DNA of 32,000 nucleotides. It comes from an uncultured Gammaproteobacteria bacterium. GTDB taxonomy: Bacteria > Patescibacteriota > Microgenomatia > Daviesbacterales > UBA10151. Below are positions 1 to 32,000 of this stretch, piece by piece. Below the pieces are notes generated by a model. The model did not search any database and had not been told where the DNA came from. It worked only from the letters and a program-made list of their open reading frames with translations. The position numbers and the translations under genes are program-made. Location of the stretch: positions 32,796 through 64,795 of the forward strand of contig CAYHYM010000004.1 of the NCBI GenBank assembly GCA_964360965.1, in the 5' to 3' direction. Positions within the stretch are counted from its first letter, which is position 1; every line of letters begins with the position of its first letter.

Positions 1-504
1 CCTTTAATCTCTTTGGATTTAACCCCTTTCGGTTTTAGCTGGTTACAGGTTACAGAAGCTGCTTTGTATTATGATCCGGAAAATCCTAATGAGGTAATTA
101 AACCCTTTATTTGGGATGAGTTAAGGAAAACTGATAATGGCAAAGATCGGTTAAGGGTTTGGAGAGATCCCAGAAAGGGAATTGAGCCTTTTCCTCAAGT
201 TCCTCATGCTGTCTGGATTCAAGATGGGACCAGATATGCGCGGGGGCAATCACCCAGGGATGTCAGAAGAAATCTAAATGTTGTGGAAAGGGCAGGGGAC
301 CATTTTAAGGGTACTAGTTTGAACTTACTTCGCCCTGATATGTTTAAAAACATGTGGTGGTATTTTGTTGGTGGACAGCTTGGGTCCGGTGGCGTGCCCT
401 ATGGTTACTGGGATTCCGGGCCGGGGTTCGGTGCTAGCTGGGATGCCGATCCTTATGATGGCTTCCGCCCTCTTGTCTCTGGGAGTGAATATTCTGTAGC
501 TTGA
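1..504 (+). CDS. hypothetical protein, C-terminal fragment (ORF open to window edge)
   Basis: Frame 1 has no stop from nt 1 to TGA 502-504. The tracked start at 13 is only a TTG, so the gene probably begins upstream of the window. Gly/Trp/Pro-rich tail with no recognised motif. Confidence 0.35.
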   Translation, partial: PLISLDLTPFGFSWLQVTEAALYYDPENPNEVIKPFIWDELRKTDNGKDRLRVWRDPRKGIEPFPQVPHAVWIQDGTRYARGQSPRDVRRNLNVVERAGDHFKGTSLNLLRPDMFKNMWWYFVGGQLGSGGVPYGYWDSGPGFGASWDADPYDGFRPLVSGSEYSVA

Positions 505-528
505 TTCTTTTCGACGCAATTTTGTCGC

Positions 529-926
529 TTAATCTATTTTAACAGAGTGCTCTTTTAGCCATTTGGAGATTTGTTCAACTGTTAAATTGCCATTGTCTAC
601 TCTAACTGCAAACTCTACTTCTTCTTTATGTTGATTTATTAATTTATACTCATTTTTTTAAGGAATAAACCAGCTGAAGTTAAAGCGGCGCGTTTGTTGC
701 CATCTACAAAGGGATGATTTTTTAAAAGTGACTGTAGTAGGGCTGCAGCTTTGTCAAAAATGGAAATATATAAATATTCGCCTCCAAATGTAGCTTGTGG
801 TCTAGCTACCGCTGATTCTACCAAACCCATGTCCCTGGTTCCTAAAGAACCGCCAAATCTTTTTACCATTTGATCGTGAATAAATAGAACCTGTTCTATT
901 GTGAGAAAAATAATTTTTGTTTTCAC
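529..926 (-). pseudogene. doc: Doc (death-on-curing, Fic-fold) toxin gene interrupted by a 1-nt frameshift in a homopolymer
   Basis: ORF 639-926 carries the Doc/Fic motif HPFVDGNKR. Right after an A7 run (T7 at 653-659 on +) it terminates (..LFLKKMSIN*). A shifted frame continues NEYKLINQHKEEVEFAVRVDNGNLTVEQISKWLKEHSVKID* to stop 529-531. An A8 or A5 run would restore a normal ~130-aa Doc. Confidence 0.7.
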
Positions 927-1159
927 CTATGGGAGAGTTCTTGTAAGACGTCTTTGTGATCTTCAATAAACTGATCCACCATTTTGGCGAATCTTACATC
1001 TACACCAGGTATCTTGATTTTCTTTTGTGGAATTAAGGTAAGACCCTGATTTGTTTCTTTCCACTCAACCTTTGACCCATCCCGTATAGAAAGCTGGTGG
1101 GCATAGGCTTTAGGTACAGTAACTGCTAAAGAGTTACCATTTTTAAATACTTTTCTCAT
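923..1159 (-). CDS. AbrB/MazE/SpoVT-fold antitoxin paired with Doc
   Basis: 78 aa. N-terminal KNGNSLAVTVPK matches the swapped-hairpin AbrB/MazE signature. Its stop overlaps the doc start by 4 nt (classic TA coupling). Confidence 0.75.
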   Translation of the reverse strand: MRKVFKNGNSLAVTVPKAYAHQLSIRDGSKVEWKETNQGLTLIPQKKIKIPGVDVRFAKMVDQFIEDHKDVLQELSHR

Positions 1160-1179
1160 GCCTTAATGATACCATAAAT

Positions 1180-1200
1180 GTACTGACAAGGTACTGACAA
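1180..1200. promoter_or_regulatory. tandem direct repeat GTACTGACAA x2 (11-nt period) in the divergent promoter region; candidate antitoxin operator
   Basis: GTACTGACAA at 1180-1189 and 1191-1200. On the minus strand these read TTGTCAGTAC x2 and overlap a TTGTCA-18 nt-TATGGT promoter-like arrangement upstream of the antitoxin start at 1159. Confidence 0.35.
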
Positions 1201-1226
1201 ATTAATGTGGGGTATAATATTTCCCA

Positions 1227-2102
1227 GTGATTACTAAATCAAAACAGGAATATATTAAAAATGCTATTTATCTTTCCTATACTTCTTTAAATGATTTTTT
1301 GAAGTGTCCCGGGAGCTATTATTTAAAAAACATCTACAGAGATCCCAAAACCGGCTTTAGGATGCAGATTGCCTCACCTTATCTTTCTTTAGGTTCAACA
1401 GTCCATGATGCTATAAAGTGGCATATAGAAATGGCAGGCCCGCTTCGACTCGCGTCGAGCGAGGCGAGACAGGTAACATATGAACAATTGGAGGGAAAAT
1501 TTAGAAATCTATGGCTAAAATATACCGGTAAAAGAGGGGGTTTCTCCACCAAAGAAGATGAAGCAAGTTTTGGTAAGCGCGGCCTGTTAATGTTGGAGAA
1601 TTTTTTTAGAAATGCCAAAAACTTGGAAGATAAACATCACAGTATAGAATTTCCTAAATACCCATTATTGGATAATGTAATTTTAATGGGGAATTTTGAC
1701 TTTATTGGGGAAAAAGAGGATCAGACCTTACATGTTGTGGATTTTAAAACCGGAGCAAATGATGAAAAAGATCCAATTCAGCTTTATATTTATGCCATTT
1801 TGGCAGAGGCTAATTTGGAAAAATCAGTTTCTTCAGCTTCATTTTGGTATTTGGACAGGGAAGATAAACCGCGTGATATAGTTTTAGATCCGCTGGAACC
1901 AAAACTGGAATGGTTAAAAGAAAAAGCCACAGAGTTAAAAAAGGCAATTGGGGAGGGAATGTGGGTTTGTCCTTCGACTCGCTCCGCTCGCTCAGGATTA
2001 TGTAGAGATTGTAGAGACTATCATGCCATTTTGGATGGAAAAGGTGAATTTCAATTTACTGATTATAGATACAAGAAAGATGTTTATTACCTTCCCAAAT
2101 AG
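1227..2102 (+). CDS. PD-(D/E)XK Cas4/RecB-family nuclease with Fe-S-type cysteines
   Basis: 291 aa with a GTG start. VVDFKTG (D-x-K) and QLYIYA (QxxxY) match PD-(D/E)XK/Cas4-RecB motifs. Cys27 plus a C-terminal C-x10-C-x2-C resemble Cas4/AddB 4Fe-4S ligands. Confidence 0.7.
   Translation: MITKSKQEYIKNAIYLSYTSLNDFLKCPGSYYLKNIYRDPKTGFRMQIASPYLSLGSTVHDAIKWHIEMAGPLRLASSEARQVTYEQLEGKFRNLWLKYTGKRGGFSTKEDEASFGKRGLLMLENFFRNAKNLEDKHHSIEFPKYPLLDNVILMGNFDFIGEKEDQTLHVVDFKTGANDEKDPIQLYIYAILAEANLEKSVSSASFWYLDREDKPRDIVLDPLEPKLEWLKEKATELKKAIGEGMWVCPSTRSARSGLCRDCRDYHAILDGKGEFQFTDYRYKKDVYYLPK
1433..1473 (+). repeat. GC-rich TTCGAC-type mini-element copy inside the nuclease ORF (encodes GPLRLASSEARQ)
   Basis: ggcaggcccgcTTCGACtcgcGTCGAGcgaggcgagacagg is a sharp GC island in an AT-rich gene. 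It contains the hairpin TTCGAC/GTCGAG at 1444-1459. Confidence 0.5.
1971..1996 (+). repeat. GC-rich CCTTCGAC...GCTCAGG mini-element copy inside the nuclease ORF (encodes PSTRSARSG)
   Basis: CCTTCGACtcgctccgctcGCTCAGG shares both ends with the copy at 18491-18518. It lies between the first and second C-terminal cysteines. Confidence 0.55.
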
Positions 2103-2123
2103 TGGCTAGACTTCATGAGTAGT

Positions 2124-2555
2124 TTAACCTGTTTTTTTAGAATCTGGGATTATGACTGAAATAACAGGTTTTTGATCTAACAATTCTACCACAAAAAGCC
2201 CATGCAAAAGAGTGGCTGTTTTAAGCACTTGCTCAAGAGGGACTCCTGTTTCTTTGGCAATTTGTTCAGCAGGTGCGCTCCAATGATGATCTTTTAAAGA
2301 GCGGGTAAAAGCTCCCAAGGGCTGGTTTTTGTAAGCTGCCATTCTGGTAAGAAAAGCCAGAGGTTCTGCCAGTTCACTAAATGGCTTGGGGGCACAAGGT
2401 GTATCAGGTATGGGTACTTTAGTTAGATCAACAGGAACTGTTAATTGCTCAACAAGCATCATTTCTACTGTAGATCTATTTTCCAAGCTTGTCAAAAAAG
2501 CTGTTTGGTTAAGGTGAACTAGCCTCAAAAAACGTGAATTAATACCGCAAAACAC
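2124..2555 (-). CDS. hypothetical protein (start uncertain: GTG 2555 or ATG 2462)
   Basis: 143-codon ORF with no recognised motif. The first ~30 codons overlap a terminator-like hairpin, so the internal ATG-ATG at 2462/2459 is an alternative start. Confidence 0.35.
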   Translation of the reverse strand: MFCGINSRFLRLVHLNQTAFLTSLENRSTVEMMLVEQLTVPVDLTKVPIPDTPCAPKPFSELAEPLAFLTRMAAYKNQPLGAFTRSLKDHHWSAPAEQIAKETGVPLEQVLKTATLLHGLFVVELLDQKPVISVIIPDSKKTG

Positions 2556-2567
2556 CTTAAATTCACG
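2527..2567 (-). terminator. terminator-like hairpin CGTGAATT/AATTCACG followed by T6 (minus strand)
   Basis: Minus strand: cGTGAATT (2567-2560), 19-nt loop, AATTCACg (2540-2533), then TTTTTT (2532-2527). It lies downstream of the serine hydrolase gene. A third copy, AAATTCAC (2593-2586), can pair alternatively with the middle arm. Confidence 0.35.
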
Positions 2568-2592
2568 CTAAATTGACAAAAGTAAGTGAATT

Positions 2593-3426
2593 TCAGCTAA
2601 GTTGATGGACCATGTCTTCTACCATTTCTCTAACTCTTGCTTGCTGAGGATAAGTTGAATCTTTATCTGAGACTGCTTTATCGCTTGTTAAAGCTACAAA
2701 GCTGTGTTCAATATATCTACGGTCTATAGATTGCAGATAACCTGCTTGATGGCAATAACTAAATCCATCTTGGGTAATATTACCATCTTTATGCCTAACA
2801 GTAACCTCTTGACCACTTGCTGTAGCAGTTTTTCTAGTAGGGATCCATCTTAAAAACTTTTGGCCCAGATAATTATCTCTAACTAAAAAGCCTTTCCTAA
2901 ACTCATATAAAAATTGGCCTACATTTTGAGCTGTTGTTTCATTTAGTGTGCCTGATTCAAGATTTAAGATAGTAGTATCATGAAGATGCCAATTGGATAA
3001 AACATCCTGTATTCTATTTCTACCTGCTACATCCGCTACCTTGGCAATTGCTACGTTATCAGAAAATTGAATAGAGTATCTTAGGAGATCTTCTAAAGTC
3101 TTTGTTGGCAGCATGTCCCTTCTAACAGCTTTGGACATAGCCCAGAGAGGAAGAAATTCTACTTTAAGTCTTCCAGTACCATGCATATTTTCCTGATACT
3201 CGTAAGGGGTAATATGATATCTTTGTTGTAAATCAAGCACCTCATCTTCTACTATTTTTAGAGCTACAGCCACTATAAAAAGTTTACCCAAAGAAGCAGC
3301 AGGTTGTTTCTCATGAGAATTGTATTCAGTAACTACTTGGTCAGTTTTTAAATTCTGTTGGAAGAAAGCAGTATGTAACTGACCATAAGTTTGTATACCA
3401 CTTGCTTCTTTAATTGAGCCTGTCAT
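2593..3426 (-). CDS. class A beta-lactamase-like serine hydrolase
   Basis: 277 aa. Contains S-x-x-K (ASLGK), an SDN motif (QFSDNVA), an E-x-x-LN-like omega-loop (LESGTLNE) and a KTG-like KDG. No signal peptide is obvious. Confidence 0.6.
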   Translation of the reverse strand: MTGSIKEASGIQTYGQLHTAFFQQNLKTDQVVTEYNSHEKQPAASLGKLFIVAVALKIVEDEVLDLQQRYHITPYEYQENMHGTGRLKVEFLPLWAMSKAVRRDMLPTKTLEDLLRYSIQFSDNVAIAKVADVAGRNRIQDVLSNWHLHDTTILNLESGTLNETTAQNVGQFLYEFRKGFLVRDNYLGQKFLRWIPTRKTATASGQEVTVRHKDGNITQDGFSYCHQAGYLQSIDRRYIEHSFVALTSDKAVSDKDSTYPQQARVREMVEDMVHQLS

Positions 3427-3438
3427 GGTTGGATTGTA

Positions 3439-3483
3439 TCATAAAAGTTTAACTTCTGCTAAATTGTTATATTTGTGGAAGCC
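3439..3483 (-). pseudogene. displaced thpR/ligT 3'-end remnant (copy A, 15 codons)
   Basis: The minus strand reads GGCTTCCACAAATATAACAATTTAGCAGAAGTTAAACTTTTATGA = GFHKYNNLAEVKLL*. Compare the intact gene end GFHKHNTLAEVKLV* at 9801-9845. It starts 8 nt after the PIN stop. Confidence 0.8.
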
Positions 3484-3491
3484 TACCTGTA

Positions 3492-3932
3492 TTATTCTCC
3501 GGCTAATTTAAAGCCCGGCTTAGGGTACCAATCATCAAAAGAAAATATCAAATTTGTTTCAAACTTATTGGCAGTTGCAGCCACAATTGCGTCAAAAATA
3601 GTATTTTGCTTAGATTGAGACCTTGTTTCAAAAATAATCGCTGCCTTAGTTTGAATTTCTAAGTTTACGTACTCCACAGTAAAAGCTCCTGCCAGATATT
3701 GTTTATTTATTAATTTTGCTTTATCAGGTAGGTTTTTAGCACGAGATAAGGCTGTAATTGTTTCCAGAATAGCAGTATTAGGATAAATTACTTGAAATCT
3801 TTTTAAGTTGAGCCACTGACTGATTCTCTTTGCTTTTTGGTGATTAGCATCTTGCTTATCTGCTAAAGCTATTAAGGAATCCGCATCTCCTATAATAATA
3901 TTGTTCACTTTTGTCTTTTCTCTCCACCCCAA
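3492..3932 (-). CDS. PIN-domain toxin (VapC-like)
   Basis: 146 aa. Acidic PIN signature residues occur in IIGDADSLIAL, AILETI, IFDAIVAA and SFDDWY. It overlaps the upstream RHH gene; an alternative GTG start at 3908 gives a GTGA stop/start overlap. Confidence 0.7.
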   Translation of the reverse strand: MGWREKTKVNNIIIGDADSLIALADKQDANHQKAKRISQWLNLKRFQVIYPNTAILETITALSRAKNLPDKAKLINKQYLAGAFTVEYVNLEIQTKAAIIFETRSQSKQNTIFDAIVAATANKFETNLIFSFDDWYPKPGFKLAGE

Positions 3933-4189
3933 GCGTAGTAGTCGTGATTTATAGATACATCCGTAGGAGAACCTTGTTGGCTGGGCATTTGTTCTGCCAT
4001 CTTAGCCAGATCAAGTAAAGCCTGGGCATTGGATTTAGGGTGATTAATCTCCAAGCCCTTACTCAGGGCCTCTCTTATAATTTCAGCTTCAGCCTTATTC
4101 TTATCTTGAGCTATTAAGCTAATTCTTCTTCTGGTATCATCCGGGATGTGAACACTGATTCTTTGCATATGTATTACATCATACATCAT
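3905..4189 (-). CDS. ribbon-helix-helix (CopG/VapB-like) antitoxin; probable true start ATG 4168
   Basis: MQRISVHIPDDTRRRISLIAQDKNKAEAEIIREAL is a typical RHH N-terminus. TTGACA (4206-4201), a 17-nt spacer and TATGAT (4183-4178) precede the ATG at 4168. Confidence 0.7.
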   Translation of the reverse strand: MMYDVIHMQRISVHIPDDTRRRISLIAQDKNKAEAEIIREALSKGLEINHPKSNAQALLDLAKMAEQMPSQQGSPTDVSINHDYYAWGGEKRQK

Positions 4190-4202
4190 ACAAACAGGTT
4201 TG

Positions 4203-4404
4203 TCAAGTGCCCAACTTAACTTCAGCTAAAGTGTTGTGTTTATGAAATCCATTAGAGGGGATCGACTCAAATAGCTTAATCGACGATATCCGTATTGGAT
4301 TAAAAGGCATGGCCATAAGTTTTTCCATTTCCACTTCTAATTTTTGATCTACTTTTAAATGGTTGTTGAGCTTGGAAATATTGAAATCTTCACTTTTGAT
4401 AAAG
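4203..4404 (-). pseudogene. 5'-truncated thpR/ligT paralogue remnant (copy B, about 65 codons, frame intact)
   Basis: Translates ..FIKSEDFNISKLNNHLKVDQKLEVEMEKLMAMPFNPIRISSIKLFESIPSNGFHKHNTLAEVKLGT*, collinear with the C-terminus of the gene at 9801-10367. Nt 4297-4375 are identical to 9892-9970 (79 nt). Confidence 0.85.
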
Positions 4405-4427
4405 ACTTAAAAAAGTTAAGGTAAAAA

Positions 4428-4512
4428 TTACCAGGCTATTTTAGAGGGGAAAGGTGAGTTTCAGTTTACAGACCACCGCTACAAAAAAGATATTTATTTC
4501 TTGAAACGTTAA
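4428..4512 (+). pseudogene. 3'-end remnant of a Cas4-like nuclease paralogue
   Basis: Translates NYQAILEGKGEFQFTDHRYKKDIYFLKR*. Compare DYHAILDGKGEFQFTDYRYKKDVYYLPK* at the end of the gene at 1227-2102. Differences are mostly synonymous or conservative. Confidence 0.8.
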
Positions 4513-6050
4513 TAAATAGGCTCGAGGTCTTTTTCTACAACTTTTTCTATTAAAGTTTGTCCAGGGAAGATATAAATAAGTCTGATTTTGCCTGAACCGA
4601 CCTTGTTCAGTTCGTCAATAATAGTTGTAACTTTACTTGACTTAATATCAGTAAAAGGTTTGGCGACGGAATGGTATCTGCTGATAAAACCTTCTAGTTC
4701 GGAAGCTGCCAGAATCACCACTACATTTTTATCCAGAAGTGTGGTCATTTCGCCTTTAAGCTTACCTTGTTCTCGTAATAGGTTTTCAATTACTTGATAA
4801 AATTGGTTAAAATCTTGGGTGTTTGATTTACAGTTAATAATAAACTGTTGGACCTTTTCTTGTGTCTCAGAATTTACTGCGATAGACCCCTCTAGGATGT
4901 GACCTTCAAAGGCTGAAGTACTACTGTTGTAGACAGAAGGTAACCCAAGGAGAATAGTATGTGCTACCTCAATTTGGTGTTCCGCAAGCTCTGCTAACAC
5001 GCTTCTTACTGCTTGTTTTGGGTCAATATAGTCAATTCCAGGTTCTTGTTCTAGTAATTTGCCAACGCCTCCGTGCATAGCGGTGGAGCTAAAAGTGATT
5101 ATTGGGGGTATTCTTCTCTCCCTAGGTAGTGCTTTCGCGCGAGCCATTAATTCAGGCATATGAGCTTTTAAACTTTGGCCATATAAATTAGTGTCAATTG
5201 AGCCTGATAGTTTTGGATCAGAGATCGGATAAATCTCAGGAAACGAGCGATCGCCAAAATAGTTCTTCCCCAAGGCTGTAATTAGAGAGTTCATCAGGGC
5301 TTCGGTGAAATGGGCAGTATCACGACCGCTATCTCCACCAACAACAATAATTGGTCTTCTAGCAATCACTCTTGTTTCTTCTGGTTTACTAATATCCGGA
5401 GTAATGGTTTGTATTGGTAGTCTTTGAATACCCTTCAGGTAGCGTCTAATATCAAATCCAACGTAAAATCTAGGGTCTCCTGAAGAAGAAAATACTGTAT
5501 CCTCATAAGGATAATCTGCTCCAGTAATTAGGTCACGATCAAAAAAATGCCTTATGGGAATATCAGTTTGGGTAAATGGGTTAACGGTGCCATACTCAAG
5601 ACCTAGCTTGGTCACATCAGCACGCTTTAGATCAGACTCACTAACATCTAAGTGCTGGGCCAATTTGGTAAAGTCTAGCTCTCGATCAGCTCTGGTATGA
5701 GTTATAACTAGGGGATAACCAGGAGCTGTTAGGGCATTAGATCTCATAATTCGCCATAGTTCTACTCCTTGCTCTCCCTCGAAAATCGCAGCCGCAGCAT
5801 TTTCTCTTACAGATCTGGGACGGCCTTGATTTTTACCAAAAAAATAATGAACTCCGTATTCAAAACGCAAAAGTGGCGGGACTGGAGTTTCTGTATATAT
5901 CTCATCTCTAATCTCTGCCGGGACATCAAAAATGGTCAGGCAAAGTGAATCAAAATGGCTGGCGATTTGAGCCAGTCTTTCCACCACAGGATCGCTTTCT
6001 TCAAGGCCAAGTTGCTTTGGGTTAAATCCAACCTGTAATAATTGTTCCAT
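4509..6050 (-). CDS. two-domain protein: YbaK/ProX-like deacylase domain fused to an Asp/Glu-racemase-like domain lacking the catalytic cysteines
   Basis: 513 aa. The N-terminal half has a YbaK-like pattern (LVITHTRADRELDFTKLAQHL...GLEYGTVNPF...). The C-terminal half has a racemase-like IIVVGGDSGRDTAHF, then FSSTAMH (versus CNTAH) and ILAASELEG (versus GCTEL). All assignments are by eye. Confidence 0.45.
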   Translation of the reverse strand: MEQLLQVGFNPKQLGLEESDPVVERLAQIASHFDSLCLTIFDVPAEIRDEIYTETPVPPLLRFEYGVHYFFGKNQGRPRSVRENAAAAIFEGEQGVELWRIMRSNALTAPGYPLVITHTRADRELDFTKLAQHLDVSESDLKRADVTKLGLEYGTVNPFTQTDIPIRHFFDRDLITGADYPYEDTVFSSSGDPRFYVGFDIRRYLKGIQRLPIQTITPDISKPEETRVIARRPIIVVGGDSGRDTAHFTEALMNSLITALGKNYFGDRSFPEIYPISDPKLSGSIDTNLYGQSLKAHMPELMARAKALPRERRIPPIITFSSTAMHGGVGKLLEQEPGIDYIDPKQAVRSVLAELAEHQIEVAHTILLGLPSVYNSSTSAFEGHILEGSIAVNSETQEKVQQFIINCKSNTQDFNQFYQVIENLLREQGKLKGEMTTLLDKNVVVILAASELEGFISRYHSVAKPFTDIKSSKVTTIIDELNKVGSGKIRLIYIFPGQTLIEKVVEKDLEPIY

Positions 6051-6148
6051 ATATCTATTATCTATGTGATAGAGCAGGTATTATACACTATAAGGCTTAT
6101 TATGTCAAAATGATTAAACTAAGGATTTTTGTGTTTTTAAAACACTTG

Positions 6149-6179
6149 TTGACATATTGTCATACAGATGTGTTATACT
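6149..6179 (+). promoter_or_regulatory. promoter (TTGACA, 19-nt spacer, TGtTATACT extended -10) with embedded palindrome TGACAtatTGTCA
   Basis: TTGACA 6149-6154, TG 6171-6172, TATACT 6174-6179. ATG 6186 lies only 6 nt after the -10 and there is no SD. The inverted repeat at 6150-6162 overlaps the -35. Confidence 0.5.
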
Positions 6180-6185
6180 TAAGTT

Positions 6186-7916
6186 ATGGCATTAAAAAGA
6201 ACTACCCTAAGGATAGATGAAGACTTAAAAAAAGATACTCAACAGCGAGCCTTAGAGGAGAATACCACTCAACAAGAAATTCTCAATAGAGCTTTAAAGA
6301 AATATTTAAGAACTGAGGTTCAGAAAGAGCTTGCTAGGGAAACAGTGGCCGAGCCACAGGAAGTAACTACAAAAAAGGCTAGTTCGAGTAAACCAGCAGA
6401 TGTAATTGATTTGATATTTAGCTCACTGGATATCGAAGCCAGGGGTTTTATTAAAAAGGGAGATTTGATAGATGCCCTTAATTTTAGAGGAATTCTAGAG
6501 GATGACATTAGGATTAAAAATGTCATGGAGGCTTTGAGTAAAACTAATAAAGACGATGATATCCCCCCCCAAACCTTCCGCAGGATTGTTGGGCCGTACA
6601 TTACATTAATTGAAAAAGCCCTGACTGGTAGTCTGGTTATCCCCGATTTTAAGAATTTCTGTAGTTTTATTACTAATCTTTATAATCGCACAATTCAAAA
6701 CAAAGATGGCGAGGTTTCAGATTACATACCTGAGCTAAAAGGAGTTGACCCAAATAACTATGCTATTTCCATTTGTACTATAGACGGACAGAGATTTAAT
6801 TTGGGAGATTACAATACTCCCTATCTAGCCCAATCTACTGCCAAACCCATAAATTATTGTCTGGCCTTAGAAGAGCACGGCGAAGAAGTAGTTCATAAAA
6901 AGATTGGCAGAGAACCTTTAGGCAAAGGTTTAAATCAGTTGACTCTAAACAGTCAAGGATTGCCGCATAATCCTTTAAATGGTACAGGAGCAATTATGTC
7001 GGCCTCCTTGATTGGCCAAGAACTTTCCCTGGAAGACCGTTTTGAACAGGCTTTAAAGAAATGGAAGTCGCTTTCCGGAGGAATTAATCCTGGATTTTCA
7101 AAATCAGCTTACGATTCAGCTAAACATGTTGCGGATAAAGATCTGGCGCTAGCTTATTTTATGAGATTGAATCAGTTGTTTTCCAAAGGATCAAATTTAG
7201 AAGAATATTTGGACTTTCTGTTTAAATGCTTATCTATTGAAACTACCACTGAAGCTCAAGCAATTATTGCTGCCACTTTGGCAAACGCCGGAGTTTGTCC
7301 GACCAATGGGGAAGCCGTGTTAAAAATGGAGACTACAAAGAATTGTTTATCTTTGATGTATTCCTGCGGTATGGAAGATTACTCGTCTGAGTTTGCTTTT
7401 GCAATAGGACTTCCTGCTAAAAGCGGTATTTCAGGATCGATTATGATAGTTGTGCCTAATGTGATGGGAATTGCGATTTATTCTCCTAGGGTTGATAGTA
7501 ATGGCAATAGTGTTAAAGGATTAGATTTATGTAATAAATTAATCCAGAGATTTAATTTTCATAATTACGATAGCTTAACTAAAAAACTGGATAAAATTGA
7601 TCCCAGGCTTTTGAAAAATGAAAATAAAATGAGGGGCGTGATGGCTGTTTGTACTGCTGCTTCTCAGGGAGATCTATATGAGATCCAAAGGTTAGAGGCC
7701 TCGGGGGTTGCTTTGGATGAAGGTGATTATGATGCCAGAACCGGCATACATCTGGCAGCCTCGGAAGGTCACGAAGAGGTAGTTCGCTATTTTATTGAAA
7801 GAAGAGTGGATATTAACCCTAAAGACCGTTGGGGTGGGACACCTTTAGCTGATGCCATGAGAGGTAACCACACTGCGGTAATTGAACTGTTGGAGAAAAA
7901 TGGAGCCAGGCTATGA
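6186..7916 (+). CDS. glsA: kidney-type (GLS-like) glutaminase with N-terminal RHH domain, EF-hand-like region and C-terminal ankyrin repeats
   Basis: 576 aa. The RHH is TLRIDEDLKKDTQQRALEENTTQQEILNRALKKYL. Glutaminase core motifs: YIPELK, CTIDGQR, QSTAKP (Ser-x-x-Lys), GLPAKSGISG, VVPNVMG, GNSVKG, NFHNYD. Three ANK repeats follow (DYDARTGIHLAASEGHEEVV..KDRWGGTPLADA). Confidence 0.85.
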   Translation: MALKRTTLRIDEDLKKDTQQRALEENTTQQEILNRALKKYLRTEVQKELARETVAEPQEVTTKKASSSKPADVIDLIFSSLDIEARGFIKKGDLIDALNFRGILEDDIRIKNVMEALSKTNKDDDIPPQTFRRIVGPYITLIEKALTGSLVIPDFKNFCSFITNLYNRTIQNKDGEVSDYIPELKGVDPNNYAISICTIDGQRFNLGDYNTPYLAQSTAKPINYCLALEEHGEEVVHKKIGREPLGKGLNQLTLNSQGLPHNPLNGTGAIMSASLIGQELSLEDRFEQALKKWKSLSGGINPGFSKSAYDSAKHVADKDLALAYFMRLNQLFSKGSNLEEYLDFLFKCLSIETTTEAQAIIAATLANAGVCPTNGEAVLKMETTKNCLSLMYSCGMEDYSSEFAFAIGLPAKSGISGSIMIVVPNVMGIAIYSPRVDSNGNSVKGLDLCNKLIQRFNFHNYDSLTKKLDKIDPRLLKNENKMRGVMAVCTAASQGDLYEIQRLEASGVALDEGDYDARTGIHLAASEGHEEVVRYFIERRVDINPKDRWGGTPLADAMRGNHTAVIELLEKNGARL

Positions 7917-8218
7917 AAAGTGATATTAAGACAACCGGAGTAATGGCGCTTGACTGGGCAGCGGCTCAGGGAGATTTGCACGAGATTCAAAGGTTAGTCG
8001 CATCCGGCGCAGATTTGAACGAAGGTGATTATGATGGGAGAACCGCAATACATCTGGCAGCCTCGGAAGGACAGGAAGAAATTGTCAGGTATTTAATTGC
8101 GAAAGGTGTAAATATTAATCCTAGGGATCGTTGGGGTGGGACACCTTTAGCTGATGCCATGAGAGGTAACCACACCAAAGTTATAGAGCTTTTGAAAAAA
8201 CATAATGCACAGAAATAA
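7913..8218 (+). CDS. stand-alone ankyrin-repeat protein, tandem duplicate of the glutaminase C-terminus
   Basis: 101 aa, collinear with residues ~480-576 of the preceding gene. Nt 8129-8175 are identical to 7827-7873. ATGA start/stop overlap at 7913-7916. Confidence 0.75.
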   Translation: MKSDIKTTGVMALDWAAAQGDLHEIQRLVASGADLNEGDYDGRTAIHLAASEGQEEIVRYLIAKGVNINPRDRWGGTPLADAMRGNHTKVIELLKKHNAQK

Positions 8219-8229
8219 TCTAATTTCCT

Positions 8230-9330
8230 ATGAATGATAAACAAATTTCTCCTCCCAATAAAATAAAAGTTTATGTATTAAACACAGGTGGAACTCTGGG
8301 AATGGTGGGTAAACCGCTTCGTCCCGCTAAATCAGCTGCAGAGCTTTTAGAGGGAATTAATACTCCGCCTGAAGTGGAACTTATCATAGATGATTTTAAG
8401 TTTAGGCAGGATTCTACTAATATTTTGCATGCTGAAAGGCTAATGATGGCTAGGCAAATAGCCGAAAATTATAAAACCCATGATGCTTTTGTCATTATGC
8501 ACGGGACTGATTCTATGGCAGAAACAGCTGCAGCTTTTTGTATGTTCTTTAAATTATCTTTACAAAAGCCTTTAATTTTAGTTGGTGCTCAGATGTCTAA
8601 AGATGAGCCTGGTTCAGATGTACAACTGCAGTTATCAAATACTTTTAGAGTTGCCAGCGCCTTTCATAGATATAATATTGTGGGTGTTTATAATGTTTGT
8701 ATCGGTGATATTTGGGATGGGTCAAGGCTTAGGAAAAGAGCAGAGTCAAATTTCATGGCTTTTTACACTCCAGGTCGTCATCCGGTGGCCAGAATTTGGC
8801 CTCATATTCACTTTGATGAAGGGTTAAGATATAAAGATCCTGTTTTGGCAGTTCAGGATTTAAAGATTGATGGTGTGCTAGAGCGTAAAGTAGCTACTTT
8901 TAAAGTATCAGCAGATACACCTCCATGGGTAGTAATGGATCAAGTTTTAAAAAATCGCCTCAAAGGGGTCATTTTAGAGTGTAAAGGTGCAGGAAATATT
9001 CCAAATCGTGAATGGGAAGATTATGAAAACGGGACAACTTATTCATGGATTGATGTAATTGCGGCAGCAACTAAAGCTGGAATCCATGTGGGGATTATTT
9101 CACCTTTTGAAGATGGCAGAGTTATCCTAGGTCGTTATGAGCTGGGAGCAGAAGCACTTGAGGCAGGGGCAATTAGCTTAGAAAGTCTGACTCCAGATAT
9201 GGCAGATATTAAGTTTAGACAGGCTATTGCTATGTTTCCTACAGATAGAGAAAAAATTCAAGAATTTATTTCAACTAATATTATTGGAGAATTACTTACC
9301 GGAGCAGAAGATTCTGAGGAATTCATTTAG
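8230..9330 (+). CDS. ansA: L-asparaginase, type I family
   Basis: 366 aa. Contains the VLNTGGTLGM (TGGT) and HGTDSMAETAAA (HGTDTM) asparaginase motifs. Confidence 0.75.
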   Translation: MNDKQISPPNKIKVYVLNTGGTLGMVGKPLRPAKSAAELLEGINTPPEVELIIDDFKFRQDSTNILHAERLMMARQIAENYKTHDAFVIMHGTDSMAETAAAFCMFFKLSLQKPLILVGAQMSKDEPGSDVQLQLSNTFRVASAFHRYNIVGVYNVCIGDIWDGSRLRKRAESNFMAFYTPGRHPVARIWPHIHFDEGLRYKDPVLAVQDLKIDGVLERKVATFKVSADTPPWVVMDQVLKNRLKGVILECKGAGNIPNREWEDYENGTTYSWIDVIAAATKAGIHVGIISPFEDGRVILGRYELGAEALEAGAISLESLTPDMADIKFRQAIAMFPTDREKIQEFISTNIIGELLTGAEDSEEFI

Positions 9331-9340
9331 AGTAAGTTTT

Positions 9341-9385
9341 TTACCCAAGTTTAACTTCAGCCAGAATGTTATGTTTATGGAAGCC
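9341..9385 (-). pseudogene. displaced thpR/ligT 3'-end remnant (copy C, 15 codons)
   Basis: The minus strand reads GGCTTCCATAAACATAACATTCTGGCTGAAGTTAAACTTGGGTAA = GFHKHNILAEVKLG*. It lies 13 nt downstream of the degenerate hicA stop. Confidence 0.8.
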
Positions 9386-9398
9386 ATTTTTGTAGAAA

Positions 9399-9518
9399 TC
9401 AAAGTAATTCTTTAAGTTCATCTATGGAAATTTCCACTGACTTTAAAATACTCATTAGAGTTTTTCTTTTGAGAGCTTTAATGACCTCCTTTGGCTTAAC
9501 AACTGGAATTTTGGGCAT
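9399..9518 (-). pseudogene. hicA: hicA toxin gene with 105-nt in-frame internal deletion (39 codons left)
   Basis: Translates MPKIPVVKPKEVIKALKRKTLMSILKSVEISIDELKELL*. The intact paralogue at 31043-31267 has MPKIPIVKPKEVIKALQRK[35 aa including GSH]...KRKTLMSILKSAEISIDELKKLL. Too short to appear in the ORF track. Confidence 0.85.
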
Positions 9519-9782
9519 TTAAGAAAGAGTTTGCTGGATGGGTATATCAATTGTTGTCATAAAGCTGGGACCTTTTTCTTCAGGAACTATTTCATTATGT
9601 TTTTTTAAACTGGCAATATATACGCTGATAGCATCTTTAACCATCTCCACAGCTTCTTCCAAACTGTTACCTTCTGTGACACATCCTGGCAGAGCAGGTA
9701 CAATCACCACATACCCACCTTCTTCAGCTGGTTCAAAAATAGCAGTATATTTTAAGATTTTTTGAGAGATTTTCTTAGCCAT
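9519..9782 (-). CDS. hicB: HicB-family antitoxin (copy 1)
   Basis: 87 aa. YTAIFEPAEEGGYVVIVPALPGCVTEGNSLEEAVEMVKDAI is the HicB/UPF0150 fold signature. TAA-ATG junction with hicA. Confidence 0.8.
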   Translation of the reverse strand: MAKKISQKILKYTAIFEPAEEGGYVVIVPALPGCVTEGNSLEEAVEMVKDAISVYIASLKKHNEIVPEEKGPSFMTTIDIPIQQTLS

Positions 9783-9800
9783 GGAGTTATTATAGCATTT

Positions 9801-10367
9801 TCAAACTAACTTTACTTCAGCTAAAGTATTATGTTTGTGGAAACCTTCTTGGGGAACTGATTCAAACAGTTTAATGGAGGAAATTTTAATGGGATTAAAA
9901 GGCATGGCCATAAGTTTTTCCATTTCCACTTCTAATTTTTGATCTACTTTTAAATGGTTGTTGAGCTTGGCAATGGTGATATGAGGAATGAAACGACGTT
10001 CATCTGCTGTGAGCCTTAAAGTGGCCAAGCTATCTTTGATGCGCTCACGAATAAGTAAAATTTTATCTATATCCCCTTTGACTCCAATCCAAAGAACTTG
10101 AGGATGGTGGAGGTTTGGAAATCCATCAATATAGGCAGGGGTAACTTCAAATGCAGGAATATTCGCTACAGCATTTCTGATAATTTCAACTAATTTATCC
10201 TTTAATCCATCCGGTTGTTCTCCTAAAAAAGCTAAAGTCAGGTGAATTTTGTCTAAATCAGTAATTCTTACTTGAGTAATTAATGTATGCAATTTAGCTT
10301 GTATAGCTTGAAACTGCAATCTATTCTCTTTCGGAATTTCAAGTGCTATGAAAAACCTTATACCCAT
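9801..10367 (-). CDS. thpR: RNA 2',3'-cyclic phosphodiesterase / 2'-5' RNA ligase (2H phosphoesterase)
   Basis: 188 aa with two H-x-T-x motifs (HLTLAFLG and HITIAKL) at the expected spacing. Confidence 0.8.
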   Translation of the reverse strand: MGIRFFIALEIPKENRLQFQAIQAKLHTLITQVRITDLDKIHLTLAFLGEQPDGLKDKLVEIIRNAVANIPAFEVTPAYIDGFPNLHHPQVLWIGVKGDIDKILLIRERIKDSLATLRLTADERRFIPHITIAKLNNHLKVDQKLEVEMEKLMAMPFNPIKISSIKLFESVPQEGFHKHNTLAEVKLV

Positions 10368-10419
10368 AAATCATACTATATTTGACAACGCTTTTAAAAA
10401 GTGCCTACACTTAAATAGT

Positions 10420-10734
10420 ATGGCAATGGCGGTTGAAGCTCCCCCTCAGCCAAGAGCAAAAGCTGAAATAAGAGTTATTAAATCTGATCCTGAAGTTTTG
10501 GATGAGCAAGTACTCTATCAACAAGGAGCTTATAAAAGAGTCAGGCAATATCTACGAGGCTGGTATCCTAAATTGGGAGTTTTACATATGGGCTGGCAAG
10601 GTCAAGAAACCATTGTAGAAAGAGATGTTATTACAGCCAGTGTAAGATTTAGAGTAAGCCAGGGTATTGATAGGTATACCTTCACTGACTTGACAAATAG
10701 ACCGGGATTTCTTATTGTTAAAGCAACAACTTAA
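10420..10734 (+). CDS. hypothetical protein (tracked ORF 10348-10734; ATG 10420 preferred)
   Basis: The 10348 start would overlap the thpR start. TTGACA 10382-10387, an 18-nt spacer and TACACT 10406-10411 precede ATG 10420. No motif recognised. Confidence 0.4.
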   Translation: MAMAVEAPPQPRAKAEIRVIKSDPEVLDEQVLYQQGAYKRVRQYLRGWYPKLGVLHMGWQGQETIVERDVITASVRFRVSQGIDRYTFTDLTNRPGFLIVKATT

Positions 10735-10736
10735 TA

Positions 10737-10926
10737 TTTAATCAAGAGTGATGGGGAGGGAATTGGCCCGTTGATCCATCCAGCAACTGATTCGAGTTTT
10801 CGAGAATCCTTAAGCGACTAGCGAAGGACCTCTAGAAACCGACCGCGGTGCTACACCCAAGCCCGCAAGGGAGGATTAGGTCTTTTAAAGGCAAAAATTG
10901 AACCTCTCTTGATGAGAGGTTTTTTA
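10737..10926 (+). promoter_or_regulatory. SAM-I (S-box) riboswitch with terminator expression platform
   Basis: UUAAUC-AAGAG-UGAUGGGGAGGGAAUUGGCCCGUUGAUCCAUCCAGCAAC...GGUGCUACACCC-AAGCCCGCAAGGGAGG-GAUUAGG matches the S-box core (AUCAAGAG, GAGGGA, GGCCC, UGA..CC, CAGCAAC, GGUGCUA). P1 pairs 10737-10743 with 10874-10880. P4 has a GCAA tetraloop. A terminator follows. Confidence 0.8.
10901..10926 (+). terminator. intrinsic terminator of the riboswitch expression platform
   Basis: AACCTCTC-ttgat-GAGAGGTT followed by a T run. The 5' arm plus loop (CTCTTGAT, 10907-10914) is complementary to ATCAAGAG (10741-10748), allowing an alternative pairing. Confidence 0.7.
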
Positions 10927-10944
10927 ATGAGAAGGAGGTGAAAT

Positions 10945-11304
10945 ATGGAAAGAAAAGAATTAATGCAGCAGTTAGTAGCTGAAGGAAGAACAAAACCTAG
11001 GGGTTTACTGACTATTATATTTGACGAAGAGAGTGAGTATGTCAGATTTGTGCGTGAGGCATATAATAGGTTTGGTGGTGAAGGATTAGAATTTACTAAC
11101 GTTCCGATTATCCTTAGTGCCCGTGTTAGACCCGGCCTATTGGAGCAAACCTGGGAAGAATTTAACTATAGACCAGTTACTAAAGAGGATTTAGATAAAG
11201 TTAGGGAGGAATTAAAAAAATGGAAGCCATGGGATCCGGCAATACTAAAAGATGGACATGTTCCAGGTTTTGCAGAACCAAAGGAAATATATATTGATTG
11301 GTAA
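10945..11304 (+). CDS. hypothetical 119-aa protein controlled by the SAM-I riboswitch
   Basis: Strong SD (GAAGGAGGTG) 5 nt upstream of the ATG. No recognisable domain. Confidence 0.6.
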   Translation: MERKELMQQLVAEGRTKPRGLLTIIFDEESEYVRFVREAYNRFGGEGLEFTNVPIILSARVRPGLLEQTWEEFNYRPVTKEDLDKVREELKKWKPWDPAILKDGHVPGFAEPKEIYIDW

Positions 11305-11465
11305 ATGCTTTTTAAGTTCCTTCATGCCAAGCAAGACTGAAAAGCCAATATAGGCTGCCTTAAGACGCATTTTTGGCATATCTTATAGTATACCAGGTAG
11401 CTGTTTATAAATCAAATAATGTTTATTTAACAGAAGTTTTTGTGATACTATTATTTTAAGCATTT

Positions 11466-12611
11466 ATGGAAGGAAAAGAGTCTGCCCCTATCAAAGTTAG
11501 GGCTGCTAATACTGTTGCCAGTTTCCTACTTTTTGCTATGTCTGCAACAGGTTGTAACCTAAACTTTCCAGGAAGCTCATCAGAAGATTCTCAGGAGTTA
11601 CTAAATAGATCTACCCCTGTTGATCCGGAATTAGGCAAAAGATATAGGCAAATAATTGAGGAATCTGTAGGACAAGACTGTGAATTACCAGAAGTAGGAT
11701 TTAGGTCAATCAGAAGACCGACAGTATTTCTACCACGCTTTAGAACAGAAGGATATATGATTCCACCTCTTTCTGATGGAGAAACAGCCAATATAATAAT
11801 CCCCACCTTAAGTAAACGTGACCCGATAGTGGCTCAAAGTGCCAAAGAAGCAGGAGTCACCAGAGAAGAATATAAAAAAGCAATGGAAAATGTCACAATA
11901 ATTCATGAAGGTATCCACCTTTGTTCACCTTTTGAAACATCAGATCAAAAACATCCAAATCCGGTAATAGTTGATTATACAAAGCCTGATGTGCAACGGG
12001 ATCGTAGAGGAGTATATAAATTAAATTATCAAGTCCGCAGATTAGAAATTGCACCCTTTTCAGGTTTGGGTTTAATGATTGAGGAAAGTAAAATATACTC
12101 TGATGGGACAGTTGAAATTCATAAGCTATATCAGGAAGAGGGAGATACAGAGGAGCTTATTACCCACTCTATCACTCCTCAAAGAGTATTAAAAAAATAT
12201 GGAGCTGATTCTTTAGAATATAAAGCCTCTCAAGAGTCAGGGTATCCAACAGGAAGGACGGTTCTGACAAATATTTTTGCAACAAAAGAGGTAGGATTTG
12301 ATGATATTATCGGGGCAAAACAGAAAAATGATGCTAAAGCTATCTTTGAGATGGTAAAACAGGGGGTTGAGGAGATAGGCAAAAGAGCCGGGATTGAAAG
12401 AAAAGTTACTGATGAGAACCACTCTAATTTTGTGCTATATAACTTTTTCAGTCAGCTTTCTACTGAAAGAGCAGCTAAAAATGAAATTAACCCGAACCTG
12501 CTTATTGATTATTTAAGTAACTATTTCTTTGGTAAAAACTTTAATAAAACAACTGCTAAAGAGAGAGAACAGATGATATCTGTTTACAATCAAGTTTTCA
12601 TCAAACGATAA
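11466..12611 (+). CDS. putative lipoprotein with HExxH zinc-metallopeptidase motif
   Basis: 381 aa. The N-terminal signal ends in a lipobox-like SATGC. IIHEGIHL contains HExxH. Confidence 0.5.
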   Translation: MEGKESAPIKVRAANTVASFLLFAMSATGCNLNFPGSSSEDSQELLNRSTPVDPELGKRYRQIIEESVGQDCELPEVGFRSIRRPTVFLPRFRTEGYMIPPLSDGETANIIIPTLSKRDPIVAQSAKEAGVTREEYKKAMENVTIIHEGIHLCSPFETSDQKHPNPVIVDYTKPDVQRDRRGVYKLNYQVRRLEIAPFSGLGLMIEESKIYSDGTVEIHKLYQEEGDTEELITHSITPQRVLKKYGADSLEYKASQESGYPTGRTVLTNIFATKEVGFDDIIGAKQKNDAKAIFEMVKQGVEEIGKRAGIERKVTDENHSNFVLYNFFSQLSTERAAKNEINPNLLIDYLSNYFFGKNFNKTTAKEREQMISVYNQVFIKR

Positions 12612-12625
12612 GTTAACAGAAGTGA

Positions 12626-14323
12626 TTACTGTGTTCCCACCAGATACACAGCTTGCCAGGGTTTGTAGTTAGATTTCCAGGTTTCTTTGATCATCACCTC
12701 CCCTCCTTTGGTGACAGTTCTGGTAAATGACACATCAGCCCCCCAGGCTGCAAAATCTATCTGTTTGACCTCACCTTTGGGCAGCTCGGGGTCATCCTGT
12801 CGCAACTCCGGTGGAGGCGGAGTCTGGTTGGTAATAATTGGTTTTGTTAAAGTGGCCACCCTGTTATCAGAGGTGCCATATAAATCAACATATAAACTGT
12901 TACCCACTGTATATGCTTGGATTAAAATATGGGATGGGGTGTCATTTTTAAACTTAAAATCAACAGAGGGAGAAAAAACTGTGGCATCCAGTCCGGCAGG
13001 GAAACCCTGCTCATAATAACCCACTCTGTAGGCATGAGCTACTCTTTGGACCACTGGTAGTCCCGCATTTAAGACTGCTCTAAATAAAGTAGTTGAATCC
13101 TGACAAACTCCTCCTCCATCATCTAAAACAGTCCTGCCGGATTTAATCACATAGGCCTGTTTATAACCTGACTGCGCCGAAATATCCCCAACTTTGTCGT
13201 TAAAAGAGAATGTTTCTCCTGGGGGGACTAAAATACCGTTGATGCGTGAGGCAGCCAGTCCAATATTATAGATTCTGTTGGGGATTGAACCTGTAAAATG
13301 AGAAATACCGCGACCAATTAGCTCTTTGATCCCCAAATCATTGACCTGTTGGGTTTGGATTTTAGGCTGGGTAATGGTAACTGGCAAGGTGATGGTTTTT
13401 GGTCTTTGGTTGTCCAAAGCCAGTATGATAAGTTGAGTTGTTTTTTCCATATCAACTCTTTTACCTGCCTGGGCAGGTTTGAAAGCTGTTACCCGTGCTA
13501 TTAATGGATCAAAATTAAACAGCGCCTCAATCACCGGTTGGTCAATTTTGGAAGCTACTGCAGTTGTTAAATATTTGGATAGCTTATTTTTATCTATTAA
13601 CTGATTATTTTGTGTAAAATTCAAAAGAGGGATTAAAATTTTAGCATCAATCAACCAGCTATTGCCATCAAAGGTAAGTTTGATTGGTTCTTTGATAGCA
13701 TCCTCCAGATATTTTTTGGCCAGTTCTGCCTCTTTATTGGTAATGTCTGGTTCAATTTGCCTGGTGGGAAGTGTGGCAGGCGAGTTCCCAAATAAAAGGT
13801 AATCCTCAAGGTAAATTAACAGTTGGTCTTTATCCAAAGCAAGACCTGTTCTGCCTGCTGTTATTTTAATTAGGGCAGATGGGGTTGACTGCTCTATTGT
13901 AAGAGTGGCATCTTGGGGAGGTTGATATATGGTTTGAGCTAAGGCGTTAACTTGTTCGTTAAGATCAATATCAATTTTGGGTTTAATGGTTCTTGGGGAA
14001 ACTGTCAGTTTTATTTGATCGAATATTTTTTCTGCCCAGGTACCTGTATGGCCGATTAAAAAAGCCTCGTCTATGGCCTGAGAACTATTAATTTTGGCAG
14101 AGGCGGTTGACAGGTCAATGGTAAGGATCCTTTGCCGCAGTCTTTGGTGGAATTTTGCCTCAATCAGTCTTTGAGATTGAGTTTTGGTCAGGAAAAAAAG
14201 ATGACTATCCCCGACAAAAATTCCGGGAAAAAATTTATCGTAAAAAATAAACTGACAGCTGGTGAGAATAAGTATGATCAGGATAAAAAATAACACCAGC
14301 GGTCTTTTTGCCATTGAGCGCAT
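12626..14323 (-). CDS. VanW-family protein with C-terminal G5-like domain
   Basis: 565 aa with an N-terminal TM helix. The VanW core is GGGVCQDSTTLFRAVLNAGLPVVQRVAHAYRVGYYE. A G5-like segment (PELPKGEVKQIDFAAWGADVSFTRTV) follows. Confidence 0.75.
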   Translation of the reverse strand: MRSMAKRPLVLFFILIILILTSCQFIFYDKFFPGIFVGDSHLFFLTKTQSQRLIEAKFHQRLRQRILTIDLSTASAKINSSQAIDEAFLIGHTGTWAEKIFDQIKLTVSPRTIKPKIDIDLNEQVNALAQTIYQPPQDATLTIEQSTPSALIKITAGRTGLALDKDQLLIYLEDYLLFGNSPATLPTRQIEPDITNKEAELAKKYLEDAIKEPIKLTFDGNSWLIDAKILIPLLNFTQNNQLIDKNKLSKYLTTAVASKIDQPVIEALFNFDPLIARVTAFKPAQAGKRVDMEKTTQLIILALDNQRPKTITLPVTITQPKIQTQQVNDLGIKELIGRGISHFTGSIPNRIYNIGLAASRINGILVPPGETFSFNDKVGDISAQSGYKQAYVIKSGRTVLDDGGGVCQDSTTLFRAVLNAGLPVVQRVAHAYRVGYYEQGFPAGLDATVFSPSVDFKFKNDTPSHILIQAYTVGNSLYVDLYGTSDNRVATLTKPIITNQTPPPPELRQDDPELPKGEVKQIDFAAWGADVSFTRTVTKGGEVMIKETWKSNYKPWQAVYLVGTQ

Positions 14324-14379
14324 TTTACGTTAGTTCCAAGCTTTGGGCAAGTTATGAGATATAATTGAAAGGTAGACCT

Positions 14380-14479
14380 GTGAAGAGCCCTTCGACAAGG
14401 CTTCGACGGTGAGTCTTTCGACCCTGAGCTCAAGACCGAAGGGCTCAGCCGAACCGCTCAGGGTAAACTCTGTCGAACC
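14380..14479 (+). repeat. largest copy of the GC-rich TTCGAC/GCTCAGGG element; likely 5' leader of the solute-binding gene
   Basis: About 60% GC in an AT-rich intergenic region. Interleaved inverted repeats: GAGCCCTTCG 14385-14394 / CGAAGGGCTC 14437-14446, and ACCCTGAGC 14421-14429 / GCTCAGGGT 14456-14464. It ends at the base before ATG 14480. A TATAAT at 14360-14365 lies upstream. Confidence 0.65.
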
Positions 14480-15778
14480 ATGAAAAAAATTATTATTTTG
14501 GTTTTAGTTTTGGCCATTATTTTGGGAGTTTTAATATGGCGTTTTGGGCTGAGTAACAATTTAAAAAAAGTAGAGCCTGTTAATTTGACTTATTGGGGAC
14601 TGTGGGAAGAAGAAAATTTGTTAAAACCTTTGATTTTAGAGTATCAAAAACAAAATCCCAATGTGACAATAAGTTATGTTCGGCAATCATCAATCAATTA
14701 TAGAACCAGGGTTCAGGCTCAAATCAAAGAGGGGGTGGGGCCTGATATTTTTAGAATTCACAACTCCTGGCTGGGCATGTTTTTAAAAGAGGACAGTTTG
14801 GCTCCTGCTTCTGATGTGTTTACTCTAGCTGATTATAAAAATACCTTTTATCCTGTGGCAGCTGATTCTTTTATAACAGCTGATGCCATTTATGCAGCGC
14901 CCATGGAAGTTGATGGACTGGCCCTATTTTATAATGAAGACATGTTAAACGGGATCAACGGAAAACCACCTGAGAATTGGCAAGAATTTATAGAGATAGC
15001 CTTCAAAATGACTGTCCGGGATGCATCAGGAATAAAGACAGCAGGCGCCAGTTTAGGAACAGCCTCAAATGTTGATCACTTCTCGGATATAATAGGGTTG
15101 CTACTTTTACAACAACCTGGTGTGGATTTAACAAATGTGGCAACCCTTCAAGTTGCGGAGGTTTTAAGATTTTATACAGGCTTTGTGACAGATCCAGGGA
15201 AAAAAACTTGGGATGTCAATTTGCCTTCCTCAACTCAGATGTTTATAGAAGGACGCTTAGGTTTTTATTTTGCACCTTCTTGGAGAGCACATGAGATAAG
15301 AGTGGCCAACCCCAATTTGAAATTTAAGGTGGCACCAGTTCCACAGCTGGCAGGCAGGACAGTTGCTTGGGCTTCTCTTTGGGGTGAGGCTGTATCCAAA
15401 ACCAGTAAGAATAGGGAGGAAGCCTGGAAATTTGTCAAATATTTAACATCTGCTGAAGCTCAAAAACTTTTCTATACCGAGGTCTCAAAAGTAAGGTTTT
15501 TTGGGGAGCCTTATTCAAGGGTGGATTTGGCAGGGGAGATCTCGGAGGATCCTGTTGCAGGGGCTTTTGTGTCCCAGGGCCCGTATTATAAATTCTGGTA
15601 TTTATCATCCAACACCTATGACAACGGAATAAATGATGAGATGATTAAATACTGGGAGGATGGCATAAATGCCACCCTGGCTGGAACAGATCCACAGGTG
15701 GCCTTACAAACTGTGGAGAAAGGTGTAAAACAGGTGCTGGATAAATATACCAAAGCTGCTACTCCAAACACAAAATAA
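14480..15778 (+). CDS. ABC transporter extracellular solute-binding protein (family 1, sugar-type)
   Basis: 432 aa. N-terminal membrane anchor, then LTYWGLWEEENLLKPLILEYQKQNPNVTISY and PDIFRIHNSW, typical of SBP_bac_1 proteins. Confidence 0.7.
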   Translation: MKKIIILVLVLAIILGVLIWRFGLSNNLKKVEPVNLTYWGLWEEENLLKPLILEYQKQNPNVTISYVRQSSINYRTRVQAQIKEGVGPDIFRIHNSWLGMFLKEDSLAPASDVFTLADYKNTFYPVAADSFITADAIYAAPMEVDGLALFYNEDMLNGINGKPPENWQEFIEIAFKMTVRDASGIKTAGASLGTASNVDHFSDIIGLLLLQQPGVDLTNVATLQVAEVLRFYTGFVTDPGKKTWDVNLPSSTQMFIEGRLGFYFAPSWRAHEIRVANPNLKFKVAPVPQLAGRTVAWASLWGEAVSKTSKNREEAWKFVKYLTSAEAQKLFYTEVSKVRFFGEPYSRVDLAGEISEDPVAGAFVSQGPYYKFWYLSSNTYDNGINDEMIKYWEDGINATLAGTDPQVALQTVEKGVKQVLDKYTKAATPNTK

Positions 15779-15802
15779 TTTTTGTGTTAAAATACGCTTA
15801 CT

Positions 15803-16111
15803 ATGCAAAAGAAGATTTTAAATTATAAGCAAAGCTTGAAATTCTCGCAGAGCTTAAATTATAGAATCATCATTGAACCGGAAAAAATGGGCAAAAAAAT
15901 TGTCTATAATGCAGCTTGTCCTACACTGGGGGTATATGATTATGGTAACTCCATTGATGAGGTTTTAGAAAGCATTAAAGATGGTATTGAACTGGCAATT
16001 GAAGTGTTAAGAGATGAGGGTCAAGAGGTACCAGTTGATGATACAGAAAAGGGTGTAGTGGTGGCTACTCAAGTAGAGGCTCCTGATAATGCTAAGATAA
16101 TGACTGCATGA
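15803..16111 (+). CDS. hicB: HicB-family antitoxin (copy 3, divergent)
   Basis: YRIIIEPEKMGKKIVYNAACPTLGVYDYGNSIDEVLESIKDGIELAIE is a HicB/UPF0150 pattern. ATGA overlap with the following hicA. Confidence 0.7.
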   Translation: MQKKILNYKQSLKFSQSLNYRIIIEPEKMGKKIVYNAACPTLGVYDYGNSIDEVLESIKDGIELAIEVLRDEGQEVPVDDTEKGVVVATQVEAPDNAKIMTA

Positions 16112-16332
16112 GCAAATTACCTCGCAATGTTAAACCACAGATATTAATTAAATTTCTAGTTAAGCTTGATTTCAAAGAAGGTAAGGGTAGGGGTAGTCAT
16201 ATCAGATTGACTCACCCCGATGATAGGTGGACTCAAGTGGCAGTGCATCCAGGTCCAGTACCACCGGGAACTTTAAGAAAAATAATCAAACAAGCAGAAA
16301 TTACAGAGGATCAATTGAAAGATTTAAAATGA
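16108..16332 (+). CDS. hicA: HicA-family mRNA interferase toxin (copy 3)
   Basis: 74 aa. [28 protein letters not shown] (GSH motif) is YcfA/HicA-like. Confidence 0.75.
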
Positions 16333-16709
16333 AAAATAATAAATTAACAGTGTTAATAAATAAACCTGTTAGCGAAGTTTTCTCTTTTACCACAAATCCA
16401 AAAAATACTCCTAAATGGATAGATTCCATTGTCAGCGAAGAAACAAATGAATGGCCAGTTAAAGTAGGAAGTATTTATAAAAACCAAAATATAAATGATG
16501 ATTGGTCAGAATATGTAGTCACAGAGTTTAAAGAAAATGAGATGTTCGTTTTTTCTAAAAAAGATGGAAACTATCATGTTAGATATATTTTTAAACCAAT
16601 TGCAGATGGGACAGAACTAGAATATTATGAATGGGTGGATAAGGGAGATTTGGAAGAACCATTTACTCAAAATATTTTGCAAAAACTAAAAGAGGTAATA
16701 GAAAAATGA
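16329..16709 (+). CDS. SRPBCC (START/AHSA1/polyketide-cyclase-like) domain protein
   Basis: The internal ATG at 16329 gives [31 protein letters not shown]..., a typical SRPBCC N-terminus. ATGA overlap with the hicA stop. The tracked start 16227 lies inside hicA. Confidence 0.55.
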
Positions 16710-17221
16710 AAGTAATTTTGTATATGGGGATTAGCCCAAATGGATATATTGCTAAAGAAGATGGGGATTCTGAGTGGACTTCAGAGGAAGATTTGCAAGG
16801 TTTTTATAAGCACAGTAAACAAGCAGGCAATATTATCATGGGTAGGCATACCTATGAAGCCGCTTCAAAGTATGGGTATTTTCCATTTCCGGATGCTGTC
16901 AATGTAGTGGTTACCCATCAACCCCTAGAAAATAAATGGGGGAATCAAGTAATGGTTACTGATAAATCTCCAAGAGAAGTTTTACAGATGTTGGAGGAGA
17001 AAGGTTTTAATGAAGCTTTTTTAGCTGGAGGAGGGAAATTAAATAGCTCTTTTATGAAGGAAGGCTTAATTGATGAAATATATTTTGATGTAGAACCAAT
17101 TCTTTTTGGAAAAGGAATTCCAGTTTTTGCGCCAACAGATTTTGAATGTGATCTAGAGTTATTAGAGATAAATAAATTAAATAAAAATACAGTTCAGTTA
17201 CATTACAAGGTTATAAAATGA
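16706..17221 (+). CDS. dihydrofolate reductase-family protein (RibD C-terminal domain type)
   Basis: 171 aa. [24 protein letters not shown]...IIMGRHTYE...[12 protein letters not shown] is an RibD_C/DHFR-like pattern. Confidence 0.65.
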
Positions 17222-17790
17222 AAAGAGTGCTCATCATTCATGGATGGGGTGGCAGGCCTGATGGAAATGATTGGTTACCATGGGCTAAAAAAGAATTAGA
17301 AGCTAAGGGATATGAAGTAATTTTGCCATCAATGCCAGATCCTGTTTATCCGAAAATTGAAACTTGGATCCCATTTCTGGCAAATTTAGTAGGTGATGTG
17401 CAGGACACAGATATTTTTATTGGTCATAGTATAGGTTGCCAGACAATTTTAAGATACTTAGAAACTTTAAATAATGAACAAAAAGTAGATAAAGTTATTA
17501 TGATAGCTCCCTGGGGAGTAAGTTTATCTGAGAAAGCTTATGAGGATGAAGAGGATAAAGAAACTGCTAAACCTTGGCTTCAAACTTCCATCAACTGGGA
17601 CAAAATAAAAACAAAAGCTAGAGGGTTTATAGCAATCTTCTCTGATGATGATCCTCTTGTGCCACTAGAAGAAAACAGCAAGCTTTTTAGAGAAAAACTA
17701 GAGGCAAAAATTATTGTGGAACACAATCAAGGTCATTTTAGCGGAGATGATGGGATACAGAGTTTGCCAGTTCTACTTAAGCTTTTCTAA
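17218..17790 (+). CDS. alpha/beta serine hydrolase, YdeN/RBBP9-like
   Basis: 190 aa. VLIIHGWGGRPDGNDWLPW..., nucleophile elbow GHSIGC, and a C-terminal GHF. Confidence 0.65.
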   Translation: MKRVLIIHGWGGRPDGNDWLPWAKKELEAKGYEVILPSMPDPVYPKIETWIPFLANLVGDVQDTDIFIGHSIGCQTILRYLETLNNEQKVDKVIMIAPWGVSLSEKAYEDEEDKETAKPWLQTSINWDKIKTKARGFIAIFSDDDPLVPLEENSKLFREKLEAKIIVEHNQGHFSGDDGIQSLPVLLKLF

Positions 17791-17824
17791 TAAAACTTGA
17801 CTTTTTGTTGTATAATTCTTTCTT

Positions 17825-18388
17825 ATGTCTGAAAGGCCAGAGGTAGTTTTATCAACAAAAATTGAAGGTTTAAAATTTGCCTGCTGGAGGCAGTTACCGC
17901 TTGATGCTCAGACCAGATTTTATCCTGGGATCAAACTTTTTCCCAATCCCTCGGATGCTTTATATAAAGTAGCCGGCGCTTTTGCAATTTTAAAAACACT
18001 TACTCCACCCCTGAGCGGAACAGTTGTGGCGCATGTTGGGTTTGATATTACAGAGGAATCATTTGTTATTACCAATTCTCCCCAGGGATGCTCAAGAAAT
18101 TATTTAGAAGGTTATCCTGATGATTTAAAAACAGCAGTTTTAACAGAGTTAAGAAATGGTTTTAGAGAGGAATTGTTGGGAGCTGTTTTAAAAATAGCCT
18201 CTGTTTTTAAAAATACGGGTATCAGACAAGTTAAGGGTATATCTGCTCACAATGATGAAAGAGTTGATATAAATGGCGGAGTAATGCCTTATCATCAAGC
18301 CCTCAGGTCAATGGATGAGCTTTATCGAAAGTGTGGATTTGATCAAGATATTTATGGTGATTTTGTCTTGTCCTTAATCAGTCCTTGA
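17825..18388 (+). CDS. hypothetical protein
   Basis: 187-aa ORF. TATAAT 17811-17816 lies 8 nt upstream of the ATG. No motif recognised. Confidence 0.45.
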   Translation: MSERPEVVLSTKIEGLKFACWRQLPLDAQTRFYPGIKLFPNPSDALYKVAGAFAILKTLTPPLSGTVVAHVGFDITEESFVITNSPQGCSRNYLEGYPDDLKTAVLTELRNGFREELLGAVLKIASVFKNTGIRQVKGISAHNDERVDINGGVMPYHQALRSMDELYRKCGFDQDIYGDFVLSLISP

Positions 18389-18414
18389 CAAGTAGTGCTA
18401 GTTTCTGGTATATA
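18385..18414 (+). promoter_or_regulatory. groES operon promoter (TTGACA, 18-nt spacer, TATATA)
   Basis: TTGACA 18385-18390 overlaps the stop of the upstream gene; TATATA is at 18409-18414. No CIRCE palindrome was found. Confidence 0.5.
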
Positions 18415-18446
18415 TATGAACCAGTTTCCTGCCTTCTTGATTGCAT

Positions 18447-18791
18447 ATGCCAAAAGTAAAAAAAGCAAAAACTGCAAAATTAAAAATTAACCCTTCGACT
18501 TCGCTCAGGGTGAAGCCCTTAATGGGTTATGTGTTAGTGCAACCTGGTGAGGCTGAAACTACTACTTCCTCAGGTATTATCCTTCCAGAATCAGCTCAAG
18601 AAAAACCGGCTCAAGGAATGGTTGTAGCTTGTGGTGAGGATATGGTTTTGGAGGGTGGCAAAGTTATAAAGTGTCCGGTAAAAGTAGGAGATAAAGTAGT
18701 TTATAAAAAATGGGGCGGGGATGAGATAAAAATAGATGGGGTAGAATATAAATTAGTCAAATTCGATGATCTAATGGCAATATTGGAGTAA
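18447..18791 (+). CDS. groES: co-chaperonin GroES (start ambiguous: ATG 18447 with Lys-rich extension, or GTG 18510)
   Basis: VKPLMGYVLVQP...SGIILPESAQEKPAQGMVVACG...VGDKVVYKKWGG.EIKIDGVEYKLVKFDDLMAILE is canonical GroES. GTG 18510 would give the canonical MKPL.. N-terminus. Confidence 0.85.
   Translation: MPKVKKAKTAKLKINPSTSLRVKPLMGYVLVQPGEAETTTSSGIILPESAQEKPAQGMVVACGEDMVLEGGKVIKCPVKVGDKVVYKKWGGDEIKIDGVEYKLVKFDDLMAILE
18491..18518 (+). repeat. GC-rich CCTTCGAC...GCTCAGGG mini-element at the groES 5' end
   Basis: CCCTTCGACTTCGCTCAGGGTGAAGCCC encodes PSTSLRVKP if translated from ATG 18447. Confidence 0.6.
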
Positions 18792-18795
18792 AAAT

Positions 18796-19170
18796 ATGAG
18801 GGAAAAACTGATAGGAGATATAAATAGATTAGCTAATTTGGGATCAGTTATAACCAGAGGCTTAGATAGAGGAGTTAGTAGGCTCATAAAAGGTCTACCA
18901 ATCAAGAGAGAAAATTCGACTGTAGAATCATTTGATAGTATTAGTGATTATAGTTTGAGTTTTTTAAGATGGGGAGGGCAAATGGCAAGAGATGACGTTT
19001 TCCTAAGAGCATTGGGTGGTGTTACGCTAATTGGAATTGGTATGGTAACTGATAGGATGATTACAGGCGTTGGAATTTACATAACATTAAAAAATGCTAA
19101 AGCATTTCACGATTTAAGTAGAGACATAAAAAGAATAGGAAATGCAGAATCAGCAAGAGGAATCGTCTAA
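18796..19170 (+). CDS. hypothetical 124-aa protein inserted between groES and groEL (one or two predicted TM helices)
   Basis: GGAG lies 8 nt upstream of the ATG. The hydrophobic stretch LGGVTLIGIGMVTDRMITGVGIYITL is present. No homology recognised. Confidence 0.5.
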   Translation: MREKLIGDINRLANLGSVITRGLDRGVSRLIKGLPIKRENSTVESFDSISDYSLSFLRWGGQMARDDVFLRALGGVTLIGIGMVTDRMITGVGIYITLKNAKAFHDLSRDIKRIGNAESARGIV

Positions 19171-19183
19171 AAGGAATTAATAT

Positions 19184-20827
19184 ATGGCAAAGATGTTGAA
19201 ATTTAACCAAGAAGCTCGTGAGAAATTATTAAAGGGTATTAATATCCTGACAGAGGCTGTGGCTACCACTTTGGGGCCTAAGGGCAGAAATGTGGCTTTG
19301 GATAAGAAGTGGGGAGCACCAGCTGTTGTTCATGATGGAGTAACTGTGGCCAAAGAGATAGATTTGGAAGACCCGTTTGAAAACATGGGGGCACAACTTA
19401 TTAAAGAAGCAGCCTCAAAGACCAATGATGTGGCAGGAGACGGAACAACAACAGCCACCATTTTGGCCCAAGCAATGGTTTCAGAGGGCTTAAAAAATAT
19501 TCAGGCCGGAGCCAATCCCATGATTTTAAAACATGGCATGGAAAAGGCTGTGACAGCTTTGGTTGAAGAGCTCAAAAAGATGAGCAAAAAAGTAACTACT
19601 CAGGAAGAAATTGCTCAAGTGGCCACCATTGCCGCGGCAGATGTACAGATTGGCAATCTAATTGCCGAAGCCTTGCAAAAAGTGGGAAAAGACGGGGTGG
19701 TTACAGTTGAGGAAGGTAAAACTATGGAGATGGCTGTTGATTATAAAAAAGGGATGGAGTTTGATAAAGGTTTTGTTTCACCTTATTTTATAACTGATAC
19801 GGATAAAATGGAGGCAAGTAATGATGGGGAACCATATATTCTAATTACTGATAAGAAAATTTCTTCTGCCGCTGATCTTGTTCCATTTTTAGAAAAATTC
19901 GTACAGTACTCTAAAGATTTAGTAATAATTGCAGACGAAGTTGAAGGAGAAGCGCTGGCTTTATTAGTAGTAAATAAACTTCGCGGTACCTTCAATATTT
20001 TTGCAGTTAAGGCTCCAGGCTTTGGTGATCGCAGGAAAGAGATGTTGGAAGATATAGCAATTTTGACAGGTGGTACTGTTATTTCTGAAGACACAGGGAA
20101 AAAATTTGAATCAGTTGAAAAAGAGGATTTAGGAAGAGCTGGAAGGGTAACATCAGATAAAGACAACACTTTAATTGTTGATGGTAAGGGCGTCAAAGCC
20201 AGGATTGAAGGAAGAATTGCTCAAATAAGAAGGGAGCTGGAAACTTCAGATTCAGAATTTGACAAGGAAAAGCTACAAGAAAGATTGGCCAAATTAACAG
20301 GTGGAGTGGCTGTAGTTAATGTTGGAGCTGCCACAGAAATAGAACTGAAAGAGAAAAAAGAAAGGGTAATTGATGCAGTGGCAGCCACCAAAGCAGCAAT
20401 TGAGGAAGGAATTGTTCCTGGTGGAGAGGTAGCTTTAATTAGAGCAGCTAAAGTTTTGGACAGTGTGATTGCTGATGGGGACTCTTCGACAGGTTCAGGG
20501 CAAGAGGAAAAAGTTGGTGTAGAGATTGTCAAAAAAGCCCTGGAACAACCATTTAGGCAGTTGGTTAAAAATGCGGGAATGGATGAGGGTGTTGCCTTAG
20601 CAAAAGTTTTGGATTCGCAAGGCAATATGGGTATTGATGCTTTAGATGGTAACCTGAAAGATTTAGTTAAGGCAGGAATTATTGACCCGGTCAAAGTGAC
20701 CAGATCAGCTCTTCAGAATGCAGTATCCGTAGCTATTATGGTAATGACGACCCACGTTCTAATTTCTGACAAGCCTGAACCCCCAGCACCTCCCCCAATG
20801 CCCCCGGGCGGAAGGCCTGAGTACTAA
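19184..20827 (+). CDS. groEL: chaperonin GroEL
   Basis: 547 aa. Contains [46 protein letters not shown] and [11 protein letters not shown]. The C-terminal tail is Pro-rich ([17 protein letters not shown]) instead of the usual GGM repeats. Confidence 0.95.
20482..20504 (+). repeat. short TTCGAC...TCAGGG motif copy inside groEL (encodes DSSTGSGQ)
   Basis: CTCTTCGACaggTTCAGGGCAAG. Compare CCTTCGACttcgcTCAGGGTGAAG at 18492-18515. Local GC spike in a variable GroEL loop. Confidence 0.4.
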
Positions 20828-20877
20828 AGCGCCTTTACTTCTGAATTACGATATAAAATTAAGTTAAAATAAATCAT

Positions 20878-21177
20878 ATGAGTGTTTACTTTGATTTTCC
20901 TACTGGTTGGTGGGTAATTATTCTTTTTATTTACGGATTATATCTTTACCTTTTCTTGCAAAGAAAAAGTTATCAGAGAAAAGGAGAGATTAGAAATCAG
21001 CTAATATTTGCTACAATAATACTGATTATTTCTTTTACCATAGAGGTTATAGCTGTAAATCTTAATGTCTGGACATACTTTCCAGGAAATTGGCCAATTA
21101 TTTTATGGGTGGGATATTTTGGTTCAGGACTTTTGGGTTATCAGCTAGTTAAAAAGATTGAGGAACTGTTATCATAA
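20878..21177 (+). CDS. small integral membrane protein
   Basis: 99 aa with three hydrophobic helices. Confidence 0.5.
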   Translation: MSVYFDFPTGWWVIILFIYGLYLYLFLQRKSYQRKGEIRNQLIFATIILIISFTIEVIAVNLNVWTYFPGNWPIILWVGYFGSGLLGYQLVKKIEELLS

Positions 21178-21234
21178 AAATACGACGACCGTCGCAAAAA
21201 TGTTTGAGTCAATATTTATGTTAAACTTTATTTG

Positions 21235-21825
21235 ATGGTTAAGTTTCACTACAGGGAATCACCTTCTCCCGGGCAAAGACAAGCTTTTGCCCCATATTTA
21301 TCTGAGGATGAGGAGCTAATTTTGGCAACCGGTTTTTCCAGAGCATACATCCGTTCCAAGTTTATCATATACCTGATGTTTCCGGGACTGTTATTTCTAG
21401 GGATGGGATTAGGAGTGGGTTGGCTTCTGGGACTGACTAAGGTCTGGGCTGCTATTTTGGCAGTAGGACTGATGATTTTATCAGCCATCTTAAAAACAAT
21501 GCACATTTTTCATGCCAATAGGTATTTATTAACAACAAAACGGGCCATGATCAAACACGGACTTTTCTCAGTTAAACTGACAGCCGCCGTTTATGATAAG
21601 ATTACCCACCTGGAAGTTGATCAGTCTTTTATAGACAGATTATTTTTCCATCATGGGCATATTATTGTCAATACAGCAGGCTTAAATAAAGGCGACATTA
21701 AGCTGGAGTATGTGGACTATCCAATGGAGCTTAAAAACTTACTGGAAAGGCTGATTAACAGGGAAAGAGAACAATATGGGTTACGAGGTGGGGTAACTAC
21801 CACTATAGAGGGAGAGATAATCTAG
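21235..21825 (+). CDS. membrane protein with bacterial PH (bPH_2/YdbT-like) domain
   Basis: Two TM helices followed by YLLTTKRAMIKHGLFSVKLTAAVYDKITHLEVDQSFIDRLF, a bPH_2 pattern. ATG 21235 is preferred over TTG 21232. Confidence 0.6.
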   Translation: MVKFHYRESPSPGQRQAFAPYLSEDEELILATGFSRAYIRSKFIIYLMFPGLLFLGMGLGVGWLLGLTKVWAAILAVGLMILSAILKTMHIFHANRYLLTTKRAMIKHGLFSVKLTAAVYDKITHLEVDQSFIDRLFFHHGHIIVNTAGLNKGDIKLEYVDYPMELKNLLERLINREREQYGLRGGVTTTIEGEII

Positions 21826-22544
21826 TCAAAATCGGGGATTAAAGTCTTTTTTAAATCAGTCTTCTTGGGTTTGCTTCCACCCACTGGTTTAAAGTCCTCT
21901 TCTCTGGGGAAATTAGGAATTTGGGGTAAGATGGTCTGAGGATCAATATATTCTCCATTGAAAGTAACCTCCAGATGGGTATGAGGACCGGAAGTGGCGC
22001 CTGTTAATCCCACCTCGCCTATGATATTTGACGGACTAACCTGCTGTCCTCCTTTGACAAATACTCTTCCCATATGGCCATAAGTTGATTTAAAACCAGA
22101 TGAGTGGGAGATCACTACATGATTTCCCAATCCCCAAAAAGAAAAATTAACTTCCTCAACTACACCTGAGGTGATGGGATAAATTGGCATGCCCAATCCT
22201 GCCGCAATGTCCACTGCCTTATGAAAGCTGGAAAATCGAGTAGATAGATATCCCGGGTGAGGAAGATTGATTGGTTGAGGCAGATTCTCAGCTGTAATTT
22301 GTTGCTGTTGTTCATCTGCTGAAACTATCACCTTCTTGACAGGAGGAAAGGTAAAAGCTGGCTGATATCCCATCAGAGTTAGGATCAATGTTACTACCAG
22401 TGTTATTTTTTTAAGCCGCTGAAAATCCTTCTCCCGCAGTTGGCGTAAAAGGATAAGCCTTGGCTTGATGTTGGCAAAAACAAAGTTTAGGGCGTCCCGT
22501 TCTTGGCTTTTGTTAGGCAGCAGGCTTTTGTCTTTTCTTTTCAA
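21822..22544 (-). CDS. M23 family (LytM-type) metallopeptidase
   Basis: Contains HKAVDIAAGLGMPIYPITSGVV, GNHVVISHSSGFKSTYGHM and GPHTHLEV motifs. Confidence 0.85.
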   Translation of the reverse strand: MKRKDKSLLPNKSQERDALNFVFANIKPRLILLRQLREKDFQRLKKITLVVTLILTLMGYQPAFTFPPVKKVIVSADEQQQQITAENLPQPINLPHPGYLSTRFSSFHKAVDIAAGLGMPIYPITSGVVEEVNFSFWGLGNHVVISHSSGFKSTYGHMGRVFVKGGQQVSPSNIIGEVGLTGATSGPHTHLEVTFNGEYIDPQTILPQIPNFPREEDFKPVGGSKPKKTDLKKTLIPDFD

Positions 22545-22647
22545 AGAAATCTAAGCCTATATGCTTAGAATAGCTTATTATTCTAGCACAAGGTATAATA
22601 AAAGTCAACCCTAAATGCATAAATAATCTTATGAAAAAATTGAAAAA

Positions 22648-23451
22648 ATGAAAAAAGCAATATTCATAAGCTTTATTTTTATAAGTCTGGCAATTATTTT
22701 TGTTCAGGTTGCCACAGTTACTCTTGGCTCAATTTTGGATTTTAAGCAAAAAGCAGGACTTAAAATCTTATCACAGCCAAATTCCGCGCAAGTTTTTATT
22801 GATAATGTTGAGGAGGGAAAAACGCCTTTTGAGAACGGGAATCTTTCTCCCAAAGAATACCTGGTGAAAATTAAAGGAGAGGACTCTTTTTGGCAGGGCA
22901 GGGTTAAATTAACCGCAGGAACGCTAACTTATGTCAACCGCGAGCTATCAAAAGATAACATCCTATCCTCCGGTGAGATATTAACTTTAACAAAGGGTGA
23001 GGGTGTGGTGGTAATTTCTACTCCTTCAGGGGCGGATGTTGAGATAGATGGGAAATTGACAGGCCAAACCCCGCTCTCTATTGATGTTTTAGATGGAGAA
23101 CACATGTTTAATATCTCTCACCCGGGTTATTTAAGCAGGAGTTTTAAGGCATATCTTCCGCAAAATTACAGCCTGACACTTAATGTAGATTTGGCTCTTT
23201 CAGAGACAGATTTAACCAGTATTGTTATTCCGTCAGTTAAAGAGACTGAAGAGGTGGTGGTTAAAAAAACCCCCACCGGTTTCCTGCGAGTGAGGGATCA
23301 ACCTTCAATTTCGGGAAAAGAAATAGCCAGAGTCCTGCCGGGGGATACGCTGATACTTTTGGGAGAAGATAGTCAGTGGGATAGAATAAGGCTTAAAAGT
23401 GGAGAGGAAGGATATGTTTCCAAAATTTATGTGGAGAAAAAAGCTCAGTAA
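22648..23451 (+). CDS. PEGA-domain / SH3b-domain envelope protein
   Basis: N-terminal anchor, two PEGA-like repeats (SQPNSAQVFIDNVEEGKTP; STPSGADVEIDGKLTGQTP) and a C-terminal SH3b-like segment (GFLRVRDQPSISGKEIARVLPGDTL...GYVSKIYV). Confidence 0.65.
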   Translation: MKKAIFISFIFISLAIIFVQVATVTLGSILDFKQKAGLKILSQPNSAQVFIDNVEEGKTPFENGNLSPKEYLVKIKGEDSFWQGRVKLTAGTLTYVNRELSKDNILSSGEILTLTKGEGVVVISTPSGADVEIDGKLTGQTPLSIDVLDGEHMFNISHPGYLSRSFKAYLPQNYSLTLNVDLALSETDLTSIVIPSVKETEEVVVKKTPTGFLRVRDQPSISGKEIARVLPGDTLILLGEDSQWDRIRLKSGEEGYVSKIYVEKKAQ

Positions 23452-23465
23452 TGTCATTCTGTTTG

Positions 23466-24398
23466 TTATACCCCCAAGTAATAGATAATTCCCACCACCA
23501 TTGAAATCCATAAAATTACGGTAATAAGCAGAGGTTTGTCAGTGATCAAAACCCGCTCAGGAGATTCCCCTTCTTTTTTCTCATAGATGATATATAGATA
23601 TCTCATTACTCCATAAATCACCACCGGTACTGTAGCCATTAAATATTTGGCTTCGGTAATAGGAATATTAAGTTCGTCAAAAAGACTGGTGATTGGTCCT
23701 TTTACCAAAATCGGCGGTTGCAGAAAAGCAAAAAATGCGTATGTTAGCCAGGTTGAATTGGCAAACATAGAGGTTAATATGTCAAGCAGATTTTCCGGAT
23801 AATAAAGAAGCGTTTCACGGTGTTTGGGGGCATGTTGTTGCATCAGGGTTCTTTCTGATCTTCTTTTCCCTATGGCCAAAAAAAGAGCGAAAGAAATAAT
23901 TGACAGTAAAAACCAGACGTTAAGATGGGCATCAGTTACCCAAATTCCGGCAAATACCCTTAAAACAAATCCTGCGGCAATTACCATCACATCAAGCAGG
24001 ATAATCTGTTTAAGATACGCGGAATAAAAAAGCTGCAGGATCAGATAAAGTAGTGAGGCTATGAAAAAAAGGGGGGATAAATTATAAGATAAGGGTAAAA
24101 GGATAACTATTAATATCAGGGATATAAAAACCGCAACTTGAGGAGGGATTATGCCTTGTGCAATTGGTCTTCTTTTTTTAAATGGATGGTTCCTATCTCT
24201 TTCAATATCAAAGACATCATTTAAAAGATAGCTGGCTGATGAAAGTCCGCAAAATATTAAAAAAGCAAAAATGGCCTTATTTTGATAAATAGGGTCAAAT
24301 AAAGATCCTGAAAATATTAAACCTGCAAAAATAGCAAAGTTTTTTACCCATTGTCTGGGTCTTGTCGCTCGGATAAGTCCCCAAAAAAATTCAACCAC
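23466..24398 (-). CDS. UbiA-family prenyltransferase, decaprenyl-phosphate phosphoribosyltransferase-like
   Basis: RPRQWVKNFAIFAGLIFSG and NDVFDIERDRNHPFKKRRPIAQG motifs with multiple TM helices. GTG start. Overlaps the upstream gene by 55 nt. Confidence 0.7.
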   Translation of the reverse strand: MVEFFWGLIRATRPRQWVKNFAIFAGLIFSGSLFDPIYQNKAIFAFLIFCGLSSASYLLNDVFDIERDRNHPFKKRRPIAQGIIPPQVAVFISLILIVILLPLSYNLSPLFFIASLLYLILQLFYSAYLKQIILLDVMVIAAGFVLRVFAGIWVTDAHLNVWFLLSIISFALFLAIGKRRSERTLMQQHAPKHRETLLYYPENLLDILTSMFANSTWLTYAFFAFLQPPILVKGPITSLFDELNIPITEAKYLMATVPVVIYGVMRYLYIIYEKKEGESPERVLITDKPLLITVILWISMVVGIIYYLGV

Positions 24399-25387
24399 AA
24401 AATCCCTCCCAATATAATTGTTGCCACCAAAACAGCGGCAAATAATTTACCTTTGCTGTCTAAAGTTAAAGCAATTGCTCCCAGAATAGCACTTCCCAAT
24501 ATATAAAACAAGGTAATCTGCCTATGGGATAGCCCTAAATCAAGTAAACGATGATGCAAATGGTTTCGATCTCCCCAAACAGGAGATTTACCGGATAAAA
24601 TTCTCCGGAAAAAAGTATAGACAAAATCAGTAGCAGGGACAAGCAGGGTTAGTAAGGCTGTTGCCAACTTTGCCCCGGATAAAATAGACAGAGTGGCAAT
24701 TAAAAATCCAAAAATAGTGGAACCGGAAAAACCGGGGAAAATTTTGGCAGGGTACCAATTCATTATTAAAAACCCCAAAGCGCTGCCTGCTGTTGCAAAC
24801 GCCAATTTGGTGACTGTCAGTTGGTTGGGGTCACCATCAAGATATAGTTTGAAAGATAAAAGTCCTAAGACCAGCGCGGTAATTACTACAATCCCGGGCA
24901 TTTGGCCATCTACCCCTTTTGACCAGTTAATCATATTCATCACCCACACAATCCAAAGAAGAGTTAGAAGATTTCCAACTGTCTGGTCAAGGGGAATGAT
25001 GCCGCCTAAGGGATTGGTTATAAAGTTAATAGTGGTGCCGGTGCCAACAATGATGATGGCTGCTATAAACTGGGTAAGCAGTCTGATATAGGGAGAAAAA
25101 TTTTGATATTTATCATCCAAAAGTCCAGTTATGAGCAGTATCAAAATTCCCAGCACAAGCCCAATAATTTGTTTTTCCAGAGGAATAAATAAAATAATGG
25201 TAATGACAATGCCAATAAAACAGGCCAGCCCCCCGGCGCGAGGCACTATTCTTTTCAAAACTCTTCCCGGATGAGGTCGTTTGCGGGGATCATCCAAAAG
25301 TGTAAACCGGCGGGCAATTTTAATGGTGGGGAAAATGGAAATTAAGGTAATGACAAAAGCAATTGTAAGAATTATTAAAAGGATCAT
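24344..25387 (-). CDS. glycosyltransferase family 4 polyprenyl-phosphate sugar-1-phosphate transferase (MraY/WecA-like)
   Basis: 347 aa, polytopic. Contains LLDDKYQNFSPYIRL and NMINWSKGVDGQMPG (compare N-x-x-N-x-x-DG-x-DG). Confidence 0.75.
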   Translation of the reverse strand: MILLIILTIAFVITLISIFPTIKIARRFTLLDDPRKRPHPGRVLKRIVPRAGGLACFIGIVITIILFIPLEKQIIGLVLGILILLITGLLDDKYQNFSPYIRLLTQFIAAIIIVGTGTTINFITNPLGGIIPLDQTVGNLLTLLWIVWVMNMINWSKGVDGQMPGIVVITALVLGLLSFKLYLDGDPNQLTVTKLAFATAGSALGFLIMNWYPAKIFPGFSGSTIFGFLIATLSILSGAKLATALLTLLVPATDFVYTFFRRILSGKSPVWGDRNHLHHRLLDLGLSHRQITLFYILGSAILGAIALTLDSKGKLFAAVLVATIILGGILWLNFFGDLSERQDPDNG

Positions 25388-25388
25388 T

Positions 25389-25730
25389 TTAGATAAAGAT
25401 GGTAATAATTTTTAAGCCGGTTATAAAAAGGACTATATCAACCACTGCTGTGGAGATGATAAGGATGCGTTTGATAAGAAACTGAGACGGGTGAAGCTGA
25501 AGGTATAGCAGGATATTACATAAGCTAATAAGGGCAATATTGGCTGGTAAGATTAAAAATTGCAGTTTTTGAGTAAGTTGAGCCTCTCCCCATGAAAGAG
25601 AGTAAAAAAGAGGCAGTTTTGCCGGTAAAAACGCATAAAAAATCAGCAAGATTAAACAAAGAAGTAGCGAGCAAGCGATAGAAAATAGAATAGGCAATGT
25701 TAGGTATTTATCTTTACGAGCTAAATTCAT
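25389..25730 (-). CDS. small integral membrane protein
   Basis: 113 aa with 3-4 hydrophobic helices, tightly packed between the GT2 and GT4 genes. Confidence 0.45.
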   Translation of the reverse strand: MNLARKDKYLTLPILFSIACSLLLCLILLIFYAFLPAKLPLFYSLSWGEAQLTQKLQFLILPANIALISLCNILLYLQLHPSQFLIKRILIISTAVVDIVLFITGLKIITIFI

Positions 25731-27511
25731 TAGGTAGCCCTTACTCTTACTTTGGTGGTGACGCGAAATTTTAAATACTTCCCAAACATCATTGATGTTT
25801 GGGCATCAAGGGCTGGGAGGGTGGAGATGGTGACAATGATAATAGGTATCAAAACCCACTGAATATAGGACCATAGTTTTTGTAAGATAGACCAAGACTC
25901 CGGCCTTTTGGGAACCGTTTTTTCGTGGACATAGATGGTGGCAAATATTCCCAAAAAGGCGATAGTTAATATCCAGGAGGAGATAAACGGCAGGTTATAA
26001 GAAACTACAGATTGAGCATAGTCAGGATTAATCAATGGAATAAGCAGTCCGGCAAAAGTGACAAATAAAGCCAAGATTCCCCAGCGCAAATAACCCCAAA
26101 CGACAAAAAGCAGTTTATCTGTTTTATCCCAAAAATCCAAATCTTTATTTTTAAAATACTGTTTAACAATAAAAGGAATGTGTTCTACCCCATAAGCCCA
26201 GCGTTTTTGTTGTAAATATTGATTTTGTAGAGTCTTAAATAAAGTGACATCCAAAACCGCATCGGCGGAGATGGGTAAAAAGTGGGGGATCACTTTGTAG
26301 TCTCCTTTAAAATGAAAGTAAGCCTTCCAATAAAATCCGGAATCATCATTAACTTTATCGGGAATCCACAGGCCCACATTCAGCAGAGATTTTAGATTAA
26401 TAGACAAAGAGGCAAAATTCATATATTTATCAGAGCCCACCATCTCTGATAACTGCCAAAATGAAGTACCTGCTGCCATCAGTCTCATGGGGGTAGGTAC
26501 CTGCCAATAGTTGTTATGATATAAAAACATTCCGGTGTAGCTTCTTTTATCACGAATGTTGGCCGGGGTGGACAGATACTTGTGCAGCGCTCCGGCTAAA
26601 AATTGAGGATGAATCACAAAATCAGCATCTAAAGTGGTAACAATTACCTGTTCCTCTTTGATGCCTAATTTTTTAAACTGCTCCACGGCATTATTAATCA
26701 TGTAATTTCTATTAGTTCCCGGGCCTGGTATTTCTCCAGGTAAACCAAAGGGGTGGATGGTGGTAAAGACTCCACCGATCTTTTGGCTTAAGTTATTCAA
26801 GTAAGTTTGAGTTTTTTTAATTTTTTCCGGATCATTTTGATACTCTCTTTCCTCAAAACCTACTGCTAAAAATATTTTATCTTTGGGATAATTAGCAGAA
26901 ACAACGGCATCAAAGACTGGCAGCACCACCTCTAAAGGTTCTTTATAAGTGGGTACGGCAATTAAATGATAGTAATTTTGCCAATTGTCAGAAAAATCTT
27001 TATCTAATTTTTGTAGCCAGTTTTGTTTTTTGGCTTCTTCCATCTTTCTATAACCGATGATGATCAAAACTGCTATTTTTAAAGAGCTAATCAGCCAATA
27101 AATATCGGCCAAAAGTATCAGATATGCCACTGCAAAAGGTAGAGTAAATGATAACCAGATGGGAGAGGTGAGGGCAATCCAGGTTAGAGCTCCCGGGAAT
27201 ATCTCTAAAAACCTCTCTACTGTTGTTTCATGTTTTCTGACAAAGTCTTTTTCTAACTTTTCTGAAAAAACAAAACTTTCTCGCAGCAAATGATGAACGA
27301 TCATCCCTATACCGGAACCGGTCATGAAGATAGATAACAGAGTGCGGCTGGGGTCACTGATGATGATTTCTCCCAAAAAGAGGATTGTCAGTCCGGTTAG
27401 TACTAATATTAAACCTAGGACACTGCGGTGTAAGTGCCGTCCTCTTAAGATTACCTCTGATAGGTAAAAGGAAAGTACGCCACCAAGAATAAAAAAGAGA
27501 ACGATTCTCAT
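25730..27511 (-). CDS. membrane-embedded processive family 2 glycosyltransferase (cellulose/chitin-synthase-like)
   Basis: 593 aa. Contains TTLDADF (DxD) and QQKRWAYG (Q-x-x-RW), flanked by N- and C-terminal TM helices. Confidence 0.75.
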   Translation of the reverse strand: MRIVLFFILGGVLSFYLSEVILRGRHLHRSVLGLILVLTGLTILFLGEIIISDPSRTLLSIFMTGSGIGMIVHHLLRESFVFSEKLEKDFVRKHETTVERFLEIFPGALTWIALTSPIWLSFTLPFAVAYLILLADIYWLISSLKIAVLIIIGYRKMEEAKKQNWLQKLDKDFSDNWQNYYHLIAVPTYKEPLEVVLPVFDAVVSANYPKDKIFLAVGFEEREYQNDPEKIKKTQTYLNNLSQKIGGVFTTIHPFGLPGEIPGPGTNRNYMINNAVEQFKKLGIKEEQVIVTTLDADFVIHPQFLAGALHKYLSTPANIRDKRSYTGMFLYHNNYWQVPTPMRLMAAGTSFWQLSEMVGSDKYMNFASLSINLKSLLNVGLWIPDKVNDDSGFYWKAYFHFKGDYKVIPHFLPISADAVLDVTLFKTLQNQYLQQKRWAYGVEHIPFIVKQYFKNKDLDFWDKTDKLLFVVWGYLRWGILALFVTFAGLLIPLINPDYAQSVVSYNLPFISSWILTIAFLGIFATIYVHEKTVPKRPESWSILQKLWSYIQWVLIPIIIVTISTLPALDAQTSMMFGKYLKFRVTTKVRVRAT

Positions 27512-28413
27512 GCCTTAATTATGCCAATTTTGCTGACGTTTTGCCACATCTGATCCACAATTTGATCAATTGGTTGATTTTTTATCCGGGCAATTTCTTT
27601 AACCACTTCTAAAACATAGGCAGGTTCGTTTCTCTGTCCCCGTTTTGATTGTGGCGGTAAAAAAGGAGAATCAGTTTCGATGGTAATTTTTTCCAAAGGT
27701 AGGATCCTGGCGGCTTCTTGTAGATATTCATTTTGGGGATAGGTGATATTGCCGGCAAAGGAAACCAGGAAATTAGTTTGCAGTATGCGGTTGGTAGTTG
27801 GTAGTAAGCCACTATAACAGTGGTAAATACCAAAGTAGTCTTTTGTCATCTTCAAGACTTCATCCCAGGCCGAAGGAGACGAAGTCTCCGCAGGTGGTGA
27901 GCCACTCGGCACTGAGCTCACGGCCGAAGTGCCTGTCGAACCGCTACTTTTTGATCTGTCATCCCGGCAGTGAACAATTAAAGGAAGGTTAAGTTTTTTT
28001 GCTAAATCAATTTGAGCTTGGAAAAGCTGCCTTTGTAGGTTTTTAACAATAAACACCTCCGAGGTGGGCTTTGACTCCCCGGAGGTGGAGAAAGCATAAT
28101 CCAGGCCGCACTCTCCAACAGCTACTACTTTATCTACATTATCTAAATATATTTTTTCTAAACTTTTTATATCTTTTTGGATAGATATGTCTAGGTTATC
28201 TTTATACTTAACTGCCTCATGAGGATGAATGCCAATCGAAGAATAAAATTTTAATTTGTTAGAATTTAACTCTGCTGCGATTTTGGAAGTTTCAACATCT
28301 ACACCAATATTAATGATAATGCCTACATCAGCATCTAAGGAATGTCTAATCACTTCGTCAAAGTCTTGTTTAAAACTATCCCAATATAAATGTGCATGAG
28401 TATCAATTAACAT
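27508..28413 (-). CDS. tatD: TatD-family metal-dependent hydrolase/DNase carrying a ~27-aa low-complexity insertion
   Basis: Contains MLIDTHAHLYWD, GECGLDY, VHCRD and YHCYSG motifs. It is 301 aa versus the usual ~260; the extra SSGSTGTSAVSSVPSGSPPAETSSPSA is encoded by the GC-rich element. Confidence 0.85.
   Translation of the reverse strand: MLIDTHAHLYWDSFKQDFDEVIRHSLDADVGIIINIGVDVETSKIAAELNSNKLKFYSSIGIHPHEAVKYKDNLDISIQKDIKSLEKIYLDNVDKVVAVGECGLDYAFSTSGESKPTSEVFIVKNLQRQLFQAQIDLAKKLNLPLIVHCRDDRSKSSGSTGTSAVSSVPSGSPPAETSSPSAWDEVLKMTKDYFGIYHCYSGLLPTTNRILQTNFLVSFAGNITYPQNEYLQEAARILPLEKITIETDSPFLPPQSKRGQRNEPAYVLEVVKEIARIKNQPIDQIVDQMWQNVSKIGIIKA
27864..27947 (+). repeat. GC-rich element copy inserted in-frame in tatD (element orientation opposite to the gene)
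   Basis: By eye, about 77% identity between 27896-27947 and 14408-14460 (GGTGAG..CTGAGCTCA..CCGAAG..CGAACCGCT). Internal hairpins are GGAGAC-gaa-GTCTCC and GTGAGC/GCTCAC. Confidence 0.7.
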
Positions 28414-29099
28414 TATTTTTTAAATACTACCCACCAATAGTAACGGTCATATATTTTATCTCCAAAACGAGTTGGTCTATGAACTAAATCAGAGTACTGA
28501 ACTTTAAAAAAAGGAAACTCTGTAGTTATCTCTTCTAAATTAAAAGTTCTCTCTTGGTGACCCATCTCAGGTATCACATAGGTATTTGGTTCGGGTCCAG
28601 GATGTTCTTGCAATAATTTTTGAGCCTCTTTATCATTGGTTCTGTCTAAAGTATAAATTACAAATAACCCGTCTTTTTTTAAAACTCTAGCAAGTTGTTC
28701 TTTGTAAGATTCTAATTGTTCTCTTGTTAAGAGGTGTGAGGTGACGAAATCTAATACATAATCCATTGACTCATCTGCAAAAGGCCATCGGTCGGCAATA
28801 TCTAGAACTTGATAACGAGCAACTAAACCCAGACCTTCAGCTCTACTTTGGGCTTGTTGGATTGCCACTTTAGAAAAATCCACTCCTATTGCATCAAAAC
28901 CTTTTTGGGATAACCAATTGCTGTTACGTCCCATACCGCATCCTACTTCCAGTAAATTGCCTCTTAAAGGGATCTGCCTTTCCTCTAAGTATCTAACAAA
29001 AGTGATTGCTGAAATTGATGGTTCTTCAGAAGATAAGGCTCTAAAATGTGGGCTGCCTTGTGTATATTCAGTGTTCCAATACTCAGCGCTATTTTTCAT
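28413..29099 (-). CDS. class I SAM-dependent methyltransferase
   Basis: LLEVGCGMGRNSNWLSQKGFDAIGVDFS is motif I, followed by later acidic motifs. Confidence 0.75.
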   Translation of the reverse strand: MKNSAEYWNTEYTQGSPHFRALSSEEPSISAITFVRYLEERQIPLRGNLLEVGCGMGRNSNWLSQKGFDAIGVDFSKVAIQQAQSRAEGLGLVARYQVLDIADRWPFADESMDYVLDFVTSHLLTREQLESYKEQLARVLKKDGLFVIYTLDRTNDKEAQKLLQEHPGPEPNTYVIPEMGHQERTFNLEEITTEFPFFKVQYSDLVHRPTRFGDKIYDRYYWWVVFKK

Positions 29100-30544
29100 A
29101 TCCTGGGAAAAAGTGGTGGAGCAGATTTAATACTACCTGAAAATTGCTTCAAAATCTTCTCACTAGTTTCTGGTAAAAATGGTTGGAGGTTGTAAGCAAT
29201 ATCTCTAACTCTCATCCATAAGTCATCTTCTAAATACTCTGTGCCATCATCTGTAAGCTGATTTGCAAATTCTTCTTTCCCTAGTTCCCATGGTTTTTTC
29301 TCATTGAGTAATTTATCAGTCTCTCTAATTTGATCCCACACTACAGCTAGTGCTTCATTAAATTTATACTCCCTTAGCTTATCTTCAATTCTGGAATCAA
29401 GAATGGAAGGATCGTCTTCACCCATGATTGTAAACTCTAAATTATTATTTTCAAATAATTTAGCTATCCTAGCCACCAAATTCCCTAAACCATTAGCTAA
29501 ATCTGCATTATAGACTTCTTTAAATCTTTCAATGGTAAAGTCTCCATCTGCATCTATGGGGATTTGAGAAAGCATGTAGTATCTTAAAGGTTCCAGTCCA
29601 TATTCTTTAACAACATCTTGAGGAGAAATAACATTACCGACTGATTTAGAAATTTTTTCTCCCTTTAGATTAACAAATCCATGAATCAAGATTTGTTTTG
29701 GAAGAGGCAACTTGGCAGATAAAAGCATAGCCGGCCAATAAACAGTGTGGAACCTATTTATATCTTTCCCAATAATATGTAAATCCGCTGGCCACCACTT
29801 TCTCCACATATCCTCATCCCACCCAAAACCTACACCAGTCATATAAATATTCAAGGCATCGTACCAGACATAAATTTTTTGATCGGGATCATCTGGAACC
29901 GGTACACCGATACCTTTTGCTCGTTCATTTGACCTAGAGATACTGAAGTCCTCGAGTCCGGATTTGATAAACGACAGAGCCTCCTGTCTTTTATTTTCAG
30001 GGATAATTTTGAATTCATTTGTTTCAATGATTTGAATCAATTTATCTTGATATTTTGATAACCTAAAGAAATAATTTTCCTCTTTTATAAGATCTGGCTT
30101 TTGTTGATGAATAGAGCAAAAACCATCAGTTAGCTCTCCTTCAGTTTTGAAAGCCTCGCAACCCACACAATAAAGACCCTTATATTCTTTTTTATAAATA
30201 TCTCCATTTTCCAAACACAAGTTCCAAAATTTTTGTACCCCAGGCCAATGTTTTTTTTGGTCGGAGCCTCGCTGGAAAATATCTAAATGCACACCTAAAA
30301 ATTCATAGGTGTCATGCCAAATTTTGGAATTTCGATCTAAAAATTGTTGAACCGGTAAACCTTCTGCTTCTGCTGCCTGAACATTTTTTAAAGCATTTTC
30401 ATCTGCTCCTGAAAGAAGTAAAGTTTCGTAACCCTTGAGCTGATAATATCTGCGGATGGTATCTGCCTGAAAATATTCCAGTGAGTGGCCCACATGGGGT
30501 AGCCCATTAACATATGGTATTGCTGTAGTTATAAAATACTTCAC
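29096..30544 (-). CDS. metG: methionine--tRNA ligase (short form without C-terminal tRNA-binding domain)
   Basis: FITTAIPYVNGLPHVGH (HIGH), KISKSVGN (KMSKS) and a CVGCEAF zinc knuckle. GTG start. Confidence 0.9.
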   Translation of the reverse strand: MKYFITTAIPYVNGLPHVGHSLEYFQADTIRRYYQLKGYETLLLSGADENALKNVQAAEAEGLPVQQFLDRNSKIWHDTYEFLGVHLDIFQRGSDQKKHWPGVQKFWNLCLENGDIYKKEYKGLYCVGCEAFKTEGELTDGFCSIHQQKPDLIKEENYFFRLSKYQDKLIQIIETNEFKIIPENKRQEALSFIKSGLEDFSISRSNERAKGIGVPVPDDPDQKIYVWYDALNIYMTGVGFGWDEDMWRKWWPADLHIIGKDINRFHTVYWPAMLLSAKLPLPKQILIHGFVNLKGEKISKSVGNVISPQDVVKEYGLEPLRYYMLSQIPIDADGDFTIERFKEVYNADLANGLGNLVARIAKLFENNNLEFTIMGEDDPSILDSRIEDKLREYKFNEALAVVWDQIRETDKLLNEKKPWELGKEEFANQLTDDGTEYLEDDLWMRVRDIAYNLQPFLPETSEKILKQFSGSIKSAPPLFPRI

Positions 30545-30576
30545 GTTTTTTGAATCCTTTCAAAAAAGGCAAGGTT

Positions 30577-30595
30577 CTGCGAGCGAAGCAGGTCC
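30577..30595 (-). repeat. possible short reverse-orientation copy of the GC-rich motif
   Basis: The minus strand GGACCTGCTTCGCTCGCAG resembles the CTTCGCTCAGG core. It is intergenic between the membrane protein gene and metG. Confidence 0.3.
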
Positions 30596-30979
30596 TTATC
30601 TCTTTCTCTTGATGAGATGCTTTAGTTTAGGCACGTTTGAAGAAGAAGTCAAGCGAGATTTAGGTTTTTTAAAGTAGCTAATAAAAAGATAAACAGAGAT
30701 AGCTGTTAATGTTACTGTGACAAAATTTAAAACATCTAGGGCTTTTAATAAAAGAATAATGATTATCCCAAAAGAGATAAAGGCAGAAATTAATAAAAAA
30801 TCAGCAGCTATATTAATAGTAAGGGTTAAAGCAAAAAAAAGTGGAGTCAAAAAAGCTAATAGTTGTAAGGGTGTAGCTTGAGTTAAAGTTTGAGGATAAG
30901 GAACTCCTTGAAAGATGACAAATAAAAAAATTCCCCAGCAGATTAAAGCCAGTAAAGCTTTGGACAGCAGCTTGAGCAT
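30596..30979 (-). CDS. integral membrane protein with basic C-terminal tail
   Basis: 127 aa with 3-4 TM helices and a KPKSRLTSSSNVPKLKHLIKRKR tail. Confidence 0.5.
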   Translation of the reverse strand: MLKLLSKALLALICWGIFLFVIFQGVPYPQTLTQATPLQLLAFLTPLFFALTLTINIAADFLLISAFISFGIIIILLLKALDVLNFVTVTLTAISVYLFISYFKKPKSRLTSSSNVPKLKHLIKRKR

Positions 30980-30993
30980 AGTTTAATTGTAGC

Positions 30994-31042
30994 TTAAACT
31001 CCTATTACTTCAAAGGTTGAGCCCACTGAATTTTTAGAAACC
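30994..31042 (-). pseudogene. displaced 3'-end remnant of the SbcC-like ATPase gene
   Basis: The minus strand translates (E)VSKNSVGSTFEVIGV*. Compare EVSKNATGSTFEVIGT* at the end of the partial gene at 31842-32000. It starts at the hicA stop codon. Confidence 0.75.
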
Positions 31043-31267
31043 TCAAAGTAATTTTTTAAGTTCATCAATAGAAATTTCAGCAGATTTTAAAATACTCATT
31101 AAAGTTTTTCTTTTGATAACTTTATTATGATAAGCAATAGTGGCTCTGAGAGTTTTATCAGAATTGTACATGACATAATGGCTTCCACTAATATGATCTA
31201 TTATAAAGTCCTTTCTTTGTAGAGCTTTGATAACCTCTTTTGGTTTAACAATCGGAATTTTTGGCAT
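31043..31267 (-). CDS. hicA: HicA-family toxin (copy 2, intact)
   Basis: 74 aa. KPKEVIKALQRKDFIIDHISGSHYVM contains the GSH motif. Confidence 0.8.
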   Translation of the reverse strand: MPKIPIVKPKEVIKALQRKDFIIDHISGSHYVMYNSDKTLRATIAYHNKVIKRKTLMSILKSAEISIDELKKLL

Positions 31268-31528
31268 TTAAGAAGGGGAGGAGATGGGTATATCTATGGT
31301 GGTCATAAAGCTGGGCCCTTTTTCTTCAGGGACAGGTTCATGATGTTTTTTCAAACTAGCAATATACCCAGTTATAGCATCTTTAACCATCTCTACAGCT
31401 TCTTCTAAACTGTCCCCCTCTGTGATACAACCTGGTAGGGCAGGAACATAGACTACATAGCCACCTTCTTCAGCTGGTTCAAAAATAGCAGTATATTTTA
31501 GAATTTTTTGAGAGATCTTCTTAGTCAT
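31268..31528 (-). CDS. hicB: HicB-family antitoxin (copy 2)
   Basis: 86 aa, roughly 85-90% identical by eye to the copy at 9519-9782. Confidence 0.8.
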   Translation of the reverse strand: MTKKISQKILKYTAIFEPAEEGGYVVYVPALPGCITEGDSLEEAVEMVKDAITGYIASLKKHHEPVPEEKGPSFMTTIDIPISSPS

Positions 31529-31606
31529 AGTTTAATTTTACTACTTTTTACTTTCAAAAACTAGATGCTTGACATCCAGAGAGAAAGAGAGTTAAATAAA
31601 GGTAAT

Positions 31607-31837
31607 ATGGAAGAAAAAAATGACGGTGAGCCTGGAAAAGTATGGGAGGGTTTTGATAGTTTAAGTGCTAGAGAAAAAGAAGGAGTAATTCAGGATCTAA
31701 AAAGCAGTTTTGAAGAAAAATTGGGTAATACAGATCCTAAAGTTAAAGAGATTCTTGTCGATAACTGGGAAAGCATGGTAAGAGTAGCAGCTGGTGTAGC
31801 CAAACCTCAGAAGAGTTTAGGTAATCAAGAGGAATAA
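31607..31837 (+). CDS. hypothetical acidic protein (tracked ORF 31565-31837; ATG 31607 preferred)
   Basis: TTGACA 31569-31574, a 17-nt spacer and TTAAAT 31592-31597 lie inside the tracked ORF, pointing to the start at 31607. Confidence 0.4.
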   Translation: MEEKNDGEPGKVWEGFDSLSAREKEGVIQDLKSSFEEKLGNTDPKVKEILVDNWESMVRVAAGVAKPQKSLGNQEE

Positions 31838-31841
31838 TATT

Positions 31842-32000
31842 TTAAGTTCCTATTACTTCAAAGGTGGAGCCAGTGGCATTTTTGGAAACTTCAATTCTGA
31901 CCGGAAATTCTTCCTTGAGTTCTTCTAAGTGAGTAATCACTAAAATCTTTTCAAAATCATCTTTGATTGAGTCTAAAACCTCAACAATCCTCCCTCTTCC
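31842..32000 (-). CDS. C-terminal end of an SMC/SbcC/Rad50-type ABC ATPase (partial, continues beyond window)
   Basis: ..GRIVEVLDSIKDDFEKILVITHLEELKEEFPVRIEVSKNATGSTFEVIGT* has an H-loop-like VITH followed by a typical SbcC-type tail. Confidence 0.5.
   Translation of the reverse strand, partial: GRGRIVEVLDSIKDDFEKILVITHLEELKEEFPVRIEVSKNATGSTFEVIGT

What the first reader, a model, noticed from the sequence alone, without database searches (positions are those of the whole stretch)
2030..4512. A 2.3-kb segment bracketed by two copies of the Cas4-like nuclease 3' end, nested with the thpR-type remnants
The nuclease gene ends DYHAILDGKGEFQFTDYRYKKDVYYLPK* at 2102. A second, 5'-truncated copy at 4428-4512 encodes NYQAILEGKGEFQFTDHRYKKDIYFLKR*, with most nucleotide changes synonymous (GCC/GCT, TTG/TTA, GGA/GGG, GAA/GAG, CAA/CAG, AGA/CGC). 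The enclosed segment carries an orphan gene, a beta-lactamase-like hydrolase and the RHH-PIN cassette, which is itself flanked by thpR remnants A and B. Remnant B (minus strand) and the nuclease remnant (plus strand) abut back-to-back at about 4404-4428, both truncated at their 5' ends. That is what nested insertion events would produce, each importing a foreign gene end.
Basis: partly seen in the sequence, partly recalled or inferred. Interest (0 to 1): 0.65.

Follow-up and report, generated by a model that had tools for sequence, protein, structure and literature searches.

The report
Gene-tail scars at an insertion hotspot
The duplicated nuclease gene end is real, and it is one of several leftover gene 'tails' that record repeated insertion and swapping of toxin-antitoxin and other small cassettes between two neighbouring core genes of an uncultivated groundwater bacterium: a clear record of genome shuffling, not a new kind of system.

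Summary
2011-2088 and 4421-4498 are a 78-nt direct repeat (76% identical), and 4426-4512 reads in frame as a 28-codon nuclease tail plus stop. The segment is not one inserted element.

In Ca. Daviesbacteria relatives, the nuclease (NUC, +) and thpR (-) are convergent neighbours. Their 3' ends touch or overlap in 'empty' genomes. In other genomes they are separated by 0.3-7.7 kb of variable cargo, mostly toxin-antitoxin (TA) cassettes.

The window holds two alternative fillings of this interval in tandem:
- A: orphan ORF, bla, RHH-PIN and a thpR 3' fragment.
- B: NUC remnant, p513, glutaminase, asparaginase, HicBA and thpR.

Remnant divergence is codon-structured (thpR-B vs thpR: omega 0.06). 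The remnants therefore diverged as working genes in other lineages.

The same 'gene tail | cassette | old tail' pattern recurs at least 10 times here and in relatives. No integrase was found.

Best reading: recombination between lineages, with homologous and microhomology-mediated joints, at a hotspot. It resembles 'insertion with long target duplication' of restriction-modification systems. The recurrent boundary at thpR codon -14 remains unexplained.

The parts
1227..2102 (+). NUC: PD-(D/E)XK nuclease with four invariant cysteines (Cas4-like fold; no cas context). A core gene of Ca. Daviesbacteria, convergent with thpR in relatives.
   Evidence: Pfam PDDEXK_1, E = 6e-20. C27, C248, C259 and C262 are invariant in 11 orthologues. 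Synteny.
2011..2102 (+). Working NUC tail; copy 1 of the direct repeat.
2124..2555 (-). Orphan ORF of 143 aa, part of filling A.
   Evidence: No Pfam hit; no tblastn hit in the 64 loci held.
2584..2607 (-). Probable third thpR-tail remnant (remD). It overlaps the stop of bla, and the last bla codons appear to come from it.
   Evidence: GCTGAAATTCAC matches 12/12, and 19/23 with flanks, to the thpR remnant of L019. Weak on its own.
2593..3426 (-). Class A beta-lactamase-like gene (bla). In relatives it lies directly downstream of thpR.
   Evidence: Pfam Beta-lactamase2. thpR, then 12 nt, then bla in L070, L071 and L072, and thpR followed by bla in L049.
3439..3483 (-). remA: the last 14 codons of a thpR (GFHKYNNLAEVKLL) plus stop, 12 nt upstream of the bla start. 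It is the displaced original tail and carries a promoter-like site for bla.
   Evidence: promoter-like site at 3462-3433
3492..4189 (-). RHH-PIN type II toxin-antitoxin cassette: RHH 3905-4189, PIN 3492-3932, overlapping by 28 nt.
   Evidence: Pfam RHH_1 and PIN. Own TTGACA-17-TATGAT promoter-like site at 4206-4178.
4203..4387 (-). thpR-B: the 3' 60-odd codons of a second thpR allele, 5'-truncated inside the HITIAK motif.
   Evidence: 84.7% identical to 9808-9982. 57 codons: pS 0.59, pN 0.066, omega 0.06.
4368..4424 (+). C-terminal remnant of the PIN gene of a lost AbrB-PIN cassette (ELGNIEIFTFDKDLKKLR*). 4368-4387 matches both thpR (16/20) and PIN (15/20), which marks a microhomology joint.
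   Evidence: Alignments to L009 11553-11610 and L002.
4419..4512 (+). NUC remnant: 28 codons plus stop; copy 2 of the repeat. Its stop overlaps the stop of the convergent gene p513, as in a native tail-to-tail gene pair.
4509..9330 (.). Filling B: p513 (YbaK-like, -), glutaminase-ankyrin (+), separate ankyrin ORF (+), asparaginase (+).
   Evidence: Pfam. Homologues of p513 lie next to asparaginases elsewhere.
9341..9398 (-). remC (14 thpR codons plus stop, 9341-9385) and 13 nt (9386-9398) that are a trace of the tail remnant of the gene at the window end, carried along with HicBA.
   Evidence: In L014, 1728-2049 aligns without gaps at 87% with 9064-9385 and continues into a full thpR.
9399..9782 (-). 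HicB (9519-9782) and HicA with an in-frame 35-codon deletion (9399-9518).
   Evidence: 83-86% identical to 31031-31528. Pfam HicB_lk_antitox.
9801..10367 (-). Intact thpR (2H phosphoesterase, LigT family).
   Evidence: Pfam LigT_PEase and 2_5_RNA_ligase2.
30994..31894 (-). Same pattern at another gene. Tail of the gene running off the window end (31842-31894), then an orphan ORF plus HicB-HicA, then a 17-codon remnant of that tail (30994-31046).
   Evidence: 53 nt, 81% identical; sequence read; Pfam HicA_toxin.

Best explanation
The segment is a compound recombination scar at a hotspot between two convergent core genes.

Shown:
- In relatives NUC(+) and thpR(-) lie tail to tail. In 'empty' genomes they touch or overlap by 8-44 nt. 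In others they are separated by interchangeable cargo, mostly TA cassettes.
- The window carries two alternative fillings in tandem: NUC> | orphan ORF, bla, remA, PIN, RHH, <thpR-B | PIN tail, NUC remnant> | p513 ... asparaginase, remC, HicA', HicB, <thpR.

Inferred order of events:
1. An AbrB-PIN cassette came to lie behind NUC together with a replacement NUC tail. The old 28-codon tail stayed next to its convergent neighbour p513.
2. In a related lineage with the arrangement NUC> <bla <thpR, an RHH-PIN cassette with a new thpR tail was placed at thpR codon -14, leaving the old tail (remA) in front of bla. The same happened with HicBA at the resident thpR (remC).
3. DNA of that related lineage, running from inside NUC to about 60 codons before the end of its thpR, was taken up and recombined. 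On one side there was a homologous crossover in NUC. On the other there was an illegitimate joint in about 20 nt of imperfect microhomology between thpR and PIN. This removed AbrB and most of PIN.

Mechanism proposed (inferred): DNA uptake plus host homologous recombination between diverged lineages. One arm lies in the gene body. The other arm is either a short tail homology, which carries an existing 'tail-cassette-old tail' unit into a naive allele and turns the recipient's own tail into a fresh remnant, or a microhomology, which founds a new joint. The addictive nature of TA cassettes would favour survivors that keep them. No dedicated recombinase is needed.
For: - Synteny and empty sites. 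NUC/thpR are convergent in about 35 loci. They abut or overlap in L001, L023/24, L032, L036, L045 and L052. The cargo is variable.
- Two haplotypes. thpR followed by bla is conserved in L049 and L070-72. The stretch asparaginase + remC is collinear with L014, where it runs into a full thpR, and the homology stops exactly at the remC boundary.
- PIN tail. The PIN-tail remnant and the same PIN|NUC-remnant joint occur in L009.
- Joint. 4368-4387 is similar to both parents, 16/20 and 15/20.
- Remnants diverged under coding constraint. thpR-B has omega 0.06 with differences 5/3/21 (p = 4e-5 against uniform; p = 0.004 against in-situ decay). NUC has 7/3/17. remA and remC differ from the tails mostly at third positions.
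- Foreign origin. The NUC remnant is not sister to the resident tail.
- Carried flank. The HicBA copy at thpR carries 13 nt of the other locus's remnant, so cassettes move with scraps of flank.
- Recurrence. The same pattern is seen in L003, L004 (twice), L006, L009, L016/19 and L046, with PIN, HicA, RelE-like and Gp49 cassettes.
- No mobility genes. There is no integrase or transposase in the window or in the tested cargo, and no tRNA, Rfam family or tandem array of CRISPR type.
- Composition. [quoted passage not shown]
- Literature. Patescibacteria carry competence and recombination genes (PMC12455944). TA islets are thought to spread by recombination at flanking core genes (PMC13617665).
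Against: - Six or seven thpR remnants behind five different cassettes, plus an unrelated 69-nt in-frame insertion in L043, all sit within a few nt of thpR codon -14. Microhomology joints should scatter. Homologous spread of one founding unit explains a shared joint only when the cassette is the same.
- The donor lineage of filling A was not found; the best bla relative is 73% identical.
- Which of the two fillings is the newcomer cannot be told.
- Competence and recombination are not shown for this organism.
- The event order is a parsimony argument, not a dated phylogeny.
Confidence: 0.6

Rival explanations
1. Site-specific integration. The gene tails act as attachment sites. Cassettes, or larger elements since eroded, integrate through a tyrosine-type recombinase supplied in trans. 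They bring a replacement tail, as elements that target the 3' ends of tRNA or protein genes do.
For: The thpR remnants share a sharp boundary at codon -14 in at least 5 genomes behind different cassettes. An unrelated small insertion sits at the same spot in L043. The target gene is always restored. VanW in L045 shows tandem copies with one boundary. A homologue of p513 lies next to a large serine recombinase in L073.
Against: There is no recombinase gene in the 32-kb window or in the cargo ORFs tested. At least six different target genes are involved, with repeat lengths from 27 to 303 nt and no shared motif. The repeat pairs have no long identical core: the longest exact run in the NUC pair is about 9 nt. 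Cassettes fit tightly with no element backbone left. The key joint at 4368-4387 is a microhomology joint between two unrelated genes. Serine recombinases do not make long duplications (own knowledge).
Confidence: 0.25
2. Local tandem duplication of the stretch from the NUC 3' part to the thpR 3' part within this genome, followed by divergence and cargo turnover.
For: The topology NUC | A | thpR fragment | NUC fragment | B | thpR is what a tandem duplication gives. thpR-B's nearest known relative is the resident thpR at 84.7%.
Against: Synonymous divergence is high (dS 1.15 for thpR; saturated for NUC), yet the truncated copies keep frame, stop codon and conservative changes (omega 0.06). A copy that had been dead that long would be unrecognisable. 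The two fillings share no genes. A PIN-tail remnant lies at the joint. The NUC remnant is closer to ten other genomes than to the resident tail.
Confidence: 0.05
3. Assembly chimera of two co-occurring strains that carry fillings A and B.
For: Coverage is low (about 4x), and related Daviesbacteria occur in the same well (L003/L021, L022).
Against: Three ENA assemblies (replicates R1, R2, R3) and three Logan contigs give the same sequence, and four of these contigs span the 4368-4424 joint. The microhomology at the joint is too short and too imperfect to cause a k-mer mis-join.
Confidence: 0.02

Closest known systems
Insertion with long target duplication of restriction-modification systems (Nobusato et al. 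2000; Furuta, Abe and Kobayashi 2010, PMC2853133)
   Same: Small addiction-type gene units without mobility genes are flanked by direct repeats of 30-420 bp of target sequence. The repeats often span the stop or start of the flanking gene, so the gene stays intact. Related genomes have empty sites. Most cases are in naturally competent bacteria, and the mechanism is unknown.
   Different: The cargo here is mostly type II toxin-antitoxin cassettes, not RM systems. The two repeat copies are 76-85% identical with codon-structured differences, whereas the published cases are near-identical. The scars are stacked several deep at one locus. The host is a Patescibacterium.
Integrative elements that target the 3' end of a tRNA or protein gene and carry a replacement end (tyrosine integrases; own knowledge)
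   Same: The gene is restored by an incoming tail and the displaced tail is left as a direct repeat. Tandem arrays of tail fragments occur.
   Different: There is no integrase, no element backbone and no identical core, and there are many different targets.
Recombination hotspots, 'minimal mobile elements' and TA islets exchanged by homologous recombination at flanking core genes (Neisseria MMEs, own knowledge; PMC13617665)
   Same: One interval between two conserved core genes holds different cassettes in different lineages. No mobility genes are present. TA modules dominate.
   Different: Plain flank-to-flank exchange leaves no gene-tail remnants. Here each layer leaves one.
Homology-facilitated illegitimate recombination during natural transformation (de Vries and Wackernagel 2002; own knowledge)
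   Same: There is one homologous anchor (NUC) and one microhomology joint (thpR-B | PIN tail), with replacement of recipient DNA.
   Different: This mechanism is known from laboratory transformation of Acinetobacter and Streptococcus. Here it is only inferred from the scar.
Integron cassette arrays
   Same: The array reads platform gene, cassette, repeat, cassette, repeat (thpR-B, RHH-PIN, remA, bla, remD). Packing is tight and TA cassettes are common.
   Different: There is no IntI or attI. The repeats are gene tails, not attC hairpins. A GTTRRRY core is present in only some copies.

Membership tests
Insertion with long target duplication (Furuta et al. 2010 criteria) | Direct repeats longer than 30 bp that flank the insert and derive from the target sequence | tested here: met
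   NUC 78-92 nt, thpR 42-45 nt, end-gene 53 nt.
Insertion with long target duplication (Furuta et al. 2010 criteria) | An empty site in a related genome that aligns with the repeat | tested here: met
   L014 has asparaginase directly against a full thpR. L070-72 have thpR directly before bla. L001, L023 and others have NUC against thpR.
Insertion with long target duplication (Furuta et al. 2010 criteria) | Insert under 20 kb with no mobility genes | tested here: met
   Pfam scans of the window and of cargo ORFs found no integrase or transposase.
Insertion with long target duplication (Furuta et al. 2010 criteria) | Insert contains restriction and modification genes | tested here: not met
   The cargo is RHH-PIN, HicBA, AbrB-PIN, bla and similar genes.
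Insertion with long target duplication (Furuta et al. 2010 criteria) | Upstream and downstream repeats nearly identical to each other and to the empty site | tested here: not met
   76-85% identity, with differences mostly at third codon positions. L003 is the exception: 36 of 39 nt identical by eye from the sequences.
Integrase-borne integrative element at a gene 3' end | Integrase gene within or next to the element | tested here: not met
   None in the 32-kb window or in the cargo of the 5 other loci whose ORFs were scanned for recombinases.
Integrase-borne integrative element at a gene 3' end | attL and attR share an identical core where crossover occurs | tested here: inconclusive
   The longest exact runs are about 8-9 nt in diverged repeats. 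This cannot exclude a short core.
Integrase-borne integrative element at a gene 3' end | Target gene restored by an element-borne end | tested here: met
   NUC, thpR and the end-gene are all intact upstream of the cassettes.
Integron | IntI integrase and attI; attC sites with paired R''/R' cores | tested here: not met
   No integrase was found. The repeats are coding tails without attC-like symmetry, and GTTRRRY is seen in only some copies (sequence read).
Insertion sequence / transposon | Transposase, terminal inverted repeats, short target duplication | tested here: not met
   No transposase. The repeat finder shows no terminal inverted repeats at the segment ends.
Type II toxin-antitoxin module (the RHH-PIN cassette) | Two small adjacent or overlapping genes, antitoxin first, with recognised antitoxin and toxin domains | tested here: met
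   RHH_1 (94 aa) overlaps PIN (146 aa) by 28 nt. Promoter-like site directly upstream.
Type II toxin-antitoxin module (the RHH-PIN cassette) | Toxin arrests growth and antitoxin neutralises it | not testable with these tools
   Needs a kill-rescue assay.
Cas4 | PD-(D/E)XK nuclease with a four-cysteine cluster | tested here: met
   PDDEXK_1. C27, C248, C259 and C262 are invariant.
Cas4 | Encoded in a cas operon next to a CRISPR array | tested here: not met
   No cas-related Pfam family among the about 30 window ORFs scanned. Tandem Repeats Finder, which can miss spacer-separated repeats, shows no array. In relatives the conserved neighbours are MazE-Doc and thpR.

The most novel reading that the evidence does not exclude
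Toxin-antitoxin cassettes in these Patescibacteria may travel as integrase-free 'homing' units. Each unit would carry a copy of the target gene's tail as a homology arm. Alternatively, an unrecognised site-specific process acts at fixed points such as thpR codon -14. In either case insertion always restores the host gene and leaves the old tail behind. The same nucleotide position being hit by five different cassettes and by an unrelated 69-nt element would then be the footprint of a targeting mechanism not yet described.
Probability: 0.2. Interest if true: 0.7.

Novelty: new variant of a known kind. Interest (0 to 1): 0.45.

Why it matters
How small addiction modules without mobility genes move has been open since 'insertion with long target duplication' was described for restriction-modification systems. 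This locus and its relatives give many natural replicates of the same kind of event for toxin-antitoxin cassettes. The layers are stacked and partly datable. Empty sites are available, at least one joint is resolved to a microhomology patch, and one boundary recurs. The locus also shows that streamlined, uncultivated Patescibacteria exchange DNA between fairly diverged lineages (dS about 1) at defined hotspots. Finally, working gene ends can be foreign while the native end survives as a scar, which matters for annotation and for phylogenies built from such genes.

Tried and rejected
- Exact-protein look-ups for bla, NUC, p513 and thpR gave only the same strain, or nothing for NUC. No strain-level empty or filled polymorphism was found.
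- A homologue search for bla did not find the donor lineage; the best hit is 73% identical. It did give the thpR-bla synteny.
- tRNA, Rfam and tandem-repeat scans found nothing, so a tRNA-type att site, a known RNA element or a CRISPR link are not supported.
- The terminator scan found no terminator in any remnant. The idea that remnants are kept as terminators of convergent genes is therefore unsupported. remA does hold a promoter-like site for bla.
- attC-like or dif-like readings of the thpR tail were rejected by eye. The core motifs are not conserved across copies and the arm spacing is wrong.
- A common target motif across the NUC, thpR, end-gene, VanW and AdoHcyase boundaries was not found.
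- The idea that the 14-codon boundary equals the NUC/thpR overlap was rejected. The overlaps are 8, 24 or 44 nt and involve other residues.
- The mosaic test along NUC and thpR (tail against body nearest neighbours) had too little resolution at 70-80% identity.
- Pfam on the 52-aa end of the gene at 31845-32000 gave nothing, so that gene is left unnamed.

Full report
OBSERVATION

The window is AT-rich (38% GC). The reported repeat is real.
- 2011-2088 and 4421-4498 are 76% identical over 78 nt (blastn E = 2e-8).
- 4426-4512 reads in frame as NYQAILEGKGEFQFTDHRYKKDIYFLKR*, against DYHAILDGKGEFQFTDYRYKKDVYYLPK* at the end of the 291-aa PD-(D/E)XK nuclease gene 1227-2102 (NUC).
- The enclosed genes are an orphan ORF, a Beta-lactamase2 protein, a PIN protein and an RHH protein.
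- The thpR remnants are real. The intact thpR is 9801-10367 on the minus strand. Remnant B (4203-4387) is 84.7% identical to its 3' part. Remnant A (3442-3483) is a 14-codon tail.

The same pattern, 'working gene tail | cassette | short 5'-truncated copy of that tail with its stop', occurs four times in this window:
1. NUC | 2103-4420 | NUC remnant.
2. thpR-B | RHH-PIN | remA.
3. Intact thpR | HicB plus a deleted HicA | remC (9344-9385).
4. The gene running off the window end | orphan ORF plus HicBA | 17-codon remnant (30994-31046).

The HicBA copy at thpR still carries 13 nt of the remnant from locus 4 after the HicA stop. Cassettes therefore move with scraps of their former flank.

RELATIVES

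Sixty-one loci with NUC homologues were fetched: 10 from genomes and 51 from metagenomes. Those carrying the conserved gene order described below are Ca. Daviesbacteria/Microgenomates.
- The conserved order is MazE-Doc(-), NUC(+), thpR(-) ... VanW(-), SBP(+).
- NUC and thpR are convergent. In L001, L023/24, L032, L036, L045 and L052 their 3' ends touch or overlap by 8-44 nt.
- Elsewhere they are separated by 0.3-7.7 kb of unrelated cargo (Pfam): AbrB-PIN, several RHH-PIN cassettes, HicBA, an RHH cassette with a RelE-like toxin, a membrane protein, asparaginases, bla and others.

This is a classic variable hotspot between two core genes.

RECONSTRUCTION OF THE WINDOW

- bla and remA. bla homologues (57-73% identity) lie 12 nt downstream of thpR in L070-L072, followed by a convergent asparaginase or NUC. 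L049 also has thpR followed by bla. In the window, remA sits 12 nt before bla. remA is therefore the original thpR tail, and RHH-PIN with a new tail was put in at codon -14.
- remC. L014 1728-2049 aligns without gaps at 87% with window 9064-9385, covering the asparaginase 3' end, the spacer and remC. In L014 this stretch runs on into a complete thpR, and the homology to the window stops exactly at the remC boundary. remC is therefore also an original in-situ tail.
- The joint. Between thpR-B and the NUC remnant lies ELGNIEIFTFDKDLKKLR* (4368-4424). This is the C-terminus of the PIN toxin of an AbrB-PIN cassette that is intact behind NUC in L009 and L002. L009 has the same PIN-stop|NUC-remnant joint.
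- Microhomology. 4368-4387 matches both thpR (16/20) and PIN (15/20), so thpR-B was joined to PIN in a patch of microhomology.
- Native junction. The stop of the NUC remnant overlaps the stop of the convergent gene p513, as at a native gene junction.

The window therefore holds two alternative fillings of the NUC-thpR interval in tandem. The 'bracketing' NUC copy belongs to an older AbrB-PIN event.

AGE AND ORIGIN OF THE COPIES

| Pair | Codons | Differences by codon position 1/2/3 | Other measures |
|---|---|---|---|
| thpR-B vs thpR | 57 | 5/3/21 | 20 synonymous, 9 non-synonymous; pS 0.59, pN 0.066, omega 0.06 |
| NUC tail vs NUC remnant | 28 | 7/3/17 | synonymous sites saturated |

- remA and remC differ from the working tails mostly at third positions.
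- For thpR-B the third-position excess rejects uniform decay (p = 4e-5). It also rejects a model in which a dead copy decays beside a live one (p = 0.004).
- Over a 75-nt block the NUC remnant differs from the resident tail at 19 sites. Ten orthologues are closer to it, at 15-18 differences.
- thpR-B's nearest known relative is the resident thpR, but at dS about 1.15.

The remnants were working gene ends in other lineages until recently. A simple local duplication followed by decay is rejected.

ARTEFACT CHECK

Three ENA assemblies (replicates R1-R3) and three Logan contigs from Hainich well H51 give the same sequence, and four of these contigs span the 4368-4424 joint.

GENERALITY

- Tail remnants flanking TA cassettes also occur in L003, L004 (at both NUC and thpR), L009, L016/19, L046 and L006 (AdoHcyase tail | Gp49-HTH cassette | 14 codons).
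- L045 has three VanW tails in a row.
- L019 keeps a 68-nt fossil of the ancestral NUC/thpR junction between renewed tails.

MECHANISM

- No integrase or transposase was found in the window or in the cargo ORFs tested.
- There is no tRNA, no Rfam family and no tandem array of CRISPR type.
- The insert has the same GC content as its flanks.

The best-supported account is recombination between lineages after DNA uptake. One arm is homologous in the gene body. The other arm is either the short tail homology or a microhomology.
- A tail-homology arm carries a 'tail-cassette-old tail' unit into a naive allele and turns the recipient's own tail into a fresh remnant. This explains the joint shared with L009 and the collinearity with L014.
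- A microhomology arm founds a new joint, as at 4368-4387.

Patescibacteria carry competence and recombination genes (PMC12455944). TA islets are thought to spread by recombination at flanking core genes (PMC13617665).

The closest described phenomenon is 'insertion with long target duplication' of restriction-modification systems. In that case the repeats are 30-420 bp, often span the stop or start of the neighbouring gene, occur mostly in competent species, and have no known mechanism (PMC2853133). The present case differs in its cargo (TA cassettes), in the diverged codon-structured repeats and in the stacking.

WHAT IS NOT EXPLAINED

Six or seven thpR remnants start within a few nt of GGCTTCCA (codon -14): window remA, remC and probably remD, plus L003, L004, L016/19 and L022. 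They lie behind five different cassettes. An unrelated 69-nt GC-rich in-frame insertion in L043/L010 sits at the same spot. The four codons upstream are not conserved, so each boundary is uncertain by up to about 16 nt. Even so, the coincidence is far beyond chance (about 3e-6). This keeps a site-specific process alive as a rival (0.25). It is also the basis of the novel reading.

VERDICT

The feature is real. It is a new variant of a known kind. Interest is moderate.

Noticed in passing
window 9399-9518 (-) vs 31043-31267 (-): The HicA toxin gene next to thpR has an in-frame deletion of 35 codons between short direct repeats, while its HicB antitoxin is intact. This looks like a toxin-dead, decaying copy of the HicBA cassette at 31043-31528 (83-86% identical).
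   Followed up: partly
window 7588-7916 and 7891-8218 (+): The last 101 codons of the glutaminase (ankyrin repeats) are repeated as a separate ORF that starts at the glutaminase stop (ATGA). The copies are 76% identical with omega 0.17 and dS 1.14, the same dS as thpR-B vs thpR. This is a tail duplication with no cargo, possibly from the same donor lineage.
   Followed up: partly
window 6186-6330 (+): The first 48 residues of the glutaminase resemble the putative antitoxin (no significant Pfam match) encoded upstream of the PIN toxin in L046 (54% identity). The gene may have captured the start of a former TA cassette.
   Followed up: no
window 1443-1457 and 1972-1986 (+): NUC has two GC-rich in-frame insertions (GPLRLASSEAR and PSTRSARS) that share CTTCGACTCGCkyCG. 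They are absent from all 10 aligned orthologues. L001 and L009 have other insertions at similar places.
   Followed up: partly
L043 13673-13741 (also L010): A 69-nt GC-rich in-frame insertion (PARIALPEAAASLQAGTQSVAGG) lies in thpR exactly between codon -15 and GGCTTCCAT. This is the same spot as the cassette|remnant boundary. The relative L040 lacks it.
   Followed up: partly
L045 14811-15025 (-): The VanW gene tail is followed by a perfect second copy of a 104-nt unit (tail plus 65 nt) and then by a third, diverged tail. These are three tails in a row with one boundary and no genes between them.
   Followed up: partly
L019 10835-10913: A 68-nt fossil of the ancestral NUC/thpR tail-to-tail junction (9 NUC codons plus 14 thpR codons) lies between a renewed NUC tail and a HicBA cassette. 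The NUC remnants of L004 and L009 contain a copy of this L019-type double tail, so fossils are inherited or transferred together.
   Followed up: partly
L073 323-9283: A 45%-identical homologue of p513 lies with two asparaginases, a ParA-like ATPase and a large serine recombinase. The p513/asparaginase module of filling B may be cargo of an integrative element elsewhere.
   Followed up: no
L003 9096-10004 and 11297-11353: The tail of the gene upstream of NUC has a 19-codon remnant downstream of NUC, so in that genome NUC itself lies between a gene tail and its remnant.
   Followed up: no
L014 881-1994: In this relative NUC is followed by an RHH-PIN pair and by only the last 80 codons of an asparaginase that is 95% identical to the window's, directly against thpR. 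This is another truncation joint in the same hotspot.
   Followed up: partly

Follow-up and report, generated by a model that had tools for sequence, protein, structure and literature searches.

Displaced foreign thpR gene ends mark a gene-acquisition hotspot with stacked toxin–antitoxin and cargo genes in an uncultured groundwater bacterium

The window, a stretch of DNA of 32,000 nucleotides, carries an intact thpR/ligT gene for a 188-residue 2H phosphoesterase on the minus strand (9801-10367; Pfam LigT_PEase and 2_5_RNA_ligase2). The gene has 947 homologues, and those with a named source belong to Candidatus Daviesbacteria or Microgenomates. The last 45 nt of thpR (9801-9845, minus strand) form its functional tail, and a degenerate 38-nt pattern derived from this tail matches the window at exactly four positions, all on the minus strand (3446-3483, 4213-4250, 9348-9385 and 9808-9845). 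Shuffled controls gave 0 matches in 100 with the same pattern (chance expectation 0), and independent repeat detection recovers the identical four-copy family. The encoded peptides, each closed by a stop codon, are GFHKHNTLAEVKLV for the intact tail, GFHKHNILAEVKLG for the fossil tail C (9341-9385, minus strand), GFHKHNTLAEVKLGT for copy B and GFHKYNNLAEVKLL for the fossil tail A (3439-3483, minus strand), and they agree with the four same-strand copies described in the initial annotation. The longest run invariant across all four tails is 5 nt, and the short tails share no identical stretch beyond 8-11 nt with neighboring copies. Fold z-scores of -0.8 to +0.7 give the thpR tail no inverted-repeat character, and it reads as ordinary coding sequence. 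Both intact tails in the window open with the 11-mer GTTTCCAMAAA, which has only these two exact occurrences in 32 kb.

The tails separate toxin–antitoxin (TA) and cargo units. The hicB antitoxin gene (9519-9782, minus strand; Pfam HicB_lk_antitox) starts 18 nt past the thpR stop codon, has an extended -10 box, TGCTATAAT, ahead of it and is 84% identical to a second cassette at 31283-31547; a TGNTATAAT box is conserved at this position in related cassettes. The adjoining hicA (9399-9518, minus strand) is dead, having lost 35 internal codons in frame by comparison with an intact paralogue of 74 residues (31043-31267). The spacers that flank this cassette are at most 18 nt on the left and at most 13 nt on the right. 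Beyond tail C, the plus strand carries genes for an asparaginase (8230-9330), an ankyrin protein (7913-8218) and a glutaminase-ankyrin protein (6186-7916), all assigned by Pfam. They are followed on the minus strand by a 513-aa ORF (4509-6050) that would belong to an imported segment; its lone Pfam match, a weak hit to tRNA_edit, lies below threshold, and the ORF is found in three independent contigs. Between copies B and A lie minus-strand genes for an RHH antitoxin (3905-4189, or 3905-4168 as called in contig L173; Pfam RHH_1) and a PIN toxin (3492-3932, or 3492-3908 by the L173 gene calls; Pfam PIN), with spacers of about 13 nt and 8 nt. By inspection, a TTGACA -35 box of the RHH-PIN unit overlaps the stop codon of copy B. 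A beta-lactamase-fold gene (2593-3426, minus strand; Pfam Beta-lactamase2) and a 143-aa ORF for which no Pfam family was found (2124-2555, minus strand) are the older resident cargo of the interval (2124-3426). An intact PD-(D/E)XK nuclease gene (1227-2102, plus strand; Pfam PDDEXK_1) faces thpR as its conserved convergent partner and closes the hotspot on the far side. Pfam confirms the LigT, HicB, RHH, PIN, asparaginase and glutaminase-ankyrin identities, and the statement that the window lacks an integrase or transposase holds for every ORF of at least 90 aa across the 32 kb.

The differences among the thpR copies cluster at third codon positions, as had been noticed, and a count of synonymous and non-synonymous changes finds them overwhelmingly synonymous and near saturation. 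The pN/pS is 0.09-0.17 for the short tails (0.17 for A and, against the intact tail, 0.09 for C) and 0.11 for the divergent part of B, pS is 0.8-1.0 for all three copies, and the synonymous excess pooled across copies is highly significant (p = 2.6e-18). This pattern indicates that each copy was formerly a working gene end in a diverged lineage, in support of the view that the copies are displaced, once-functional ends. Tail A is nearest to the functional tail of L086 (90% identity) and tail C is 86% identical to the L170 tail, whereas both fossils are only 71-74% identical to the resident tail. From these comparisons, every fossil is foreign and functional by origin. Moreover, tail C and the asparaginase gene are together homologous to L184 positions 6144-7356 at 84% identity, in which contig a related asparaginase gene has the same position and orientation; the alignment identifies tail and gene as a single inherited block common to the two contigs.

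Copy B (4203-4397, minus strand) is a 5'-truncated mosaic thpR fragment of about 175-195 nt, of which 4213-4387 is 83% identical to 9808-9982. It includes the previously noted exact block of 79 nt (4297-4375 = 9892-9970), which lies in a region that is elsewhere variable, with 43-86% identity between genomes; beyond the block, copy B shows synonymous-saturated divergence. A three-way alignment with L184 resolves thpR 3' regions into short-tract mosaics: in copy B, the 79 nt identical to the resident gene are followed by about 50 nt near-identical to the L184 allele and then by sequence that differs again. Copy B adjoins a fossil of the opposite flanking gene, namely the last 26 codons and stop of a foreign PD-(D/E)XK nuclease gene (4432-4512, plus strand; QAILEGKGEFQFTDHRYKKDIYFLKR and stop), recognized by alignment to the intact end and to orthologues; it is 69% identical to the intact gene end (pS 0.85, pN/pS 0.22, p = 4e-4). 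Thus, although the proposed division into discrete TA and cargo units stands, 4405-9340 is not a simple cassette between two tails, given the nuclease fossil at its end, and the units are not uniformly att-flanked. The mosaic structure of copy B and its join to the nuclease fossil are a signature of general and illegitimate recombination rather than of a 45-nt att site. Identity over 79 nt followed by saturated divergence is predicted by a homologous crossover with an upstream non-homologous join, or by a crossover within perfect identity. The anatomy and mosaicism of the locus are, at the level of sequence comparison, established.

A search of relatives found both empty and occupied thpR loci. 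Synteny of thpR and the PD-(D/E)XK gene holds in L083, L086, L167, L169, L170, L176, L178, L180 and L183. Where the site is empty, the two convergent genes share an overlap of 8-18 nt (8 nt in L170-172; 18 nt in L178/179), and in L005, L010 and L011 the two gene ends are adjacent. Occupied sites hold RHH-PIN_3 (L086, L180), hicBA with a 70-aa ORF (L083), MazE-PIN (L169, L182), an asparaginase-like gene (L167), two ORFs without assigned function (L176) or a 23S_rRNA_IVP-family gene (L184), and no homology was found between the cargo proteins compared across genomes. Cargo in L086, L180, L167 and L176 has no fossil at all. In L083 and L169, a TA cassette without a fossil of its own lies between thpR and an older unit. 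The common start point first seen in the window extends to five genomes: no fewer than four separate contexts (A, C/L184, L169/L083 and L182) have short fossils with the same first codon (G-F-H, to within 3 nt), and upstream of these starts no significant further homology was found. The comparative pattern identifies the thpR–PD-(D/E)XK junction as a gene-acquisition hotspot in this Daviesbacteria lineage.

The same architecture recurs on the minus strand at 30985-31894 (repeat family D7, 62 nt at 77% identity; flank test z = 23.6). This second instance comprises the functional end of a gene that continues past the window edge (31842-31894, minus strand), a 90-aa ORF (31565-31837, plus strand), hicB (31268-31528, minus strand), the intact 74-residue hicA and a fossil tail (30985-31046, minus strand; VSKNSVGSTFEVIGV and stop). 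Across metagenome contigs, flanking direct repeats with a score of 22 or more accompany 18 of 60 non-redundant hicBA cassettes (about 30%), compared with 13 of 156 other genes on the same contigs (odds ratio 4.7, p = 1.4e-4), and 7 of those 13 control matches trace to one dispersed repeat and one paralogue family. A separate comparison without redundancy filtering gives the same score in 21 of 66 cassettes and in 3 of 350 random positions. The repeats consist of host gene ends or promoters in diverged direct copies; their targets (gene tails, promoters and gene heads) are unrelated, with repeat lengths of 29 to ~120 nt and identities of 77-100%, and some of them are stacked in arrays, at the ends of histidine-kinase, ClpB-like and GroEL genes. 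In L097 the repeats are composite, with 43 identical nt and a further 52 nt that hold 9 differences; L119 likewise has 32 identical nt before a diverged remainder. Perfect or near-perfect repeats occur in L126 (76 nt), L139 (29 nt) and L111 (57/58 nt). By sequence, the fossil-tail pattern is general beyond this locus.

What process could stack gene ends in this way? We tentatively favor, at somewhat less than an even chance, a recombination hotspot at which general homology-anchored insertion-duplication adds DNA and TA addiction preserves the inserts. Because the empty state is a tail-to-tail overlap, no insertion can spare both genes unless a gene end comes with it or is duplicated. The hotspot would be worked by the general recombination machinery of the cell rather than by a dedicated enzyme that the element encodes. 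Incoming DNA from diverged relatives, which we infer to enter by natural transformation, would be anchored on thpR homology and would integrate either through one homologous crossover and one non-homologous join or, as a re-circularized fragment with a thpR 3' piece, through a single crossover. Either route would yield, in order, the gene, the incoming tail, the cargo and the displaced resident tail, and repetition would leave three stacked fossils at this locus; the regeneration of a functional thpR end at each insertion, suggested in the initial annotation, is supported. Tail A would have been displaced when a B-type thpR allele arrived with RHH-PIN. Copy B would have been displaced by the arrival of ~5.4 kb (roughly 4415-9891), which comprised the thpR end now in place, hicB-hicA, fossil C as an older relic, the amidohydrolase genes together with the 513-aa ORF, and part of the PD-(D/E)XK gene end of the donor. 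Direct repeats normally lead to loss of the intervening DNA. TA modules would penalize such loss, and we propose that TA-bearing inserts therefore persist and become over-represented.

In E. coli, DNA with one-sided homology gave a duplicated homologous locus in 56 of 60 integrants by way of a re-circularized molecule and a single crossover, with duplications of 109-950 bp in 14 sequenced clones (PMC3240628). Naturally competent bacteria are documented to undergo homology-facilitated illegitimate recombination (HFIR), and transformation functions up to about 23% divergence (PMC6382021); natural competence has been demonstrated in CPR Saccharibacteria (PMC10633639). In addition to this precedent, insertion-duplication is supported by the once-functional foreign fossils, the hotspot, the structure of copy B, the mosaics, the composite repeats, the generality of the pattern and the window's lack of a recombinase.

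Several features sit awkwardly with insertion-duplication. Random non-homologous joins would not place the same start codon in at least four contexts, so that one founder duplication followed by exchange or deletion between fossils is needed. Identity of 8-11 nt is too short for efficient RecA-type exchange between present-day copies, and the tight abutment of cassette and repeat (≤18 and ≤13 nt) looks beyond the usual precision of illegitimate recombination. The 11-mer shared by both intact tails also speaks against this route, and the first arrival of a cassette at a new target falls outside the model.

The shared fossil start keeps a trans-acting recombinase in contention. In such site-specific accretion, which we consider possible but unlikely, the thpR tail would be an attB site, and small cassettes, as cis-mobilizable, satellite-like units whose matching attP includes a replacement tail, would be integrated serially; the tyrosine or serine recombinase responsible would have its gene at another genomic locus or on a helper element. 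The constant start codon without detectable upstream homology would be explained, as would the 11-mer, the empty site in relatives, the repeats that stop at the host stop codon with cassettes exactly filling the space, and the single tail per cassette in the window, L097, L119 and L144. Copies 1, 3 and 4 of the L097 kinase tail have the same 5' edge and are identical over the first 38-43 nt, reminiscent of the identity segment of an att site, and tycheposon arrays at tRNA genes have such an architecture (preprint). However, no recombinase was found in the 32-kb window or among the 10 ORFs scanned beside the arrays in L097, L119, L144 and L139, and a run of only 5 nt is invariant in the four tails. 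Integration at an att site could not have produced copy B or the PD-(D/E)XK fossil, and fossil-free cargo and TA cassettes lacking their own fossil do not fit this scheme. Closely related hicBA cassettes adjoin many unrelated targets with repeats of 29 to ~120 nt, which argues against one dedicated att site.

It is improbable that each unit was once a full-size, integrase-bearing island in the thpR 3' end that was streamlined to a TA module and useful cargo. When a mobile element degrades, its TA module is commonly what survives longest; the literature backs a weaker statement, a link between TA modules and mobile elements. The hicA at this locus is itself decaying, and tycheposon islands show attachment-site fossils with fragmented integrases (preprint). 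Nevertheless, neither pieces of an integrase nor other pseudogene remnants can be seen, and the short spacers around hicB and RHH-PIN would require repeated exact trimming that spared useless tails. In unrelated contexts, related cassettes also have common boundaries, one at the stop codon of hicA and the other ~20-45 nt ahead of hicB. Local or target-site duplication followed by decay in place is very improbable and, although the perfect or near-perfect repeats of L126, L139 and L111 would suit it and it survives for perfect repeats on other contigs, it is refuted for the window by near-saturated synonymous change with retained amino acids, since decay in place would have cost a fossil its frame and residues. 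Fossils nearer to the functional tails of other genomes, repeat lengths unlike a transposase footprint and the confinement of all 9 L097 differences to the 3' 52 nt also count against it.

Chimeric joining of strains across the repeats is equally hard to credit. Single-sample assemblies from two replicate filters reproduce window positions 1-8212 (L173, 99.99%), 3446-8161 (L174, 100%), 8204-11263 (L002) and 8787-14657 (L001), so that every tail junction of the 3.4-10.4 kb region lies inside independently assembled contigs at 99.8-100% identity and is present in two assemblies. Coverage is low (about 4x), a Logan unitig ends at the edge of the 79-nt repeat, and the single-sample contigs overlap by only 9 nt at the ankyrin/asparaginase link (8204-8212), which is on the window contig alone. 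Against an artefact, the short tails are too diverged to mislead an assembler, and the halves correspond to the opposite flanks of a locus syntenic in relatives (VanW...thpR and PD-(D/E)XK...TsaD).

As classically described, minimal mobile elements are not known to leave scars, their exchange being a clean double-crossover replacement, whereas the present locus keeps stacked, synonymously diverged fossils of flanking-gene ends and has one non-homologous junction. These elements and integration hotspots between conserved genes, defined in Neisseria by Saunders and Snyder (cited in PMC3787668), resemble this locus in a fixed conserved flanking pair (here thpR and PD-(D/E)XK), whole-gene cargo that varies between close relatives, absence of mobility genes, homologous recombination invoked after DNA uptake and a mosaic flanking gene. 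Insertion-duplication and HFIR likewise need only one region of homology and leave a direct duplication of variable length around the insert (PMC3240628, PMC6382021). Their duplications match the repeats of 29 to ~120 nt and the blocks of identity followed by divergence, but they are laboratory phenomena of very low frequency. We know of no description of either as a recurrent natural route of array building at housekeeping gene ends or in association with TA modules.

Neither a protein-gene 3' end as target nor tandem accretion without a recombinase is new: SCCmec targets rlmH, and ICESt1/CIME targets fda. Tycheposon arrays show tandem accretion of units, including recombinase-less ones (preprint). 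In these systems, as in tRNA/tmRNA islands, the incomer regenerates the target 3' end and the older copy moves outward, some units lack a recombinase and partial target copies are dispersed in the island. However, they use an identified site-specific recombinase and a fixed att site, whereas the window encodes no such enzyme, copy B belongs to a unit of non-att structure and the smallest units amount to one TA operon of 0.5 kb. The pdif modules of Acinetobacter plasmids and Xer-dependent integrative elements are also tiny, often consist of a TA pair between short recombination sites and lack a recombinase of their own, but their sites are 28-bp dif-like sequences with inverted arms, unlike the thpR tail. 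Integron arrays similarly stack small cassettes, among which TA modules have a stabilizing role and guard the array from deletion (PMC7167474); here, in contrast, the repeats are host gene ends, and neither an intI gene nor attC hairpins are present. In this uncultured groundwater bacterium, each newly acquired TA or cargo block appears to have brought a foreign copy of the last 15 codons of the RNA-repair gene thpR and to have left the old one behind, and similar scars around related cassettes in many metagenome contigs bear on how such cassettes enter genomes.

Four minus-strand copies of the end of thpR, a 2H-phosphoesterase gene (9801-10367, functional tail 9801-9845), bound three units in the window: RHH-PIN (3492-4189), an amidohydrolase/513-aa ORF block, and hicB with a truncated hicA (9399-9782). 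The direct repeats derive from the target, and the target gene is intact, thpR itself being a full-length ORF. A degenerate pattern of the last thpR codons gave these four minus-strand matches and no others, with none expected in shuffled sequence, and a repeat search returned the same four-copy family while extending the homology of copy B to 175 nt. The coordinates, peptides and gene identities of the initial annotation, including the exact 79-nt block 4297-4375 = 9892-9970, were all borne out. The source of the window is a groundwater metagenome of low coverage (0.1-um filter, Hainich well H51) and, according to the names on close ThpR homologues, it belongs to Candidatus Daviesbacteria, a lineage of the CPR. 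Two replicate filters yielded independent single-sample contigs that match window positions 1-8212, 3446-8161, 8204-11263 and 8787-14657 at 99.8-100% identity, and thus every tail junction is reproduced. Just one connection, the 9 nt at 8204-8212, has the window contig as its sole source, and it joins two halves that lie in synteny in relatives; repeat-induced misassembly, a concern raised at the outset, is highly improbable.

What are the additional tails? The differences among the thpR copies are mostly synonymous and near saturation. The pN/pS value is 0.17 between the intact tail and tail A (3439-3483), 0.09 between the intact tail and tail C (9341-9385), and 0.11 (pS 0.96) between the intact gene and the divergent 84 nt of copy B, and the synonymous excess pooled with three further cases gives p = 2.6e-18. 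Every fossil is also nearer to the working tail of another Daviesbacteria genome than to the resident tail. The fossils are therefore gene ends that once functioned in diverged lineages, and their displacement is recent enough for the loss of just one or two conserved residues; the earlier suggestion that the copies evolved as functional ends before displacement holds. The same substitution pattern rules out a local or target-site duplication that decayed in place, an origin to which we assign almost no likelihood. A transposon-type target-site duplication, which has a fixed length and is identical at insertion, was also rejected, given that the repeats range from 29 to ~120 nt and the thpR copies are synonymously saturated. 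On inspection, the fossil ends appear to serve as promoters as well. In copy B, the stop codon is part of a perfect TTGACA box that precedes, by 17 nt, a TATGAT box before the RHH gene (4195-4215); in tail A, it supplies the TG of an extended -10 box, TGATACAAT, shortly before a beta-lactamase-fold gene (3430-3445). A search of genome contigs with a ThpR alignment, dominated by distant phyla, yielded 10 useful loci, none of them with extra tails.

In relatives, represented by metagenome contigs with L-numbers, thpR and a PD-(D/E)XK nuclease gene are convergent neighbours. Empty sites were found in other species-level relatives; in this state, the two genes overlap by 8 nt in L170-172 and by 18 nt in L178/179 and are adjacent in L005, L010 and L011. 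Since the flanking genes overlap, both can survive an insertion only if a gene end is brought in or duplicated. The interval occurs in at least eight different states, one of them empty, and contains no mobility genes. Its cargo is RHH-PIN_3 in L086 and L180, hicBA with a 70-aa ORF in L083, MazE-PIN with other genes in L169 and L182/183, an asparaginase-like gene in L167, two unknown ORFs in L176, and a 23S_rRNA_IVP-family gene followed by asparaginase in L184. Comparison of cargo between genomes gave no match of the window asparaginase to the L169 asparaginase-like protein or of the window PIN to the L086 PIN_3. The thpR-PD-(D/E)XK junction is a hotspot between two conserved genes. Four occupied sites (L086, L180, L167 and L176) lack any fossil, and the TA cassettes inserted in L083 and L169 have no fossil of their own. 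A conserved 66/70-aa ORF (MNW[CS]FAILN..., no Pfam match) lies directly before the thpR fossil in L083 (11053-11265) and L169 (5659-5859), and the two contigs carry different TA cassettes between this ORF and thpR. Both flanks of the PD-(D/E)XK gene are TA-rich across relatives (L086, L169, L170 and L180). A MazE-Fic/Doc pair is located upstream of the window PD-(D/E)XK gene (639-1159), and an orphan HicB-like ORF (15803-16111) follows a solute-binding protein gene at a position where L083 has a full hicBA pair; a flank test detected no flanking repeats at either place.

The HicB_lk_antitox, RHH_1 and PIN domains identified by Pfam in the window form adjacent antitoxin/toxin pairs that are predicted to be type II TA modules, namely HicAB and a VapBC-like RHH-PIN. 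The hicA gene at the thpR site (9399-9518) lacks 35 internal codons compared with an intact, full-length paralogue (31043-31267) and is presumably inactive. The 13 nt after this hicA, TTTCTACAAAAAT, may derive either from the SbcC-like tail, brought along from the second cassette, or from the 66/70-aa ORF of L083/L169, their alignment being ambiguous. That second cassette represents another gene-end duplication (30985-31894), with the order, from the truncated gene, of a 90-aa ORF, hicBA and a fossil tail. The duplicated gene, which runs off the window end and terminates in ...VSKNATGSTFEVIGT and a stop codon, looks SbcC/Rad50-like at its C-terminus by motif; Pfam returned nothing for its 52-residue end or for the 90-aa ORF. 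The hicBA pair of the second instance is 84% identical to the thpR-site cassette, and its fossil tail (30985-31046) is 77% identical to 31833-31894. Elsewhere in the window, the ankyrin-repeat C-terminus of a glutaminase (7612-7901) has a second copy over 290 nt at 76% (7914-8203), which forms an ankyrin ORF of its own (101 aa) immediately after the glutaminase gene.

Does this footprint accompany hicBA in other genomes? This was examined on 80 metagenome contigs with genes for HicB relatives, by comparing the 150 nt that follow hicA with the 3 kb that precede hicB. At a score of at least 22, matches were found at 21 of 66 testable loci, counted without a redundancy filter, and at 3 of 350 random positions on the same contigs, a control whose 0.9% background overstated the enrichment relative to the 8.3% background at gene boundaries. 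In the stricter test, the same score was reached by 18 of the 60 loci that are non-redundant and by 13 of 156 other genes on the same contigs (odds ratio 4.7, p = 1.4e-4), and 7 of the 13 control matches belong to one dispersed repeat and one paralogue family. False positives were removed from L152/L154, which contain a dispersed 37-nt repeat, and from L143 and L140, which have paralogous N-termini. The L152 repeat, TGTCTCACAAATCTACGCTTTGCGACGCGGGGGCAAA, is intergenic, and its eight copies all lie on one strand (e.g. 3364-3400 and 6569-6605).

The duplicated targets are mutually unrelated. Gene ends are duplicated in L097 (sensor histidine kinase, 95 nt), in L119/L144 (a ClpB-like AAA+ gene on the opposite strand, 60 nt) and in L139 (GroEL, a perfect repeat of 29 nt); the other targets are a promoter in L127, an intergenic or promoter-like stretch in L126 (76 nt, likewise perfect) and a gene head in L111. 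Stacked arrays recur: four kinase-tail copies in L097 separate a DUF2283 ORF, hicBA and a CYTH + radical-SAM pair, and L119, L144 and L117 contain three copies each. Where closely related cassettes occupy different contexts, their homology is confined to a stretch that starts ~20-45 nt before hicB, slightly past an extended -10 box, and finishes with the hicA stop codon. Several loci, as assembled, have composite repeats with an identical block on the gene-body side and divergence toward the stop codon, as in L097 (43 nt identical, then 9 differences in 52 nt) and L119 (32 nt identical). Mismatch polarity within the repeats is suggestive only, with z = 1.9, -2.3 and -1.9 in three loci and a uniform distribution in others. 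L126 (2960-3130) and L156 (226-396) are 100% identical over at least 170 nt upstream of hicB, repeat copy included, with a diverged hicBA interior and unrelated downstream sequence; the cause is either a recombination breakpoint within a TA cassette or chimeric assembly of the short contig. In L088 and L095, hicBA is located 3-9 nt upstream of a gene starting MPELPEVE, which to us looks like fpg/mutM, and in L093 (~757-790) hicA is followed by a 7-codon copy of the MPELPEVE gene head that ends in a stop codon and may be a gene-head fossil.

The initial annotation interpreted the units as mobile cassettes similar to islands that target tRNA 3' ends and regenerate the target. This interpretation is partly supported: the copies are displaced functional ends, but copy B does not have an att-type structure. 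Copy B (4203-4397, minus strand) is a 5'-truncated thpR fragment of ~175-195 nt, a mosaic that is fused to a foreign PD-(D/E)XK fossil and is not an att remnant. Its first 79 nt equal the resident thpR in a region that is just 43-86% identical across genomes, its next ~50 nt differ from the L184 allele at two positions, and its last 40 nt differ from both the resident and L184 alleles. The PD-(D/E)XK fossil consists of the last 26 codons (4432-4512, plus strand), lies between the 513-aa ORF and copy B, and is 69% identical at the gene end to the intact copy at 1227-2102 (pS 0.85, pN/pS 0.22). The fossil and the 513-aa ORF are convergent and overlap at their stops.

The simplest reading of copy B would be the entry of a foreign ~5.4-kb segment that was linked on one side by a homologous crossover within thpR, near 9891, and on the other by a non-homologous join, near 4400-4415. 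Starting with the present thpR end, such a segment would have held hicB with hicA, then tail C, followed by the amidohydrolase genes and the 513-aa ORF, and would have extended into the donor PD-(D/E)XK end. Between the join and the crossover, both copies would be resident sequence and hence identical; past the crossover, donor would be compared with resident sequence, hence the divergence. The junction of copy B with the PD-(D/E)XK fossil and the identical-then-diverged block fit one homologous and one non-homologous junction, with patchy microhomology at the joint, and a crossover within a patch of perfect identity or a later gene conversion would give the same picture. Furthermore, the thpR 3' region is a short-tract mosaic and the exact 79-nt block is embedded in divergent sequence, both of which are consistent with recombination in the flanking gene. 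Tail C and the asparaginase gene constitute a block that is 84% identical to L184, with homology beginning exactly at the tail; upstream of the block, the cargo differs, being hicB and the truncated hicA in the window versus the IVP-family gene in L184. In this reading, the donor had tail C before the transfer. The L184 spacer between the IVP-family gene and the thpR fossil (6100-6145) contains four loose TTTCTAC-like copies resembling the fossil start GATTTCCAC. The window PD-(D/E)XK gene (1975-2001) has an extra CCTTCGACTCGCTCCGCTCGCTCAGGA compared with its orthologues, similar to a CCCTTCGAC...GCTCAGGGCAAGC element that flanks hicBA cassettes in L126 (3017-3092, 3607-3682), L147, L133 and L114, and these elements may be a dispersed repeat family.

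How could such arrays arise? We propose, with slightly less than even confidence, a general homology-anchored insertion-duplication at a hotspot, followed by TA-dependent retention. General recombination at a hotspot is the best reading in that it explains most features without a special enzyme. A fragment with one chromosome-homologous stretch would enter through a homologous crossover and a non-homologous join or, alternatively, would re-circularise and integrate by a single crossover, and both routes would leave the homologous stretch directly repeated on either side of the insert. Among E. coli integrants of this kind, 56 of 60 carried a duplication, which measured 109-950 bp in 14 sequenced clones (PMC3240628). 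Homology-facilitated illegitimate recombination is documented in naturally competent bacteria, and transformation works up to ~23% divergence (PMC6382021); within the CPR, natural competence has been shown for Saccharibacteria (PMC10633639). Only duplications that hold a gene end, a promoter or intergenic DNA would spare the neighbours, which would account for the kinds of target observed. Inserts flanked by direct repeats would normally be lost through repeat recombination, and a TA module would penalise this loss, so that TA cassettes would be enriched among the survivors, with other cargo beside them. We infer these retention steps; the stabilisation of arrays by TA modules has been discussed (PMC7167474). 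General recombination does not explain well the common fossil start codon, the short identity between neighbours, the tight cassette fit or a motif shared by the two functional tails.

These four features leave room for a site-specific recombinase acting in trans, which we consider possible but doubtful. Short fossils in five genomes begin at G-F-H, within 3 nt, and this start codon is seen in at least four contexts (tail A, C/L184, L169/L083 and L182). By eye, the fossils had seemed to run upstream into the IKLFES codons with toxin-end microhomology; right-anchored alignment against 15 alleles, with shuffles as control, rejected this upstream homology (z -0.5 to 1.1). The longest run invariant across all four tails is 5 nt (GAAGT), and neighbouring pairs share at most 8-11 identical nt, an identity that falls in conserved codons and so carries little information on an att core. 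The cassettes fill the space between repeats almost to the nucleotide. Finally, GTTTCCAMAAA occurs exactly twice in the 32 kb (9834-9844 and 31879-31889), in both cases at the 5' edge of a functional tail that precedes a related hicBA cassette; with p ~0.002, a rough post-hoc estimate, the motif could reflect a target preference or coincidence. However, the structure of copy B, the occupied fossil-less sites and the L083 and L169 TA cassettes, which have no fossil of their own, argue against a trans-acting recombinase, as does the range of targets and repeat lengths within a single cassette family. A further point against it is that, in agreement with the initial annotation, a Pfam scan of the window ORFs of at least 90 aa detected no integrase, resolvase or transposase, and that 10 ORFs scanned close to the L097, L119, L144 and L139 arrays included no recombinase.

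A related and unlikely alternative is that the CPR has a dedicated, as yet undescribed route by which minimal cassettes, consisting solely of a TA operon and its -10 box, are inserted at housekeeping-gene 3' ends, with thpR, the SbcC-like gene, the histidine kinase, the ClpB-like gene and GroEL counted as targets. A recombinase of the host or a helper, preferring some short target sequence, would restore the gene end at each insertion, and the old end would stay behind. The same-codon fossil starts in at least four contexts and the presence of GTTTCCAMAAA at both window tails keep this alternative alive, and a dedicated route, if true, would be the first structural signature of how TA modules move. 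Decayed full-size integrative elements are a quite improbable source of the units.

How TA modules enter genomes is an unanswered question (PMC7167474). The locus and the 80-contig survey bear directly on it by providing a concrete, countable footprint of TA cassette insertion, namely a diverged duplication of a neighbouring gene end or promoter that is sometimes stacked into arrays, which is testable with reads and existing genetics. Compact CPR genomes with overlapping tail-to-tail genes can take up DNA and leave the neighbours unbroken, and the fossils document earlier recombination partners among lineages that have reached saturation at synonymous sites.

Several known systems resemble this organization. 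An integron was rejected since no integrase was found among the window ORFs scanned and the tails fold no better than shuffled sequence (z -0.78 to +0.68), which provides no attC hairpins. Xer-dependent modules (IMEX, pdif) were rejected on architecture, by tail inspection and folding, because the tails contain no 28-bp dif-like site with two inverted 11-bp arms, although the dif sequence of this lineage may differ. The architecture is similar to that produced by att-site accretion; here, however, no recombinase was found in the ORFs scanned, no core is demonstrable and one unit is not of the att type. SCC or CIME arrays and tycheposon islands also include recombinase-less units, as a recombinase acting in trans would entail. 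In its behaviour, the locus matches a minimal mobile element or an integration hotspot (PMC3787668), with variable genes between two conserved genes, but unlike a minimal mobile element, it keeps a stratified record of displaced gene ends. Relative to these systems, the new aspects are the granularity of a single TA operon, the use of housekeeping protein-gene ends, promoters and gene heads as targets, the CPR setting and a statistical link to a single TA family that is seen across metagenomes.

Follow-up and report, generated by a model that had tools for sequence, protein, structure and literature searches.

REP and BIME sequences, whose superfamilies are named for their GTAG or CGTC tags (Di Nocera et al. 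2013), are short, imperfect palindromes with many copies at dispersed sites; REPs located inside genes and at the 5' ends of open reading frames (ORFs) have been documented (PMC3733652). Rickettsia palindromic elements (RPEs) form in-frame insertions in protein-coding genes (reviewed in PMC10969869, discussed in PMC3733652), and prokaryotic MITEs, such as Correia, ERIC and the pneumococcal BOX, RUP and SPRITE elements, are found 5' of genes or inside one another (PMC10969869).

We analysed a 32,000-nt stretch of DNA (contig CAYHYM010000004.1 of assembly GCA_964360965.1, positions 32,796–64,795, forward strand; referred to here as the window, in whose numbering all coordinates are given), in which a GC-rich block lies directly upstream of a solute-binding protein gene. 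Loci compared with the window are labelled with L numbers (L001 and so on). The block is probably a nested insertion of selfish or neutral repeats rather than a dedicated regulatory leader, and the repeats belong to a family of short hairpin units with copies throughout the window and in other genomes.

Judged by its sequences, the family is REP-like. As with REP and BIME sequences, the units form mosaics, sometimes lie within genes or where an ORF begins, and probably act as hairpins in single-stranded nucleic acid. The family is distinguished by having a constant core and a variable stem, where REPs have the reverse, by the nesting of units in each other's apical loops, and by an exact core common across phyla, whereas REPs are usually species-specific. 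The units carry no GTAG or CGTC tag, their conserved part lying inside the hairpin, and therefore fall outside the two tagged superfamilies; a genuine GTAG REP is found only as a host for a unit (in L238). REPs are mainly extragenic and 3' of genes; in the sampled loci the units are dispersed, and many of them lie inside genes, in RNA stems or just 5' of start codons.

Like RPEs, the units insert in frame into essential genes, adding a tolerated surface peptide (in GroEL, GroES and TatD), but RPEs are ~100–150 bp long and confined to Rickettsia, and the units, at 19–30 nt, are set apart by both size and host; they are frequent in promoters, leaders and RNA stems too, and their hosts are free-living-type groundwater CPR bacteria and Acidobacteriota. 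Like MITEs, they are non-autonomous, cluster and nest, and are able to alter the promoters or 5' UTRs of their neighbours, but they have neither terminal inverted repeats nor target-site duplications, and thus are not MITEs; they are several-fold smaller than any described MITE, and we know of no parent insertion sequence. IS1397, IS110/IS621 and group IIC introns prefer the apex of palindromic DNA, and are kilobase-long and autonomous, whereas the inserted DNA here is itself a hairpin of ~24 nt without coding capacity. Literature searches with DNA words and peptide translations of such repeats returned no description of the family, which is no proof of novelty, and a full-text search for Patescibacteria together with leaderless returned nothing relevant.

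Composition of the block at 14375–14479

The solute-binding protein gene (14480–15778, + strand; SBP_bac_1/SBP_bac_8 domain match) has orthologues in 23 Candidatus Daviesbacteria MAGs (Microgenomates, CPR) with 63–72% identity; an exact-sequence look-up of the protein gave no record. It is divergent from a VanW/PG_binding_4 gene (12626–14314, − strand), the likely true start of which is ATG 14314 (MAKRP), preceded by a TAAAAT box and then 7 nt, such that this gene also looks leaderless. All 23 orthologous loci retain the VanW-like neighbour in divergent orientation, and all retain the solute-binding gene's −10 box (consensus gGTATAATtga), which in the window is the TATAAT at 14360–14365 (+ strand) that the earlier note had proposed. 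A consensus promoter scan missed this box because it has no −35.

The TATAAT is followed by a 9-nt spacer, then by GACCTGTGAAGAGCCCTTCGACAAGGCTTCGACGGTGAGTCTTTCGACCCTGAGCTCAAGACCGAAGGGCTCAGCCGAACCGCTCAGGGTAAACTCTGTCGAACC and ATG 14480. The block occupies 14375–14479 (+ strand; left edge 14375 or 14378) and is 105 nt long, with 58% GC compared to 38% in the window, and its right end is the base before the ATG, all in agreement with the earlier description of a GC-rich block of ~100 nt that ends at the start codon.

From its sequence, the block is a composite of at least four nested hairpin units of ~20–25 nt, and a derived form. It starts with GACCTGTG and finishes with GTCGAACC, which are the two ends of a 25-nt type A unit, and has ~80 nt extra inside. 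The 5' half of this outermost unit is GACCTGTGAAGAGC (14375–14388, + strand; compare GACCTGTGGTGAGC in L016), and the 3' half at 14472–14479 (+ strand) adjoins the ATG. A reverse-oriented type B unit forms the second layer, with its 5' half, CCCTTCGACAAG, at 14388–14399 and its 3' half, GCTCAGGGTAAAC, at 14456–14468 (both + strand); the intact type B unit, CCCTTCGACAAGCTCAGGG, is present in L012 and L029. The third layer is an inner type A unit (14408–14458, + strand) that holds a nested hairpin, and the innermost hairpin unit (14409–14448) is built around a GAGCTC palindrome and was scored on both strands with a covariance model of the unit, giving 19.4 bits on the − strand and 12.7 bits on the + strand. 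A palindrome also spans 14410–14447.

The earlier note reported two perfect inverted repeats in an interleaved, pseudoknot-like order, and both are present, at 14385–14394/14437–14446 (10 of 10 positions paired) and at 14421–14429/14456–14464 (9 of 9). The order is a by-product of nesting: a forward CCC-TGAGC..CGAA-GGG unit lies inside a reverse CCC-TTCGA..GCTCA-GGG unit with the same stem, so that each half is complementary to the other's half and the repeats fall in A-B-A'-B' order. An RNA pseudoknot is not supported at this single locus, where covariation is not measurable, because its helices arise between matching halves of nested units with opposite orientations and because the two interleaved helices are not both used in minimum free energy (MFE) folds of the block.

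Empty and filled promoters

In about eight species (L001, L002, L013, L014, L015, L017, L021 and others) the promoter of the solute-binding gene is in a basal state, with 6–11 nt from the −10 box to the start codon; the remaining orthologues have GC-rich palindromes of differing kinds at the exact site of the block. Six loci including the window have type A at this site, as a 25-nt GACCTGTGGTGAGCGAAGTCGAACC ending at the ATG in L016, L018, L005 and L007, and as an extended, nested form in L010. Three loci (L003, L004 and L012) carry a CAGTCATCAGTC...GACTGATGACTG hairpin, three to four a GTCATCCTGAG type (GTCATCCTGAGG...GAAGGATC in L006, L008 and L057), and one a GGATTCCTGC..GCAGGAATGAC type (GGATTCCTGCTTTCGCAGGAATGAC in L011). 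The simple 25-nt form lies at the same site in four loci, and the earlier reading of the block, a derived composite, as the master copy of the family is not supported.

Neighbour-joining of the protein sequences places the window with L010 and L018, both of type A, and L016, also of type A, closest to L015 and L017, both of which are empty; this implies more than one event of filling or emptying at the site. The orthologues have either no leader or unrelated palindromes, which shows the block to be inserted DNA at a hot spot rather than a conserved leader. No consistent target-site duplication was seen in the empty and filled pairs compared (the solute-binding gene leader, GroEL, TatD and two further promoters), and a TCAT/ATGA target tag with a 3-nt duplication was rejected as inconsistent between sites.

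The two further promoters belong to leaderless genes with clean empty and filled states. A MazE/AbrB-like gene is empty in the window, L009, L018 and L057, with TATAAT, 6 nt and ATG, and filled in L004, which reads TATAAT-a-ATGGTGAGCGAAGTCGAACC-ATG. The gene after the solute-binding gene reads TAAACT-tgggact-ATG in L019 (empty) and TAAACT-TGTGGTGAGCGAAGTCGAACC-ATG in L005 (filled), with a CC/GG-stem variant at the same place in L014. In the filled promoters of these two genes the unit begins 1–3 nt past the −10 box, so that its full length cannot be in the transcript, and this speaks against a role that is purely at the RNA level.

The adjacency of unit and ATG in Daviesbacteria is explained by insertion into leaderless promoters. 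A general rule that the unit adjoins a start codon was rejected, as viral and metagenome copies are followed by A, usually as AT or AAG, and ATG follows 9 of 82 metagenome copies, no more commonly than expected given AT. A coupling mini-ORF (upstream GTG or ATG, MVSEVEP*, overlapping ATGA) was also rejected, since its frame and distance from the −10 box do not fit in L004, L005, L007 and the window.

An SD-like motif is present in only 9 of the 35 ORFs of the window, and 20 of the 35 have a TAnnnT hexamer 5–12 nt before the start. Genes that are first in their operons look leaderless, a status assigned from the spacing between −10 box and start, and internal genes look to have an SD. The groES promoter is canonical (TTGACA-17-TATAAT), with a leader of ~35 nt that has no SD. 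The solute-binding gene has no SD, as the earlier note had observed, but starts of this kind are routine in this genome and its absence is therefore unremarkable rather than a peculiarity of this gene.

These comparisons bear on the proposal that the block was co-opted as a cis-regulatory RNA leader (a riboswitch, thermometer or pseudoknot) controlling translation of the solute-binding gene, which we now regard as very unlikely. The block does fill the whole presumed 5' UTR up to the ATG, contains two perfect interleaved inverted repeats, and has the bases directly 5' of the AUG paired in its MFE fold. The nested units account for the interleaved repeats, however, and the orthologous leaders are missing or of unrelated sequence; in the two other genes the unit lies too close to the −10 box to be fully transcribed. 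The whole window has no Rfam family at the gathering threshold, and a search of 14300–14560 at E up to 10 gave noise only. The RNA folding energy of the block has a z of −1.8 on the + strand and −3.0 on the − strand, with DNA values of about −1.6 for both strands; these unremarkable values weakly support its description as a structured element, and it is the antisense strand of the RNA that folds better.

If the block is a nested insertion, as we prefer, the 25-nt type A unit probably inserted first, just 5' of the ATG, and later units would have entered the apical loop of a unit already present. The present mRNA would have a GC-rich leader of about 105 nt without an SD, and translation would proceed because SD-less initiation at A/U-rich starts is routine in this lineage. 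In another scenario, the element-borne TAAACT at 14464–14469 (+ strand), 10 nt before the ATG, is a candidate secondary −10 box; used as a new −10 box it would again give a near-leaderless transcript. The filled and empty promoters form a natural series on leaderless genes gaining a structured leader that has no SD.

Copies in genes and RNAs, and the basic unit

The third layer of the block resembles a segment of tatD, for which the earlier note had estimated ~77% identity by eye: positions 14408–14458 and 27896–27945 are identical at 40 of 51 bases (78%), with a local alignment score of 27 compared to 12.8 +/- 1.1 for 100 shuffles, none of which reach 27. Covariance-model matches include 18486–18515 (35 bits) together with 14409–14440 (E 0.004) and 27905–27936 (E 0.012). 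In tatD the match is part of an in-frame nested insertion (27871–27948, − strand) replacing 18 nt of the basal gene, and built from a type A unit with a 30-nt unit nested in its loop, plus a GGAGAC-TTCG-GTCTCC hairpin alongside. TatD orthologues are found in a basal state (..DRSK-DPNNSE-AWD..), in a medium state with the type A unit and the adjacent small hairpin, and in a long state, seen in the window and one other contig, in which the 30-nt unit has been added in the loop of the first; the gain is 20 amino acids in two nested steps. Other TatD orthologues have other units at other positions.

The TatD protein of the window is identical in two independent assemblies, from Hainich groundwater 0.1-µm fractions, and its nested insertion is thus not readily attributed to an assembly artefact. 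That the block is such an artefact, or a coding remnant (a decayed N-terminal extension or a pseudogene), as the earlier note had allowed for, we consider exceedingly improbable: it is GC-rich like coding DNA and a GTG at 14380 opens a frame in it, but the frame stops after 10 codons, the orthologous sites have no coding sequence, and parts of the block match a repeat family of many genomes.

Several other genes of the window contain units. A 24-nt in-frame unit at the N-terminus of GroES (18489–18512, + strand) encodes the peptide NPSTSLRV (+8 amino acids), contains the exact 14-nt core, and is absent from 20 orthologues. In GroEL, a decayed type B unit of 21 nt (20480–20500, + strand) adds DSSTGSG in frame (+7 amino acids) at a site that it has in common only with L029, where the unit is perfect; ~20 orthologues have no insertion there. 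A unit of the form TCC-TTCGA..CTCA-GGA lies in a PD-(D/E)XK nuclease gene (1965–2002, − strand), and matches the covariance model with 20.8 bits (E 0.0017).

A structured RNA is also affected. Positions 10736–10881 are a full-length match to the SAM-I riboswitch (E = 4e-8), whose score of 40.3 bits is below the cut-off of 44.4 because the P3 apical loop is 48 nt long rather than 7. The filling of this loop (10793–10840, + strand) contains a decayed unit, and clear units occupy the P3 loop in L005, L008 and L014. Another unit, lying between the SAM aptamer and its terminator, is conserved across three species and shows a compensatory switch from C-G to T-A.

Of the smaller related sites listed in the earlier note, those at 1971–1996 and 18491–18518 match the model and those at 20482–20504 and 10808–10832 are decayed units; 1433–1473 and 30577–30595 have no support from any test, including the covariance model. 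The locations in GroES, GroEL, TatD, the nuclease gene and the SAM-I riboswitch indicate that units persist where an additional hairpin, or a few hydrophilic residues, can be accommodated.

The basic unit is ~20–25 nt (range 19–30 nt), with a variable stem of 3–6 bp around a constant T-GAGC-(3-5 nt)-(T)CGAA, and its 5' flank is (A/G)C(C/T)TGT. When sites were chosen by the loop motif alone, with flanks not considered, 446 kb of Daviesbacteria DNA gave 36 matches compared to 14 expected, and 22 of these have at least 3 complementary flanking pairs, where 0.9 are expected and no more than 4 arose in any of 20 shuffles; paired flanks are present at 3 of 13 such sites in other CPR and 1 of 15 in non-CPR DNA. 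With these paired flanks and covarying stems, the units correspond to the 20–40-bp hairpin-forming palindrome by which REPs are defined. Aligning 51 copies shows CG, GC, AU and UA at the three inner stem pairs, which had been selected for pairing; the fourth pair, which had not been selected, is formed in 67% of them. Within the "loop", positions 13 and 17 also pair, mostly as C-G, and each of the three copies with T13 has T-A.

The covariance model, derived from these aligned copies (matches counted at E up to 1), has 32 matches in the 414 kb of DNA searched from Daviesbacteria, compared to 3 in 462 kb from other CPR and none in 430 kb of non-CPR DNA, giving a density in Daviesbacteria of about one copy per 13 kb. 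This census, together with gain and loss at orthologous sites, bears out the existence of the dispersed miniature palindromic family, with further copies elsewhere, that the earlier note had suspected.

We propose that the core folds with a T-A pair, tandem sheared G.A/A.G pairs (5'-TGAG-3' opposite 5'-CGAA-3'), a G-C and a C-G pair, and a GNA triloop. Y-GA-R is the favoured context for tandem sheared G.A pairs, and standard energy models give no credit to a tandem G.A core of this kind, which may be the reason for the low predicted stabilities. Mimicry of tRNA or its T-loop was rejected, as the sequence does not fit a T-arm.

These features also have to be weighed against a non-mobile explanation, in which the unit is a functional hairpin motif, for example a site bound by a conserved nucleic-acid-binding protein or a stabiliser of mRNA 5' ends, repeatedly recruited, or regenerated by gene conversion or template switching between copies, and kept by selection. 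The stems covary around a constant core, the unit between SAM aptamer and terminator is retained in three species with compensatory change, units recur in 5' regions, and an identical 21-mer core is found in Patescibacteria and Acidobacteriota. On the other side, units lie in GroEL, GroES and TatD protein loops in both orientations, where a signal in RNA or DNA has no obvious use; some copies have decayed (20482, 10808), orthologous sites are filled in some genomes and empty in others, and several unrelated repeat families are found at the same site. We regard this explanation as improbable, if distinctly less so than a regulatory leader. With nested insertion as the preferred reading, streamlined CPR genomes still hold an active-looking repeat family, able to enter groEL and the tiny gaps between promoter and ATG.

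Distribution, insertion targets and possible mode of spread

Copies are also found well outside Daviesbacteria. The 14-nt core with complementary flanks is present in viral contigs of 31–73% G+C, where 23 of 81 exact core matches have stems of at least 3 bp compared to about 4 expected. The exact 21-mer TGTGGTGAGCGAAGTCGAACC, as in the filled L005 promoter, is present in at least 120 metagenome stretches, on contigs of 36–67% G+C. L300 (67% G+C) carries this 21-mer and is assigned to the Acidobacteriota (Terriglobia) by its adenylosuccinate lyase, which has 77–79% identity to named proteins. An exact core common to different phyla is odd for neutral DNA, and hints at constraint on the core. 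A BLAST search of PLSDB plasmids with a nested copy gave no match, and Rfam gave nothing for the units in 148 kb of other loci.

The surroundings of 82 metagenome copies of the 21-mer, among the matches listed, were read for nesting. Twenty of the 82 are nested in the GCGA^AG loop of a further unit: for 12 this host is a TGAGC..CGAA unit, entered at its apical GCGA^AG, and for 8 it is a GTCATCCCCGCG-A^A-GGCGGGGATC hairpin. Another 8 are at the apex of other palindromes, including the GTAG-type REP of L238. Outer stems of at least 6 bp surround 15 of the copies, compared to 2.5 when the flanks are re-paired at random, showing that the family favours hairpin apices as insertion targets. The unit's own loop contains GCGAAG, and self-targeting thus accounts for the nesting.

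How the units spread can be proposed in outline. The pattern suggests a trans-acting enzyme that would recognise single-stranded hairpin DNA, with insertion requiring DNA that is single-stranded, either in hairpin loops or in the open-complex bubble (about −11 to +3); insertion into the bubble would explain why leaderless promoters are struck right beside the ATG. The stem differs between copies, and simple copy-and-paste from one master is therefore not expected. No transposase or other mobilising enzyme was found in the sampled DNA. A tblastn search with E. coli RayT of 2.56 Mb of loci (~20 kb per genome) gave no homologue below E = 1, the best match being a LigT-like protein, and a scan for a long autonomous form (stem+TGAGC ... 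CGAA+stem', 150–4000 nt apart) gave 15 pairs, about the number expected by chance.

A bolder and more doubtful version of this proposal, which we hold only tentatively and think more probably wrong than right, is that the ~24-nt hairpin (A)CCTGTGG-TGAGCGAAGTCGAA-CC(A), with its stem variants, is the smallest mobile DNA yet described, inserted into single-stranded DNA and spread across phyla. The targets of such a "nano-element" would be apical loops, its own GCGA^AG among them, and promoters where they melt, at −10/+1. Its hosts, with Patescibacteria and Acidobacteriota among them, would tolerate it in leaders, in riboswitch stems and in the loops of proteins. The targeting of apices and the cross-phylum core point to a mobilising or binding activity, which can now be searched for.

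Whatever their mode of spread, the units explain the GC-rich islands, odd peptide insertions (PSTSSG, NPSTSLR, GSTGTSAVSS) and sub-threshold RNA-family scores in CPR genomes, and are probably behind many spurious "hypothetical proteins".

Repeat insertions in TatD and in SAM-I riboswitches

TatD is a recurrent host of repeat elements of the same kind as the hairpin unit, a repeat of about 20–25 nt with a variable stem around a T-GAGC-(3–5 nt)-(T)CGAA core. Among the orthologues in alignment A1, the TatD proteins range from 259 to 336 aa in length because repeat-derived peptides (e.g. HPFDSAQGK, SSPSAQNDR and a C-terminal LRLRSG) are inserted at several positions, which differ by orthologue.

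A full-length SAM-I riboswitch aptamer (10736–10881, forward strand) is located upstream of a 119-aa gene (10945–11304) with a strong Shine-Dalgarno (SD) sequence. It scores 40.3 bits, slightly below the Rfam cut-off of 44.4, because a 48-nt insertion, which includes a decayed hairpin unit, occupies the P3 apical loop. In three related species, a TCC-TGAG..CGAA-GGA unit is found between the SAM aptamer P1 strand and the intrinsic terminator (L005, 4631–4660; L006, 132–161; L012, 1331–1360); the unit includes a compensatory C-G to T-A change, and it may now belong to the riboswitch expression platform.

The divergent SBP and VanW promoters

The solute-binding protein (SBP) gene (14480–15778) diverges from a leftwards-transcribed VanW-domain gene, whose true start (region 14312–14327) is probably the ATG at 14314 (MAKRP, matching the orthologues) rather than position 14323, with a TAAAAT box 7 nt before it. 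The basal intergenic region in relatives is only about 45 bp, with two leaderless promoters back to back. The gap between the SBP promoter and ATG is also filled in relatives by other kinds of GC-rich palindromic repeats (L003, L004 and L012, at about 9930–10000; L011, 5660–5740; and L006, L008 and L057, directly upstream of the SBP start). These are CAGTCATCAGTC-type long hairpins, GTCATCCTGAGG..GAAGGATC, GTCATCCCCGACCTGATCGGGGATCC and GGATTCCTGCTTTCGCAGGAATGAC, several of them starting with TTTGTCAT.

Two HicB-like/HicA toxin-antitoxin pairs are present in about 15 kb (window 15803–16332, forward strand; L218/L219, 473–958), and one is directly downstream of the SBP gene.

Hairpin units in other contexts

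In about 15 metagenome contigs (L231, L259, L266, L269, L277, L279, L283, L285 and others), tandem 8-mer repeats, for example AAATCGCA or AAATCTCA, flank the 24-nt form of the unit on both sides. These 8-mers are a distinct repeat family, and seem to be a further preferred landing site of the unit. The viral-collection contig L081 (63% G+C) has eight copies in 13.5 kb, located at 4824–11381, with constant flanks (GCCTGTCY..RGGSCC) and 4–5 varying apical nucleotides. The Daviesbacteria copies show the opposite pattern, a constant core with variable stems.

groES-groEL and a MazE/AbrB-like gene

The groES promoter (TTGACA-17-TATAAT) is conserved in the window (18380–18450) and the orthologues. 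The leader, about 35 nt long, lacks an SD sequence but contains a conserved CTGCC(C/T)C motif about 20 nt upstream of the ATG; GroES itself has a lineage-specific N-terminal extension (MPKVKK...). The customary groES–groEL pair is split by an unannotated 124-aa open reading frame (18796–19170, forward strand), which has an SD-like GGAG but matches no Pfam family.

In the region of about 1142–1230, tandem TGTCAGTAC(A/C)TTGTCAGTACA repeats are located upstream of a leftwards-transcribed MazE/AbrB-like gene (78 aa; start near 1159). They are kept in five species, look like an operator, and sit back to back with the PD-(D/E)XK nuclease gene promoter.

Follow-up and report, generated by a model that had tools for sequence, protein, structure and literature searches.

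The 32,000-nucleotide stretch of DNA analysed in this study, referred to as the window, comes from an AT-rich genome (the window is 38% GC) and contains, at 27508-28413, a tatD gene (Table 1) in whose open reading frame the DTHAHL, GECGLDY, HCRD and HCYSG motifs are all present. A Pfam scan assigned residues 3-295 of the product to TatD_DNase (PF01026; E=3.6e-62) and identified no family besides this one, and the homologues found in the PDB are 1j6o, 2gzx and 1yix. Residues H6, H8, E101, H148, H198 and D248 show no variation in 120 homologues. An AlphaFold (AF2) model of the protein has a mean pLDDT of 89.2, and its superposition by Foldseek on 1j6o (E=9e-21), 6l25 and 1xwy gives target-normalised TM-scores between 0.86 and 0.90. 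The protein thus displays the features that define the TatD family, a TIM-barrel metal-dependent hydrolase with HxH, GExGLD, HxR(D), HxxSG and ETDxP motifs. The motifs, the Pfam and PDB matches, the invariant residues and a confident model that superposes on TatD structures together show that the gene is intact, and the original prediction that this TatD is otherwise canonical is borne out. The nearest homologues of the protein carry the name Candidatus Daviesbacteria, a lineage of the candidate phyla radiation (CPR).

Between HCRD and HCYSG the protein contains ~25 residues more than solved TatD structures do (residues 156-193 of the query compared with 147-159 of 1j6o). When the loop was measured from VHCRD to HCYSG in the 120 closest homologues (Candidatus Daviesbacteria, the window included), 107 sequences had 36 aa, typically HCRDDRSK-NPENS-EAWDEV, and one had a shorter form of 26 aa. 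The loop is 42-49 aa in ten sequences, in which ...GSGSTGSPPQETSSPS... is typical, and reaches its long form of 56 aa in two, the window and P0002. The alignment of orthologues shows that the insert is lineage-restricted, as had been anticipated, the block being missing from 108 of the 120 homologues and from the solved TatD structures. At its site the insert-free alleles contain six codons for NPENSE or DPNNSE (18 nt). Thus, the 78-nt block stands for 18 nt of the insert-free alleles, a net gain of 60 nt. The claim that the gene carries 81 extra nucleotides was therefore correct with respect to the presence of an in-frame extra segment, but the segment is a 78-nt replacement and not a clean insertion. 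Indeed the filled tatD alleles are replacements, in which 48 or 78 nt occupy the position of 18 nt and a target-site duplication is absent. The short filled alleles (P0003, P0016, P0019 and P0074) correspond to the long allele minus the 30-nt palindrome at 27901-27930, a layer that is present in the long alleles of the window and P0002. A scan of a genome collection for TatD loci returned, among the matches listed, mostly distant phyla, together with about six Daviesbacteria-like loci.

The reading frame of the block is kept through tatD and contains no stop codon. The GC content of the insert is 63%, compared with 37% in the remaining tatD sequence, and in a 60-nt sliding window GC content rises to as much as 67% within an island at 27849-27968. 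With respect to codon use, TCG provides 4/11 Ser codons of the insert, whereas 22 other window ORFs use it for 4% of their Ser, and the likelihood of the insert's codon choice falls in the lowest 0.06% of simulations (p=0.0006). In the AlphaFold model residues 151-181 are coil, preceded by a strand (145-148) and followed by a helix (182-189), and pLDDT falls below 50 at residues 156-170. The insert peptide is thus predicted to be a disordered surface loop, rich in Ser, Thr, Gly and Pro, located after the HCRD strand of the TatD barrel, and the expectation that it would map to a surface loop agrees with this low-confidence coil.

The original prediction had also ascribed hairpins to the element. 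GGAGAC-gaa-GTCTCC, at 27875-27889 (+ strand) in the tail of the block, and GTGAGC...GCTCAC are indeed present, and between tatD alleles the stems of GGAGAC-nnn-GTCTCC are kept while its loop varies. Folding of the whole block, however, is no better than that of shuffled sequences (z = -0.9 to -1.4). The same is true of the copy at 14.4 kb considered below, and hairpin stability was dropped as support for the element. Rfam, searched at the gathering threshold for the window and at E<=1 for ten loci, reported only tRNAs, and neither Rfam nor Pfam revealed a splicing domain or ribozyme structure in the 26-aa (78-nt) insert, which does not therefore qualify as an intein or self-splicing intron. 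A second in-frame GC-rich hairpin block, of a different repeat type, is located in the loop after GECGLDY, which varies from 24 to 86 aa among homologues. This block shares 40/42 nt with P0004, with differing flanking third positions, and its hairpin folds better than shuffles (z = -3.3).

Table 1. Positions in the window of the tatD gene, its GC-rich blocks and the related intergenic repeat
Feature	Position	Strand	Evidence
tatD, intact gene for a TatD-family metal-dependent hydrolase, 301 aa	27508-28413	-	Pfam, PDB homologues, motifs, AF2 model
GC-rich in-frame block, 78 nt, residues 156-181, SSGSTGTSAVSSVPSGSPPAETSSPS	27871-27948	-	Length classes, codon alignments, GC, codon use, low pLDDT
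48-nt unit that recurs in unrelated genes, GGTTCGACAGGCACTTCGGCCGTGAGCTCAGTGCCGAGTGGCTCACCA on the sense strand, encoding GSTGTSAVSSVPSGSP	27895-27942	-	DNA identity to four other genes
Inner 30-nt palindromic layer, in long alleles and missing from short ones	27901-27930	.	Codon alignments, 30-nt deletion test
27-nt core TCGGCACTGAGCTCACGGCCGAAGTGC, matching the collection-scan pattern	27906-27932	+	At least 120 metagenome stretches, one viral contig
Tail of the block with hairpin, encoding PAETSSPS	27871-27894	-	All filled tatD alleles searched; elsewhere absent among fetched loci
Second in-frame GC-rich hairpin block FSTSGESKPTSEVF, different repeat type	28051-28092	-	Loop after GECGLDY
Intergenic multi-layer copy; core 14418-14444	14384-14479	+	Alignment to tatD block; family pattern

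Sequence related to the tatD insert is present elsewhere in the window. Aligned locally with the rest of the window, the insert scores highest where 27896-27946 pairs with 14408-14458 (40/51 matches, score 21), a score reached by 0/300 dinucleotide shuffles (10.9 +/- 1.0). As both segments are aligned on the + strand, the match is antisense to tatD, in agreement with the reversed orientation proposed for the element, and a weaker inverted alignment of the two is also present because the element is palindromic. Homology to 14408-14460, which had been attributed to the insert as a whole, is thus upheld, but only for 27895-27946; the tail at 27871-27894 was encountered in tatD alleles only. The tail is found in every sequenced filled tatD allele that was searched, and in ~2 Mb of fetched loci it does not occur outside tatD. 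The spacer immediately 5' of a solute-binding-protein gene, whose ATG opens the ORF at 14480-15778, is filled by the 14.4-kb copy. The same sequence as this region of the window was recovered from a metagenome contig labelled Hain (L091; ERZ1292623), and an arrangement near-identical to 14384-14479 lies in frame inside a GH57 ORF (L124).

A scan of sequence collections with the pattern TCGNNNCTGAGCTCANGNCCGAAGNGC, a 27-nt core of which 21 bases are specified and for which we therefore estimate about one chance match or fewer, gave matches in at least 120 stretches of metagenome DNA; the contigs that carry them span 35-71% GC. Among the matches listed, conservation extends outside the pattern to GAG-YCNT on the left and TCA on the right. 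Complementarity around the central GAGC^TC is near-perfect at most positions for ~17 nt on each side and remains above background to ~33 nt. Deletion of 30 nt restores a GAGCTCA centre in 22/102 distinct copies of the family and deletion of 33 nt does so in 10/102, compared with 0-3 for other lengths. That exactly 30 nt has this effect argues for an architecture of nested layers, the long and short tatD alleles being one case of it. It follows that the divisibility of the insert by three, which the original prediction had pointed out and which does keep the frame, is not in itself a sign of selection, as the alleles differ by exactly the 30 nt whose deletion restores the centre of other copies. 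Most of the 121 metagenome copies are intergenic, among the matches listed. The hosts include two CPR lineages, represented by the Daviesbacteria tatD and a Parcubacteria-like bipA. Phage were considered as a vector and rejected, since 2.9 million viral contigs contain a single match to the core and none to the tatD tail. Our search of the full-text literature found no published description of the family or of its typical peptide strings; the family is apparently undescribed, as had been suspected when the tatD element was first noticed.

At least 60 stop-free codons lie on both sides of the repeat in 11/121 copies, among the matches listed. Over 51 nt, comprising the 48-nt unit and 3 nt on its 5' side, the window tatD copy is identical at 44 positions to a copy in the gene for BipA/TypA (L189), at 43 to one in that for an ABC-F ATPase (L172), at 41 to one in aspS, encoding AspRS (L121), and at 39 to one in a XerC/D-like recombinase gene (xerC-like; L195). 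These four assignments and that of the GH57 ORF are based on Pfam and translation, and the insert either interrupts the Pfam domain or follows it. In two further loci the host ORF was recognized by reading the translation only, as carbamoyl-phosphate-synthase-like in L098 and as ValRS-like in L164, where the contig has 69% GC. The five copies of the GCACTTCGG subfamily (tatD, bipA, ABC-F, aspS and xerC-like) use one common frame of the four that are stop-free, reading STSA[VM]SS[VA]P[NSR]GS. The L189 BipA is nearest to Wolfebacteria and Harrisonbacteria proteins, its homologues with 87-92% aa identity contain neither of its two inserts, and in its DNA 57 nt stand in place of 9 nt with no target-site duplication. 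This census of insert-bearing proteins rests on DNA matches; a peptide search with a 66-aa concatenate of the four open frames yielded no candidates. The original comparison of the tatD insert to Rickettsia palindromic elements (RPEs), which likewise enter genes in frame, was thus largely right and, given the copies in frame in other conserved genes, understated.

Comparison of the tatD alleles indicates the level at which the insert is conserved. In cleanly aligned alleles from different Daviesbacteria DNA identity within the insert amounts to 79-92% overall and to 75-100% at third positions, and substitutions there are mostly at codon positions 1 and 2. Outside the insert the same genes display 63-72% DNA identity, with third positions, at 42-54%, near saturation. 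Thus, the insert is conserved as DNA and not as protein, since its third positions are kept while the rest of tatD has reached synonymous saturation. The Ser/Pro-rich loop is shared by orthologues from other Daviesbacteria, in which the nucleotide element is present as well, at the 79-92% identity given above; the original prediction is consistent with both findings.

The distribution of the insert is patchy, as judged by nearest-neighbour and filled/empty pair comparisons in place of a tree. A first neighbour-joining (NJ) tree of tatD had suggested at least four origins, but was dropped after bootstrap NJ trees gave 8-12 gains/losses compared with 10-12 for random placement. The tatD tree is nearly a star; tree-based gain counts are therefore uninformative and leave independent gains unproven. 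Most filled TatDs have closest relatives that are empty. Indeed, outside the variable loops the DNA of the filled P0019 is 79.6% identical to that of the empty P0112, compared with 65-72% for filled-filled pairs. The window shares the insert at this first site with P0002 and the second block with P0004, which has no insert at the first site. The NPENSE motif is conserved across insert-free alleles and could not have been recreated by deletion. As the tail was found in tatD alone among the fetched loci, the tatD inserts are probably related to each other. This suggests that the segment spread between tatD alleles by recombination.

From these data we propose, with a probability of around 75%, that 27871-27948 is a copy of a dispersed, modular family of GC-rich palindromes, built of nested layers round GAGCTC, which is selfish or neutral and is tolerated in frame. 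Such an element would spread horizontally or be recopied from other copies in the genome. Copies within genes would survive only where the frame is kept, a stop-free frame is used and the site is a tolerant surface loop, selection thereby filtering copies by frame and location. Four stop-free frames are possible, and in practice it appears to be the hydrophilic TSAVSSVP frame that is used. With respect to entry, copying based on a hairpin or single strand, or templated repair, would be the likeliest route, and a cut-and-paste transposon less likely. The loci studied yielded neither a transposase nor a target-site duplication nor a clean empty site, and no Y1 transposase was present among the 13 ORFs scanned in the 32-kb window. 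Copying is favoured over classical transposition because 9-18 nt of host sequence are replaced, a target-site duplication is absent and the layer that distinguishes alleles is exactly 30 nt. Several points tell against parts of this proposal, including the results given above on transposases, target-site duplications and empty sites, on the near-star tree and on the folding of the tatD copy. The confinement of the tail to tatD among the fetched loci is at odds with many independent insertions, and argues for one tatD-specific event followed by recombination between alleles. In addition, what appears to be recent spread may instead reflect a uniform constraint at the nucleotide level. We also advance, far more tentatively, a bolder possibility, to which we would give distinctly less than even odds. 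The family may represent an undescribed class of ultra-small mobile DNA, present across CPR lineages and other uncultivated bacteria, whose palindromic layers of 30 nt would target the GAGC^TC centre of copies already present, as well as sites that resemble it, would keep the frame by virtue of their length, would settle in surface loops of essential proteins, with one frame preferred, and would pass between distant hosts fast enough to maintain ~85-90% identity while host genes reach synonymous saturation.

One might argue instead that the element is functional as nucleic acid, an mRNA or DNA hairpin that acts in translation, mRNA stability or protein binding, that is inherited vertically and selected at the nucleotide level, the peptide being a by-product. 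The nucleotide identity of the insert is far above that of its flanks and equal at all codon positions, the stems of GGAGAC-nnn-GTCTCC persist round a variable loop, and the core is nearly invariant in very different hosts, all of which would be expected of such an element. It should be emphasized, however, that the closest relatives of filled alleles are among the 108 of 120 homologues that do not have the block, and that simple loss could not recreate the NPENSE of insert-free alleles. Moreover, the same unit resides in unrelated genes and in intergenic DNA, and the tatD copy neither folds better than shuffles nor matches Rfam. We therefore view a conserved nucleic-acid function as unlikely, although it is the strongest of the alternatives to a tolerated selfish or neutral repeat.

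Local expansion of a Ser/Gly/Pro linker by slippage, under selection on the protein and unrelated to the repeats, is very improbable. The low-complexity peptide, rich in Ser, Thr, Gly and Pro, and the steps of 10 aa by which loop lengths differ among homologues are in keeping with such a process. This explanation is contradicted, however, by codon use atypical for the genome, by third positions that are kept while amino acids change, by the significant match to 14408-14458 and by the identity of 39-44/51 nt with the bipA, ABC-F, aspS and xerC-like copies of other organisms. Equally improbable is a segment that never reaches the mature protein, whether excised as an intron or intein or passed over by programmed translational bypassing like that of yeast mitochondrial byp elements, which GC-rich hairpin inserts in an AT-rich coding sequence recall by analogy. 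An intein or a group I/II intron would not fit into the 78 nt of the block, and Rfam detected nothing of the kind. Furthermore, the insert is stop-free and in frame in 12/12 insert-bearing TatDs and in five other genes, with one preferred frame; an open frame would be needless if the insert were skipped, and its consistency thus makes bypassing or splicing unnecessary. Finally, a chimeric join made through the repeat during assembly or binning, to which repeats in metagenomes can indeed give rise, is scarcely credible when the same insert is found at the same codon in independent assemblies of Logan, NCBI, JGI and ENA samples and both the frame and the TatD domain run on past its two ends.

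In-frame selfish DNA within protein genes is best known from Rickettsia (PMC10969869). This study suggests that a comparable family of much smaller elements is widespread in CPR and other environmental bacteria. If the proposal of a dispersed selfish or neutral repeat is correct, such elements would account for some of the numerous insertions and differences in length that lack an explanation in CPR proteins, and would give rise in metagenomes to spurious ORFs and to artefacts of alignment or annotation. They would also provide a natural system for studying both how very small DNA elements that encode nothing move and how essential enzymes gain disordered loops. The most puzzling feature, conservation at the nucleotide level over hosts of 35-71% GC, is directly testable.

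Hairpin repeats of ~20-60 nt that display nesting are also represented by the small dispersed repeats (SDRs) of Nostoc and, in fungal mitochondria, by mobile GC clusters, double-hairpin elements and byps. These elements are located in coding regions of AT-rich genomes and are patchily present or absent. SDRs are not known outside one cyanobacterial group, and the byp inserts of yeast mitochondria are GC-rich and are skipped by the ribosome. The tatD-block family differs from all of these in its hosts and its sequences, and its copies, to judge from their reading frames, appear to be translated.

Bacterial MITEs with intragenic, in-frame copies include ERIC, BOX, Correia and cyanobacterial elements, and MITEs are characterized by terminal inverted repeats, target-site duplications and a cognate IS (PMC10969869, PMC2229807, PMC3184786). 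The tatD block resembles them as a small non-autonomous repeat that is able to make in-frame fusions or insertions. In contrast to MITEs, the two filled/empty junctions, in tatD and bipA, have no duplication and a short host stretch is replaced; by the criterion of target-site duplication the block is thus not a MITE. It should be noted that the ends of the unit are inverted repeats only in a trivial sense, because the whole unit is palindromic, and that no parent IS was found. REPs are 20-40 nt, often paired or nested, and are supposed to move as single-stranded DNA hairpins; REP/REPIN sequences are mobilised by RAYTs and include the GTAG/CGTC-tagged REP superfamilies (PMC3116915, PMC3733652). 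Similar to these, the tatD-block family consists of short, GC-rich, imperfect palindromes in many copies, as its pairing profile and copy numbers demonstrate. No GTAG/CGTC tag was seen to be conserved: the GTAG that borders the window copy on its 5' side is not kept in other alleles and was rejected as a REP tag. REPs are by definition extragenic and typically species- or genus-specific (PMC3116915, PMC3733652), whereas ORFs contain the tatD copy of the window and at least six more, and the core hardly differs between very different hosts. Since copies also occur within genes and the window ORFs scanned revealed no RAYT, the family is not REP in the strict sense.

The closest analogue of the tatD-block family is provided by the RPEs, which are about 100-150 bp and confined to Rickettsia (Ogata et al. 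2000, via PMC10969869). By that account, both families consist of palindromes that occur not only in intergenic DNA but also, in frame, within unrelated housekeeping genes, here tatD, bipA, ABC-F, aspS, xerC-like and GH57 together with the intergenic copy at 14384-14479, and no transposase is encoded on either side of the comparison. Both would be read as extra peptide at positions compatible with the fold, translation in the present case being predicted from sequence and the tatD insert falling in the modelled surface coil of residues 151-181. By size (30-78 nt) and host (Candidatus Daviesbacteria) the tatD block is not a member of the RPE sequence family, the RPEs being taken here by description. 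Again with respect to that description, the unit of 30-80 nt differs from RPEs in being much shorter, GC-rich in an AT-rich host and composed of nested 30-nt layers, and its family is far more widely distributed, extending over contigs of 35-71% GC and two CPR lineages.

The loop that follows the GECGLDY motif of TatD carries a second GC-rich block in addition to the palindromic repeat inserted between HCRD and HCYSG, and the new block likewise preserves the reading frame (see table). When compared with the TatD homologue P0004 (locus L085) the block is identical at 40 of 42 nt whereas the third positions of its flanks differ. Its hairpin has a folding z of -3.3. In TatD homologues the length of the loop varies between 24 and 86 aa. 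Larger inserts occupy the loop in other Daviesbacteria TatD proteins (P0099, P0108, P0112 and P0002; loci L208 and L081). The peptides that these larger inserts encode (SPSAQNDR, FTLSPSDKLGVNVAEVL and SLITQDDRKEVAQDD) resemble those typical of other kinds of GC-rich repeat, and thus the loop may be a second hot spot in TatD, colonised by several repeat families. At the first site, the segment between HCRD and HCYSG in TatD homologues falls into length classes of 26, 36, 46 and 56 aa. Successive classes thus differ by 10 aa (30 nt), which equals one palindromic layer in size, and the 36-aa 'empty' form may itself contain an older, decayed layer.

GC-rich blocks of the window (positions in nt)
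Feature	Position	Strand	Location
In-frame hairpin block, FSTSGESKPTSEVF	28051-28092	-	tatD, loop after GECGLDY
Palindrome GGCCCGCTTCGACTCGCGTCGAGCGAGGC, in-frame reading AGPLRLASSEARQ	1414-1496	+	Within PD-(D/E)XK nuclease ORF 1227-2102
Island, 63% GC	10806-10885		Intergenic, between ORFs 10348-10734 and 10945-11304

The palindrome in the nuclease ORF is possibly a further in-frame repeat insertion. The intergenic island displayed no match to Rfam or tRNA.

The BipA protein of locus L189 (P0121) contains a second GC-rich insert, ASPDGGEPRPLSGR, at residues about 408-421 (42 nt net), which is likewise missing in homologues at 87-92% identity. In the carbamoyl-phosphate-synthase-like ORF of L098 the match to the 27-nt core pattern of the HCRD-HCYSG repeat family reads SLSTLSSRPKGQ, and a further stretch, KSQITNHKQIPNSNNQ...LFGAWNLELGAS, looks repeat-derived; one gene may therefore hold several repeat types.

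The region 6186-8218 of the window encodes a fusion of a glutaminase with EF-hand and ankyrin repeats, after which comes a separate ankyrin ORF. Two direct repeat units of 290 nt, at 7612-7901 and 7914-8203 (76% identity), mark tandem duplication of the ankyrin region. The dispersed segments 9386-9982, 31030-31547 and 4213-4387 (repeat families D2, D3, D5 and D7) are paralogous at 83-86% identity and span small ORFs; they may represent duplicated small-gene cassettes.

The C-terminal tail of GroEL usually consists of Gly-Met repeats. These are not in place in the tail encoded at 20745-20846, which is Pro-rich and GC-rich.

Follow-up and report, generated by a model that had tools for sequence, protein, structure and literature searches.

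A hicBA cassette enclosed by two diverged copies of the end of its neighbouring ATPase gene, and the recurrence of this footprint at other genes

The ATPase gene end and the hicBA cassette behind it

At one edge of the 32-kb stretch of metagenomic DNA analysed here (referred to as the window), an orphan ORF and a hicBA toxin–antitoxin (TA) pair are enclosed by two copies of the same gene end, which raises the question of how such a cassette came to lie there. The gene in question encodes an sbcC/Rad50-like ATPase, the 3′ part of which (31842-32000, minus strand) continues beyond the window edge, with contig L053 adding another 233 nt. Its orthologues in L002-L006, L020 and L098 are 718-743 aa long, and the one in L098 matches the Pfam families AAA_23, SMC_N and SbcC_Walker_B.

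The two copies of the ATPase end quoted in the first-pass annotation were both found where it had placed them, on the minus strand. The upstream copy (referred to as functional) spans 31833-31894, with a core of 16 codons and a stop at 31842-31892, and the downstream copy (referred to as relic) spans 30985-31046, with its core at 30994-31044. These 51-nt cores, which read EVSKNATGSTFEVIGT and EVSKNSVGSTFEVIGV with a stop after each, are identical at 41/51 bases (80%), and their likeness extends about 10 nt beyond the stop (77% over 62 nt, 30985-31046 against 31833-31894). With a local alignment score of 57, against a mean of 19.4 (sd 2.2, maximum 31) for 500 shuffles, the similarity of the two copies is far above chance. 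The downstream copy had also been described as beginning inside the hicA stop codon, and this is correct, because the hicA TGA (31043-31045) overlaps the first codon of the copy (GAG, 31042-31044).

Open reading frames and Pfam matches likewise bear out the content claimed for the segment between the copies, an insert of about 850 bp. The hicB antitoxin gene (31268-31528, minus strand) encodes 86 aa and matches PF15919 HicB_lk_antitox (1.8e-11), and its stop directly adjoins the ATG (31268/31267) of the hicA toxin gene (31043-31267, minus strand), which encodes 74 aa with a GSH motif and matches 57/58 profile positions of PF07927 HicA_toxin (3.8e-14). A HicA-domain toxin and an adjacent HicB-domain antitoxin in one operon are marks of a type II HicAB system, in which HicA would be toxic and would be neutralised by HicB. 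The orphan ORF (31607-31837, plus strand; 76 aa from the ATG at 31607, or 90 aa from 31565) is convergent with the ATPase gene; it has no Pfam match, and no homologue was found among 5.8e9 proteins. ORFs of 204 and 155 aa occupy the same position in L097 and L103 and are seemingly unrelated to it, at only 15-28% identity. As read from the sequence, the gap between the orphan ORF and hicB (31529-31607) holds a divergent promoter block, with TTGACA-17-TTAAAT directed toward the orphan ORF and TAAAAT 6 nt before the hicB ATG. This block is conserved in L097 and L103 and is 72% identical to that of L097.

Because the sequence was assembled from a metagenome with coverage of roughly 4x, a chimera of strain variants might be suspected. 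However, the same structure appears in three replicate Hainich H51 assemblies (L053 and L054 for the ATPase locus, L090 and L091 for the thpR locus described below), whose contigs match the window at 99.8-99.98% identity over both junctions, and the same block was recovered from unrelated samples and studies (L097-L101). Moreover, an assembler would not confuse copies that are 80% identical. The arrangement, for which assembly error had been named as a refuting case, is thus almost certainly no artefact.

Downstream of the relic lies a membrane-protein gene (30596-30979, minus strand, 127 aa), which natively follows the ATPase gene. The relic runs on into GCTACAATTAAACT ATG, matching the native junction of L002, GCTACAATATATTC ATG, and this continuity marks the downstream copy as the displaced native end, which has kept its native spacer, with the upstream copy now completing the ATPase gene. 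Inside the relic, a promoter-like TTGAAG-16-TACAAT (30986-31013, minus strand) might drive the membrane-protein gene; L002 and L005 show the same geometry at their empty sites, as does L097 at a further relic, D2.

Empty sites, a shared block and recurrence at other genes

The first-pass annotation had proposed looking for an empty site among ATPase orthologues, and such a site was found in four related Daviesbacteria (CPR; L020, L005, L006 and L002, with MetRS 71-77% identical), where the ATPase stop directly abuts the membrane-protein gene. The junction is a hot spot, as a fifth relative (L004) carries a different TA pair (XRE and Gp49) at the same place. An ordinary tandem duplication of the gene end might in principle have come first, with the cassette later landing between the copies by chance, and a cargo-free tandem duplicate does exist in the window, in a glutaminase ankyrin tail (7612-7901 against 7914-8203). 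However, no relative was found with an sbcC or thpR duplicate that lacks a cassette, so that the displacement reading survives the case that had been named as refuting it. Recurrence at many genes, with the cargo exactly between the copies each time, would in addition demand repeated coincidence, and this order of events is therefore highly improbable.

The whole block, including both ATPase-end copies, recurs in another lineage (L097-L099), in the order sbcC, ORF204, hicBA, relic D1, XRE-Gp49, relic D2 with the native junction and membrane gene, and DUF5615-DUF433; two further TA pairs thus follow hicBA, with a second ATPase-end relic between them. The window HicA is 89% identical to that of L097-L099, and the window HicB is 91% identical to P0122, a HicB of the other lineage. 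The part of the block between 31607 and 30994, which takes in the promoter, hicBA and the relic as far as its stop, is 81% identical to L097, and the hicA/relic junction (TTTGA followed by GGTTTCTAAAAATTC) is identical in the two, whereas the sequence after the relic differs. The functional ATPase end is best matched by the functional end in L097 (44/51) and the relic by relic D1 of L097 (42/51), so that functional ends group together and relics group together. The two window copies differ from each other at 10/51 positions, and each differs from orthologues at 11-14/51. Third codon positions agree with L098 at 119/192 sites in the block but at 46/96 in the body of the ATPase gene, because of which the block looks younger than the host gene; this identity jumps exactly at the repeat boundary, from 6/16 and 6/16 to 13/16.

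A sister locus lies at thpR (9341-10367, minus strand), with the same layout in L105 and L106 and an empty site in L094/L095. The claim that thpR shows the same pattern holds for the gene end (9801-9845, within thpR at 9801-10367), hicB (9519-9782), hicA (9399-9518) and the relic of the thpR end (9341-9385), all on the minus strand, but not for the orphan ORF, which is missing there. This hicA carries a 105-nt in-frame deletion that has removed the GSH motif present in its counterpart at the ATPase locus. Behind it, a 13-nt slipped repeat (9386-9398, minus strand), TTTCTACAAAAAT, was considered as a passenger from the sbcC relic and rejected, as L105 identifies it as a slipped duplication of the start of the thpR relic. 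The 85-90% identity claimed for the two cassettes proved to be right at its low end, with 84-86% of nucleotides identical over three ungapped blocks and 87% identity for the HicB protein. The two hicBA copies belong to separate lineages, and each lineage is linked to a host gene of its own.

Each locus belongs to a larger pile-up, with thpR standing at the edge of one of 7.7 kb. Further relics of thpR and of a PD-(D/E)XK nuclease gene were found at 3439-4511, where a thpR end copy (3439-3483), a PIN gene (3492-3932), an RHH gene (3905-4189), a 175-nt thpR fragment (4203-4387) and, on the plus strand, a relic of the end of the nuclease gene (4421-4511) follow one another. Behind three different cassettes, the thpR relics T2 and T4 and the relic of L092 begin at the same codon. 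The N- and C-terminal thirds of thpR have different nearest relatives (with parents chosen post hoc), so that the gene looks mosaic; a nucleotide sliding-window comparison of thpR with three relatives was too noisy to place a breakpoint.

The same architecture was found elsewhere at sbcD and a clp gene, and the different targets number at least six (sbcC, thpR, sbcD, clp, ArgRS and promoters). Duplicates range from about 12 to 302 nt, and their boundaries vary within one gene (48 versus 72 nt at sbcC, 45 versus 175 nt at thpR, and two boundaries about 14 nt apart at clp). The cargo comprises hicBA, RHH-PIN, DUF433-DUF5615, a phosphatase, or HD and HAD hydrolases, with none in the ankyrin tail, and tandem arrays of cassettes are present in L097, L069 and L076. 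The youngest examples have near-identical repeats (76/76 in L072, and 194 nt at 95% in L015). The screen for gene tails repeated downstream yielded no clean estimate of frequency or 3′ bias, because DGR repeat pairs, hsdS fragments and tandem paralogues were caught as well and raw counts were similar when control screens were run in other directions. Genuine DGRs turned up in L020 and L044 only.

Routes by which the cassette might have arrived

No recombinase or integrase domain was detected in 30 ORFs of the window or in the called genes of the fetched related loci. The gene-end copies fold like shuffles on either strand (z 0.07 to 1.06) and have no Rfam match at E up to 1, so that an RNA element or attC-like structure within them was rejected; no GTTRRRY core was present at the boundaries and no intI in the window. 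Terminal inverted repeats were neither reported in the window nor seen at the cassette ends, and the duplication length is not fixed, so that the marks of a transposon are missing. Equally, the window holds no reverse transcriptase, and substitutions between copies are of all types, unlike those of a DGR. A phage vector was dismissed as well, as the cassette was not found in viral contigs.

Several smaller candidates were also discarded. An exact 12-mer, AATTAAACTATG, before the starts of hicB and the membrane gene suggested a third, decayed ATPase-end copy upstream of hicB, but TAAAATTAGACTATG is part of the cassette itself, also in relatives that carry it in other contexts. A rule by which TTTCTA would mark relics and TTTCCA functional ends failed on the functional end of L103, which has TCT, and the GGGGCAATTATAGCA repeats around hicBA in L062, L072 and L078, taken at first sight for target duplicates, are a genome-wide promoter motif there.

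Our preferred reading, put forward tentatively, is that recombination brought the cassette in from relatives, with the gene-end copies serving as homology, one joint being homologous and the other formed by short homology or illegitimately. The cassette would have no recombinase of its own and would travel with copies of the host gene end, the 850-bp insert entering the ATPase 3′ end through recombination with DNA of a relative that bore it at the same gene. On the gene side, incoming DNA would pair with the ATPase gene and deliver a complete end of a foreign allele (31842-31892), while the far joint would form within the resident gene end, and the sequence downstream of that joint (30994-31044) would remain as the relic. 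Survivors would carry the duplicate because, in tightly packed genomes, the only products tolerated would be those that keep both the ATPase frame and the promoter of the next gene, which probably lies inside the last ATPase codons. Direct repeats would invite loop-out, and TA pairs might dominate because addictive cargo would resist it; repeated rounds would stack cassettes with an older relic after each.

Import is favoured by the empty sites, by the other TA pair of L004, by the continuity of the relic with the native spacer and start codon and the promoter-like sequence within it, by the shared block, its younger look and the clustering of copies within it, by the variable boundaries, repeat lengths and cargo, by the lack of a recombinase in the window, and by the apparent mosaicism of thpR. 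The route would resemble homology-facilitated illegitimate recombination (HFIR), which is well established (PMC3240628). Natural competence, demonstrated in a CPR bacterium of the Saccharibacteria (PMC10633639), would have to extend to Daviesbacteria. A further point against import is that recombination works poorly with arms of 45-78 nt that are 71-86% identical.

Codon-position data also speak for import. In independent contrasts, functional and displaced copies differ at 16, 11 and 38 sites in codon positions 1, 2 and 3, a third-position share of 58% against the approximately 42% expected, by our own estimate, under neutral relic drift, and one sbcD codon is Ser in both copies, as TCT in one and AGT in the other. 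Because of this bias and this serine codon, the copies appear to have diverged mainly while they were working gene ends. The alternative is a duplicate that arose in situ at insertion from host sequence and has drifted since, either because staggered breaks were filled in or because replication switched template, copied the cassette and took up again upstream. Such an origin would account for a geometry identical to that of target-site duplication, for the near-identical repeats of L072 and L015, for sbcC copies no further apart than from orthologues, and for the slight microhomology at the joints (TTGA, 4 nt, where hicA meets the relic, and 0-2 nt elsewhere); the repeats and the sbcC distances likewise count against import. 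Nevertheless, the third-position bias, the reading frames and natural-looking C-termini that relics retain, the varying duplicate length with no inverted terminal repeats seen, and the apparent movement of the block with both its copies between lineages make duplication in situ unlikely.

The position of the joints bears on another possibility, in which a site-specific recombinase with its gene elsewhere would act in trans on integrase-less miniature integrative elements whose att site contains the end of the target gene. Integration would then restore the gene and displace its native end, the classical footprint of elements entering gene 3′ ends, and accretion at one site would build the tandem arrays. 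The left edge of the shared block coincides with the start of the repeat, and the identity jump at this boundary is explained no less well by a short fixed attachment site than by a long homologous anchor. Furthermore, the three thpR relics begin at one and the same codon, and the relics adjoining hicA at sbcC and thpR open with nearly the same motif, GTTTCCA(C)AAA(C)AT, which occurs once in the window; the two joint sites share a 12-nt gapped similarity. These observations again weigh against import. However, at least six targets would need many specificities, boundaries differ between cassettes at one gene, the repeats range widely in length with one case free of cargo, the copies fold no better than shuffles, and no integrase was found in the window or the fetched parts of related loci, so that we consider site-specific integration in trans unlikely.

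A further step beyond import, conceivable though doubtful, is that TA cassettes behave as selfish elements that have no recombinase and bring their landing site with them; host recombination would insert them and their flanks would be regenerated. The unit of gene end, cassette and gene end would be homologous on both flanks to the single end in a naive relative, whatever lay downstream there. Rare hops to a new gene might use short chance similarity, of which the motif at the sbcC and thpR joints could be an example, while addiction would stop loop-out and successive arrivals would give rise to arrays at gene ends.

Comparison with known systems

The novelty lies in the insertion footprint and not in the TA pair, the proteins themselves being ordinary: in domain content, adjacent hicB-hicA order and GSH motif, the pair resembles the HicAB type II family (PF07927/PF15919). 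Our literature search returned no description of this footprint, which consists of diverged gene-tail duplicates around stand-alone TA cassettes, empty sites, and arrays with an older relic after each cassette. It offers a testable clue to how TA cassettes enter genomes and, in compact CPR genomes with promoters inside the preceding gene, to how accessory genes are taken up without damage to neighbours. It also holds a warning for annotation, as short ‘pseudogene tails’ that follow TA pairs carry information as relics and are not noise.

The original work on HFIR was reportedly carried out in Acinetobacter, Streptococcus pneumoniae and Pseudomonas stutzeri. As described for transformation or conjugation (PMC3240628), HFIR likewise combines one homologous anchor with one illegitimate or short-homology joint, needs no element-encoded enzyme, accepts arbitrary cargo and leaves the position of the far joint variable. 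However, what is known of it comes from laboratory crosses, in which resident DNA is usually replaced or deleted, whereas here the far joint would fall repeatedly in the same gene end, the relic would be kept, arrays would build up, and the relic would apparently accompany the cassette as a further patch of homology.

Among integrative elements of gene 3′ ends, ICESt1/3 target fda, and CIMEs are their integrase-less derivatives. Elements that bring a replacement end, such as SGI1 at trmE (10.1101/2021.06.18.448947), share with the present cassettes an element-borne intact end, cargo, a displaced native end and tandem accretion at one site, and integrase-less derivatives flanked by att sites exist. 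In contrast, the cassettes described here measure 0.5-1.2 kb, use many target genes with boundaries that vary at one gene, and showed no integrase or conserved core.

Orphan toxin/immunity modules at rhs and cdiA loci (PMC3967940, PMC4927057) also add a new gene end and a protective gene at the 3′ end of a conserved gene, through recombination in its conserved part, and push older ends downstream, where they accumulate as relics. In those loci, however, the displaced end is a variable toxin domain with the repeated part upstream of it, whereas here it is a conserved housekeeping tail and the cargo an unrelated TA pair. Finally, chromosomal integrons similarly have arrays in which very small cassettes, often TA pairs, alternate with repeated sites, but here the repeated sites are host gene ends and vary between loci, and the attC-like hairpin, GTTRRRY core and intI of integrons have no counterpart in these cassettes. 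If TA cassettes did act as selfish elements carrying their own landing site, the outcome would be integron-like, reached without integrase or attC.

Two copies of an ATPase gene end around hicBA

The end of the partial sbcC-like ATPase gene (31892–31842, minus strand; GAAGTTTCCAAAAATGCCACTGGCTCCACCTTTGAAGTAATAGGAACTTAA), the functional copy that completes the gene, recurs downstream as a relic at 31044–30994 on the same strand (GAGGTTTCTAAAAATTCAGTGGGCTCAACCTTTGAAGTAATAGGAGTTTAA). With 41 of 51 bases identical, the two copies bracket an orphan ORF, hicB and hicA exactly where the first-pass annotation had placed them, and the first codon of the relic overlaps the hicA stop codon (31043–31045), as had also been claimed. 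Their likeness extends about 10 nt past the stop, so that 62 nt in all (repeat family D7) match at 77% identity. Their local alignment scored 57, whereas 500 shuffles averaged 19.4 (sd 2.2) and reached 31 at most. Both hicB (31268–31528, minus) and hicA (31043–31267, minus) have clear Pfam matches, and their proteins are ordinary for their families. The orphan ORF, which separates the ATPase end from hicB, lies on the strand opposite to the ATPase gene (plus) and runs from 31565 or 31607 to 31837. No homologue of this orphan ORF (31565–31837) could be detected among 5.8 billion proteins; yet the database loci L097 and L103 have at this position, downstream of a conserved promoter, antisense ORFs that differ in length (204 aa and 155 aa, respectively) and in sequence. 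Assembly error had been named as an alternative, but the structure is real, since contigs of three replicate assemblies from the same groundwater site reproduce both the sbcC and the thpR loci at 99.8–99.98% identity.

MetRS-anchored loci assigned the window to Candidatus Daviesbacteria (Microgenomates, CPR), the MetRS of the nearest public genomes being 71–77% identical to that of the window. The gene content is that of an ordinary chromosome, with no recombinase among the genes encoded in the 32 kb. The empty site proposed as a check was found in four related loci (L020, L005, L006 and L002), in which an sbcC-like gene of 719–743 aa is directly followed, 14–48 nt on, by the membrane-protein gene. 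Because the downstream copy in the window runs into GCTACAATTAAACT-ATG, matching the native junction of L002 (GCTACAATATATTC-ATG), this copy is the displaced end. The junction is also a hot spot: at the same place L004 carries another toxin–antitoxin (TA) pair (XRE and Gp49) with a duplication of at most about 14 nt.

A promoter-like TTGAAG-16-TACAAT of the membrane gene sits within the ATPase-end relic; its two boxes are arranged in the same way at the empty sites in both L002 and L005. Insertion straight behind the ATPase stop would cut this putative promoter in two; an insertion that leaves a gene-end duplicate preserves the ATPase frame as well as the putative promoter. Predicted promoters are often embedded in the last codons of the preceding gene, in the window as in many loci. 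Moreover, –10 boxes (TGCTATAAT, TACAAT or TAAAAT) stand 6–9 nt ahead of start codons (window 30980–31013, 9783–9800 and 31529–31545, and many loci), a spacing that suggests leaderless or near-leaderless transcripts.

Related cassettes and the thpR pile-up

The HicB proteins nearest to that of the sbcC cassette (91% identical) are encoded in L097–L101, where the order is sbcC, antisense ORF204, hicB, hicA, relic D1, XRE-Gp49, relic D2 and DUF5615-DUF433, and where D2 runs into the native spacer and then the membrane gene. In L097 (1–3200; also L098 and L099), three TA pairs (hicBA, XRE-Gp49 and DUF433-DUF5615) stand downstream of sbcC, with sbcC-end relics behind the first two and a membrane gene that appears shortened by the third. 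The stretch from the promoter block through hicBA to the relic stop (31607–30994) is 81% identical to L097, and the hicA/relic junction is the same in both (TTTGA then GGTTTCTAAAAATTC), while the sequence behind the relic differs. Between these loci the functional ends group together (44/51), as do the relics (42/51). In small samples compared post hoc, third-codon-position identity between the window and L098 was 48/86 for hicB, 47/74 for hicA, 13/16 for the functional copy and, counted separately, 11/16 for the relic, against 46/96 for the ATPase body, and the rise starts exactly at the repeat. Because of this higher third-position identity, the block with both gene-end copies looks younger than its host gene and seems to travel as a unit.

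The matching architecture claimed for thpR was confirmed: the gene end (9801–9845, minus) is followed by hicB, a hicA (9399–9518, minus) that has lost its GSH region through a 105-nt in-frame deletion, and a thpR-end relic (9341–9385, minus). The two hicBA copies of the window share 84–86% of nucleotides (87% for the HicB protein). Since hicB is intact while hicA is internally deleted, the toxin seems to decay and the antitoxin to be retained. The thpR-type hicBA with gene-end copies was found again in L105. This hicBA type also occurs in L106, with a MazE-type gene ahead of its hicB and just 20 nt of a thpR-like end left between the two. The hicA of L105 (329–425) is also internally deleted, next to an intact hicB.

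Remoter hicBA relatives were found in L068, L069, L074 and L076. They run antisense to a Clp ATPase gene, at its end, and are flanked by copies of its tail; L069 and L076 each have three tail copies and two cassettes. In L020, copies of the sbcD end, 78 nt long, flank a DUF433-DUF5615 pair. As separate observations, L020 (4943–7331) carries, judged by eye from translated ORFs and the alignment, a diversity-generating retroelement (reverse transcriptase, Avd-like protein and target gene) between sbcD and sbcC; L044 holds a pair (370–412 and 818–860) resembling, by eye, the variable and template repeats of such elements; and in L094 (8825–10174) about 130 nt separate a type I restriction S-subunit gene from a diverged downstream copy of about 110 nt of the gene's 3′ end.

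At the empty site of L094 and L095, thpR and a PD-(D/E)XK nuclease gene are convergent and overlapping. In the window the nuclease gene (1227–2102, plus) likewise converges with thpR (minus), across 7.7 kb (2103–9800) of accreted genes, namely a 143-aa ORF, a beta-lactamase-like gene, RHH-PIN, a 513-aa ORF, a glutaminase-ankyrin gene, an asparaginase gene and hicBA, with relics of both gene ends scattered among them. Because of this separation and the relics within it, the thpR locus of the first-pass annotation is the edge of a multi-event pile-up. A 175-nt thpR fragment (4203–4387, minus) lies in front of the RHH-PIN pair and a 45-nt thpR-end copy (3439–3483) behind it. The fragment abuts, head-to-head, a relic of the nuclease 3′ end (4421–4511, plus; 78 nt aligned, score 61 against a shuffle maximum of 26), a junction that resembles a new joint within a duplicated region of convergent gene ends. 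In relatives, the site between thpR and the nuclease gene holds a different hicBA family with a thpR relic in L092 and an RHH-PIN pair without repeat in L096. The ankyrin tail of the glutaminase is duplicated in tandem without cargo (7612–7901 and 7914–8203, 75–76% identical), 42 of the 71 differences falling at third codon positions; the second copy forms a separate 101-aa ORF (7913–8218).

Descent of the copies and route of entry

The relics retain reading frame, stop codon and plausible C-termini. Independent contrasts between functional and displaced copies gave 16, 11 and 38 differences at codon positions 1, 2 and 3 (6, 4 and 22 for the 175-nt thpR fragment), and one sbcD serine is encoded by TCT in one copy and AGT in the other. 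The third-position share of 58% exceeds the roughly 42% that we estimate for a relic drifting neutrally since a duplication in situ. It thereby tends to favour, though not decisively, copies that did most of their diverging while serving as functional gene ends in separate lineages. The evidence is comparative throughout, rests on short segments and distant relatives (about 70–85% nucleotide identity) and includes several post hoc statistics. The share speaks against duplication in situ, which we consider unlikely, as do duplicate lengths that range from about 12 to 302 nt and the failure to find inverted terminal repeats at the cassette, even though the youngest cases carry near-identical repeats, as expected of such a duplication, and, for sbcC only, the copies are about as distant from each other (10/51) as from orthologues (11–14/51).

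Site-specific recombination would account for three thpR relics that begin at the same codon behind three different cassettes, and for hicA-adjacent relics that begin GAGGTTTCC-AAA-AAT (sbcC) and GAAGGTTTCCACAAACAT (thpR), a pattern with one occurrence in the window. These near-identical starts (31042–31056 and 9828–9845, minus) lie in two unrelated genes and, together with the edge of the shared block at the repeat, are compatible with a recombinase core and just as well with a hop from one gene to the other by short homology. However, neither an integrase (in or near the cassette, in the window and the retrieved parts of related loci) nor an attC-like fold in the gene-end copies was found, and boundaries vary between cassettes at one gene, so that we consider this route improbable as well. 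A search in or near the cassette revealed no reverse transcriptase, the cassette matched no Rfam family, and no viral copy of it was found.

Our best and simplest, still tentative, explanation is that the cassette was imported through the host's own recombination from relatives already carrying it at the same gene. One joint would be homologous, within the gene. The other, placed within the resident gene end, would be illegitimate or rely on short homology, and what is left of that end would survive as the relic. Once in place, the relic could offer a further patch of homology, and this would account for the spread of the block with both copies. The cargo between copies consists of TA pairs, enzymes or nothing; direct repeats would promote loop-out, which addictive TA cargo would resist, and this would explain the enrichment of TA pairs. 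The proposed route resembles homology-facilitated illegitimate recombination (PMC3240628), and natural competence has been demonstrated for a CPR bacterium (PMC10633639).

Comparison with known systems

A 2020 review describes the integration mechanisms of TA systems as unelucidated (PMC7167474). Literature searches turned up no account of TA cassettes that sit between diverged tails of host genes and form arrays; the HicA and HicB proteins themselves are ordinary. The footprint is like that of three known systems without fully matching any of them: integrative elements that reconstitute the 3′ end of a gene, the orphan modules found downstream of rhs and cdiA, and the products of homology-facilitated illegitimate recombination.
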